Source: an uncultured Victivallales bacterium
Lineage (GTDB): Bacteria; Verrucomicrobiota; Lentisphaeria; Victivallales; UBA1829
Length of the DNA stretch: 38,087 nt
Direction: 5' to 3'
NCBI GenBank assembly: GCA_964483055.1
Contig: CAZAAM010000001.1
Coordinates: 1 to 38,087 of the forward strand
The translations under genes were made by a program, and so were the position numbers. The first letter of the stretch is position 1; every line of letters begins with the position of its first letter. Under the pieces are notes generated by a model. That model did not search any database and had not been told where the DNA came from. It saw only the letters and a list, made by a program, of their open reading frames with translations. This document shows positions 1 to 38,087 of the stretch, one piece after another.

Positions 1-44
1 CGCGCCTTATATTTTCGGTTGAATCCAAAGGGGGGGATTTGACT

Positions 45-1445
45 ATGCGTGGCAAGGCTATGGGCGTCTTCGCGCTGTCCATGATCAACGTGGCGGCGGT
101 TCTTTCGATCGTGAATTTTCCGGAAATGGCCGACTTCGGCTGTCAGATCGTCTTCTATATCGGTGCGGGAGCGTTGTTCTTCTTCGTTCCGGTCGCGCTT
201 GTTTCGGCGGAGCTGGCGTCCGCTTTTCCGGAAGACGGCGGCATGTATCTCTGGATCAAGGAGGCGTTCGGACCGAAATGGGGAGCGGCCGCCGTTCTAA
301 TGCAATGGATGAACGCCCTGCCGTGGTTTGCGACCGTACTCGTCTTCATCGCGACGGCGAGCGCCTACGTCTGGAAGCCGGCTCTTGCGGAAAGCCGCCT
401 GTATGTCTATGCGGTCATCGTCGCTTCGATGTGGTTCTGCACCTTCGCAACCTTCCGCGGGATTCGCGCATATGCTTTTCTAAGCGCGTTCGGGGCGATC
501 GCCGGAACCCTTCTGCCCGCGTTCTTCATCATTCTGCTCGCCGGAGTTCATCTTTGGAACGCAAAGCCGGAAATCTCGGTTTCACCCGGCGCATTCCTTC
601 CGGATCTGCGGCGCCCGAGCGATTGGATGCTGCTGGCCGGCATGATGGTCTCCATTGCCGGCATCGACATGCCTGCCGTTCATGTGAGGGATGTTTCAAA
701 TCCCCGAAAGAACTATCCGCCCGCGATTCTGATTTCCTCCGTTCTGATTCTGGGGACGAGCATTCTCGGATCTCTTTCCATCGCGCTGATCGTAAATCCG
801 ACTGAATTGAGCATGGCGTCCGGAACAATGGAGGCTTTCCACATTCTTCTGAAGCAGGAGCGTCTGGGCTTTCTGATCGCGCCAACGGCTTTTCTTCTCA
901 TCGTCGGAGCTCTCGCCACGACGCTCGCATGGACGCTTGGACCGTCAAAAGGTCTGCTCAAGGCGACTCAGGAAGGGCTCGCCCCAGCCTGGTTGGGCGC
1001 GACAAACCGTTTCGGAGTTCCGACGCGAATTTTGATCATCCAGGCGATCGTGCCGAGCATTGTCGCGCTTCTGGTGTTCGTCATGCCGACGATCGGCAAC
1101 GCATTCTGGGTCATGATGGCGCTTTCCTCTCAGTTGTACATGATGATGTACCTGCTCATGTTCGCGGCGGCAATCTTTCTGCGCAGAAGCCGACCGAATC
1201 AGGAACGCCCTTTCCGCGTTCCGGGCGGGAATGCCGGCATGTTCGTCGTCGCCGGATCCGGATTCCTGACTTCGCTCGCCGCAATGATCTGCGGACTGAT
1301 TCCGCCGGAGTCGATTCGCGCGAAGGGCGCGGTCGTCGGAATTTCATATTCTCTCGGTCTGATCGCGGGAACGCAGCTTGCGCTATGGGGCGCCCTTTTT
1401 GCCCTCCGCAACCGAAAAAAACCGAAAAAAAGAGCGGAAGACTGA
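45..1445 (+). CDS. APC-superfamily amino-acid permease/antiporter (YjeM/GadC-like)
   Basis: Track ORF 39..1445 opens on TTG. The ATG at 45 follows a G-rich SD-like run (30-36). The product is almost entirely hydrophobic helices and carries the APC-style segment AELASAFPEDGGMYLWIKEAFG. Confidence 0.85.
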   Translation: MRGKAMGVFALSMINVAAVLSIVNFPEMADFGCQIVFYIGAGALFFFVPVALVSAELASAFPEDGGMYLWIKEAFGPKWGAAAVLMQWMNALPWFATVLVFIATASAYVWKPALAESRLYVYAVIVASMWFCTFATFRGIRAYAFLSAFGAIAGTLLPAFFIILLAGVHLWNAKPEISVSPGAFLPDLRRPSDWMLLAGMMVSIAGIDMPAVHVRDVSNPRKNYPPAILISSVLILGTSILGSLSIALIVNPTELSMASGTMEAFHILLKQERLGFLIAPTAFLLIVGALATTLAWTLGPSKGLLKATQEGLAPAWLGATNRFGVPTRILIIQAIVPSIVALLVFVMPTIGNAFWVMMALSSQLYMMMYLLMFAAAIFLRRSRPNQERPFRVPGGNAGMFVVAGSGFLTSLAAMICGLIPPESIRAKGAVVGISYSLGLIAGTQLALWGALFALRNRKKPKKRAED

Positions 1446-1458
1446 GCCGAAAAGGCGT

Positions 1459-1487
1459 TTGACAAACCAATGGAACGCATGTAAAGT
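1459..1487 (+). promoter_or_regulatory. Candidate sigma-70 promoter, TTGACA-17 nt-TAAAGT
   Basis: TTGACA at 1459-1464 and TAAAGT at 1482-1487, read directly. It lies about 65 nt upstream of the ketosynthase ORF. Confidence 0.4.
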
Positions 1488-1553
1488 AAAGCGTTATCCG
1501 CGTTCTACTCAACGCGCGAACGCTGGATCGACCATGCAGAATTTGCGATCATA

Positions 1554-2804
1554 ATGAAAAGGCTTTTCATGAAACGAAATGCAGTCATCACCGGACGCGG
1601 CCTCGTTACTCCGCTTGGATTCGGATTGCAGGCCAATCTCAACGCACTCAAGTCAGGCAAGAGCGGAATTTCCCATAGGAAGCAATGGGAGGAATATGGC
1701 ATGGACTCCCAAGTGGCAGGCGCTGTCGACTATGACTTCGACTGCCCCGTGTTCGACCGGAAAAAGCTCCGTTTCATGCCGAAAAATGCGAAAATGGCGG
1801 TCGCCGCCGCTTACGAGGCGATCGTCGAGGCGGGCTATTCGCCGGAAACGCTTCCCGGCGAACGCATGGCGATCGTGAACGGATGCGCCGGAAGCTGCTA
1901 TGCCGAAGTTTACAACGGCGCGGCGGTCTATGAAGCGACGCGCAATCTGCGAAAGGTGTCCGCCTTCTGCGTTCCGCGCATCATGCCGAGCTCCGCAGTC
2001 GCGAACATGTCGCTCATCTTCGGCATCAGGGGCGAAAGCTATGACATCTCCTGCGCCTGCACAAGCGGCACGATCGCGATCATCACCGGCGCACGACTGA
2101 TTCTTTCCGGAGAATACGACATCGTCCTCGTCGGCGGCTCAGAGGAAATCTCCTGGCAACAGGCTCTCGGTTTCACCGCCATGCGCGCGCTGTCGCATTC
2201 CTACAACAACGCGCCGGAAATGGCCAGTCGTCCGTTCGACGCGAATCGCGACGGCTTCGTCATCGCGGAAGCGGCCGGCATGCTGATTCTGGAAAGCGAG
2301 GAGCATGCGCTCGCCCGCGGCGCGAAAAGTCGCGGACGCATTTCCGGATTCGCATCTAACAGCAACGCCACGGACATGGTTGCGCCGGACGTGGAAGCCA
2401 GCACGAACGTCATGGCGGCGGCGCTCCGAAATGCCGGACTTGCGCCTGCCGACATTCAGTACATCAACACCCACGGAACCAGCACCAAGCTCGGCGATCC
2501 GGTGGAAATGGACGCCATAAAGCGCCTGTTCCATGAAAACGGCGCGCGCCCGGCGATCAACAGCACCAAGTCGCAGACCGGACACACGATCGGAGCCGCA
2601 GGCGCAATCGAAGCGATTTTCACGTCGCTCATGCTGGAGCATTCCTTCGTCAGCGCATCCTGCAATCTGGAGAATCCGGACGAAGAATTCGCATGGGCCG
2701 ACCTTGTCCGCGCCACGCGGGAAGGCGTCGAACTCCGACATGCCATCAGCAACAGCTTCGGCTTCGGCGGTTCGAACGCAAGCATCGTCATCTCCAAGTC
2801 ATGA
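1554..2804 (+). CDS. Beta-ketoacyl-ACP synthase I/II family (FabF/FabB-like)
   Basis: The N-terminus KRNAVITGRGLVTPLG is typical of KAS II. The Cys-His-His triad context is visible: ISCACTSGT, NTHGTSTKLGD, KSQTGHTIGAAGAIE. The C-terminus is NSFGFGGSNASIV. The start could instead be the second ATG at 1569. Confidence 0.85.
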   Translation: MKRLFMKRNAVITGRGLVTPLGFGLQANLNALKSGKSGISHRKQWEEYGMDSQVAGAVDYDFDCPVFDRKKLRFMPKNAKMAVAAAYEAIVEAGYSPETLPGERMAIVNGCAGSCYAEVYNGAAVYEATRNLRKVSAFCVPRIMPSSAVANMSLIFGIRGESYDISCACTSGTIAIITGARLILSGEYDIVLVGGSEEISWQQALGFTAMRALSHSYNNAPEMASRPFDANRDGFVIAEAAGMLILESEEHALARGAKSRGRISGFASNSNATDMVAPDVEASTNVMAAALRNAGLAPADIQYINTHGTSTKLGDPVEMDAIKRLFHENGARPAINSTKSQTGHTIGAAGAIEAIFTSLMLEHSFVSASCNLENPDEEFAWADLVRATREGVELRHAISNSFGFGGSNASIVISKS

Positions 2805-3808
2805 TGCGACTCTATCCGCCCGGCGCGCCGATCATGGCGCCGATCGCCGGACATACGGACGTTCCATTTCGACGCATGATTCGCAGGTGCGGCTGCCGCT
2901 ATGCGTTCACGGAAATGATCGATGCCGGATCGCTCGTCTTCTCCGCCCAAAAGACGCGGCGTCTCGCCCAACGCGCCGACGACGAATCCTTCCTTGGCGT
3001 TCAGCTGGTCGGCTCTGATCCTGATACCCTTGCCAAGGCGGCGCGCATCGTCAATGAAATGCGCTTCGATGTTCTTGACTTCAACCTCGGCTGTCCCGCG
3101 CCGAAGGTCGCAAGGAAATGCGAAGGAATTTCGCTTGCCCTGAAGAAGCCCGACGATGCAATCCGCGCTCTGGAAGTCCTTGTCAAGAACTCCTGCATTC
3201 CTGTCACGGCGAAGACGCGCATCCAAAGCGACGTCGATCCGACTCCGACCGTCGCGTTCTGCCGCCGCCTTCAGGACGCCGGCGCCGTTTCAATCACGCT
3301 TCACGGACGCGTCATGAAAGCGTTCTATTCCGGTCCGGTCTTTCATGAGGCGATCGCCGCAGTCCGCGAGGCTCTGACGATTCCGGTCGTCGCAAACGGC
3401 GGCGCCCTGACGCCCGAAGCGTATCGCGAACTTCTGGAACGGACGGGGTGCGAAAACGCCATGATCGCACGGGGCGCGCTGGGAAATCCATGGATCTTCC
3501 GCGAGGCGGTCGATCCGACCGCAAAGCCTCCGAGCGTTTCCGAGTTCGTTGAAACGATCCGCTCCTACATGGGCGACGTCCTCTCCTTCTACGGAGACTA
3601 CGGATACGTCGTCGCACGGAAATCCATCCTCGCCTTTTTGCGCGGGCGCGGCTTCTCCGGCGCTCTCCGCGCATCCGTCTCCTCTCTTTCCGACGCAGCA
3701 TCCTTCGAAGATCTGATGCGACGCATCGCCGAGGGACCTTCCGCCCGCTATTGGGAGCAGATTGCGCAACATCCGGAATCCTGCGAACGCAGGCTCTCGC
3801 CGGGCTGA
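2801..3808 (+). CDS. tRNA-dihydrouridine synthase family flavoenzyme (Dus)
   Basis: Track ORF 2693..3808 carries an out-of-context leader. The ATG at 2801 overlaps the ketosynthase stop (ATGA). Dus motifs present: MAPIAGHTDVPFRRM, DFNLGCPAPKV (catalytic Cys), IPVTAKTR, ITLHGR, MIARGALGNPWIF. Confidence 0.85.
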   Translation: MMRLYPPGAPIMAPIAGHTDVPFRRMIRRCGCRYAFTEMIDAGSLVFSAQKTRRLAQRADDESFLGVQLVGSDPDTLAKAARIVNEMRFDVLDFNLGCPAPKVARKCEGISLALKKPDDAIRALEVLVKNSCIPVTAKTRIQSDVDPTPTVAFCRRLQDAGAVSITLHGRVMKAFYSGPVFHEAIAAVREALTIPVVANGGALTPEAYRELLERTGCENAMIARGALGNPWIFREAVDPTAKPPSVSEFVETIRSYMGDVLSFYGDYGYVVARKSILAFLRGRGFSGALRASVSSLSDAASFEDLMRRIAEGPSARYWEQIAQHPESCERRLSPG

Positions 3809-3890
3809 CGCCGCGTTCTCTCCTTGCGCTCGACAACGTTCGCGAAAAAAACGGAGAAGATCCCATTTTTTTCTCATGTACGCATATTCG

Positions 3891-3927
3891 CAATACGGCG
3901 ATGCAATACGGCGATGCAATGCGGATG
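3891..3927. repeat. Tandem 13-mer CAATACGGCGATG x2 plus a degenerate third copy (CAATGCGGATG)
   Basis: Read directly: 3891-3903 and 3904-3916 are identical, and 3917-3927 is a shortened copy. It lies in the 277-bp dus-arnB spacer, about 100 nt upstream of the arn promoter candidate. Confidence 0.85.
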
Positions 3928-4017
3928 TCGCCACGCGCATGGTCTTAATTCACAACGCTTCGCATCGTTTCTCTCTTGCCAAAATCTTGTACGGAGAAAA
4001 AAAATCGCCGGATGCCA

Positions 4018-4046
4018 TTGAAAAAAAATGCGCGAAGCTGTATAGT
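4018..4046 (+). promoter_or_regulatory. Candidate sigma-70 promoter of the arn operon, TTGAAA-17 nt-TATAGT
   Basis: TTGAAA at 4018-4023 and TATAGT at 4041-4046, about 40 nt upstream of the arnB ATG. Confidence 0.4.
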
Positions 4047-4085
4047 AGTCTACGGTTTTCATGCGAAAGAAAGGTCACTTATCTT

Positions 4086-5243
4086 ATGCGCTCTACATTC
4101 CTTCCCTTCTCCAAGCCCTCGCTTTTGGAATGGGAAATCAAAGCGGTTGAAGATGTTCTGCGATCCGGATGGATTACGACCGGACCGAAGAACGCGGAAT
4201 TCGAGCAGAAGTTTTGCGAATACGTCGGCGCGGCGCATGCCGTTCCGATGACCTCCGAAACTGCGGTGATGTTCGCCCTGCTTCGCGCCATCGGACTTAA
4301 GCCCGGAGATGAAGTCGTATCCCCTTCCATGACATGGGTCTCCCTGCCGAATGCGGTCAGTCTGTTCGGCGCGCGCATATCCTTTGCGGACTGCGACCGC
4401 GACACGCTCATGTCCACGCCGGAAATGCTGGAGGCGGCCGTCACGCCGCGCACGAAACTGATCGTGCCCGTCCATTTTGCAGGAAGCGTCGTCGAACTTG
4501 ATCGAATCCGCGATTTTGCGGCACGACGCGACATCATGCTCGTCGAGGATGCGGCGCATGCGCTTGGAGCGGAATTCAAGGGCGAACGCATTGGCAAGCA
4601 TGGCACTTGCATGTTCTCCTTTCATCCGATCAAGAACATCACCACAGGCGAAGGCGGCATGTTCACGACTCCGGACAAGGCGCTCGCGGAACGCGTCCGC
4701 AGTCTTAAGTTTCACGGGCTTGGAGTGGACGCCTACGACCGTCAGACGAACAACCGTGCGCCGCAGGCTCAGGTTATCGAACCTGGATATAAGTTCAACA
4801 TGCCGGACATGCAGGCAGTCCTCGGCATCACCCAGCTTTCTCGCGTGGAGGAAATGAATCGTCGCCGCGCGGAAATTTGCGCCCTTTATATGGAAAAGCT
4901 TGCATCCGTGCCGGAACTCATGCCGCTCGCCGAGCCTAACTACGAACACAAGCACTGCCATCACCTCATGATCGTGCGTCTCGACATCGAGAAGGCAGGC
5001 ATCGGACGCGACGAATTCATGGAAGCCTTGAAAAAGGAGAACATCGGAACGGGACTGCATTTCCGCTGCGTCCACAAGCAAAAGTACTACCGCGAAACCT
5101 ACGACATTCCCGACGGCGCGCTGCCGAACACGGAATGGAATTCGGATCGCATCTTCTCCCTGCCTCTGTTCCCGGAAATGACGGAGGACGATGTTGACGA
5201 CGCGATCGGCGCGTGCAAGAAAATTTTGAACGAACGTCATTGA
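4086..5243 (+). CDS. arnB: UDP-4-amino-4-deoxy-L-arabinose--oxoglutarate aminotransferase (DegT/DnrJ/EryC1 family)
   Basis: Track ORF 3762..5243; the ATG at 4086 starts the homologous part MRSTFLPFSKPSLLEWEIKAVEDVLRSGWITTGPKNAEFEQKF. The PLP-Lys context is FSFHPIKNITTGEGGM. It lies in an arn gene context. Confidence 0.9.
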   Translation: MRSTFLPFSKPSLLEWEIKAVEDVLRSGWITTGPKNAEFEQKFCEYVGAAHAVPMTSETAVMFALLRAIGLKPGDEVVSPSMTWVSLPNAVSLFGARISFADCDRDTLMSTPEMLEAAVTPRTKLIVPVHFAGSVVELDRIRDFAARRDIMLVEDAAHALGAEFKGERIGKHGTCMFSFHPIKNITTGEGGMFTTPDKALAERVRSLKFHGLGVDAYDRQTNNRAPQAQVIEPGYKFNMPDMQAVLGITQLSRVEEMNRRRAEICALYMEKLASVPELMPLAEPNYEHKHCHHLMIVRLDIEKAGIGRDEFMEALKKENIGTGLHFRCVHKQKYYRETYDIPDGALPNTEWNSDRIFSLPLFPEMTEDDVDDAIGACKKILNERH

Positions 5244-5258
5244 GGTTTTTTCCGCGTC

Positions 5259-7175
5259 ATGTCTGACTTCACCATACTCCGCTTTCAGGAATGCAGCGAA
5301 AACCTTCTTTCTCAGCTTGCCAAGTCGAAGCGGTGGATTTTTTTCTGGGTTTTCGCGTTCCTGCTCGTCTTCTTCAATCTCGGTCTTGACTCCATTGTCG
5401 GTTCGGAGGGACGCTGGTTCGCCGTCGTCCGCGAAATGCTTCTTTCCGGCGACTGGCTTCATCCGACCATCAACGGACAGCCCTACTTCGACAAGCCGCT
5501 CGTCAGCTACTGGTTCATGGCGTTTCTGTCGAAATCGGTCAATCAAGGCGTTCTGAACGAATTCCTTGCCCGAGCTCCGAGCGCGATCTTCGCCCTTCTT
5601 GCTATGGTCGCGCTGATCCGCCTCGCGCGACGTCTTTACGGCGAATCCGCCGCATGGCTCGCCGCATGGATCTTTCTGACGATCCATTCCTTCGCCTACT
5701 GGGGACGTCGGGCGGAAGCCGATATGGAAAGCCTCGCATTCATTCTGATCGCCGTGCTGTGGTACGTTTCGTCGAGGAAAGCGAAGTCCTTCTTCCGCTA
5801 CTTCCTTTTTTGGTTCGTCTGCGCGATCGGCGCGCAAACCAAAGGGCTTCCCTGCTTCGTCATTCCAGTCGGAGTCGTCCTTGTCGACATCGCCATGCGC
5901 AACGATTGGCTCAAGCATCTGAACTGGAAGTTCCTGCTGGCCTTCCTCTGCGGCATGGCGTGCTACTTCCTGCCGTTCTTAGCGGAGGGGATGACCCGGG
6001 ACGGCGATTATGGCGCGAATGGCTTGGAGCTCGTCTTCCGCGAAAATCTTGTGCGCACCTTCAATCCGTGGGATCACAATGACTCTCCCTGGTTCATGTA
6101 CTTCCCATGGACGGCGCGACTCATGCTGCCATGGACTCCTTTCTTCGTCCTTGCCTTTGCGGCTTTCCTCATGCGGGGCTGGAAGAAGGCGTCTCAAGAG
6201 GATCGCTGGCTTGTCCTTTCCATCGTATTGATCTTCGCGCTGTTCGCGATTTCCAAATCGCGGCGCGTTTATTACATTCTTCCAATCGTCCCCTTCTGCG
6301 TTCTGCTGACAGCGGCATGGCTGACGCGGGCGGATCTTCCCTTGCACAGGATTTCGGAAATTCTGTTCAGAATCGTGGATTTTGCAATTCCTGTCGCTTT
6401 GCTGCTCGTACTTCTGATCACGCCGATCTATCCGTTCGCGATCCACGACCGTATTTTCCCGGAAGGGGTTCCCCTGCCGTACTGGTATCCGCTGATGATC
6501 TACATCCTTTTCCCGGCAGTCGCATTCATATGCTTCAGTTTTTGGATCATCTCGTTCGTCCGTGAGCGGAAAGGCAAGACGGCGCTTTGCGCGTTCTCCA
6601 CGCTTCATGCATCCTTGAATCGAATCGTTCCGATTCTCGCAGTCGTCTTTCTGCTCGTTTTTGCCATCATCATTCCGACTTTCCGCAGCTCGCCGGTCTT
6701 CCAGCCGCAACCCGAATTCTTCCGCTCTGTCGGAGAATACGTCCGGACGCTGAACTTGCCGAACGGCTCTGTCGGCTTCTTCGGAAAGAACCGTTCGATC
6801 GCAAAGGCTGCATTCTATTTGGATCTTCCGGAACCGATGCGTCTTTTCGCCATGAATCGGATCGACGCCGAATCGCGCAGCTTCTATGACGACACGGTGG
6901 AAAGCGGCGGGATCGACGAGCTTCGCGACTTCATTGCGAATGCGAAGAAGGACGGAGGCGTCCTGATCGCGCAAAAGCGCACGGTCATGGAAGCTCCGGA
7001 AGACATTCAGAATGAATTTCAATCCCTTGATGTCGCAATGGAGCCGCTGGACATCATGGAGATAAAGAAAGTTCGAGAATATCAGGCGAAAGGCCGTGCG
7101 GACAAGGTCGAATCCGTCCTGAAGAAGAAAATGTTGATCCGTTATTACTTCCCGCCGAAAGGAACGAAGGAATGA
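5259..7175 (+). CDS. arnT: Undecaprenyl-phosphate-L-Ara4N:lipid A transferase, ArnT/PMT-type GT-C glycosyltransferase
   Basis: Polytopic membrane protein with the ArnT/PMT signature EGRWFAVVREMLLSGDWLHPTINGQPYFDKPLVSYWF and a downstream QTKG loop. At 638 aa it has a soluble tail longer than the roughly 550-aa enterobacterial enzyme. Confidence 0.8.
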   Translation: MSDFTILRFQECSENLLSQLAKSKRWIFFWVFAFLLVFFNLGLDSIVGSEGRWFAVVREMLLSGDWLHPTINGQPYFDKPLVSYWFMAFLSKSVNQGVLNEFLARAPSAIFALLAMVALIRLARRLYGESAAWLAAWIFLTIHSFAYWGRRAEADMESLAFILIAVLWYVSSRKAKSFFRYFLFWFVCAIGAQTKGLPCFVIPVGVVLVDIAMRNDWLKHLNWKFLLAFLCGMACYFLPFLAEGMTRDGDYGANGLELVFRENLVRTFNPWDHNDSPWFMYFPWTARLMLPWTPFFVLAFAAFLMRGWKKASQEDRWLVLSIVLIFALFAISKSRRVYYILPIVPFCVLLTAAWLTRADLPLHRISEILFRIVDFAIPVALLLVLLITPIYPFAIHDRIFPEGVPLPYWYPLMIYILFPAVAFICFSFWIISFVRERKGKTALCAFSTLHASLNRIVPILAVVFLLVFAIIIPTFRSSPVFQPQPEFFRSVGEYVRTLNLPNGSVGFFGKNRSIAKAAFYLDLPEPMRLFAMNRIDAESRSFYDDTVESGGIDELRDFIANAKKDGGVLIAQKRTVMEAPEDIQNEFQSLDVAMEPLDIMEIKKVREYQAKGRADKVESVLKKKMLIRYYFPPKGTKE

Positions 7176-8176
7176 ATCGCCCTATCGAACTCTCGCTGGT
7201 CATCCCGGTCTACAATGAAGAGGCGAATCTGCCTGAACTGATCCGCAGAACGACTGCCGTCTGCGACGGACTCGACGCAACCAGCGAAATCATTCTCGTC
7301 GACGACGGAAGTCGCGACGATTCCATGCGCATGATCATCGAAGCAAGTCGGACGAATCCTAGAATCGTCGGAGTGATTCTCTCCGCGAACTTCGGGCAGC
7401 ACGCCGCTGTCACCGCCGGATTGAAGACCTCGCGCGGACGCTACGTCGTTACGCTTGACGCCGACCTGCAGAATCCGCCGGAGGAGATTCCGAAGCTGCT
7501 CGCCAAGCTCCGCGAGGGCTACGACGTCGTCGGCACGATCCGAGAAAACCGGAAAGACACGATCTTCCGCAAGCTTGCGTCCAAAATGGTCAACCTCATG
7601 GTACGCAAGCTCTGCAATGGGCGAACGATGACCGACTACGGATGCATGCTCCGCGGCTACAGCCGTTCCGTCGTCGACGCCGTCCTGCTCTGCCCGGAAA
7701 ACGGCAAGTTCATTCCGATGCTCGCAATGAACTACGCGCGCAAAGTCACGGAAATCGAAGTGAAGCATGCGGAACGCATGGCGGGCGAATCCAAGTATAC
7801 GGTCCTCAAGCTGATTGCGCTCCAGTACGACCTTCTGACCGGAACGAGCACATTCCCGCTCCGTCTTCTGACGTTCTTCGGCTTTCTCGTCGCGCTTTTC
7901 GGATTCGTCTTCGGAGTCATCGTCTTCATCGTCTCGCAACTCGACAAGGACTGGGGCGAAAACGGCATCTTCGCTCTTTTCTCCATCGCCTTCATTCTTC
8001 TCGGCGGACAGTTCGCCGGCATGGGACTTCTGGGCGAATACATCGGAAAGATCCATCTCAACGCCCGAGCGCGACCGCAGTTCTTCATCGAATCCGTCCA
8101 TCGGAACGGCGATGCCGCTCCCGACATAAACGAAGCAAGCAATGTCAGCGACAATACGAATCAAACAACCAAATAG
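7172..8176 (+). CDS. arnC: Undecaprenyl-phosphate 4-deoxy-4-formamido-L-arabinose transferase (GT2)
   Basis: ATGA overlap with arnT. GT2 motifs LSLVIPVYNEE, ILVDDGSRDDS, VTLDADLQNPPEEI, plus two C-terminal TM helices as in ArnC. Confidence 0.9.
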   Translation: MNRPIELSLVIPVYNEEANLPELIRRTTAVCDGLDATSEIILVDDGSRDDSMRMIIEASRTNPRIVGVILSANFGQHAAVTAGLKTSRGRYVVTLDADLQNPPEEIPKLLAKLREGYDVVGTIRENRKDTIFRKLASKMVNLMVRKLCNGRTMTDYGCMLRGYSRSVVDAVLLCPENGKFIPMLAMNYARKVTEIEVKHAERMAGESKYTVLKLIALQYDLLTGTSTFPLRLLTFFGFLVALFGFVFGVIVFIVSQLDKDWGENGIFALFSIAFILLGGQFAGMGLLGEYIGKIHLNARARPQFFIESVHRNGDAAPDINEASNVSDNTNQTTK

Positions 8177-8188
8177 TGAGAAGGGCTT

Positions 8189-10177
8189 ATGAAAGCAATC
8201 GTCTTCGCTTACCACAACATCGGATGCGTCGGAATCGAACGCCTCATCGAAGCAGGCTTCCAAATCGAAGCCGTATTCACGCATGCCGACGACCCCAATG
8301 AAAACGTCTGGTTCCGCTCTGTCGCGGAAACCGCTTCCAAATACGCAATTCCGGTCTTCGCGCCGGAAAACGTCAATCATCCGCTGTGGGTCGAACGCAT
8401 CCGTCGGATGGAGCCGGACGTCTTCTTCTCTTTCTACTATCGCGGCATGCTCAAGCAGGAGCTGCTCGACATCCCGAAAAAAGGCGCGTTCAACCTGCAT
8501 GGCTCACTGCTTCCGAAATACCGCGGACGCTGCCCGATCAATTGGGCCGTCGTCAACGGCGAAACGGAAACCGGCGTAACCCTGCACAAAATGGTCGTTA
8601 AGGCTGATGCAGGAGATATCGTCGCGCAGGAGAAATTCCCCATCGACGACAACGACACGGCGCTCGACGTGCATAAGAAAGCCGCTGCTGCTGCAGACGC
8701 CCTGCTCGCACGAGTTCTGCCTTCAATCCTCGATGGAACTTGGACCGCTGCGCCGCAGAACGAAGCGGAAGCCGCCGTTTACGGAGGCCGCAAGCCTGCG
8801 GACGGTCTTATCGACTGGAATGCGAGCGCGAAAAGCATCCGCAATCTAGTGCGCGCCGTAACCAAGCCCTACCCCGGCGCATTCAGCTTCTTCGCATCGA
8901 AAAAATACCTTTTCTGGGACGTCACAGTCGTTCCGGCGGAGAAGACTGCTCCCGCGGGTTCGATTCTTTCGCTCGATCCCCTGACGATCGCCTGCGGTCA
9001 GGATGCGCTCCGCATCAATTTCGCGCAAGCGGAGAACGGTCTCTACTGCACCGGCGCCCAGCTCGCGGCGGACGCTCGCTTCGTCGAAAAAGGTCAGTTC
9101 GTCTCCAGCGCGCGACCGCTCGGACGCCGCAAGACCAGCGTCCTCATTCTTGGCGTCAACGGATTCATCGGCAGCGCCATCAGCAACCGTCTGCTCGCCG
9201 ACGGAAACTACGAAGTCTATGGCATGGATCTGAGGAGCAACTATATCAACGACTTGCTGGACAATCCGGACTTCCATTTCTTCGAGGGCGACGTTCAAAT
9301 CAATCATGAATGGATCGAATACCATGTCCGCAAGTGCGATGTCGTTCTTCCGCTCGTCGCCATCGCCACGCCGATCGAATATACGCGCAACCCGCTCCGC
9401 GTGTTCGAACTCGACTTCGAAGAAAACCTGAAGATCGTCCGTTACTGCTTCAAGTACAACAAGCGCATCATCTTCCCCTCTACGAGCGAAGTCTATGCCA
9501 TGTGCGACGATGAAAATTTCGACGAAGACAACTCCCGCCTGATCCTCGGTCCGATCCGCATGCAGCGCTGGATCTACTCCTGCAGCAAGCAGATGCTCGA
9601 TCGCGTCATCTGGGCTTATGGCGCCAAGGGTCTCAAGTTCACGCTCTTCCGGCCATTCAACTGGATGGGGCCGAAACTTGACTCCCTCTCCTCCGCCCGC
9701 ATCGGCAGCAGCCGCGCAATCACGCAGCTGATCCTCAATCTCGTTCAAGGCAACCCGATCCTTCTCATTGACGGCGGCGAACAGAAACGATGCTTCACGC
9801 ACGTCACCGACGGCATCGAATGCCTCTTCCGGATCATCCGCAACGAAGGCGGTCGCTGCGACGGAAAGATCATCAACATCGGCAACCCGGACAACGAAGC
9901 AAGCATTCGCGAAATGGCGCGCATCCTCGTGGAAGAGTTCGACAAGCATCCGCTTCGTTCGAAGTTTCCGCCCTTCGCCGGCTTCAAGGAAGTCGAAAGC
10001 GGCTCTTTCTACGGCGAGGGATATCAGGATTGCAAACACCGCAAGCCGAGCATCCGCAACGCCGCGCGCTATTGCGATTGGAAGCCCGTCGTCCCCTTCC
10101 GCGACTCCATTCGCGAGACGCTCGATTTCTTCCTCCGCCAGGCCATCGCCTCCGGCGAATTCGGAATCGAAAAATGA
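8189..10177 (+). CDS. arnA: Bifunctional UDP-Ara4N formyltransferase / UDP-glucuronate C-4'' decarboxylase
   Basis: 662 aa. The N-terminal formyltransferase domain shows [22 protein letters not shown]. The C-terminal SDR domain shows [12 protein letters not shown] and the YSCSK catalytic context. The two-domain layout is diagnostic of ArnA. Confidence 0.95.
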
Positions 10178-11079
10178 AGATCGCCCTTCGCGTCGACGTC
10201 GACACCTTCCGGGGAACGCGTCATGGCGTTCCCTCCCTGTTGCGCGCTATGGATCGCCACGGCGTCCGCGCCGCCTACTTCTTCTCCGTCGGACCGGATA
10301 ACATGGGACGGAATCTTTGGCGTCTCCTGAAGCCGACGTTCCTTTGGAAGATGCTTCGAACCAGCGCAGCCAGCCTCTATGGGCTCGACATCCTTCTCAT
10401 GGGAACTATGTGGCCTGGACCGCGCATCGGACGCCGCAACGAATCCGCGCTTCGCGACTGCGCGGCCGCCGGACATGAAATCGGTCTTCATGCGTGGGAT
10501 CATTACGCTTGGCAGAATAGAATCGATCAACTTGCCCCGGAGACGATCCGAACGCATCTGAGGCGCGCTTACGAGGAGATCGACCGCATCATCGGCACGC
10601 CGCCGACCTGTTCCGCCGCGCCTGGCTGGAAATGCGTCAACGCCGTCCTTCTCGCGAAGGAAGAGTTCCATTTCCAATATAACAGCGACTGCCGCGGAGA
10701 CAAGCCGTTTCTTCCTGTCGTTGAAGGCAAGCGTCTATCCACGCCGCAGATCCCGCTGAACATGCCGACCTATGACGAAATGCTCGGACGCGACGGAGTC
10801 ACCCGCGACAACTACAACGAGCGGCTCCTTGCGACAGCGAATCCGGACGGATTCAATCTTCTGACCATTCATGCCGAGTCCGAGGGAGGCGCATGCGCCG
10901 ATCTCTTCGACGACTTCCTTTCCATGGCGAAGGCGCGCGGGGTCGAATTCTGCGCGCCTGGCGACCTTCTTTCTTCCGCCCCTGCAGATTCTCTTCCCTC
11001 CGCTGAAATCGAGAAGGGCGTTCTTCCCGGACGCGAAGGCTGGCTGGCTCTGCAGAAGGATATCGTCCTGAGCGAGTGA
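10174..11079 (+). CDS. arnD: 4-deoxy-4-formamido-L-arabinose-phosphoundecaprenol deformylase (polysaccharide deacetylase fold)
   Basis: Track ORF 9790..11079; the ATG at 10174 overlaps the arnA stop (ATGA). [46 protein letters not shown] matches the ArnD N-terminus, and HAWDH is a metal-site His context. Confidence 0.9.
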
Positions 11080-11331
11080 GAGCGCAGCCTTCTTTCTCAA
11101 AAGAGCCGTATCGTACTCCTCCTTCGCGTCTCATGCCCGCGCCGAAATTCATGACCGAGTTCGCATCTCGCTTCCTTTCTATTCGCGGCCGTCGATGAGA
11201 AGGCTTGTCTGCGCCCTTTCTTGGGGAATGCCTGAATTCTCCTGCATTTCCACCGCCGCAGAGTATCTTGCGGCGGATCGCGAACGACGCATCGCCGCGA
11301 AACGCTCCGACAACGAACAGGATGAAGTCTC

Positions 11332-11360
11332 TTGACAACCGCATCGCGAGGCGCTACATT
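11332..11360 (+). promoter_or_regulatory. Candidate sigma-70 promoter, TTGACA-17 nt-TACATT
   Basis: TTGACA at 11332-11337 and TACATT at 11355-11360, about 55 nt before the ATG at 11414. That ATG has a GGAG SD. Confidence 0.4.
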
Positions 11361-11413
11361 TCTGCATTCTATTCAAGAAAACTGAGAGCGGACGCAAACA
11401 CGGAGCGAATCTT

Positions 11414-12013
11414 ATGAAGAACAATCCGACGAGGATTCTTGTCGTTCAAGGCGGCGGACGCCCCCATGGCAATACATCGCAACTTGTCAACGCATTTCTG
11501 GAAGGCGCAGAAAAGGCCGGTTGCGCAACGGAATGCGTCTCCCTTGCGAAGACGCAGGTCAATGGCTGCATCGGCTGCAACGCCTGTCGCTATGGCAAGC
11601 CGTGCGTGCAGAAGGACGCCTTCAATGATCTTGTTCCTTCGATTCGTGCGGCCGACGTGATCGTATTCGCCTCGCCGCTCTATTTCTGGACCCTCTCCTC
11701 GAAGCTCAAAGCGTTCATCGAGCGCTTCTACTGTCTCGCCGAAGAAGATCCGAATCCGCCCCTGGGTCGCTATGAGCGCTATCCCGTCAAGGACTGCGCG
11801 CTGCTCATGACCGCCGCGGACGACTTCTTTTGGACCTTCCGGCAGGCGGAATCCTATTATAAGTTCGCTATCGTAAACTACATCGGATTTCAAGACAGAG
11901 GCATGATCCTCGCCGGCGGATGCGGAGACACGAACGGCGGTCCGCGCATCTCCGCAACGAATCATTTGGATGCGGCCCGACGATTCGGAGCTTCCTTCGG
12001 AAGGATGGCATGA
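11414..12013 (+). CDS. Flavodoxin-fold NADPH-dependent FMN reductase family, iron-sulfur flavoprotein (Isf)-like
   Basis: RILVVQGGGRPHGNTSQL is an FMN-binding loop. The compact motif C-IG-C-NA-C-RYGKP-C (CX2CX2CX5C) matches the 4Fe-4S motif of Isf proteins. VIVFASPLYFW is also present. Confidence 0.8.
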   Translation: MKNNPTRILVVQGGGRPHGNTSQLVNAFLEGAEKAGCATECVSLAKTQVNGCIGCNACRYGKPCVQKDAFNDLVPSIRAADVIVFASPLYFWTLSSKLKAFIERFYCLAEEDPNPPLGRYERYPVKDCALLMTAADDFFWTFRQAESYYKFAIVNYIGFQDRGMILAGGCGDTNGGPRISATNHLDAARRFGASFGRMA

Positions 12014-12044
12014 CTCGTGGCGGAAAACTTGAAACCAGGCGAAA

Positions 12045-12836
12045 ATGGAAAAATGCAAAATGGACTGGAATCCCGCGCAATATCTGAAATTCGAACATGA
12101 AAGGACGCAGCCTGCACGCGATTTGGCGAACCGCGTCGACATCGATGAGCCGAAACTCGTTCTTGACTTGGGCTGCGGTCCAGGCAACAGTTCGATGGTT
12201 CTGAAACAGCGATTTCCTCATGCTCGAATCCTTGGCGTCGACAGTTCGCCGGACATGATCAAGCGCGCTCAAGCAAGCTTCCCCGACATTGAATTCCGTC
12301 TCTTCGACGCAACCGACGACTTTTCAGTCCTGGGTTCGAAATGGGACGTCCTCTTCTCCAATGCATGCTTGCAGTGGATTCCCGACCATCACTCGCTCCT
12401 GCCGCGTCTGATGCAGGCTCTGCGTCCTGGCGGCGTTCTCGCCGTACAGGTTCCCATGCAGTCCAAATCTCCCGTCCATCGTCTTATGCGCGAACTTGCG
12501 CAACGACCGGATCGACGCAAGCATCTTTCCGGCATACGCCCATTTCATCTTCTGACAGCCATTGATTATTGCGATATCCTGATGCAATGCGCAGCTTCCT
12601 TCTCCATTTGGGAGACGGATTATTTTCATATTCTTCCATCGCATCGCGCAATTCTGGAGTGGTATCGGGCGACAGGGCTTCGTCCGTATCTGACCGCCCT
12701 GCCCGAATTCATGCGGGAAGAATTCGAACAAGATCTCTTGAAGGGCGTCGAAGCATCCTTTCCTGCGCTCAAAAACGATTCCGTGCTCTTCCCCTTCCCC
12801 CGCCTTTTCTTCGTTGCAAAAAAACAAGCTCTCTGA
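12045..12836 (+). CDS. tam: Trans-aconitate 2-methyltransferase-like class I SAM methyltransferase
   Basis: MDWNPAQYLKFEHERTQPARDL resembles the Tam N-terminus, and the SAM motif VLDLGCGPGNSS is present. The true start may be the ATG at 12060 (MDWNP). Confidence 0.75.
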   Translation: MEKCKMDWNPAQYLKFEHERTQPARDLANRVDIDEPKLVLDLGCGPGNSSMVLKQRFPHARILGVDSSPDMIKRAQASFPDIEFRLFDATDDFSVLGSKWDVLFSNACLQWIPDHHSLLPRLMQALRPGGVLAVQVPMQSKSPVHRLMRELAQRPDRRKHLSGIRPFHLLTAIDYCDILMQCAASFSIWETDYFHILPSHRAILEWYRATGLRPYLTALPEFMREEFEQDLLKGVEASFPALKNDSVLFPFPRLFFVAKKQAL

Positions 12837-13774
12837 CTGCCGCCGAATGCCGCGGTTGTTTCGCGCCTTCGCTTCTCTCTCGCAATAATCAACTCTCCCT
12901 TCTTTCGCAGTCTCTCCGATTTCGGCGTCTTTCTTGCGCGGACGGATCGGCTCCGCGCGGCGCCTGCTTCAGGCGAGTTTGGGGAAATAAGAAGGAAAGG
13001 AGTCTTTCGTAAAAAGATCTTTCAGGTGCGACACGCCTTTTCCTTATGAACGTTCTTTTGCGTGCACAAATTTGAAAAAGGGAGGGAAGCGCGTCCTTGG
13101 CATCTTCGGACGACTCGACATCAACATGCCGTCTCCTTGTCCGCGGGAAGGCCGGAGCGACTGCTTCCACATCCGGAAAGGTCCTCTTTACAGAAAATGA
13201 TTCGAAAGTTTCCTCTTAAGCATCGCCGGATCGCTTGCGACAAGCGCAACTGCGTCTCGAGAACGGCGAAGGACAATAAGTTTCAATTTCATAAAAGACA
13301 TGAGCTTAACGATTTCAACCGTTTCCGCATTCCGTTTCTTCGCCCGCCCCTGTCGCTCCGTATTTCGGAGTCGGCATGTCAGCGCAAAACGGCACGGAGG
13401 AGCCCATCATGGAACTCTGTCCTTGTGAGTCATAGGCGCTTTTCTGTTTCTTGCGCTACAGGCTCTTCCTTCCGGACTTGAATCGCGTTTTGAATCTTGA
13501 TTTCCAGAATGCGACTGCGTTCTGCGCCTTCTGGATTTTTTGCGAGGGAGCTCTTCCCGAAGCGTCTCCAGCACATCGGACTTGTCGTTCTTATATGGAG
13601 CGCAATGGCGCTTGAGGTCGTCAGATCGATGCGCACATGACGCAAAAAGAAAAAAGCCGTTTCACCCTTGCGCTCGTCCCCCTGGTCGCTCTGACTCGTT
13701 CTGAATCCGTTCGCATTCTTCGTGTTCCATTTTATCGCGTCGATCGGAATTTACGCAGGCGGGAGCCGAGCCGC

Positions 13775-14656
13775 TCACTGTTCCGTGTCGGCCGCCTTGC
13801 GCCCCTTGGTCAATGAAAAAAGAAAGGATGCCAGAAAGATCGCGCAGGAGCAAAGCACGACGGCAGCGCCTGCTGGCATCCGTACGGATTCTTGCGCGGA
13901 GAGGACGAGTCCCGCCGCGCAAGAGACGATGCTGACAAGCATGGAACACCAAAAAACGCCTTTCGACGTGCGCACGAAGTTGCGCGCCGATGCTGCCGGT
14001 ACGATCAAAATCGCCGTTACAAGCAGTACGCCGACCGCGCGAACGCTGAAGATGACGACCAAGGAGAGAAGAGCCGCAAAGACGTATTGGATGGCGCGGA
14101 GCGGAATACGATGAACGGCGGCGATTTGCGGACTTACGGAAATGTTCAGCATCCGGTTCCACGTGAAAAACTGGAAAAGGAGAAATGCGACGAGCAGAAG
14201 CGCAAGCGCGACGATCTCCGCATCGCCGATTGTCAGAATGTCGCCAAAGAGAAACATGTTGATGCTGGTCGCCGCCTCTCGGCTTCCGCTGACGACGGCC
14301 AGACCGAACGCGACGACGGCGGAAAAGACGATTCCGATGGCAGTGTCCGAGGAAAGGCGGCTCTCCCGCTTCAGCCACATGATAAGCAGACCGATGGCAA
14401 GCGCAAGCGCGGGCATCGTAAAGTCGATGGAGATTCCGAGGACGAGTCCGATCGCGGCGCCCGCGAATGCGGAATGCCCGATCGCATCGGAAAAGAACGC
14501 CATCCTGGAATTCACGACATGAACCCCGGAAAGCGCTGCGAGGGGAGCGATCAAAAGAAGTCCAAGAAATGCGCGCCGCATGAAAAGCGGCTCCATGCAA
14601 TCAAATGGGAGCAGATAGGATGCTGCGTCGGCAATGCGGAGAATCAGTTCGTGCAT
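13775..14656 (-). CDS. Metal (Zn/Mn/Fe) ABC transporter permease, ABC-3 family (ZnuB/TroC-like)
   Basis: Multi-TM product with ABC-3-type text (FMRRAFLGLLLIAPLAALSGVHVVNSRMAFFSDAIGHSAFAG). It overlaps the upstream ATPase gene by 13 nt. Confidence 0.9.
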   Translation of the reverse strand: MHELILRIADAASYLLPFDCMEPLFMRRAFLGLLLIAPLAALSGVHVVNSRMAFFSDAIGHSAFAGAAIGLVLGISIDFTMPALALAIGLLIMWLKRESRLSSDTAIGIVFSAVVAFGLAVVSGSREAATSINMFLFGDILTIGDAEIVALALLLVAFLLFQFFTWNRMLNISVSPQIAAVHRIPLRAIQYVFAALLSLVVIFSVRAVGVLLVTAILIVPAASARNFVRTSKGVFWCSMLVSIVSCAAGLVLSAQESVRMPAGAAVVLCSCAIFLASFLFSLTKGRKAADTEQ

Positions 14657-15492
14657 TCTTCCTCTTCCTTCCGATGATGACAGTGGTCATGCAGATGGGC
14701 GTGTTCGCGGGCGAGCGGACAGGACGGCGGACATTCTAAAATATTCGCCGGAAGGCCATGAATGTCCGGCAGTCCGAGATGAAGGCCAAAAGTTTCCGCA
14801 AGAGCCTTGTGCGTCAGGACTTCATGAGGCTTTCCGAATGCGGTTGCCGTACGATTCAGGCAAAGGACGCGATCCGCGTGCGCCGTGACGATCGCCAGAT
14901 CGTGACAAATCATGATTTGAGTGAAGGAACGTGTTTCATGAATCCGACGGAGCAGTTCGCAACAGAGACGTCCTCCCTTGAGATCGACTCCGCTCGTCGG
15001 CTCGTCCAGAATCAGGATATCCGGCTCCTGCAAGAGCGCTTGAGCCAGCAATACGCGCTGGATTTCGCCGCCGGAAAGAGCTCCGAAGCGACGGTTCGCA
15101 AGATGCGAGCATTCGACGTCTTCCAAAATGGCGTCGATGCGCGAAAGAAGCCGTTTCGACGGACCGAGAAACAGCGGCTTGCGCTGAATGCCGGAAAGCA
15201 GATATTCGATTACGGTCATCGGCATGTTCCGATCGAACTGCAAATGCTGCGGCACAAAGCCGAAACGCGGTGCGCGACCCTCCGCTTCGGCAGCGGGGAA
15301 CGCTATGCGCCCCTCGTAGGGCAGCTGGTTCAGCATGGCAAGCGTGAGCGTCGTTTTCCCAGCGCCGTTCGGCCCGACGATCGCCGTCGAAAGCCCCTGC
15401 GGAATGGAAGCGCAGACATCGTCGAGAATCCGATTTTCCGCCAGCTTGACGGAGACATGTTCCAAGCGGACGGCGGCAAGACGCTCTCTCAT
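14644..15492 (-). CDS. Metal ABC transporter ATP-binding protein (ZnuC-like) with His/Cys-rich tail
   Basis: Walker A GPNGAGKTTL, signature LSGGEIQRV, Walker B ILILDEP. The C-terminal 30 aa are CPPSCPLAREHAHLHDHCHHRKEEEECTN. 4-nt overlap with the binding-protein gene. Confidence 0.9.
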   Translation of the reverse strand: MRERLAAVRLEHVSVKLAENRILDDVCASIPQGLSTAIVGPNGAGKTTLTLAMLNQLPYEGRIAFPAAEAEGRAPRFGFVPQHLQFDRNMPMTVIEYLLSGIQRKPLFLGPSKRLLSRIDAILEDVECSHLANRRFGALSGGEIQRVLLAQALLQEPDILILDEPTSGVDLKGGRLCCELLRRIHETRSFTQIMICHDLAIVTAHADRVLCLNRTATAFGKPHEVLTHKALAETFGLHLGLPDIHGLPANILECPPSCPLAREHAHLHDHCHHRKEEEECTN

Positions 15493-16433
15493 CGCAACGC
15501 CTCCTTCAGCGTCTCAAGATTCGCCTTCATTACTTCTTCATAGAGACCGGGGGGCGGATTGTCCGAACCGCTTGAGCATGGGTCGAGCTTCCGCACGCGG
15601 CGAACTCCGGACTCCGACGCAAGAATATTCGCAATCTTTTCCGGATATTGCGGTTCCGTAAAAATCGCATAAACATTTTCCTGTTCGAAAACGCGTTTCA
15701 GCTCGGAAAGTTCAGCAGGAGAAAGCGGAACATCCGGATTCGCTGCAATGGAAAGCGGAGGCCGCAATCCGGAATCGCGAAACAGATAGTCGAAGACGTC
15801 GTGCTGAGCTGCAGTCGCAACATCCTTTGCAAATGCCAGCTCTCTGCGGAAAGATTCGGCGAGGGCCGCTAGACGCGCATCCTGCTCTTCGCCATTCTTC
15901 CGGATTCGCTCCGCCTCCTCGGGGGTCGCTGCGTACGGGATCAGCGCTTCGACAATGTTGCGAACAATCGTCCTTGCCTGCTCCGGACTTGCAAAGAAAT
16001 GCCCGTTGACCGTGTGGACGTGCGACGCCCCTTCCATGTCCTCGCAGCGCTCGCCTGCTCTTTCGATGGGCGTCAGTCCGGCGGAGGCGTCGATCACGCG
16101 GACATCGCCGCCGGCCGCCTTTGCCGCGCGAATCGCGGAGTCGTCCAAACCGGAGCCGTTTGTCAGAAGAAGAATCCTGCCGGAAGAGATCTTGGCCAGA
16201 TCGGATGGCGAAACAACGTAGTCATGGGGACATCCGGCCGATGGCGGAATGAGAATTTCAGGAACAATCGATGTTCCGCGAGTCGCTTCGCGCGAGAAAA
16301 TCCAAATGGGATACGTCGTCGCGCAAACAATGAGCTTGTCCGTTCCGCTCCAGCTCGCGCGGCGGCGAATCGAAAGACAGACGGCTGCGGCGCAGACTGC
16401 AAGCAGAATCGCAAGAACAAGCAGTTTCTTCAT
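15489..16433 (-). CDS. Cluster-9 periplasmic metal-binding protein (ZnuA/TroA-like)
   Basis: N-terminal signal/anchor MKKLLVLAILLAVCAAAV. PHDY, SHVHTVNGHFF and FTEPQYP are typical ZnuA/TroA metal-site and C-lobe text. GGAGG SD 9 nt before the ATG. Confidence 0.85.
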   Translation of the reverse strand: MKKLLVLAILLAVCAAAVCLSIRRRASWSGTDKLIVCATTYPIWIFSREATRGTSIVPEILIPPSAGCPHDYVVSPSDLAKISSGRILLLTNGSGLDDSAIRAAKAAGGDVRVIDASAGLTPIERAGERCEDMEGASHVHTVNGHFFASPEQARTIVRNIVEALIPYAATPEEAERIRKNGEEQDARLAALAESFRRELAFAKDVATAAQHDVFDYLFRDSGLRPPLSIAANPDVPLSPAELSELKRVFEQENVYAIFTEPQYPEKIANILASESGVRRVRKLDPCSSGSDNPPPGLYEEVMKANLETLKEALR

Positions 16434-16465
16434 AAAAGCCTTCCTCCATTTTTGAAAGCCCTATC

Positions 16466-16493
16466 ATTATACATGAAAATCCCGTTTTTTCAA
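16466..16493 (-). promoter_or_regulatory. Candidate sigma-70 promoter of the metal-uptake operon, TTGAAA-16 nt-TATAAT
   Basis: The minus strand reads TTGAAA (16493-16488) and TATAAT (16471-16466). A short palindrome TCATGTATAATGA (16464-16476) spans the -10 and could be a metalloregulator site. Confidence 0.5.
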
Positions 16494-16670
16494 GTGTGAA
16501 GCGATGCCTTTTCCCCATCCAAAAACGAACCGCTTGTCGCAGGTTCTTCCGAAATCGCGCATCATTGCAGATGAAAATTCCGTGCCTCCATGCTATAGTA
16601 TCGGAATACTGTGAGCGCGTGCACGCGCGCGCTTCGAAAGCTCCTGCAACGGCATTCCGGAGGGAAAAAA

Positions 16671-17399
16671 ATGAAACGCCAGGACGACTCGCGGAATCAT
16701 GCGAGATTCATCAAAATGACATTGACTATCATAATCTTCTGTCACTATTTGATTGCGACGGCTCTTCTTGCCGCAGGATGCGCGGCATCCGACGATTATG
16801 CAATCTTCAAGGCGTTTCCGATATCGACCGAGCCTGCGTCCCCATGGTCGAATCCCGACGATGAGACATTTACGCCGTTCCAGCTCGCGCCGGTCTGCGC
16901 TCCATACGGCTGCCTCTTTCCGCTTCGGGCGAGCATCTTCGGAATTGGAATCGGCGCGATTCTTTCCCCTTTGGACCTTTATGGACTCGGACTTGCGGGC
17001 GGCACGTTCGCCGGAAGCCATGCAGGCGTTCTCGCTTCGGCGCTTCTCGTCTCCGACAGCGGATATGGAATCACCCTTTCGCTCGCATCGAATCAAACTC
17101 GAAACTATGGACTTGCGATTGGAGCGCTGAACATGGTCAGGGAAAACTTCGGAGCGATGATCGGCCTTGTCAACAAGAATGACGACGTGCTTTATCCTTT
17201 CGTTTCCGACGCGGCGGACGACCCAACGGAAAGCGCGTTCAACATTCAGATCGGACTCTTCAACTCCTGCCATCACGGTCTGCAGATCGGGCTGCTGAAT
17301 TATAATTCACGCGCCTTGATTTCCTGGATGCCGATTTTCAATTTCGCACCATTTCAACACGAAAAAGACCATGACGGCGACAGCGATCAGTCGCTCTAA
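16671..17399 (+). CDS. Lipoprotein with Gly/Leu/Asn-rich surface repeats (GLQIGLLN-type)
   Basis: Track ORF 16611..17399; the ATG at 16671 follows GGAGGG. Lipobox LLAAGC. The C-terminal half has repeats GLAIGALNMV, MIGLVNKN, IQIGLFNS, GLQIGLLNYN, ending in PIFNF. Confidence 0.7.
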   Translation: MKRQDDSRNHARFIKMTLTIIIFCHYLIATALLAAGCAASDDYAIFKAFPISTEPASPWSNPDDETFTPFQLAPVCAPYGCLFPLRASIFGIGIGAILSPLDLYGLGLAGGTFAGSHAGVLASALLVSDSGYGITLSLASNQTRNYGLAIGALNMVRENFGAMIGLVNKNDDVLYPFVSDAADDPTESAFNIQIGLFNSCHHGLQIGLLNYNSRALISWMPIFNFAPFQHEKDHDGDSDQSL

Positions 17400-17498
17400 G
17401 CGCCGCTTCTCAAAGCAGGTGCGAAGACGTCCGGTTTTCATTTATTTTTCTCTCGTTTTCCTTTTTATTTTTTCTCTTCATTTTTTCTCAAATACCGC

Positions 17499-17526
17499 TT
17501 GACACCGCAAGATGAGCCACTATATT
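17499..17526 (+). promoter_or_regulatory. Candidate sigma-70 promoter of nrdG-nrdD, TTGACA-16 nt-TATATT, preceded by a T-rich tract
   Basis: TTGACA at 17499-17504 and TATATT at 17521-17526. A T/C-rich tract of about 55 nt (17437-17490) lies immediately upstream. Confidence 0.5.
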
Positions 17527-17535
17527 ACAATGTAA

Positions 17536-17551
17536 ACACAAGATATTGTGG
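17536..17551 (+). promoter_or_regulatory. NrdR-box-like 16-bp palindrome ACACAAGATATTGTGG
   Basis: Matches the published NrdR consensus acaCwAtATaTwGtgt at 14 of 16 positions (hand alignment). It sits 10 nt downstream of the -10 hexamer of the nrdG promoter candidate. A half-matching element CCACTATAT overlaps the -10. Confidence 0.5.
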
Positions 17552-17603
17552 AACGCCAATCTATTCGATTTATTAGAACCGCATCCGAAAAAAGTTGTGA
17601 ATC

Positions 17604-18305
17604 ATGGCGAAAACGAACCTCAGGCTCCGGAAGCTGACACTGCTGGACTTCCCCGGGAAAACGGCATGCACCGTTTTCACCGAGGGTTGCAATTTCCGCT
17701 GTCCCTTCTGCCATAACGGCTCCCTGGTTCTTGGAACGGAGTCGCAGGACGACGCGCTGTCGCAAGAGGACGTTCTCGCCTTTTTAAAAAAGCGCAGGGG
17801 GCTTTTGGACGGAGTCTGCATCACCGGCGGCGAACCAACCCTCCTTGCCGAGCTTTCTGACTTGATTTCCGCGATTCGCGAACTTGGCTTCGCCGTCAAG
17901 CTGGACACGAACGGTTCGCGGCCTGACGCGCTGAAGAATTTTGTCAAGGAAGGGCTTTTGGATTACGTCGCAATGGATGTCAAGCATGCGCCTGAACGCT
18001 ATGCGGACGCCATCGGCGTTTCCGGCTTCCTTGACGAGGTGCAGGAAAGCGTCGCTTTCCTGCTGACGAACGCCGTCCCGTGCGAATTCCGAACGACTGT
18101 CGTTCATCCTCTTCATACGGAAGAGGACTTCGATGCGATCGGGCGCTGGATCGCCGGCGCTAAGCGCTATTTTCTCCAATCGTTCGTCGATTCCGGCGAT
18201 CTTCTGAACGGCGCGGGTCTCTCGGCCGCGCCGAAGGAGCGAATGGAGCGATACCGGGAAATCGTCTCCGCCTACGTACCGAATGTCGAAATACGGGGCG
18301 TCTGA
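17604..18305 (+). CDS. nrdG: Anaerobic ribonucleoside-triphosphate reductase activating protein (radical SAM)
   Basis: LLDFPGKTACTVFTEGCNFRCPFCHN (CX3CX2C cluster) and ITGGEPTL. It is adjacent to nrdD. Confidence 0.9.
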   Translation: MAKTNLRLRKLTLLDFPGKTACTVFTEGCNFRCPFCHNGSLVLGTESQDDALSQEDVLAFLKKRRGLLDGVCITGGEPTLLAELSDLISAIRELGFAVKLDTNGSRPDALKNFVKEGLLDYVAMDVKHAPERYADAIGVSGFLDEVQESVAFLLTNAVPCEFRTTVVHPLHTEEDFDAIGRWIAGAKRYFLQSFVDSGDLLNGAGLSAAPKERMERYREIVSAYVPNVEIRGV

Positions 18306-18380
18306 CCGAAAATTCAGAAAAAACGATTATTATAGAACAACTCTATCAAACCGCTAACAGCGAAAAATCGGGGAAACACC

Positions 18381-20759
18381 ATGTATCAAGTTCAGAAACG
18401 CGACGGCAAGGCAGTAGACTTCAACTTGACGAAAATTTCCGACGCTATCAAGATGGCGTTCGAAGCGCAAGAAAAGCAGTACCATCCTTCCGTGATCGAC
18501 TTTCTCGCGCTGAAAGTCACCGCGGACTTTGAAAGCAAGATCAAGGAGGGACTCATCTCGGTCGAAGCGATTCAGGACAGCGTGGAAGCCGTTCTGGTTC
18601 AGGCCGGATACGCGGACGTCGCCAAGGCATACATTTTGTATCGTCGTCAGCGCGAAAAGCTCCGCAACGTAAAATCAACGATTCTGGACTACAAGGCGAT
18701 CGTGAACGACTACGTCAAGTTCAACGACTGGCGCGTCAAGGAAAACTCCACTGTGACTTACAGCGTCGGCGGACTGATTCTTTCCAATTCCGGAGCGATC
18801 ACGGCGAACTACTGGCTTTCCGAAGTCTATGACGATGAAATCGCCAATGCGCACCGTAATGCAGACATCCACATTCACGACCTTTCCATGCTGACCGGGT
18901 ACTGCGCAGGCTGGTCTCTCAAGCAGTTGATTCAGGAAGGGCTCGGAGGCGTTCCGGGAAAGATCACAAGCTCTCCCGCGAGCCACCTTGCAACCCTCTG
19001 CAACCAGATGGTGAACTTCCTCGGCATCATGCAGAACGAATGGGCGGGCGCGCAGGCGTTCTCCTCGTTCGACACGTATCTTGCGCCGTTCGTCAAAGCA
19101 GACAACCTGAATTACACGCAGGTCAAGAAGTGCATCGAATCCTTCATCTTCGGCGTAAACACGCCTTCCCGCTGGGGCACCCAGTCGCCCTTTTCCAACA
19201 TCACGCTCGACTGGACCGTTCCGGACGACCTTGCGGAGCTCAATGCGATTGTCGGCGGCAAGGAAATGCCCTTCAAGTATAAGGACTGCAAGAAGGAAAT
19301 GGACATGGTCAACAAGGCGTTCATCGAAACGATGATCGAAGGCGACGCCAATGGACGCGGCTTCCAATATCCGATTCCGACCTACTCCATCACACGCGAT
19401 TTCGACTGGTCGGAAACAGAGAACAACCGCCTCCTCTTTGAGATGACCTCCAAATACGGCACCCCATACTTCTCCAACTACATCAACAGCGACATGGAAC
19501 CGAGCGACATCCGCAGCATGTGCTGCCGCCTGCGCCTTGATCTGCGCGAACTCCGCAAAAAGACCGGCGGCTTCTTCGGCAGCGGCGAAAGCACCGGCTC
19601 CATCGGCGTCGTCACTATCAACATGCCGCGCATCGCCTACCTTTCCAAGGACAAGGAGGATTTCTTCCGTCGTCTGGACCACATGATGGACATCGCCGCG
19701 CGTTCGCTCAAGATCAAGCGCACGGTCGTCACGAAGCTCCTGAACGAGGGACTGTATCCCTACACGAAGCGCTATCTCGGCAAGTTCGACAACCATTTCT
19801 CCACGATCGGACTCGTCGGAATGAATGAAGTCGGCCTTAACGCGAACTGGCTTCGCGCCGACATGACCCACAAGTGCACGCAGGAATTCACCAAAGAGGT
19901 CCTGCTCCATATGCGCGACCGACTCTCCGACTATCAGGAGGAATACGGCGATCTCTACAACTTGGAGGCCACCCCCGCGGAGTCCACCAGCTACCGTCTC
20001 GCCCGTCATGACAAGAAGCGCTTCCCGGATATCAAGACAGCCTCCAACGATGGAGAGACCCCCTATTACACCAACAGCTCGCATCTCCCCGTCGACTACA
20101 CGGATGACATCTTTTCCGCGCTCGATATTCAGGATGAGCTTCAGACGCTCTACACGTCCGGAACGGTCTTCCATGCATTCCTTGGCGAAAAGCTGCCTGA
20201 CTGGAAGAGCGCCGCGCGTCTCGTCCGCACCATCGCCGAAAACTACAAGCTCCCCTACTACACCATTTCTCCGACCTACTCCGTCTGCAAGAATCACGGC
20301 TATATCGCCGGAGAAATGTACGAATGCCCGGAATGCGGACAACAGAACGAGGTCTACAGCCGCATCACCGGCTACTATCGCCCCGTTCAACACTGGAACG
20401 ACGGCAAATCTCAGGAATACAAGCAGCGCAAGACCTACAACGCCGCAGCGTCCTTGGCGCGCAAGGAAGGCAGGACGACGCACGTGGACAAGTCTGCCGC
20501 GCCGGAAACCCGGAACGACCATCTGATCCTCTTCTCCACGAAGACTTGTCCCAACTGCAAGATGGCCAAGGTCTTCCTCGACAAAGCCGGGATCGCCTAC
20601 GACGTCGTTCTCGCGAACGAGGACATCGAAACCTCTGACCGCTACGGCGTTCGTCAGGCGCCGACCCTGATCGTCGAGAAGGATGGCAAGACGGAGAAGA
20701 TCGTCAACGTCTCCAACATCCGCAAATACATCGAACAAAAGATGCACGCGGCGGTTTGA
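18381..20759 (+). CDS. nrdD: Class III (anaerobic) ribonucleoside-triphosphate reductase with N-terminal ATP-cone and C-terminal redoxin domain
   Basis: ATP-cone VQKRDGKAVDFNLTKISDAI; thiyl-loop context SMCCRLRLD; Zn ribbon CKNHG...CPECG; glycyl-radical motif SRITGYYRP. An extra tail of about 80 aa follows (next feature). Confidence 0.95.
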   Translation: MYQVQKRDGKAVDFNLTKISDAIKMAFEAQEKQYHPSVIDFLALKVTADFESKIKEGLISVEAIQDSVEAVLVQAGYADVAKAYILYRRQREKLRNVKSTILDYKAIVNDYVKFNDWRVKENSTVTYSVGGLILSNSGAITANYWLSEVYDDEIANAHRNADIHIHDLSMLTGYCAGWSLKQLIQEGLGGVPGKITSSPASHLATLCNQMVNFLGIMQNEWAGAQAFSSFDTYLAPFVKADNLNYTQVKKCIESFIFGVNTPSRWGTQSPFSNITLDWTVPDDLAELNAIVGGKEMPFKYKDCKKEMDMVNKAFIETMIEGDANGRGFQYPIPTYSITRDFDWSETENNRLLFEMTSKYGTPYFSNYINSDMEPSDIRSMCCRLRLDLRELRKKTGGFFGSGESTGSIGVVTINMPRIAYLSKDKEDFFRRLDHMMDIAARSLKIKRTVVTKLLNEGLYPYTKRYLGKFDNHFSTIGLVGMNEVGLNANWLRADMTHKCTQEFTKEVLLHMRDRLSDYQEEYGDLYNLEATPAESTSYRLARHDKKRFPDIKTASNDGETPYYTNSSHLPVDYTDDIFSALDIQDELQTLYTSGTVFHAFLGEKLPDWKSAARLVRTIAENYKLPYYTISPTYSVCKNHGYIAGEMYECPECGQQNEVYSRITGYYRPVQHWNDGKSQEYKQRKTYNAAASLARKEGRTTHVDKSAAPETRNDHLILFSTKTCPNCKMAKVFLDKAGIAYDVVLANEDIETSDRYGVRQAPTLIVEKDGKTEKIVNVSNIRKYIEQKMHAAV
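20517..20756 (+). other. Glutaredoxin/NrdH-like thioredoxin-fold domain fused to the NrdD C-terminus
   Basis: DHLILFSTKTCPNCKMAKVFLDKAGIAYDVVLANEDIETSDRYGVRQAPTLIVEKDGK has a CPNC active site after a beta-strand and the cis-Pro context (QAPTL). It is joined to the Gly-radical domain by a polar linker of about 35 aa. Confidence 0.8.
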
Positions 20760-20787
20760 TCCGCCGCGGCGCCATGGAGCGACGAGC

Positions 20788-21711
20788 ATGTACGACATCA
20801 TCATCATCGGAGCCGGACCGGCAGGCCTGACAGCCGCCGTCTACGCCTGCCGCGCCGGCAAGTCCGTTCTGATTTTAGAAAAGGAATCCTTTGGCGGACA
20901 AATGACCCAATCGCCGAAAATTGAAAACTATCCCGGCTTCCGGGAAACCAGCGGCAACGAACTTGCAGATAAAATGGTCGATCAGGTCCTTGCTCTCGGA
21001 GCCGAAATCGAGGTCGACAAGGTCATCGCCGTTCGCAAAGAGCCGAAATGCATGGCCGTTGCAACGGAAAATGCGGAATACTTTTCCAAGGCGATCATCG
21101 TGGCCGCAGGATGCCGCCACCGCATGCTCGACGTCGAACGGGAAGAGGAGCTGATCGGATCCGGCGTCTCCTACTGCTCGCTTTGCGACGGAGCGTTTTA
21201 TGCGGGAAAGGACGTCGCAGTAATCGGCGGAGGCAACTCCGCGTTGCAGGACGCAATTCTGCTTGCCGGCATCTGCCGCAAGGTGACGGTCGTCCAAAAT
21301 CTTTCTGAACTGACTGGAGAGGCATGTCTTGCTAAAACGGCGCAAGCCTTTGAGAACGTGGAATTCATCTACGATTCCGTCGTTGCGGAACTGGAAGCGG
21401 ACTCCGCGCTCAAGGCGATCATCGTAGAAAACACTCAGACGAAGATCCGCACGCGAATTCCAGTCGACGGAGTCTTCATCGCCATTGGACAAATCCCTGA
21501 AAACGAGCCATTCGACTCCGTATGCTTTGTCGGCGAAAATGGGTACATCGAATCGGACGAATCCTGCATGACATGCACGCCTGGAATTTTCGCGGCCGGA
21601 GACTGCCGCACTAAGCGCGTGCGTCAGATCGTTACCGCCGTCGCCGACGGTTCCGTCGCCGCGCTCGCGGCATGCGCTTGGATCGACCGCAAGGACAAGG
21701 AAGAGAAATGA
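20788..21711 (+). CDS. Low-Mr thioredoxin-reductase-like flavoprotein lacking the HRRxxxR NADPH motif
   Basis: Track ORF 20683..21711; the ATG at 20788 follows GGAG. FAD site IIIIGAGPAGLTAAVYA, redox CSLCDG, second dinucleotide site VIGGGNSALQDA, GD motif FAAGDC. Where E. coli TrxB has VHLIHRRDGFRAE, this protein has VTVVQNLSELTGE. Confidence 0.85.
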   Translation: MYDIIIIGAGPAGLTAAVYACRAGKSVLILEKESFGGQMTQSPKIENYPGFRETSGNELADKMVDQVLALGAEIEVDKVIAVRKEPKCMAVATENAEYFSKAIIVAAGCRHRMLDVEREEELIGSGVSYCSLCDGAFYAGKDVAVIGGGNSALQDAILLAGICRKVTVVQNLSELTGEACLAKTAQAFENVEFIYDSVVAELEADSALKAIIVENTQTKIRTRIPVDGVFIAIGQIPENEPFDSVCFVGENGYIESDESCMTCTPGIFAAGDCRTKRVRQIVTAVADGSVAALAACAWIDRKDKEEK

Positions 21712-21741
21712 TCGAACGCCGAATCGAACGGGACGCCTGAC

Positions 21742-22590
21742 ATGATCGAGCCGCAAGACTATTTGGAGCCGCCCTGCCCCTTAGATTCCGCCGCCTGCTC
21801 CTGCAATGGCTCGCATCGCCATGCAGAGCGCCGACACGGAGCCCCGCAACGCCGCATCCCGCTGGCAAAGGTCATTGCGGAATGCGACGCACTGTTCAAC
21901 GCGGAAAAGATGGACGAGCTTGGTTTGCATCTGCGTCGCTGGCTGGCGGAAGCGCGCGCGATCGAGGATCGTCAGAGCGAACTGTCGATTCTGAACGAGC
22001 TCATGGGCCATTACCGCATGACTGGCGACAAGGAACGCGGCCTGCTGGCCGTGCGGGACGGCTTTCGTCTTCTTGCAGAGCTCGGAATCGGCGGAAGCGT
22101 CAGCGCCGGGACAATCCTCATCAACGGCGCGACGGCCCTGAAAGAATTCGGCGAAACCGAAGAGGCGCTCGCCCGCTATGCGGACGCATTTCGTTGCTAT
22201 GACAAGCATTTGGATCCAAACGACTGGCGTTTCGCAAGTCTGCTGAACAACATGGCCGCCGCCTATGCGGAGTCCGGCGACATTGAACGCGCGGAGGCTT
22301 ATTACGGCAAGGCGCTCGACGTGCTTGCCGCATGTGGAAACAGGATTGATGCAGCCGTCACGCATGTCAATCTTGCACAGCTTCGGCATCAAGTCGATCC
22401 TGAAGACAAACGCATCGCGGAGGATCTTGATCGCGCACTGGAATGTCTGAACGATCCGGACGTGAAGCGCGACGGATATTATGCTCACACATGTCGCAAA
22501 TGCGCCTCTGCATTCGATTTCTTCGGTTGGTTTCGTGATGGCGCGGATTTGAACAAGCGCGCAGACGCCATCTATCATGCAAGGACTTGA
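21742..22590 (+). CDS. Tetratricopeptide-repeat protein, function unknown
   Basis: TPR-like text (LNELMGHYRMTGDKERGL; LLNNMAAAYAESGDIERAEAYYGKALDVL). Cys/His-rich N-terminus PPCPLDSAACSCNGSHRH. Begins 30 nt after the TrxR-like gene. Confidence 0.65.
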   Translation: MIEPQDYLEPPCPLDSAACSCNGSHRHAERRHGAPQRRIPLAKVIAECDALFNAEKMDELGLHLRRWLAEARAIEDRQSELSILNELMGHYRMTGDKERGLLAVRDGFRLLAELGIGGSVSAGTILINGATALKEFGETEEALARYADAFRCYDKHLDPNDWRFASLLNNMAAAYAESGDIERAEAYYGKALDVLAACGNRIDAAVTHVNLAQLRHQVDPEDKRIAEDLDRALECLNDPDVKRDGYYAHTCRKCASAFDFFGWFRDGADLNKRADAIYHART

Positions 22591-23503
22591 TCTAGCAAAA
22601 GCCTTTTATCTGGAATGCGTTCTTCCTATGCTTGAACGCGACTTTTCCAAAGAGCTTCCTCGCATCGCGATCGGCTTGGCGGGACGCGGCTCCGAATGCT
22701 TCGGCTTTGATGACGACATCTCGCGCGACCATGACTTTCAGATCGGCGTTCTGCTATGGATCACGCCGGAAGACGATGCGGCGTTCGGACATCGTTTGAT
22801 GCGTTCCTATTGCATGCTCCCAAAGGAGTTCCGCGGAATTCGAATGCAAAAGCGCAGCGCAGGCGGATTTGTTGAGCATGGAGTCTGTTCCATCCCTGAC
22901 TTCTTCGAACTGCACATTGGAATTCCCGGCGCCCCGCGAACTTGGCAGGAATGGCTTGACACGCCGGATTACGCTTTCGCGGAAGCGACGAACGGTGTCG
23001 TCTTCCGAGACGATTCCGGCGTCTTTTCCGGCGTGCGGGAAACGATCCTGCATGGCATGCCCGAGGATGTTCGCCTCAAGAAAATGGCGGCGAGAGCGGC
23101 TCTTATGGCACAGTCCGGACAATACAATTTCTCTCGCTGCGAAAGGCGCGGAGAACGCGGCGCGGCAACCCTCGCCCTTGCGGAATTCGTCCGCAACGCG
23201 ATCCCCCTTGTCTTTCTCCTGAACAAGTCCTTTGCGCCCTATGAAAAATGGATGTTTCGCGCCATGCGGTCTTTGCCCCGACTGGGCTTTCTTGCTGACG
23301 ACCTGACGCATCTGCTCGTCGGCGCCGAACCGCCTCCGCGCAAAACCGCTCGTTTGGAATTCATCTGTGCGAAAATCATCGAAGAGCTTAAAAGACAAGG
23401 CATTTCCGACTCGAACAGCGACTACTTGGAACATCATGCGCTTTCCATGACGAAACGGATTCGCAACCATGACATTCGCGCACTGCATCTCATGGAAGGA
23501 TAA
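22577..23503 (+). CDS. DUF4037-type protein with Pol-beta-like nucleotidyltransferase signature
   Basis: The N-terminus GLAGRGSECFGFDDDISRDHDF fits the hG[GS]x9-13Dh[DE]h NTase motif. The overall text resembles DUF4037 family members (recalled, not searched). It overlaps the TPR gene by 14 nt. Confidence 0.65.
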   Translation: MQGLDLAKAFYLECVLPMLERDFSKELPRIAIGLAGRGSECFGFDDDISRDHDFQIGVLLWITPEDDAAFGHRLMRSYCMLPKEFRGIRMQKRSAGGFVEHGVCSIPDFFELHIGIPGAPRTWQEWLDTPDYAFAEATNGVVFRDDSGVFSGVRETILHGMPEDVRLKKMAARAALMAQSGQYNFSRCERRGERGAATLALAEFVRNAIPLVFLLNKSFAPYEKWMFRAMRSLPRLGFLADDLTHLLVGAEPPPRKTARLEFICAKIIEELKRQGISDSNSDYLEHHALSMTKRIRNHDIRALHLMEG

Positions 23504-23506
23504 GCG

Positions 23507-23521
23507 CATTGAAATTCAATG
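23507..23521. terminator. 15-bp perfect palindrome CATTGAAATTCAATG in the 31-bp gap between convergent genes
   Basis: Read directly. Arms CATTGAA/TTCAATG. AT-rich with no U-tract, so terminator function is uncertain; it could equally be a protein-binding site. Confidence 0.25.
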
Positions 23522-23534
23522 GGCTGCGGCGGAA

Positions 23535-24758
23535 TCACCTGCCCTTGCCGGAAATGGAAATGCAAGATGCCGCGGAGCCTCTGTTCGCCAGAGAATAGGC
23601 GGGGCGCACGGTCGTCCGCTCGGAAAGAGGCGGCATGTGATCCAGAACGATGTCCGGAATCCGCCAGCACTCGCCGCGAAGGGCGTTCAATTGTGCAAGA
23701 AGTTCGTTTGGAGCTGTTTTTGAATATTGGAGCGCATTGCGAACGGCGACGGCGGCGAATGAGAAAAGCGGATATTTCGAAGCTGAATTCTTGAAATGCT
23801 CCGTCGCTTCGGCATATAGTGCGTCGAAACTCTTCGGATTGCGCTTGCACGCCTCGATCAACAGGGCGTGCTCCCATGCGCCGTAATCGTCGGGACAGAT
23901 TCGGATTCCCAGACGGCAGAGCGCAGAGGCCAGTTCGCTGTTCCTCTGATTCAGAAAGACTCCGAGACCGATCAGGCCTTTGATTACGCGATGATTCTCC
24001 TGCGTGAGCTGCGGCGGATCCAGACGAAGAATCCGTTCGTACCAGTCGTGGTATTTCTCCGTCAAATAGTGCGCCATCCATGCAAAATCGCGCTTGTTGT
24101 TTTGGATGTAAATATGGGAGTTCTGCCGCGCGTGCACGCGATAGAGAGTGCGCGGCCGCACATCGTAATGAAAGTCCGAATCTTCCGCGAAACGGATCAT
24201 CAGGAAGACGTCGTCGTTGATCGAGCTTCCTTCCAGCGGACGGAAGCTGTCGTGCCGGAGAAGATCGCTCTTGCGGATCAGCATTGCATTGATGTTGATT
24301 TTCGGAGTGAAGAAGGCGGAAAAGCAGGAAATATCGGCGCCGTGCACTTCGCCGGTCAAGCCCCGATCGTTGAACAGGAACTTGCGCGCATAACTCGCGC
24401 AATAGTGCGGATTCGCGTCGAGAAATTCGATGAGACCGCGCAGGTCGAACGGCAGCATGACGTCATCCTGGTCGAAGGAAATGACATAGCGGCCGCGGCT
24501 TTCCGCTGTCATGACGCAACGCGCCTTGCCGATTCCTCCGTTCGTCTTCGTCCCCAGCGTCCGAATCAAATCCGGAGCTTTCCTGCGCGCCTCTTCCAAC
24601 AGGGTCGCCGCGCCGTCCGGCGAAGCGTCGTCGTACAGCAGAATCTCCGCCGGTCCGTAGTATCGAGCGACGCGGACGACGCTCGCAAGCATTGTCCGAA
24701 AATGCTCCGGATTCGGCTTGTAAACCGGAATGATGAAGGATGCGACTGGGTTCCGCAT
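23535..24758 (-). CDS. Family-2 glycosyltransferase with helical C-terminal domain
   Basis: Track ORF 23535..24977; the ATG at 24758 gives MRNPVASFIIPVYKPNPEHF..., ILLYDDASPDG, ISFDQDDVMLP (DxD). The C-terminal 150 aa or so are helical and possibly TPR-like. Confidence 0.8.
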   Translation of the reverse strand: MRNPVASFIIPVYKPNPEHFRTMLASVVRVARYYGPAEILLYDDASPDGAATLLEEARRKAPDLIRTLGTKTNGGIGKARCVMTAESRGRYVISFDQDDVMLPFDLRGLIEFLDANPHYCASYARKFLFNDRGLTGEVHGADISCFSAFFTPKININAMLIRKSDLLRHDSFRPLEGSSINDDVFLMIRFAEDSDFHYDVRPRTLYRVHARQNSHIYIQNNKRDFAWMAHYLTEKYHDWYERILRLDPPQLTQENHRVIKGLIGLGVFLNQRNSELASALCRLGIRICPDDYGAWEHALLIEACKRNPKSFDALYAEATEHFKNSASKYPLFSFAAVAVRNALQYSKTAPNELLAQLNALRGECWRIPDIVLDHMPPLSERTTVRPAYSLANRGSAASCISISGKGR

Positions 24759-24784
24759 GTCGATTCCGCGCCTCTTTCGCTCAT

Positions 24785-26179
24785 TCAGCGTTTCTTTTTG
24801 ACGATAGGCGAATAATCGATGTTCGGATGCGTGAAATACGCAGGCCCCTGAATCTCCTTCGCCGCAATGCGCGCCTGAAACGCCGGAATCCGCTCGATCG
24901 TCTCCATGACCATCTTCGGCGTGATCGCGCGCGTGCACTCGATTTCGCGTTGCGTGCCGGCATGGCGCGGACACCAAACAGGGGCTTTCGGATCGAAGAA
25001 TTCGCGGGAGTCGTTCCAGCAGCCGTGGCAGAACAGGAAGTTCGTAACACGGTAGGGCGTCGGAAATTCGCTTCCGTCCAGAGTGAAGCCGGCAAGCATC
25101 ACGACAGGGATGTCGCAGTTCCAGGCGAGCCAGGAAAGTCCGCTCGGCAAGCCTATGAAGAAGTCGGCATGCTCCATCAGACGCATGCGTTCGCTGATCG
25201 GCTTGAACCCAGTAAGATCCTCCGCTTCCGTCGGAACTTGAAAATGGCGTCCTGCGAAGTAAAGGTCATGATCGCGGTCGATGCACAGCACGCGGTAGCC
25301 GAACCCCTTGAGCCAACGAATGATCGTGTTCCAGCCGTCCGGGAAGTTCCAGTATTTCGCCGGATTCGTCGCCATGGTGGATATGACAACGAAAGGCTCC
25401 TGAAACGGGCGCGGACTGCCGAGTCGCATTCGGCATTTGATATCCTGAAGGGGAACGTCGAGAATCGCTTCTACCGCGCGCTGCATGCCGAGATTCTGAT
25501 GATCGATCGGACGCCACGGCTTCTTCTCTTCCGAAAAGATTCCGCAGAAATAGCATGCGTAAGCATCCTTGAGGGAGGGTTTTTCTCCAATGGGCAGAAA
25601 CTTCAAACCGGGATACATGTCTCGCCCCAGCCAACGAATCATCCATTCGCCCATGACGCATGTGACATCCGCGTGCTTCAGCTTGCGAAACTCCTCCACG
25701 ATAGGCAGCCATGCCAGATTGTCGCCGAGTCCGCCGTCCGGAACGATGACGTACACCTTGCGACCCCTGCAGTCGTAGTCGTAGCTCCAAAGCGGCTCGC
25801 AGGATCCGTCCTCCTTCTTCTTATCGACTTCGATGTGATATGGGATGAAGAACTTCCGCTCTCCGACGAGCATCGTTCCGCCCTTGGCATCGTGCGAAGA
25901 CAGCATCGAGCCGCTCCGCATGTCGTAGATGCGGACTTGAAACATGTCGTCGCTCTTCGGCAGAAGCACGCGAACGCCATAGGCGAAATCGTAACGTATT
26001 CCGTGTTCGCCTTCGTGAACCGGGCGCTCCGCGATGGAAACCGAGCATTGGCTGTTGCGCGGATCGGGCCCGATATCCGGTCCGATCGGGGGCGGAGCCT
26101 TGCGCGACGGGGCGCCGAGCATGCCGGGCATGCTTGCATTGAATACGAGCGGGGTGTTCTTGAACTGGTAAGTGGCCAT
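24785..26179 (-). CDS. TibC/Aah-type (BAHT family) protein O-heptosyltransferase-like enzyme
   Basis: GAGGAG SD. Text closely parallels autotransporter heptosyltransferases as I recall them: YDYDCRGRKVYVIVPDGGLGDNLAWLPIVEEF, KYWNFPDGWNTIIRWLKGFGYRVLCID, GLPSGLSWLAWNCDIPVVMLAGFT. A four-Cys iron-finger-like set is present: CHGCWND...WCPRH...ECTR. Confidence 0.8.
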   Translation of the reverse strand: MATYQFKNTPLVFNASMPGMLGAPSRKAPPPIGPDIGPDPRNSQCSVSIAERPVHEGEHGIRYDFAYGVRVLLPKSDDMFQVRIYDMRSGSMLSSHDAKGGTMLVGERKFFIPYHIEVDKKKEDGSCEPLWSYDYDCRGRKVYVIVPDGGLGDNLAWLPIVEEFRKLKHADVTCVMGEWMIRWLGRDMYPGLKFLPIGEKPSLKDAYACYFCGIFSEEKKPWRPIDHQNLGMQRAVEAILDVPLQDIKCRMRLGSPRPFQEPFVVISTMATNPAKYWNFPDGWNTIIRWLKGFGYRVLCIDRDHDLYFAGRHFQVPTEAEDLTGFKPISERMRLMEHADFFIGLPSGLSWLAWNCDIPVVMLAGFTLDGSEFPTPYRVTNFLFCHGCWNDSREFFDPKAPVWCPRHAGTQREIECTRAITPKMVMETIERIPAFQARIAAKEIQGPAYFTHPNIDYSPIVKKKR

Positions 26180-26215
26180 GCCGATTCTCCTCGCGTTTGC
26201 GTCGTTCCGCGGCTC

Positions 26216-26740
26216 CTATGCTATGTCTGCATTGCGTGTGAATTGCCGCCCATGTCCGCGGAAAGGCTGCAACTGTCGTTTTCTCATGAGGAAAGCGCCG
26301 AATTCCAGAATGCGATTTCGCCGTCCCGGACGGCGTTTCCTGTGGAGAAGTCCACATTCTTTGGATTCGCGCAGAATATGAATTCGATTCGAGTCCAAGC
26401 GCTGGTCTCCGCATCGACCGATGTCGTCGGAGTCAGCGCGCCGTCCGTGAAATCGTTCGTCTCCGCCTGTCTGAGGCTCGTCGCTCAGAAGAATTTCGCA
26501 GAGATCGAAACCGCGTTCATGCCGTCCGAAAACGACGGGGACGCAAGCTCGGACGTCGCATGCGCCGCGGGACACGCGGACGCATCCGACCGGGTCGATT
26601 TCGATTCCGGAAATCCGTTGATCGGAGGAGATGCGAGATACGGCGCGAGAAAGCGGATTCGCCTGATTCAAGTCAGGGCGAATGCCGATGGAAAGAAGCC
26701 GAACGCCGGCGTTCGGCGCTGTTCCTCTCCATGCGTCCAT
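26216..26740 (-). CDS. Hypothetical protein; strand and frame unresolved (see findings)
   Basis: AGGAGA-9 nt-ATG at 26740 and operon-compatible spacing support this ORF. However, the product is about 16% Arg and resembles the antisense shadow ORFs elsewhere. The codon-aligned plus frame and a second minus frame both look at least as protein-like. Confidence 0.35.
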   Translation of the reverse strand: MDAWRGTAPNAGVRLLSIGIRPDLNQANPLSRAVSRISSDQRISGIEIDPVGCVRVSRGACDVRACVPVVFGRHERGFDLCEILLSDEPQTGGDERFHGRRADSDDIGRCGDQRLDSNRIHILRESKECGLLHRKRRPGRRNRILEFGAFLMRKRQLQPFRGHGRQFTRNADIA

Positions 26741-26834
26741 ATTTCCATCTCTCCTGATTTTCATTCTTGCATATTCCGTGTTCTTCAAAAACTTTCGTCG
26801 CGTTTCAGCGACGGGAATAGGAGCGGCTCACTTT

Positions 26835-27683
26835 TCACATCTTCAACTTCAACGTCTCCATAATGTCCGCATCCAAATGCGCATGAAACGCCAGCGGCTC
26901 GTAGACCTGCTCCAGCATTTCAATGAATTCGAAGCACTTCAGAGACCAAGCGCGTTTCATTTCCAACGGCAGCTTGGAAATGATGTGAAACGCGTGAAGA
27001 GAAAATGCGCTTAGAAACTGCGCTCTGCGCATTTGACGATCGACCGGCGCAATGAATTCTCTGTCTTCCCCGCGCGTCAGCCAATAGATGTGATCCACGA
27101 TCACGCTCCTCTTGAAGGGATACAGGAATCCGTCCGGTCCGCTGCGATAGAAAGCGCTCCAAGTCGGCAGCGGATGCGCCCGGAAGGCGCTCCCGTCCCA
27201 AACCAGCAGGATCTCGTCGTCGGCGAAGCAGAGACCGCCCGCCTTGCGAAAACGCTTGGCCGTCGTGCTCTTTCCGATTCCGCTCTGTCCATACAAAAGA
27301 ATGCCGTGTCCCGGCTCCGTCTCGAGAAGCGTGCCATGCGTCATGGCAAGCGAAGGCGTCCGAAAAAAGGCATGAATGCAGGCGCAAGCCAACAGAAGAC
27401 GCCACTCGGACGGCACGAACGGCTTGACGACTTTCGGATCACGCAGGACTTGAAATTCGCCGTTGGAATCCGCCGCAAGATCCACAGTCCAAATGCGGAA
27501 TGGCTCGAAGCCGGAAGAAAGCTCTGTCGTCAAGAGAGAATCCGGCGGAACATCCGAAGCTCCCGTGCAGGAAAGGCCAAGGAGTTTTGCAAAACGATGC
27601 AATGAAAGAGCTGGAAGCTCCCCCTGCGCCCGCAGGACGACGCTCCCAGCGCCTGTTTTCAAATTCAGGTCAACACGTTCCAT
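26835..27683 (-). CDS. HPr-kinase-C-terminal-domain-like P-loop serine kinase (HprK-related)
   Basis: Track ORF 26835..27779; the ATG at 27683 has GGAGG 9 nt upstream, whereas the ATGs at 27779 and 27731 lack a good SD. THGTLLETEPGHGILLYGQSGIGKSTTAKRFRKAGGLCFADDEILL parallels the HprK core H-G-x-l-v-x-x-x-G-x-G-v-L-i-x-G-x-S-G-x-G-K-S-E...ADD. Confidence 0.75.
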   Translation of the reverse strand: MERVDLNLKTGAGSVVLRAQGELPALSLHRFAKLLGLSCTGASDVPPDSLLTTELSSGFEPFRIWTVDLAADSNGEFQVLRDPKVVKPFVPSEWRLLLACACIHAFFRTPSLAMTHGTLLETEPGHGILLYGQSGIGKSTTAKRFRKAGGLCFADDEILLVWDGSAFRAHPLPTWSAFYRSGPDGFLYPFKRSVIVDHIYWLTRGEDREFIAPVDRQMRRAQFLSAFSLHAFHIISKLPLEMKRAWSLKCFEFIEMLEQVYEPLAFHAHLDADIMETLKLKM

Positions 27684-28102
27684 GAACGGAAGCCTCCAGA
27701 TTCGCTCGCCGCAATCCGCGGAGCGGGACATTTTGCCTTGTTTGCTTTGCAAAGAAAAAACATTTTCGCAATATATCATTTCACTTACGAAAAATCAAAT
27801 CCCTTTTCCAGCCGCGTCCTGCATTTTGCCTGCGCCGCAGACATCTTTTTTCAATTCGAAACGATGACGGCCGTCTTTTCGGATTCACACTGCAGAGAGC
27901 GTTTGCATTTTTTCCGTATTTGAATTATAGTAACCGTCAAGAAGAATCGCGCCTGTTCGTTTCCTAATCATGCGCGCCGCCTTCCGTTTCCCGCTTCCTT
28001 GTTGCCAATGGAAACGCCTTTTTCAAAACGGACGGACGGCGCACGGACGCGACTCCAACCGAATGTCGTTGTCAACTCAAGTCAATTGAAAGGCAGCATG
28101 TC

Positions 28103-28957
28103 ATGATGAAGCGTCTCTCTCTTTTCGCCGTCGCTGCGCTGGCCGCGCTAGGATCCTTTTCCATCTCATTCGCGCAACCGCCCGCATCCAATGCTGCGAA
28201 GTCCGTCCGTCCCGAAAGCAGAAAGGTCAACCCCGAATTCGCGAAGCTGATGAATGAAAACGCGGCCTTCGTTCAAACCTATTTCAGGAATCCGAATCCG
28301 GACGGGATCTCGGAAATGTTGCGGAAATTCGATAAGGCGGCCGCAATCACTCCGCTCAATGCGACCTCGGTCGCGCCGCTCATAGGCTTCCTCATGGAAG
28401 TCTTCCGAAGCAATCCGGGGCGCATCGACGGGTGGATGGAGCTCGTCGACTCGTTGCAGTCGCCGCAGTTGCGCGAGGCGACGCTGAACGGACTTCTCTT
28501 CGCCGGAACCGAGTCTGCGAAGGCGGCCGCGAAAAAATACATCGCCAAGCATCCGGAATACAAGGACATCGATCCCTATAACCTCCGCAAGCCCGGCTTC
28601 CTCGATGGCGAAATCCGCAATCCGACGAAGATTTCCGCCTGCTGGGGCGCGTACTTCGCCTCGGGAAAACAGGAATATTCCCAGGCTGTCCTTGCCTGCG
28701 CCGTCCGAAATCCGGAAGCGAACAATCCGGCCGACATCCTCTGCGTCCGTTCCGCTCGCCTTGGGCTGGTCCTTTTCTCCCAAAAGAATCCAGAGTTGAA
28801 GAAGATGCTTTCCGAGTTTCTCCAAAACGCGACGCCTGAACAAAAAAAAGGATTCGCCATGGTCATGAGCGAAGAAATGCAAAAGCAGACTTTCGGCTCC
28901 GTCCTTTATCCGCAGAAGCGCGTCCGTCTTCAGAAAGAACAGTCTCCCGCGCAATAA
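28103..28957 (+). CDS. Secreted, mostly helical protein of unknown function
   Basis: Signal peptide MMKRLSLFAVAALAALGSFSISFAQ. No family recognised. Divergent from the kinase/heptosyltransferase cassette. Confidence 0.65.
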   Translation: MMKRLSLFAVAALAALGSFSISFAQPPASNAAKSVRPESRKVNPEFAKLMNENAAFVQTYFRNPNPDGISEMLRKFDKAAAITPLNATSVAPLIGFLMEVFRSNPGRIDGWMELVDSLQSPQLREATLNGLLFAGTESAKAAAKKYIAKHPEYKDIDPYNLRKPGFLDGEIRNPTKISACWGAYFASGKQEYSQAVLACAVRNPEANNPADILCVRSARLGLVLFSQKNPELKKMLSEFLQNATPEQKKGFAMVMSEEMQKQTFGSVLYPQKRVRLQKEQSPAQ

Positions 28958-29023
28958 GCGCCGAACATCCGCTGCACGAACCTGAAAAACTTAAATCTTT
29001 TGACGAAACCGCGTCAAAAATCC

Positions 29024-29082
29024 GGCTTCGAATCTGATTTCATGAATTCTCAAACTGTTCGATGAAGACGATTCGAAGCCGA
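29024..29082. repeat. 12-bp perfect inverted repeat CGGCTTCGAATC / GATTCGAAGCCG with 35-nt spacer
   Basis: Arms at 29024-29035 and 29071-29082, read directly. It is flanked by an 8-bp-stem hairpin TTTTGACG-aaaccg-CGTCAAAA (28998-29019) and a GCCGAT...ATCGGC-TTTTT element (29079-29120). Confidence 0.7.
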
Positions 29083-29449
29083 TCCGTCCTGCCGGCGAAT
29101 CCCCGAAAATCGGCTTTTTGACAGAAGCTTTTCTGCCGAACCGGATTTGTTCGAATTTTGAGTGAAATCCTTCCTGAAGATCAAGGGAGCAAATTCGCGC
29201 GCTCGGCGATCGTCTCTCCAAAGAAAGAAACATTAAAGAAGCGCGGGGCGAAAATTTCATTCGCTCCTGGCGTCCCGGACGGGAAAAAACGGCAGAAGCA
29301 ATCTTCTATTCAGGCCGTTTTATCGGAACGCCGCGCCCTCCCCTTCCCGCCTTTCGCATGCGCGGCACAGGTCGAAGCGAGGCTGTCGCAAATGGCGCGC
29401 TCATGGGGTCGATGATGAAACGCATGTCGGAACGAGAAGGAGCTTCCGT

Positions 29450-30160
29450 TCACTCCTTTTCGCGAAACTCGATGTAATCGATCATCGTTACGGCATAGGA
29501 TTTCGTATACTGGCTGTTGGAGGAAATGCTTAAAGCGAGATTTCCGGGAACCTTTCCGAACTTGTCGATCACGTCCTTGTAGACGTTGACCTGATCCGTA
29601 TGCCAAAGGTTCATCCCGTCGTTCTTATTCCGCATCGCGCGCCAGAAGACGGTGACGAAGCCGTTGTAGTTCGCCTCGCCGGTTTCTCCCTTCGGAGTCT
29701 CGGTCTCCCATGTGTAGGAAACGCTGGTCTGCTTGAAGCGGCCGTACCCGACGTAGATCGCAATGCCCTGGTCGTCCTTCGCCTTCACACGGGCGTCCGC
29801 GCCGGTCGGAAGCTCGACGGCCTTCCACCGCCAGCGCATGATCGGATACTTCGCCAGATCGATGTCGGAAATGTCCGCCATGACGACGCCGGTCGCCTGC
29901 GGGGCATTGATTTGAAGAACGTTGTGCTTGAGCTCCGGATCTTCGACGATCGCGTAGCGGACGTCCGGAGTGCGAAACTTTCCCTTGTAGGTCCATCCGT
30001 CCGGCCGGCCGTCATCGTCGAGCTTCGCACGCTGAAAGTCGAAACGGATCGCCTTCACTCCGTCGTCGTCCTTGACCGGAAATCCGGATACGCCGGAGCC
30101 GGCGTGCAGCGCGATCGCGCAGAAAGTCAAAAGCAGAACATTCGCAAGTTTTTTCATCAT
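29450..30160 (-). CDS. DUF3047-like secreted protein
   Basis: Signal peptide MMKKLANVLLLTFCAIALHA. The layout W..KGKF..Y.IV......VL...A....G.......DL..YP.MRWRWKV......GAD.R.K..DD.....YV resembles DUF3047 (recalled, not searched). Confidence 0.7.
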   Translation of the reverse strand: MMKKLANVLLLTFCAIALHAGSGVSGFPVKDDDGVKAIRFDFQRAKLDDDGRPDGWTYKGKFRTPDVRYAIVEDPELKHNVLQINAPQATGVVMADISDIDLAKYPIMRWRWKAVELPTGADARVKAKDDQGIAIYVGYGRFKQTSVSYTWETETPKGETGEANYNGFVTVFWRAMRNKNDGMNLWHTDQVNVYKDVIDKFGKVPGNLALSISSNSQYTKSYAVTMIDYIEFREKE

Positions 30161-30240
30161 GCCGCCCCATTCTTTGCTTGTTTGCAGAAAAAGGATTTTT
30201 CTTGTTCGACGCAGCTCGCCGCCGCGTCTTCATAGCCGAT

Positions 30241-30268
30241 AATATACCTTGCAGCAATGCAAATGCAA
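30241..30268 (-). promoter_or_regulatory. Candidate sigma-70 promoter, TTGCAT-16 nt-TATATT (minus strand)
   Basis: The minus strand reads TTGCAT (30268-30263) and TATATT (30246-30241), about 80 nt upstream of the DUF3047 ATG. Confidence 0.4.
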
Positions 30269-30305
30269 TCGAATTTTCGAAAATGCGAAAAAACGAAGTC
30301 GCAGT

Positions 30306-31472
30306 TCAGTTCCGACGCGCAATTTCGTCTTCGAACAATGGAATGGAGAGCAGCTTCAGCATCCGTTGCAGATCCTTCGCATCAAGTTCGGTCGGAGGGA
30401 CGCATCGGTCGAGCGAAAGGCTCGCCGCCAAGCCTGCCGCCTGGCCGGTCGCAACGCAGGCGGGAATGGAGCGGATCATGTCGCGGCTGCGCCCCTGAGC
30501 GCCGATGCATCGGCCTGCGGCAAGAAGATTCTTCGGTCCTGAGGCGGGAAGAAGGACGCCGTAGGGAACTTCCAACACAGGTCCGGGAATGCGCCAGTCC
30601 GGGACGAGCGCCACGGAATCGGGAAAGCGCCGAATCTCAGGATCGCCGGTCACGGGATGCGCGGCTCGGATGAAATAGGAGCAGCGCGTCTGCGGAATCG
30701 AAGGAAGCGCAAGCGGAAAAAGTCGCGTCCGCTCCATGCCCTCCGCGTGCCGCTCCTTGTACCATTCGCGCAATAAGCGGCGTGCCGAACGGAGATCTTC
30801 CGCAGGGTCGTCCGCATTCGTAGCAAGCGGCCAGGAATCCGTCCGCAGGGCGAGATTCTCGTCGTCGACGTCCGTCCAACGGTAGTCGCCCAAGGCGTAT
30901 TCATCGCAGGCGAGATGCCACATGGAAAGCGTGTCCGAGACGCGTTCGCACGGCACGCCCGACAACCGCGAAAGGAGGGCGTCGCCAGTCGCATCGACGA
31001 ACCGGCGCGCAGCGATCTTCAAGCGTCCGCGTCCGTTTTCGATCGTAAATGAAATCAGCGTTCCGCGTTCGACTCGCGCTTTGCAGATGCGGCTGTCGTA
31101 AAGGACCTCGACGCCGCTTTCCTCCAGCAGCTCGTCCAAGGCCAGAATGAGAGAGGCGGGAGAAAACAAGCAGAGAAGACGCTCGCGCGGCGGCGCGTGC
31201 TTCGCGCTCCGCCAGTTTGGAGAAGGTTCTCCCGGACCGTAGCGCATCGCCGCATGAAAGAACTCCTCAGCCATCCCGGCGCAAACCTGTCGTCCGTTGC
31301 CGTCGCACATCGGCAGCCAAATCATGACAAGACCGCCCGTCGCCAAACCTCCCGGCTGAAAGGTCTTTTCCACGAGGACAGTCTTCTTGCCAGCGCGCGC
31401 GGACTGCAAGGCGGCGGCGACTCCCGCAACGCCCGCGCCCGCGACGGCGACATCATAGAATACGGTCTTCAT
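30306..31472 (-). CDS. FAD-dependent oxidoreductase
   Basis: Track ORF 30306..31598; the ATG at 31472 overlaps the permease stop (ATGA). MKTVFYDVAVAGAGVAGVAAALQSARAGKKTVLVEK is a Rossmann GxGxxG with an acidic end. Substrate unknown. Confidence 0.8.
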   Translation of the reverse strand: MKTVFYDVAVAGAGVAGVAAALQSARAGKKTVLVEKTFQPGGLATGGLVMIWLPMCDGNGRQVCAGMAEEFFHAAMRYGPGEPSPNWRSAKHAPPRERLLCLFSPASLILALDELLEESGVEVLYDSRICKARVERGTLISFTIENGRGRLKIAARRFVDATGDALLSRLSGVPCERVSDTLSMWHLACDEYALGDYRWTDVDDENLALRTDSWPLATNADDPAEDLRSARRLLREWYKERHAEGMERTRLFPLALPSIPQTRCSYFIRAAHPVTGDPEIRRFPDSVALVPDWRIPGPVLEVPYGVLLPASGPKNLLAAGRCIGAQGRSRDMIRSIPACVATGQAAGLAASLSLDRCVPPTELDAKDLQRMLKLLSIPLFEDEIARRN

Positions 31473-33241
31473 CGCCCCAACGCCTTGACGGGAGCGATCG
31501 ATTCGACTTCCATCGCCGCCGGCCATTCGGAATCCGAATTGGAAATCGTATGCATCCTTCCGGAAAGGACGCGAGGCTGACCAAGAGACCTCTCCCATTC
31601 CGCCCGGAGCGAATCCGGCACGGAAACGGCAATCCGTGCGGAATCCTTATCCTGCGAAGCGCGCGCCGAAGCGGCGAAAACGCCGTTCCCGCGCAAAGAC
31701 TCCGGAAGAACGACTCCCTGCATTCCCATTTCAGGGACAGCGGTCAGGATCGTGTTCTTGTCATGGAAGACGCGCTTTTCCTGTGCGGAGAGATTTCGGA
31801 ATTCAATCGAGGAGGGACGATCTTCCATGAACGGCGAGCAAAGAAGAATCGCAGTCACGGCGATCGCGCCGGAAGCAAGCGTCACGATGAAGCCGATCTT
31901 CAGCCAGCCCCAGAAGGAGACATGACAGCCGCTCGCCTTCTTCTCCAGCATGCCAAGAGCGACAATGTTCGCCGTACTGCCGATCATTGTGATGTTGCCG
32001 CCGAAGCATGCTCCGAACAAAAGCGCCCACCATAAGGGAAGATCGCGCACGCTCGTGGAGAGCTGCTCGATCACCGGGCTGAACGCAGCGACGAAGATGA
32101 CGTTGTCGACGAATGCCGATCCGATCGCCGACGAGGTGAAGATGAACGGAACGAGCGATGTCGTCTCCGTTCCGCATACGGAGGCGAAGAACTCCGCCAT
32201 GCGCTGATCCACGTGCGTGAACTCCAACGTGCCCGCTACGGCGAACAGCAGCATGAAAAAGAGAAGCGTCCACCAGTCGACCTCGCTTTCAATATAGTGG
32301 CGCGCACGGTTCTGCTTTAGACTCATGACGCCTCCGGCGCAGACCAGGGGCGTCACGAGCAGGACGGAGTTCTTCTCCAGTCCAAGCAGCGACTCCAAAG
32401 GATGATGCGATGCGATGGTCAAAATCGTCAGAACCATCAACGCGAGTCCTGCCTTGTAGGGAACCTTGACGACAGGCGCAAGGGAAAGCCCCTGCGCAAG
32501 TCGGTCTTGCAAGCTTTCGTCGAACTTGCGCAAATCCTTTCGATAGAATAAAATCAGCAACATGATCGCCGTTGCAAGAGCAAGCAGCATCACGGGGAAC
32601 GCCCAGAGCATGAAGTCGCCGAACGTCAGCCCGCCCTTCGTTCCGATGTAGATGCCGACCGGGTTGCCCATCATCGTGCCGGAGCTTCCGACGTTCGTCG
32701 CAAGCACGGATATGATCACATAAGGCGTCGGATTGAGCTTAAGTCGATCGCAAACCTGAAAGATCAGCGTGGAGATGAAGATGATCGATGTCACCTCGTC
32801 CACTGCGCAGGCGAGAAGAGCCGATGCGGCGGAAGTCACCGCCACGAACTTCGTTCCGCTCAGGTTCGGCATGGAAACGATCAGCTGCACGATCCATGTG
32901 AAAAAGCCAAGATCGCGCAACGCTCCTACGATCACCATCATGCCGACGAGAAAGAGTATCACCTGCAGGGATGACGATATCACGAACTGCTGAATGTTCA
33001 AGGAGTTCGTAAAGATCAGGACGGCGATTCCAAGAAATGCGATCGCCAGACGGAACTTCCAGAAGAAGAGCGTTCCGAAGATGATGGCGACGAACACGGC
33101 GCACGCCGTGGACTGCGTCTGCGTCAGTGCAAGGCGTCCGGCGAAATATACGGCGAAGCTTGCCAGCAAAAGGACGCCGAAGCGGATGAAGGTCTGTTTC
33201 GCTGGCGATCCCGATTCGGAGACGGATGCGGCTTCCGGCAT
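31469..33241 (-). CDS. ArsB/NhaD-SLC13 (CitMHS/DASS-like) anion permease with ~110-aa soluble C-terminal extension
   Basis: AAGGAGGA SD. About 480 aa of repeated TM hairpin-type text (VGSSGTMMGNPVGIYI ... GGNITMIGSTANIV) typical of this superfamily, followed by a polar tail. Confidence 0.75.
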   Translation of the reverse strand: MPEAASVSESGSPAKQTFIRFGVLLLASFAVYFAGRLALTQTQSTACAVFVAIIFGTLFFWKFRLAIAFLGIAVLIFTNSLNIQQFVISSSLQVILFLVGMMVIVGALRDLGFFTWIVQLIVSMPNLSGTKFVAVTSAASALLACAVDEVTSIIFISTLIFQVCDRLKLNPTPYVIISVLATNVGSSGTMMGNPVGIYIGTKGGLTFGDFMLWAFPVMLLALATAIMLLILFYRKDLRKFDESLQDRLAQGLSLAPVVKVPYKAGLALMVLTILTIASHHPLESLLGLEKNSVLLVTPLVCAGGVMSLKQNRARHYIESEVDWWTLLFFMLLFAVAGTLEFTHVDQRMAEFFASVCGTETTSLVPFIFTSSAIGSAFVDNVIFVAAFSPVIEQLSTSVRDLPLWWALLFGACFGGNITMIGSTANIVALGMLEKKASGCHVSFWGWLKIGFIVTLASGAIAVTAILLCSPFMEDRPSSIEFRNLSAQEKRVFHDKNTILTAVPEMGMQGVVLPESLRGNGVFAASARASQDKDSARIAVSVPDSLRAEWERSLGQPRVLSGRMHTISNSDSEWPAAMEVESIAPVKALGR

Positions 33242-33277
33242 GGTTCTCGTTCCTCCTTGTCCCTTTTGCTTTTCCTG

Positions 33278-34201
33278 TCATTCCCAGAAGAACTGCGCGC
33301 AGAAGGCGTGCAGCACGACGATTCCGACCGCCTTGCCCTCCGCATCCAAAATCACGATTTGCGGAGCCTTGTCCACTAGAAACAGCTTCGCCAGCTGAAT
33401 GGCGGGCGCGTCTTCGCGGACGGAGACGAAATCGCTTCGCATGACGTCGGCGATCTTCGTGTCGCCGGAGGATTCCAGCATGTCCTTGAACGGCTGGAAC
33501 TGATAGATCGAGGACAAATCCTCCATCCAGAGAATATGCTCAGGCAGACAAAACTTCAGAAGATCGGCCAGCGAGACGACGCCGCGGAGATCTCCGGTCG
33601 CGTCCAGCACAAGAAGATCCGGCTGCATCTTCGTGGCGAAAAGCTCCAGCGCGTCACGAATCGTGTTCGTCTCCCGCACGGTCGTGAAGTCGCGAAGCAT
33701 CACGTCCGCCGCAGTAAGATAGTCCCGCATCATCACCTTGTTGCGGGAAAAGAACGACTTGATCTCCTCCGGATAGTTCAGCTTTGCAATGCGGTCCGTC
33801 GCGTCCGGCTCGCGGAACGACTCCGACAATGCGGACAGAAGCTGCAAATGCATCGTCGGATCCTCCGTCGCAGAGAGAATCAGAATCGCAACCTTGACGA
33901 TCATGTCCTTCTGACCGGAGTATTCGACGCCGTCCGGACAGATCGCCAAAGCGACGAGCGGGCAATCGAGACCTGGCAGACGCGCATGCGGGACGGCAAG
34001 TCCTGGAGCGATCATCGTGGGGAAAAGCGCCTCCCGCTTCAGGATTTCCGCTTCGGCCTGTTCTCGATCCAGATCCGGGAAATGCCGTTTCAGCGTGTCG
34101 AGCATGAGGCGCAACAGCGCATTCCAGTCGTCCGGGTTTGCTCCGCAGATGATGTTGTTCGGGAGAAGATACGTGCTGAAATTGCGGGCCGCTTCCGTCA
34201 T
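33278..34201 (-). CDS. PTS EIIA(Ntr/Fru)-type domain fused to a CBS-domain pair
   Basis: Track ORF 33278..34228; the ATG at 34201 has GGAGGA 8 nt upstream. EIIA-2 text includes the phosphorylatable His context GLAVPHARL. Two CBS-like units follow (TAADVMLRDFTTV...; IADVMRSDFVSV...). Confidence 0.75.
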   Translation of the reverse strand: MTEAARNFSTYLLPNNIICGANPDDWNALLRLMLDTLKRHFPDLDREQAEAEILKREALFPTMIAPGLAVPHARLPGLDCPLVALAICPDGVEYSGQKDMIVKVAILILSATEDPTMHLQLLSALSESFREPDATDRIAKLNYPEEIKSFFSRNKVMMRDYLTAADVMLRDFTTVRETNTIRDALELFATKMQPDLLVLDATGDLRGVVSLADLLKFCLPEHILWMEDLSSIYQFQPFKDMLESSGDTKIADVMRSDFVSVREDAPAIQLAKLFLVDKAPQIVILDAEGKAVGIVVLHAFCAQFFWE

Positions 34202-34243
34202 AAAACCTATCCTCCGCGTAAAAATCAACTGTTTCTGTTTCCG

Positions 34244-34271
34244 AATATACTATGAAACAGAGCTTTTTCAA
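34244..34271 (-). promoter_or_regulatory. Candidate sigma-70 promoter, TTGAAA-16 nt-TATATT (minus strand)
   Basis: The minus strand reads TTGAAA (34271-34266) and TATATT (34249-34244). The 7-bp inverted repeat CTGTTTC/GAAACAG (34229-34235 / 34254-34260) brackets the -10. Confidence 0.4.
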
Positions 34272-34303
34272 TCCGCTATTTTCATTTTTTCACATGAAAC
34301 GCC

Positions 34304-34332
34304 TTGCCTCCGCGCGTCCTTCATGGTATATT
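34304..34332 (+). promoter_or_regulatory. Candidate sigma-70 promoter of the thiC leader, TTGCCT-17 nt-TATATT
   Basis: TTGCCT at 34304-34309 and TATATT at 34327-34332, directly upstream of the riboswitch. Confidence 0.4.
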
Positions 34333-34349
34333 ACGCCTAAATGACATTG

Positions 34350-34452
34350 CACGCATGAAAGCGGGGTGTCCGCACGACGGACGGAAAGGGAGAGACGCAT
34401 CTTCGCCCCGATTGACCTGATTCGGATCATGCCGAACAAGGAACGTTCACAG
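34350..34452 (+). promoter_or_regulatory. TPP (THI-box) riboswitch
   Basis: GGGGTG...GGGAGAGA...CCCC...GACCTGATTCGGATCATGCCGAACAAGGAAC matches the THI-element core (GGGGUGC...CUGAGA...ACCUGAUCUGGAUAAUGCCAGCG.AGGGA). It lies in front of thiC. Boundaries are approximate. Confidence 0.8.
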
Positions 34453-34511
34453 AAAAAAGAGCCTCCTCGCGCATCTCGGGTCTCATGCCAGGACTAAGGA
34501 AGGATCTGCCG

Positions 34512-35828
34512 ATGGCAACACAAATCATGGAAGCGCAGGCGAACGTCGTCACGCCGCAAATGCGCCGCGTGGCGGAACGCGAACGGCGCGACGTCGAATT
34601 CATTCGCGAACGCGTTGCGGACGGACGAATCGTCATCCCCGCCAACATCTTGCATAAGAATCTCGATCCGATGGGCATCGGACGCGAACTTTATACGAAG
34701 ATCAACGCAAACATCGGAAATTCCTCCCTCTCCAGCTGTCCCAACGCCGAACTGACCAAGCTGCGCAGCGTGCTCGCCTATGGAGCGGACACCGTGATGG
34801 ATCTCAGCACCGGAGGCGACATTTCCGCCATTCGGACGCGTCTCATTGAAAATTCCACGATCCCGGTCGGCACGGTTCCCGTCTATGAAATGGTCGCGCG
34901 CAAAGGCGAAGCAGGAATCTCGCCGGAATTCGTCCTCGAAATCATACGAGAGCAGGCTCTTCAGGGCGTCGACTACATGACGATTCACGCCGGATTGCTC
35001 CGTCGCCACGTTCCGCTCGCGCTGCGTCGCAAGATGGGGATCGTCAGTCGAGGCGGAGCGCTTCTCGCATCGTGGATGGAGGAGAACAAACGCGAAAATC
35101 CCTTCTACGAGGCGTTCGATGGAATTCTGGAAATCTGCAAGGAATTCGATGTCACGCTCTCGCTCGGCGACGGACTCCGCCCCGGCTGCCTTGCCGACGC
35201 CTCCGACGAAGCCCAATTCGCAGAACTCGATGTGCTCGGCGAACTCTCCGAACGCTGCCTTAAGTCCGGCGTTCAGGCAATGATCGAAGGTCCCGGACAT
35301 GTTCCGATGGATCAGATCGAAATGAATATGAAGCGCGAACGGGAAGTCTGCCACGACGCTCCCTTCTACATCCTCGGCCCCGTCGTCATCGACTGCGCGC
35401 CGGGATACGATCATCAGGTCGCGGCGATGGGCGGCATGCTCGGCGCATACTACGGAGCTGCCATGCTGTGCTATGTCACGCCGAAGGAGCATCTCGGTCT
35501 CCCGAACAACGAGGACGTCAAGCGGGGAATCATGGCGTTCCGAATTGCCGCGCACGCGGCCGATGTCGGATTGCGCAAGCCTGGAGCGAGGGAGCGCGAC
35601 GACGCCATCAGCGACGCTCGCGCGGTGTTCGACTGGGAACGCCAATTCGAACTTGCCATGGATCCTGTCCGGGCGCGCGCCTATCGCGAAGAGGCGCTCA
35701 AGGAAAGCGCGCAGCCGGATCTGCATGGAACCGAATATTGCACGATGTGCGGTCCGGACTTCTGTTCAGTCCGCCTCTCCGCCAAGCTTAAGAAGGCGCA
35801 GGCGGAACGCGACGCCGCAGACGAATGA
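34512..35828 (+). CDS. thiC: Phosphomethylpyrimidine synthase (short, anaerobe-type ThiC)
   Basis: Track ORF starts at 34485, but the ATG at 34512 has AAGGAAGG 9 nt upstream and gives MATQIMEAQ..., like short ThiC. VIPANILHKNLDPMGIG, NANIGNS and a C-terminal CTMCGPDFC (CX2CX4C) radical-SAM cluster are present. Confidence 0.95.
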   Translation: MATQIMEAQANVVTPQMRRVAERERRDVEFIRERVADGRIVIPANILHKNLDPMGIGRELYTKINANIGNSSLSSCPNAELTKLRSVLAYGADTVMDLSTGGDISAIRTRLIENSTIPVGTVPVYEMVARKGEAGISPEFVLEIIREQALQGVDYMTIHAGLLRRHVPLALRRKMGIVSRGGALLASWMEENKRENPFYEAFDGILEICKEFDVTLSLGDGLRPGCLADASDEAQFAELDVLGELSERCLKSGVQAMIEGPGHVPMDQIEMNMKREREVCHDAPFYILGPVVIDCAPGYDHQVAAMGGMLGAYYGAAMLCYVTPKEHLGLPNNEDVKRGIMAFRIAAHAADVGLRKPGARERDDAISDARAVFDWERQFELAMDPVRARAYREEALKESAQPDLHGTEYCTMCGPDFCSVRLSAKLKKAQAERDAADE

Positions 35829-35873
35829 TCCCGAACAATTTGCTTTTGCCGACAATGACATTTATATTAAAAA

Positions 35874-35907
35874 GGCGTTTCCTCCAACGACAGTGGAAGA
35901 AAACGCC
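35874..35907 (+). other. Imperfect 13-bp stem-loop between thiC and fabK
   Basis: GGCGTTTCCTCCA-acgacag-TGGAAGAAAACGCC, with one mismatch and one bulge by hand pairing. An A-tract lies upstream and there is no U-tract downstream, so it is not a canonical plus-strand terminator. Confidence 0.3.
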
Positions 35908-35936
35908 CGCACAACTTTGAATGAAGGATGCAAGAC

Positions 35937-36980
35937 ATGAGCGAAATGAAACAACTGGACCCAGTCTTTTTGAGGCACATGAAGCGCGGCGCCGAATTCC
36001 TCGGATGCCAATACCCCATCATCTGCGGCGCCATGACATGGGTTTCCGATCCCAGTCTGGTCGCGACCGTGCTGAATGCGGGTTGCTTTGCATGCATCGC
36101 CGGAGGCAACGCCCCTACCGAGATTCTTGAACGCCAGATCGATGAGACGCGCGCGCTCTCCGACAAAAATTTCGCCGTCAACCTGATCACCATCGCGCCC
36201 AACTACAAAGCGCATCTTGAACTGCTCAAGACGAAGAAGGTTCCCTATATCGTCTTCGCAGGGAGCATTCCGAAGGACTCCGAAATCATGGAGGCCAAAG
36301 CCACTGGCGCGAAGGTTCTCTGCTTCGCCTCCACCATCTCCATCGCTCTCAAGATGATTAAATCCGGAGCGGACGCCCTGATCCTCGAAGGATGCGAGGC
36401 CGGAGGACATATCGGGCACGTCACTACCATGATCCTCCTTCAACAGCTTCTTTTCCGCTTCTCCGACAAACTCCCCATCTTCGTCGCGGGCGGCATCGCC
36501 ACCGGAAGAATGATGGCGCATGTGCTTGCCATGGGCGCAGCAGGCGTCCAGCTCGGAACCCGCTTCGCCATGACCGAAGAATGCAATACCCATCCTGACT
36601 TCAAGAAAGCTCTTTTGCGCGCTCATGCGCGAGACGCCATCGCCACGCCGCAGATCGACGCGGATCTCCCTGTCGTCGCTGTTCGCGCTCTGCGCAACGA
36701 AGGAACCAAGCGTTTCGTCGAACTCCAGCTGAAGCTGCTTGACGACCTCAAGCATGATCGCATCGAGCGCAAGGTCGCCGCTGAAGAAGTGGAAAAGTTC
36801 TGGATCGGCGCGTTGCGCCGCGCCGCGATGGAAGGCGACGTAGACGGAGGTTCCGTCATGTCCGGTCAAATCGTCGGCCTCATCGACGACATCCTGCCCG
36901 TTCGCACTGTCATTGACAATCTCCTCGACGAAGCAAACGCCACGTTCGCCGACTTAAGAGCAAAATTCAAGGGAGAGTGA
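35937..36980 (+). CDS. fabK: Enoyl-ACP reductase II (FMN-dependent, nitronate monooxygenase fold)
   Basis: The ATG at 35937 follows GAAGGA (track start 35928). YPIICGAMTWVSDPSLVATVLNAGCFACIAGG, DALILEGCEAGGHIGH, FVAGGIATGRMMA. It sits immediately upstream of fabH, which supports FabK over a generic NMO. Confidence 0.75.
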   Translation: MSEMKQLDPVFLRHMKRGAEFLGCQYPIICGAMTWVSDPSLVATVLNAGCFACIAGGNAPTEILERQIDETRALSDKNFAVNLITIAPNYKAHLELLKTKKVPYIVFAGSIPKDSEIMEAKATGAKVLCFASTISIALKMIKSGADALILEGCEAGGHIGHVTTMILLQQLLFRFSDKLPIFVAGGIATGRMMAHVLAMGAAGVQLGTRFAMTEECNTHPDFKKALLRAHARDAIATPQIDADLPVVAVRALRNEGTKRFVELQLKLLDDLKHDRIERKVAAEEVEKFWIGALRRAAMEGDVDGGSVMSGQIVGLIDDILPVRTVIDNLLDEANATFADLRAKFKGE

Positions 36981-36984
36981 TTCT

Positions 36985-37968
36985 ATGGGCATGCGAATCA
37001 AAGGGACCGGACACTACGTTCCGGATCGAGTTCTTACCAATGCCGATCTCGAGAAGATGGTCGACACCTCGGACGAATGGATCGTCACAAGAACCGGAAT
37101 CAAGAAGCGGCACATCGCGACTCCGGAACAGGCTACTTCCGATCTTGCATGCGAAGCCGCCAAGCGCGCTCTCGACAATGCCGGAATCACTCCGAAGGAC
37201 ATCGACCTCATCATCATGGCCACGGCCACTCCCGACAAGCTCCTCCCGAACACGGCCGCAATCATCCAGCATAAGCTCGGAGCGCCCTGCTGCCCCTGCT
37301 TCGATATCGAGACCGCCTGCACGGGACTGCTCTACTCCATCAACATCGCCCACGCCATGATGCTGGCCAATCCGGGCTACAAGCACGTCCTTGTCTGCGC
37401 CGGAGACAAGCTCTCCGCCATCACCAACTGGAAGGATCGCAGCACCTGCGTCCTCTTCGGCGACGCCGCATGCGCGCTCGTGCTGGAGCAAAACGTTGAA
37501 ATTCCCTACGACTTCTTCCTCGCCGGGAAAATCGACGCCGACGGCTCTTTCGAGGATATCCTGCAGGTTCCCGCCGGCGGCACTCGCGAACCGGCCAGTC
37601 AGGAAGCGATCGACGATGGCCGCACCTTCATCAAGATGAACGGGCCGAAAACCTTCCAGAAGGCGGTCTCCACCATGTGCGACGCATGCCACGGGCTTCT
37701 TGAAATCACCGGCGTAAATCCTGACAAGATCCGCTGGGCCATTCCGCATCAGGCGAACAGTCGCATCATCAGCGCCGTCGTCGAGCGCATGGGCATGCGC
37801 GATCAGCTTTACATGAACGTCGATCGATTCGGCAACACCTCCGCCGCATCGATTGGCATCTGTCTCGACGAGCTCAATCGCGCCGGAAAGCTCCAGCGCG
37901 GCGATCTCGTCATGACCGCTTCCTTCGGCGCCGGGCTGACATGGGCCGCCGCACTGCTCCGCTGGTGA
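36985..37968 (+). CDS. fabH: Beta-ketoacyl-ACP synthase III
   Basis: GTGHYVPDRVLTNADLEKMVDTSDEWIVTRTGIKKRH, active-site ETACTGLLYS, HQANSRII, GNTSAASI, FGAGLTWAA. All are classic FabH text. Confidence 0.92.
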   Translation: MGMRIKGTGHYVPDRVLTNADLEKMVDTSDEWIVTRTGIKKRHIATPEQATSDLACEAAKRALDNAGITPKDIDLIIMATATPDKLLPNTAAIIQHKLGAPCCPCFDIETACTGLLYSINIAHAMMLANPGYKHVLVCAGDKLSAITNWKDRSTCVLFGDAACALVLEQNVEIPYDFFLAGKIDADGSFEDILQVPAGGTREPASQEAIDDGRTFIKMNGPKTFQKAVSTMCDACHGLLEITGVNPDKIRWAIPHQANSRIISAVVERMGMRDQLYMNVDRFGNTSAASIGICLDELNRAGKLQRGDLVMTASFGAGLTWAAALLRW

Positions 37969-38087
37969 CGAGCAGCATCGTCTCTTGCAGAAACCCTCGA
38001 CTCCTTGCAATTCGCGACAATTCACGCCGCATTCTTCCCTTGCGAAGGATGCGGCTATCTTCGTGCCGTGTTCGGCATTATCGAATG

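Follow-up and report, generated by a model that had tools for sequence, protein, structure and literature searches.

Protein O-heptosyltransferases of the BAHT family (TibC, Aah) act on folded beta-helical repeats (PMC4358343). A different class of modifying enzymes, the HPr-kinase-like Ser kinases of lasso peptide systems such as that of paeninodin, has been reviewed together with pseudomycoidin, for which a kinase is paired with a nucleotidyltransferase (PMC8498205). Here we describe a locus in which genes related to both classes stand together, within a stretch of 38,087 nucleotides (hereafter the window, meaning the whole of the analyzed DNA). The source of this DNA is a gut or rumen Victivallales (Lentisphaerota) bacterium.

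The locus and its predicted enzymes

Reading along the minus strand, a ScmC-type gene is followed by a 655-bp gap (26180..26834), a BAHT gene and a GT2 gene. All four units listed in a sequence-only reading of this DNA are present, and the families named there (HprK-like P-loop protein, BAHT and GT2) were correct according to profile and structure matches. The features of the locus are:

23535..24755, minus strand: GT2 (GT-A) glycosyltransferase whose C-terminal half is helical and TPR-like (PF00535, 58.9 bits)
24785..26179, minus strand: BAHT-family (TibC/Aah) protein O-heptosyltransferase, Victivallales clade 1 (TIGR04414, TibC structure match)
26216..26740, minus strand: ORF174, a 174-codon open reading frame across the gap (first ~60 codons homologous to a giant gene)
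26225..26553, no strand given: ~330 nt of unassigned origin and coding status (no matches)
26554..26775, minus strand: probable relic of a giant AIDA-like gene: about the first 60 codons, with the ribosome-binding site and the leader upstream (homology to locus L010)
26796..26813, minus strand: terminator-like hairpin directly past the ScmC stop codon (consensus match only)
26835..27731, minus strand: ScmC-family HprK-like P-loop protein (PF27840, TIGR04249, HprK/P structure matches)
27770..27798, minus strand: sigma-70-like promoter match 5' of the ScmC-like gene (consensus match only)

By sequence criteria, the 464-aa protein is a genuine BAHT-family heptosyltransferase, as had been read from its text: it covers the full TIGR04414 model with 390.1 bits (cutoff 200), with a further 47.6 bits for PF21129 (TibC_1st) and 29.9 bits for GT9, and it matches the TibC structures 4RB4/4RAP with E 3.5e-84. 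The four cysteines previously noticed as an iron-finger-like set (C384, C387, C403 and C415) all align to Cys339, Cys342, Cys358 and Cys370 of the TibC iron finger, D153 aligns to the catalytic Asp110, T271, K275, R331 and W350 to the sugar-binding Thr226, Lys230, Arg286 and Trp305, and P345 to Pro300.

The partner GT2 protein (406 aa) has the helical tail that had been predicted for it, with a weak TPR signal; the best solved-structure match of its profile is 'GalT1' (5HEA, E 4e-13), a match limited to ~100 N-terminal residues of generic GT-A type. Orthologs with 34-47% identity lie directly downstream of the BAHT gene in 15 of the 26 loci of the same BAHT clade (clade 1) that have enough flanking sequence, and the two are fused into a single BAHT::GT2 polypeptide in L025, L037, L040 and P0034. 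This genomic context points clearly to a coupling of BAHT and GT2.

The ORF of the ScmC-like gene spans 26835..27779, with alternative starts at 27779, 27731 and 27683. The protein collection places the start at 27731 (298 aa), but the likely start, judged by the 282-aa protein called in L010, is 27683 (MERVDLNL, 282 aa). The protein remains under the cutoffs of both Pfam Hpr_kinase_C (27.5 bits, cutoff 33.3) and TIGR04249 ScmC (68 bits, cutoff 125), and its precomputed Pfam match is PF27840 (ScmC). When the ScmC-family profile is compared with solved structures, HprK/P proteins come out on top (E 7e-9 to 2e-8), ahead of the next, unrelated ATPase (7.6e-5), which upholds the earlier HprK-like assignment. 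The elements G-x-S-G-x-G-K-[ST]-T, a DD pair and P-T-W are invariant in 7 homologs, the window protein having GQSGIGKST and PLPTWS. The promoter match upstream consists of TTGATT and TATATT, separated by a 17-nt spacer, and includes a TG extension.

A giant repeat-protein gene in the relatives and its probable relic in the window

In the two loci with the closest ScmC homologs, L010 and L011, upstream synteny is kept and the ScmC gene (89% and 74% identical to that of the window, respectively) is followed by a gene for a giant protein with an abundance of Ser, Gly, Val and Ala, at least 1204 aa long in L010 and at least 775 aa in L011. In the L010 giant, residues 38-133 show 35% identity (E 7e-10) to the 19-residue repeats of AIDA, and its database relatives are exclusively PF16168 AIDA proteins, with the L010 and L025 giants themselves scoring under the Pfam AIDA and TIGR04415 thresholds. 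Because both contigs terminate within the giant gene, its adjacency to BAHT in L010 and L011 is deduced from the two-sided synteny together with L114, a single contig that carries ScmC, an AIDA-like protein complete at 957 aa (30.2 bits for TIGR04415, barely reaching the cutoff of 30; AIDA-I model E 2e-12) and BAHT in this order. In L037, the coding sequence for a giant protein's RTX-type C-terminus stops a short way upstream of the BAHT::GT2 fusion, and L025 has ScmC, PqqD, BAHT::GT2 and giant repeat protein in succession. Three contigs from separate sequencing runs (L001-L003) all begin exactly 64 nt upstream of BAHT.

The first ~190 nt of the gap in the window correspond to the start of such a gene for a giant Ser/Gly-rich protein that has AIDA-like repeats. 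The homologous segment is 74% identical in nucleotides to L010 10969..11197 (E 3e-33), and its codons are 49-50% identical in amino acids to the N-terminus of the L010 giant over 60 residues (E 4e-9), with the AGGAGAGA motif and the ATG kept; the flanking proteins, by comparison, are 85-89% identical to those of L010, against ~49% for these codons, which contain a GG-to-AG change and small indels. ORF174 is open, and the protein collection includes it as a gene. However, with a GC3 of 0.57 it lies under 15 window genes (0.61-0.77) and the intact giant genes (0.68-0.75), its product has 17% Arg in contrast to the Gly/Ser/Ala/Val-dominated giants, and the SGG/NGG repeat motifs of the latter are gone. 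Its sole relative among 1.84 billion representative proteins is one weak match to an Ig-like repeat. Taken together, these features suggest that ORF174 is probably a decayed remnant and no functional gene. The ~330 nt at 26225..26553 match neither nucleotide nor protein sequence of the available giant genes, and no Pfam or PDB match was obtained with the open frames of either strand; by codon-position GC, the in-register plus frame is a better fit than the minus one.

The earlier description of a 655-bp spacer of unresolved coding was right in its length, but the ~60 codons homologous to the giant gene allow the spacer to be resolved in part. The cassette had been called an orphan. Given that the gap represents a relic of a giant AIDA-like repeat-protein gene, which occupies the same slot in the relatives, it is no true orphan. 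Among the substrates previously suggested, the spacer product came close to the mark, whereas neither the secreted protein (28103..28957) nor the lipoprotein (16671..17399) shows repeats of the kind that BAHTs target. The relic is the only trace of an AIDA-like protein in the window.

Genomic context of BAHT genes in Victivallales

The reported absence of autotransporter, lasso and PqqD genes holds within the window: PqqD was not detected by tblastn or HMM searches, and Pfam scans of the other large ORFs yielded no autotransporter barrel, lasso gene or ADP-heptose gene. Likewise, the window contains no exporter or protease gene and no radical-SAM/SPASM partner of the ScmC-like gene. The best 80 BAHT loci all belong to Victivallales/Lentisphaeria and fall into two paralog clades. 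In clade 2, to which the window BAHT does not belong, 41 loci have a downstream flank of 1.5 kb or more, and in 18 of these a giant protein is encoded directly downstream. The scan of 7 adjacent giants gave TIGR04415 and/or AIDA repeats in each and an autotransporter barrel in none; the giants next to Victivallales BAHTs end in RTX, T9SS or Ig tails. The missing autotransporter, regarded as unusual in the initial reading, is accordingly normal in this phylum.

In the clade of the window (clade 1), genes for ScmC, PqqD, radical-SAM/SPASM and ABC/PCAT exporters are sporadic. ScmC recurs with this BAHT clade in L010, L011, L114, L025, L040 and L017, where it is often accompanied by the other three kinds of genes; it is also found near a clade-2 BAHT in L073, and PCAT/HlyD exporters adjoin BAHT in L073 and L117. 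The majority of clade-1 loci have neither a giant neighbor nor ScmC, among them the 12 rumen loci with a divergent KamA-like gene upstream, so that the association is recurrent rather than obligate. Of the three genes, the BAHT-GT2 pair stands, whereas ScmC recurs in several lineages and is missing from most clade-1 loci. Genes for PqqD and radical-SAM/SPASM proteins are absent from the window but present in some sister cassettes.

Discussion

We conclude that the cis substrate gene has either decayed or been collapsed by assembly. The explanation that we favor, and to which we assign somewhat better than an even chance, is that the locus is a cytoplasmic BAHT-GT2 protein O-glycosylation cassette in which the cis gene of the giant AIDA-like acceptor has decayed to a relic. 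Under this proposal, BAHT would heptosylate a giant Ser/Gly-rich, beta-helix-type protein that lacks a signal peptide and has AIDA-like strand-loop-strand repeats, GT2 would most likely add or extend a second sugar on the same acceptor, and the product would probably leave the cell by a route other than type V, for instance a T1SS/RTX-type pathway. The ScmC-like protein is an HprK-related P-loop accessory that would most likely perform an ATP-dependent step on the same substrate, conceivably Ser phosphorylation, sugar phosphorylation or substrate handling. The succession suggested earlier, with phosphorylation before heptosylation and then hexosyl extension, is hypothetical. With the substrate gene of the window apparently reduced to the degenerate 174-codon relic, both transferases, if active, would act in trans, presumably on proteins of a similar type with genes at other sites in the genome.

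An assembly artefact, whereby the organism has an intact giant gene whose repeats were collapsed or skipped, would leave the cassette complete and make only the relic reading wrong. Related contigs indeed break within or at the edge of the giant gene (L010, L011; L001-L003), ORF174 stays open across the junction, and its final codons (..RNADIA*) align with ..RRGTIA* at the L001-L003 edge. Nevertheless, a collapse between repeats should leave ordinary repeat sequence to either side of the junction, whereas here the kept 5' part is itself degenerate in identity, repeat motifs, a GG-to-AG change and indels, the ~330 nt that follow are not Ser/Gly-rich repeat and match no available giant-gene sequence, and GC3 is far under that of intact giant genes; judging from one contig, we consider an artefact unlikely. 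Slightly less probable still, in our estimate, is a separation of pathways, with BAHT-GT2 acting on an unrelated acceptor (a protein encoded elsewhere or a non-protein glycoconjugate) and ScmC being a leftover of SCM-type peptide maturation. The lack of both companions in most clade-1 BAHT-GT2 pairs, the absence of BAHT from all distant ScmC loci and the terminator-like hairpins past the ScmC gene agree with such a separation. Against it stand the recurrence of ScmC, encoded on the same strand as a clade-1 BAHT and within a few kb upstream of it, in at least 6 loci (the window, the L010/L011 lineage, L114, L025, L040 and L017; BAHT identity 55-94%) and near the clade-2 BAHT of L073, and the retention in the window BAHT of all catalytic and substrate-handling features defined for TibC.

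Finally, the locus could be an intact minimal cassette, in which ScmC, BAHT and GT2 have as their leader-bearing, RiPP-like substrate the 174-aa product or some shorter peptide that the gap encodes. The conserved N-terminal segment, ribosome-binding site and start codon, the open and annotated frame, the occurrence of ScmC-family genes elsewhere within PqqD and radical-SAM/SPASM cassettes typical of peptide maturation, and the sister cassettes with PqqD and PCAT exporters would all suit such a peptide. However, the window has no PqqD/RRE, exporter or protease, ORF174 combines non-genic codon-position GC with an Arg-rich product, lacks the SGG repeats of the type that BAHTs target in the relatives and has no homolog of similar size in the representative library, and the established BAHT targets are folded beta-helical repeats (PMC4358343), all of which makes a minimal cassette very improbable.

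The BAHT-GT2 glycosylation cassette with a decayed cis acceptor gene would be an adhesin-glycosylation system of a known kind, in a setting that involves no autotransporter. As in TibC and Aah (PMC4358343), the window BAHT combines a beta-barrel domain at the N-terminus with a GT-B/GT9 core, and it keeps the equivalent of the Asp110 base, the four sugar-binding residues and the four-Cys iron finger; as with Aah/AIDA-I, the BAHT gene of the relatives adjoins that of a large protein with AIDA-type 19-residue repeats. The differences are considerable. TibC/TibA and Aah/AIDA-I come from Proteobacteria and the window BAHT from Lentisphaerota; the neighboring substrates in the relatives have RTX, T9SS or Ig tails, with no autotransporter barrel or signal peptide; the BAHT clade of the window has an N-terminal extension of ~50 residues with the motif PxIGPEIGPDPRN and is paired or fused with GT2; and the substrate gene of the window is a relic only.

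With ScmC of the SynChlorMet (SCM) cassettes (TIGR04249/PF27840), the P-loop protein shares the HprK-like core GxSGxGKST...DD...PTW, and PqqD and radical-SAM/SPASM genes accompany its relatives in L040, L094, L096 and L105 as they do in SCM cassettes. Unlike SCM ScmC, it scores under the TIGR04249 cutoff (68 versus 125) and has no such partner in the window, and the linkage of ScmC of this type to BAHT and a giant repeat protein lies outside the SCM definition. The lasso Ser kinases likewise belong to post-translational modification clusters, and sister loci L004 and L012 have PqqD-like and NTP_transf_5 genes comparable to those of the lasso and pseudomycoidin systems; however, the window encodes no lasso cyclase, B1/B2 or precursor, the likely substrate has ~1000 aa or more, and kinase activity here is putative. 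Compared with the systems of the Gram-positive serine-rich repeat adhesins, the first-step enzyme family is unrelated and no accessory secretion system is evidently in common; the likeness is conceptual, in that glycosyltransferases would act serially in the cytoplasm on Ser of a giant adhesin before its export.

Gene Content of the Cassette

The cassette consists of four units on the minus strand, with a 655-bp gap (26180..26834) between the gene for a TibC/Aah-family protein O-heptosyltransferase (BAHT) and that for an HprK-like P-loop protein, here termed ScmC-like.

Features of the cassette (window coordinates)
23535..27779, minus: the whole cassette, four units
23535..24755, minus: GT2, 406 aa, PF00535 at 58.9 bits, second half helical
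24785..26179, minus: BAHT, 464 aa, identified by TIGR04414 and by alignment to the TibC structure
26216..26740, minus: ORF174, 174 codons, opening at the relic described below
26835..27731, or with a start at 27683, minus: ScmC-like P-loop protein, precomputed match to PF27840

Elsewhere in the window, Pfam scans together with the annotation of the related locus L010 identify an arn-like lipid A modification set, znuA, an ABC ATPase gene, nrdDG and trxB, along with genes for a TPR protein, a DUF4037 protein, a secreted 284-aa protein, a DUF3047 protein, an FAD oxidoreductase, CitMHS and a PTS-EIIA/CBS protein, and thiC, an NMO-family gene and fabH. The arn-like set (3762..11079, plus strand) is complete for modification of lipid A with 4-amino-4-deoxy-L-arabinose, comprising a DegT/ArnB-like aminotransferase, a PMT_2/ArnT-like transferase, an ArnC-like GT2, an ArnD-like deacetylase and a fusion of an ArnA-like formyltransferase with an epimerase/dehydratase. 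The TPR and DUF4037 genes (21742..23503, plus strand) are convergent to GT2 and form a pair that is syntenic in the related contigs L001 and L002; the TPR protein shows weak similarity (26.6 bits) to the TPR proteins of FxSxx-COOH systems.

The sequence-only reading had noted that the window lacks autotransporter, lasso and PqqD-like genes, and the searches bear this out. Pfam scans of the window ORFs detected no autotransporter barrel, lasso gene (including a lasso cyclase or B1/B2-type protease) or ADP-heptose pathway gene, and neither tblastn nor an iterated HMM detected PqqD in the window, the gap included. The PqqD and radical-SAM/SPASM partners of ScmC are absent from the window, and Rfam families numbered zero across its whole length. 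The lipoprotein encoded at 16671..17399 (plus strand), which had been put forward as a candidate substrate, is unlikely to be one: it consists of GLxIGLxN-type hydrophobic repeats, is not Ser-rich, and has no Pfam or NCBIfam match and no similarity to the giant AIDA-like repeat proteins discussed below.

The Heptosyltransferase and Its GT2 Partner

The BAHT family is characterized by ADP-heptose-dependent O-heptosylation of serine and by a dodecameric ring architecture. The 464-aa protein matches TIGR04414 essentially end to end (390.1 bits, cutoff 200; residues 51-431 on model positions 2-374 of 374), and contains both the N-terminal flattened beta-barrel domain (PF21129 TibC_1st, 47.6 bits, cutoff 27) and the GT-B/GT9 catalytic core (PF01075, 29.9 bits, cutoff 22). 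Its residues 50-430 align to residues 13-385 of the TibC crystal structures with E 3.5e-84. When the residue roles defined on TibC (PMC4358343) are transferred through this alignment, D153 takes the place of the catalytic base Asp110, T271/K275/R331/W350 that of the sugar-binding Thr226/Lys230/Arg286/Trp305, and P345 that of the stereoselectivity determinant Pro300, as in the TibC (D,D-heptose) type; C384/C387/C403/C415 match the iron-finger cysteines Cys339/342/358/370, and all four are invariant in 32 homologs. On sequence and structure alignment, the protein is therefore unambiguously assigned to the TibC/Aah family, as the sequence-only reading had proposed, and the alternative of a WaaC/WaaF-like enzyme falls because of the full-length family match, the retained functional residues and the invariant cysteines. 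The first 50 residues (26030..26179) form an extension at the N-terminus, common to the Victivallales BAHTs, in which the motif PxIGPEIGPDPRN is near-invariant; Escherichia coli TibC lacks this extension, the alignment opening at BAHT residue 50 and TibC residue 13.

The GT2 gene with its helical tail lies directly downstream of BAHT in 15 of the 26 related loci with sufficient flank that belong to the same paralog group (clade 1, see below), and the products are 34-47% identical to the GT2 of the window. Several loci (L025, L037, L040 and the protein P0034) encode BAHT::GT2 fusions, which is strong evidence of functional coupling, and the BAHT-GT2 pair can be regarded, by gene order and fusion, as the robust unit of the cassette. 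A profile of 15 GT2 orthologs run against PDB sequences retrieved only generic GT-A matches to the N-terminal part (GalT1 5HEA, 3BCV and the TarS-like 5TZE) and no S-glycosyltransferase of the SunS/ThuS type, so that the idea of a SunS-like, glycocin-type enzyme receives no support from the profile. The AF2 model of GT2, built on a 2-sequence alignment, has a mean pLDDT of 40, too low for a meaningful comparison of folds.

The ScmC-Like Protein

The P-loop protein had been read as HprK-like, a description that is fair, whereas "HPr kinase" is not, given sub-threshold scores against the HPr kinase models and PDB matches led by HprK/P. It scores 27.5 bits against PF07475 (cutoff 33.3) and 24.3 bits against TIGR00679 (cutoff 240), and the alignment to HPr kinase is confined to the region of the P-loop and the DD pair, some 45-56 residues. 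A profile built from seven ScmC-type sequences and run against PDB sequences places four HprK/P structures at the top (E 7e-9 to 2e-8), followed by the ABC ATPase AlgS (7.6e-5); accordingly, HprK/P is the P-loop ATPase that the core HG..L(x6)G.G.L..G.SG.GKS....L......ADD resembles most, and an unrelated ATPase family does not provide a better match. The protein reaches 68 bits against TIGR04249, under the cutoff of 125, and it and its homologs have precomputed matches to PF27840; from these profile relationships, we tentatively assign it to the ScmC family.

Homologs are rare, with three besides the protein of the window among 5.8 billion sequences; the two close ones, from L010 and L011, are 89% and 74% identical. 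The AF2 model (4-sequence alignment) has a mean pLDDT of 38, likewise too low for fold comparison. The ScmC cassette of TIGR04249 is defined by a PqqD homolog and PqqE-like radical-SAM/SPASM proteins. Sister loci with ScmC partners show the order rSAM-ScmC-PqqD (L040) or ScmC-PqqD (L025). A metagenome scan on the P-loop pattern recovered at least 21 distant ScmC loci, and in environmental metagenomes such genes have PqqD and multiple radical-SAM/SPASM genes as neighbors (e.g., L094, L096, L097 and L105); none of the matches listed has a BAHT near the distant ScmC-type gene. A characterization of the ScmC family was not found in the literature searched.

A Relic of a Giant Gene in the Gap

The contigs L010 and L011 share the gene order of the window upstream of the gap (PTS-EIIA/CBS, CitMHS, FAD oxidoreductase, DUF3047, secreted protein of about 284 aa, ScmC). 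In both, about 90-160 nt after ScmC, a very large ORF begins and runs off the contig, so that the encoded lengths, 1204 aa (L010) and 775 aa (L011), are minima. Gly, Ser, Ala and Val predominate in these giants, which lack a signal peptide; AIDA-repeat proteins are their sole database relatives. The giants are made up of AIDA-type repeats in their N-terminal part: residues 38-133 of the L010 giant match the 19-residue repeats of P0125, a PF16168 protein (192 bits), with 35% identity and E 7e-10, although the giant falls below the Pfam and NCBIfam repeat-model thresholds. The giants open with MDEWTETALNGG followed by VQ (L010 11006..11050) and MNELDVLALDGG followed by VQ (L011 8868..8910), N-termini that resemble a short double-glycine leader; the window relic (26690..26740) has NAG at the matching position. 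C39-peptidase ABC exporters are present in the sister cassettes L073 and L117.

The gap of the window matches the beginning of the giant gene: 26554..26775 (minus strand) is 74% identical in nucleotides to L010 10969..11197, which spans the leader, the AGGAGAGA ribosome-binding site, the ATG and the first ~60 codons. ORF174 reads MDAWRGTAPNAGVRLL...ISGIEIDPVGCVRVSRGACDV, the L010 counterpart being MDEWTETALNGGVQIL...ISGIEIAAGGSVCVSNGGLATN. This nucleotide alignment identifies a degenerate relic, of about 60 codons, of a giant repeat-protein gene in the gap, and the cassette hence does not appear to be the "orphan" that the sequence-only reading had made of it: its spacer carries the remains of the gene that follows ScmC in L010 and L011.

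ORF174 as a whole is probably decayed, judging from its fast divergence, atypical GC3 and Arg composition and loss of repeat motifs. It is 49% identical to L010, as opposed to 88.6% for the flanking ScmC and 85.2% for the secreted protein, a divergence equal to that of intact genes in the much more distant L010/L011 pair. Its GC3 is 0.57 (0.53 past codon 62), compared with 0.61-0.77 in 15 window genes and 0.68-0.75 in intact giants; Arg makes up 17% of its residues, and the SGG/NGG repeat motifs are missing. A search of 1.84 billion representative proteins returned ORF174 itself and one weak Ig-like repeat match, and nothing else. The segment 26225..26553 (~330 nt) has no match to any retrievable sequence. 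On the plus strand, an ORF at 26252..26863, an in-register mirror of ORF174, has a more genic codon-position GC, with no Pfam or PDB match.

Several ideas on the gap were discarded. HMMs of the last 70 and the last 300 residues of nine giants miss all gap frames, and the C-terminus of ORF174 is thus not recognizable as the C-terminal/RTX module of the giants. An 8-residue identity between ORF174 and L037 (AETNDFTD) is not significant (E 0.95) and not conserved in the family, and a search for inverted repeats that would indicate an invertible element yielded short chance-level matches at most. Within the first codons of the relic, 26698..26717 (minus strand) is a perfect 10+10 palindrome, with halves GCCGAACGCC and GGCGTTCGGC and a T-rich tail after it, terminator-like by score; its L010 counterpart differs at several positions and is not a perfect palindrome.

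Downstream of the gap, L001-L003 (BAHT 94% identical) match the window through BAHT, GT2, DUF4037, TPR and a TrxB-like gene. These contigs, from different sequencing runs, all start exactly 64 nt upstream of BAHT, and their first 17 nt differ from the window; the common start is consistent with assembly breakage at a repeat-rich upstream gene.

Candidate Substrate Genes Across the BAHT Family

Among 587 BAHT relatives (one genome per species), the best 80 all come from Victivallales/Lentisphaeria MAGs, mostly of rumen and gut origin, and split into two paralog clades, with several MAGs holding one of each. Genes in these loci were assigned by panel tblastn, HMMs, long-ORF composition and precomputed gene calls; greedy longest-ORF selection and TibC-trained codon scoring chose shadow ORFs and lost real genes.

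Clade 2 (49 loci, 41 of which have 1.5 kb or more of sequence downstream) is about 40% identical to the BAHT of the window. A giant ORF rich in Ser, Gly, Thr, Ala, Val and Asn lies directly downstream in 18 of the 41, and the GT2 in none. All seven adjacent giants scanned contain TIGR04415 and/or Pfam AIDA repeats above cutoff, with tails consisting of RTX, T9SS-sorting, Ig, fn3 or PPC domains. No autotransporter barrel was found in the window ORFs and giant neighbors scanned, the giants having tails of the RTX, T9SS, Ig and FG-GAP types. Many BAHT-adjacent giants, i.e., those of L037 (1..804), L043, L058, L070, L075, L076 and L081-L083, share an RTX-containing C-terminal module of ~260 residues, of the form ...LTDDANGDALF.DDIY...IDEIRAGAGDD..DLTS..., RTX repeats, ...VTLWF..GS..W...LKFGDD...KIFE...G.LA, which is probably an export or anchoring module.

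Clade 1, to which the BAHT of the window belongs, comprises 31 loci (26 with flank) at 55-62% identity. Its accessory genes vary: ScmC in L017, L025, L040 and L114; PqqD in L008/L015, L004/L042, L025, L040 and L117; radical-SAM/SPASM genes in L004, L017 and L040; NTP_transf_5 and a beta-helix protein in L004; ABC or PCAT with HlyD/AprE exporters in L008, L017 and L117 (and in the clade-2 locus L073); and a divergent KamA-like gene in 12 rumen loci. Because of this variation, co-conservation of the kinase-like, BAHT and GT2 trio is confined to the near relatives of the window and a few other lineages, the BAHT-GT2 pair being the robust part.

Three contigs show a repeat-protein gene beside BAHT:
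L114 (BAHT 62% identical): TIGR04415/AIDA protein of 1222 aa, DUF362/ferredoxin gene, ScmC, 957-aa AIDA-like protein, BAHT, BAHT
L037: RTX-repeat C-terminus of a giant, ending immediately upstream of a BAHT::GT2 fusion ORF
L025: ScmC, PqqD, BAHT::GT2 fusion (797 aa), repeat protein of at least 770 aa

In L114, the 1222-aa protein scores 169.5 bits, and the 957-aa protein is complete, with 30.2 bits against TIGR04415 (cutoff 30) and E 2e-12 against the AIDA-I model. These arrangements indicate that the position of the gap is a slot for putative substrate genes in several independent lineages. The tandem BAHTs of L114 (10001..12692) comprise a 519-aa clade-1 enzyme and then one of 383 aa (TIGR04414, 292 bits). 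In L004, 8958..13947 encodes radical-SAM/SPASM, BAHT, PqqD, NTP_transf_5 and a TAT-signal right-handed beta-helix protein (Pect-lyase/NosD), possibly another beta-helical acceptor.

Discussion

At the sequence level, the BAHT has an intact catalytic apparatus, a conserved GT2 partner and an HprK-like neighbor of the ScmC type, and the window itself is best described as a decayed example of a BAHT cassette. BAHTs heptosylate Ser in loops of beta-helical repeats in the cytoplasm, with ADP-heptose as the donor (PMC4358343), and by analogy the enzyme of the window would act in the same way. GT2 would add or extend a second sugar on the BAHT acceptor. HprK-like enzymes phosphorylate the C-terminal Ser of lasso precursors (PMC8498205), and ScmC may carry out an ATP-dependent step on the substrate, possibly a phosphorylation. 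Given their RTX tails, missing signal peptides and neighboring PCAT/HlyD genes, the giants are predicted to be exported by T1SS-like systems. In the genome of the window, the transferases would work in trans, if at all.

Could the missing giant be an artifact of assembly collapse? If so, the functional picture would stand and the claim of decay alone would fall; but the retained 5' part is itself degenerate and the remaining gap sequence is non-repeat in nature, both of which disfavor a collapse. Similarly disfavored is a functional 174-aa substrate encoded by ORF174, given its unfavorable composition, the loss of the target motifs, and a window without RRE or exporter. Nor are ScmC, BAHT and GT2 likely to be unrelated neighbors, since ScmC recurs near BAHT over a range of 55-94% BAHT identity. 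Decay of a former substrate gene within a functionally linked cassette is the reading that we prefer.

A more far-reaching scenario, which we regard as improbable, is that Victivallales recruited RiPP-style machinery for recognition and tailoring (the kinase-like P-loop protein ScmC, an RRE of the PqqD type, radical-SAM/SPASM enzymes, NTP_transf_5 and PCAT exporters) to giant leader-bearing beta-helical adhesins, alongside the two-enzyme BAHT-GT2 module, with the window as a decayed instance. If true, this would amount to leader-guided maturation on the scale of whole proteins, with heptosylation, second glycosylation and phosphorylation followed by T1SS export. Irrespective of this scenario, a two-step O-glycan on giant adhesins is predicted from the pairing and fusion of BAHT with GT2, and the recurrent ScmC and PqqD neighbors provide an experimental handle on the ScmC family. 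For annotation, the lesson is that a tailoring cassette that looks like an "orphan" may have a substrate gene that decayed or escaped gene calling.

Neither the enzyme family nor the arrangement of a BAHT encoded beside its repeat-protein substrate is new. The phylum-wide non-autotransporter substrates, the BAHT-GT2 pairing and fusion, and the recurrent company of ScmC, PqqD and radical-SAM genes appear to be undescribed; none of the three was found in the literature searched, and neither were heptosyltransferases linked to PqqD, ScmC or Victivallales. BAHTs are known from proteobacterial pathogens, in which they partner autotransporter adhesins, and an autotransporter with a beta-barrel translocator is the substrate feature of the TibC/Aah systems that is absent here, a difference that bears on the substrate class and not on the enzyme fold. 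The present survey points to a gut and rumen commensal phylum in which the BAHT family has expanded to two paralog clades, one or both serving giant, non-autotransporter repeat proteins with RTX, T9SS or Ig tails, and therefore to a broader substrate and secretion range of protein heptosylation.
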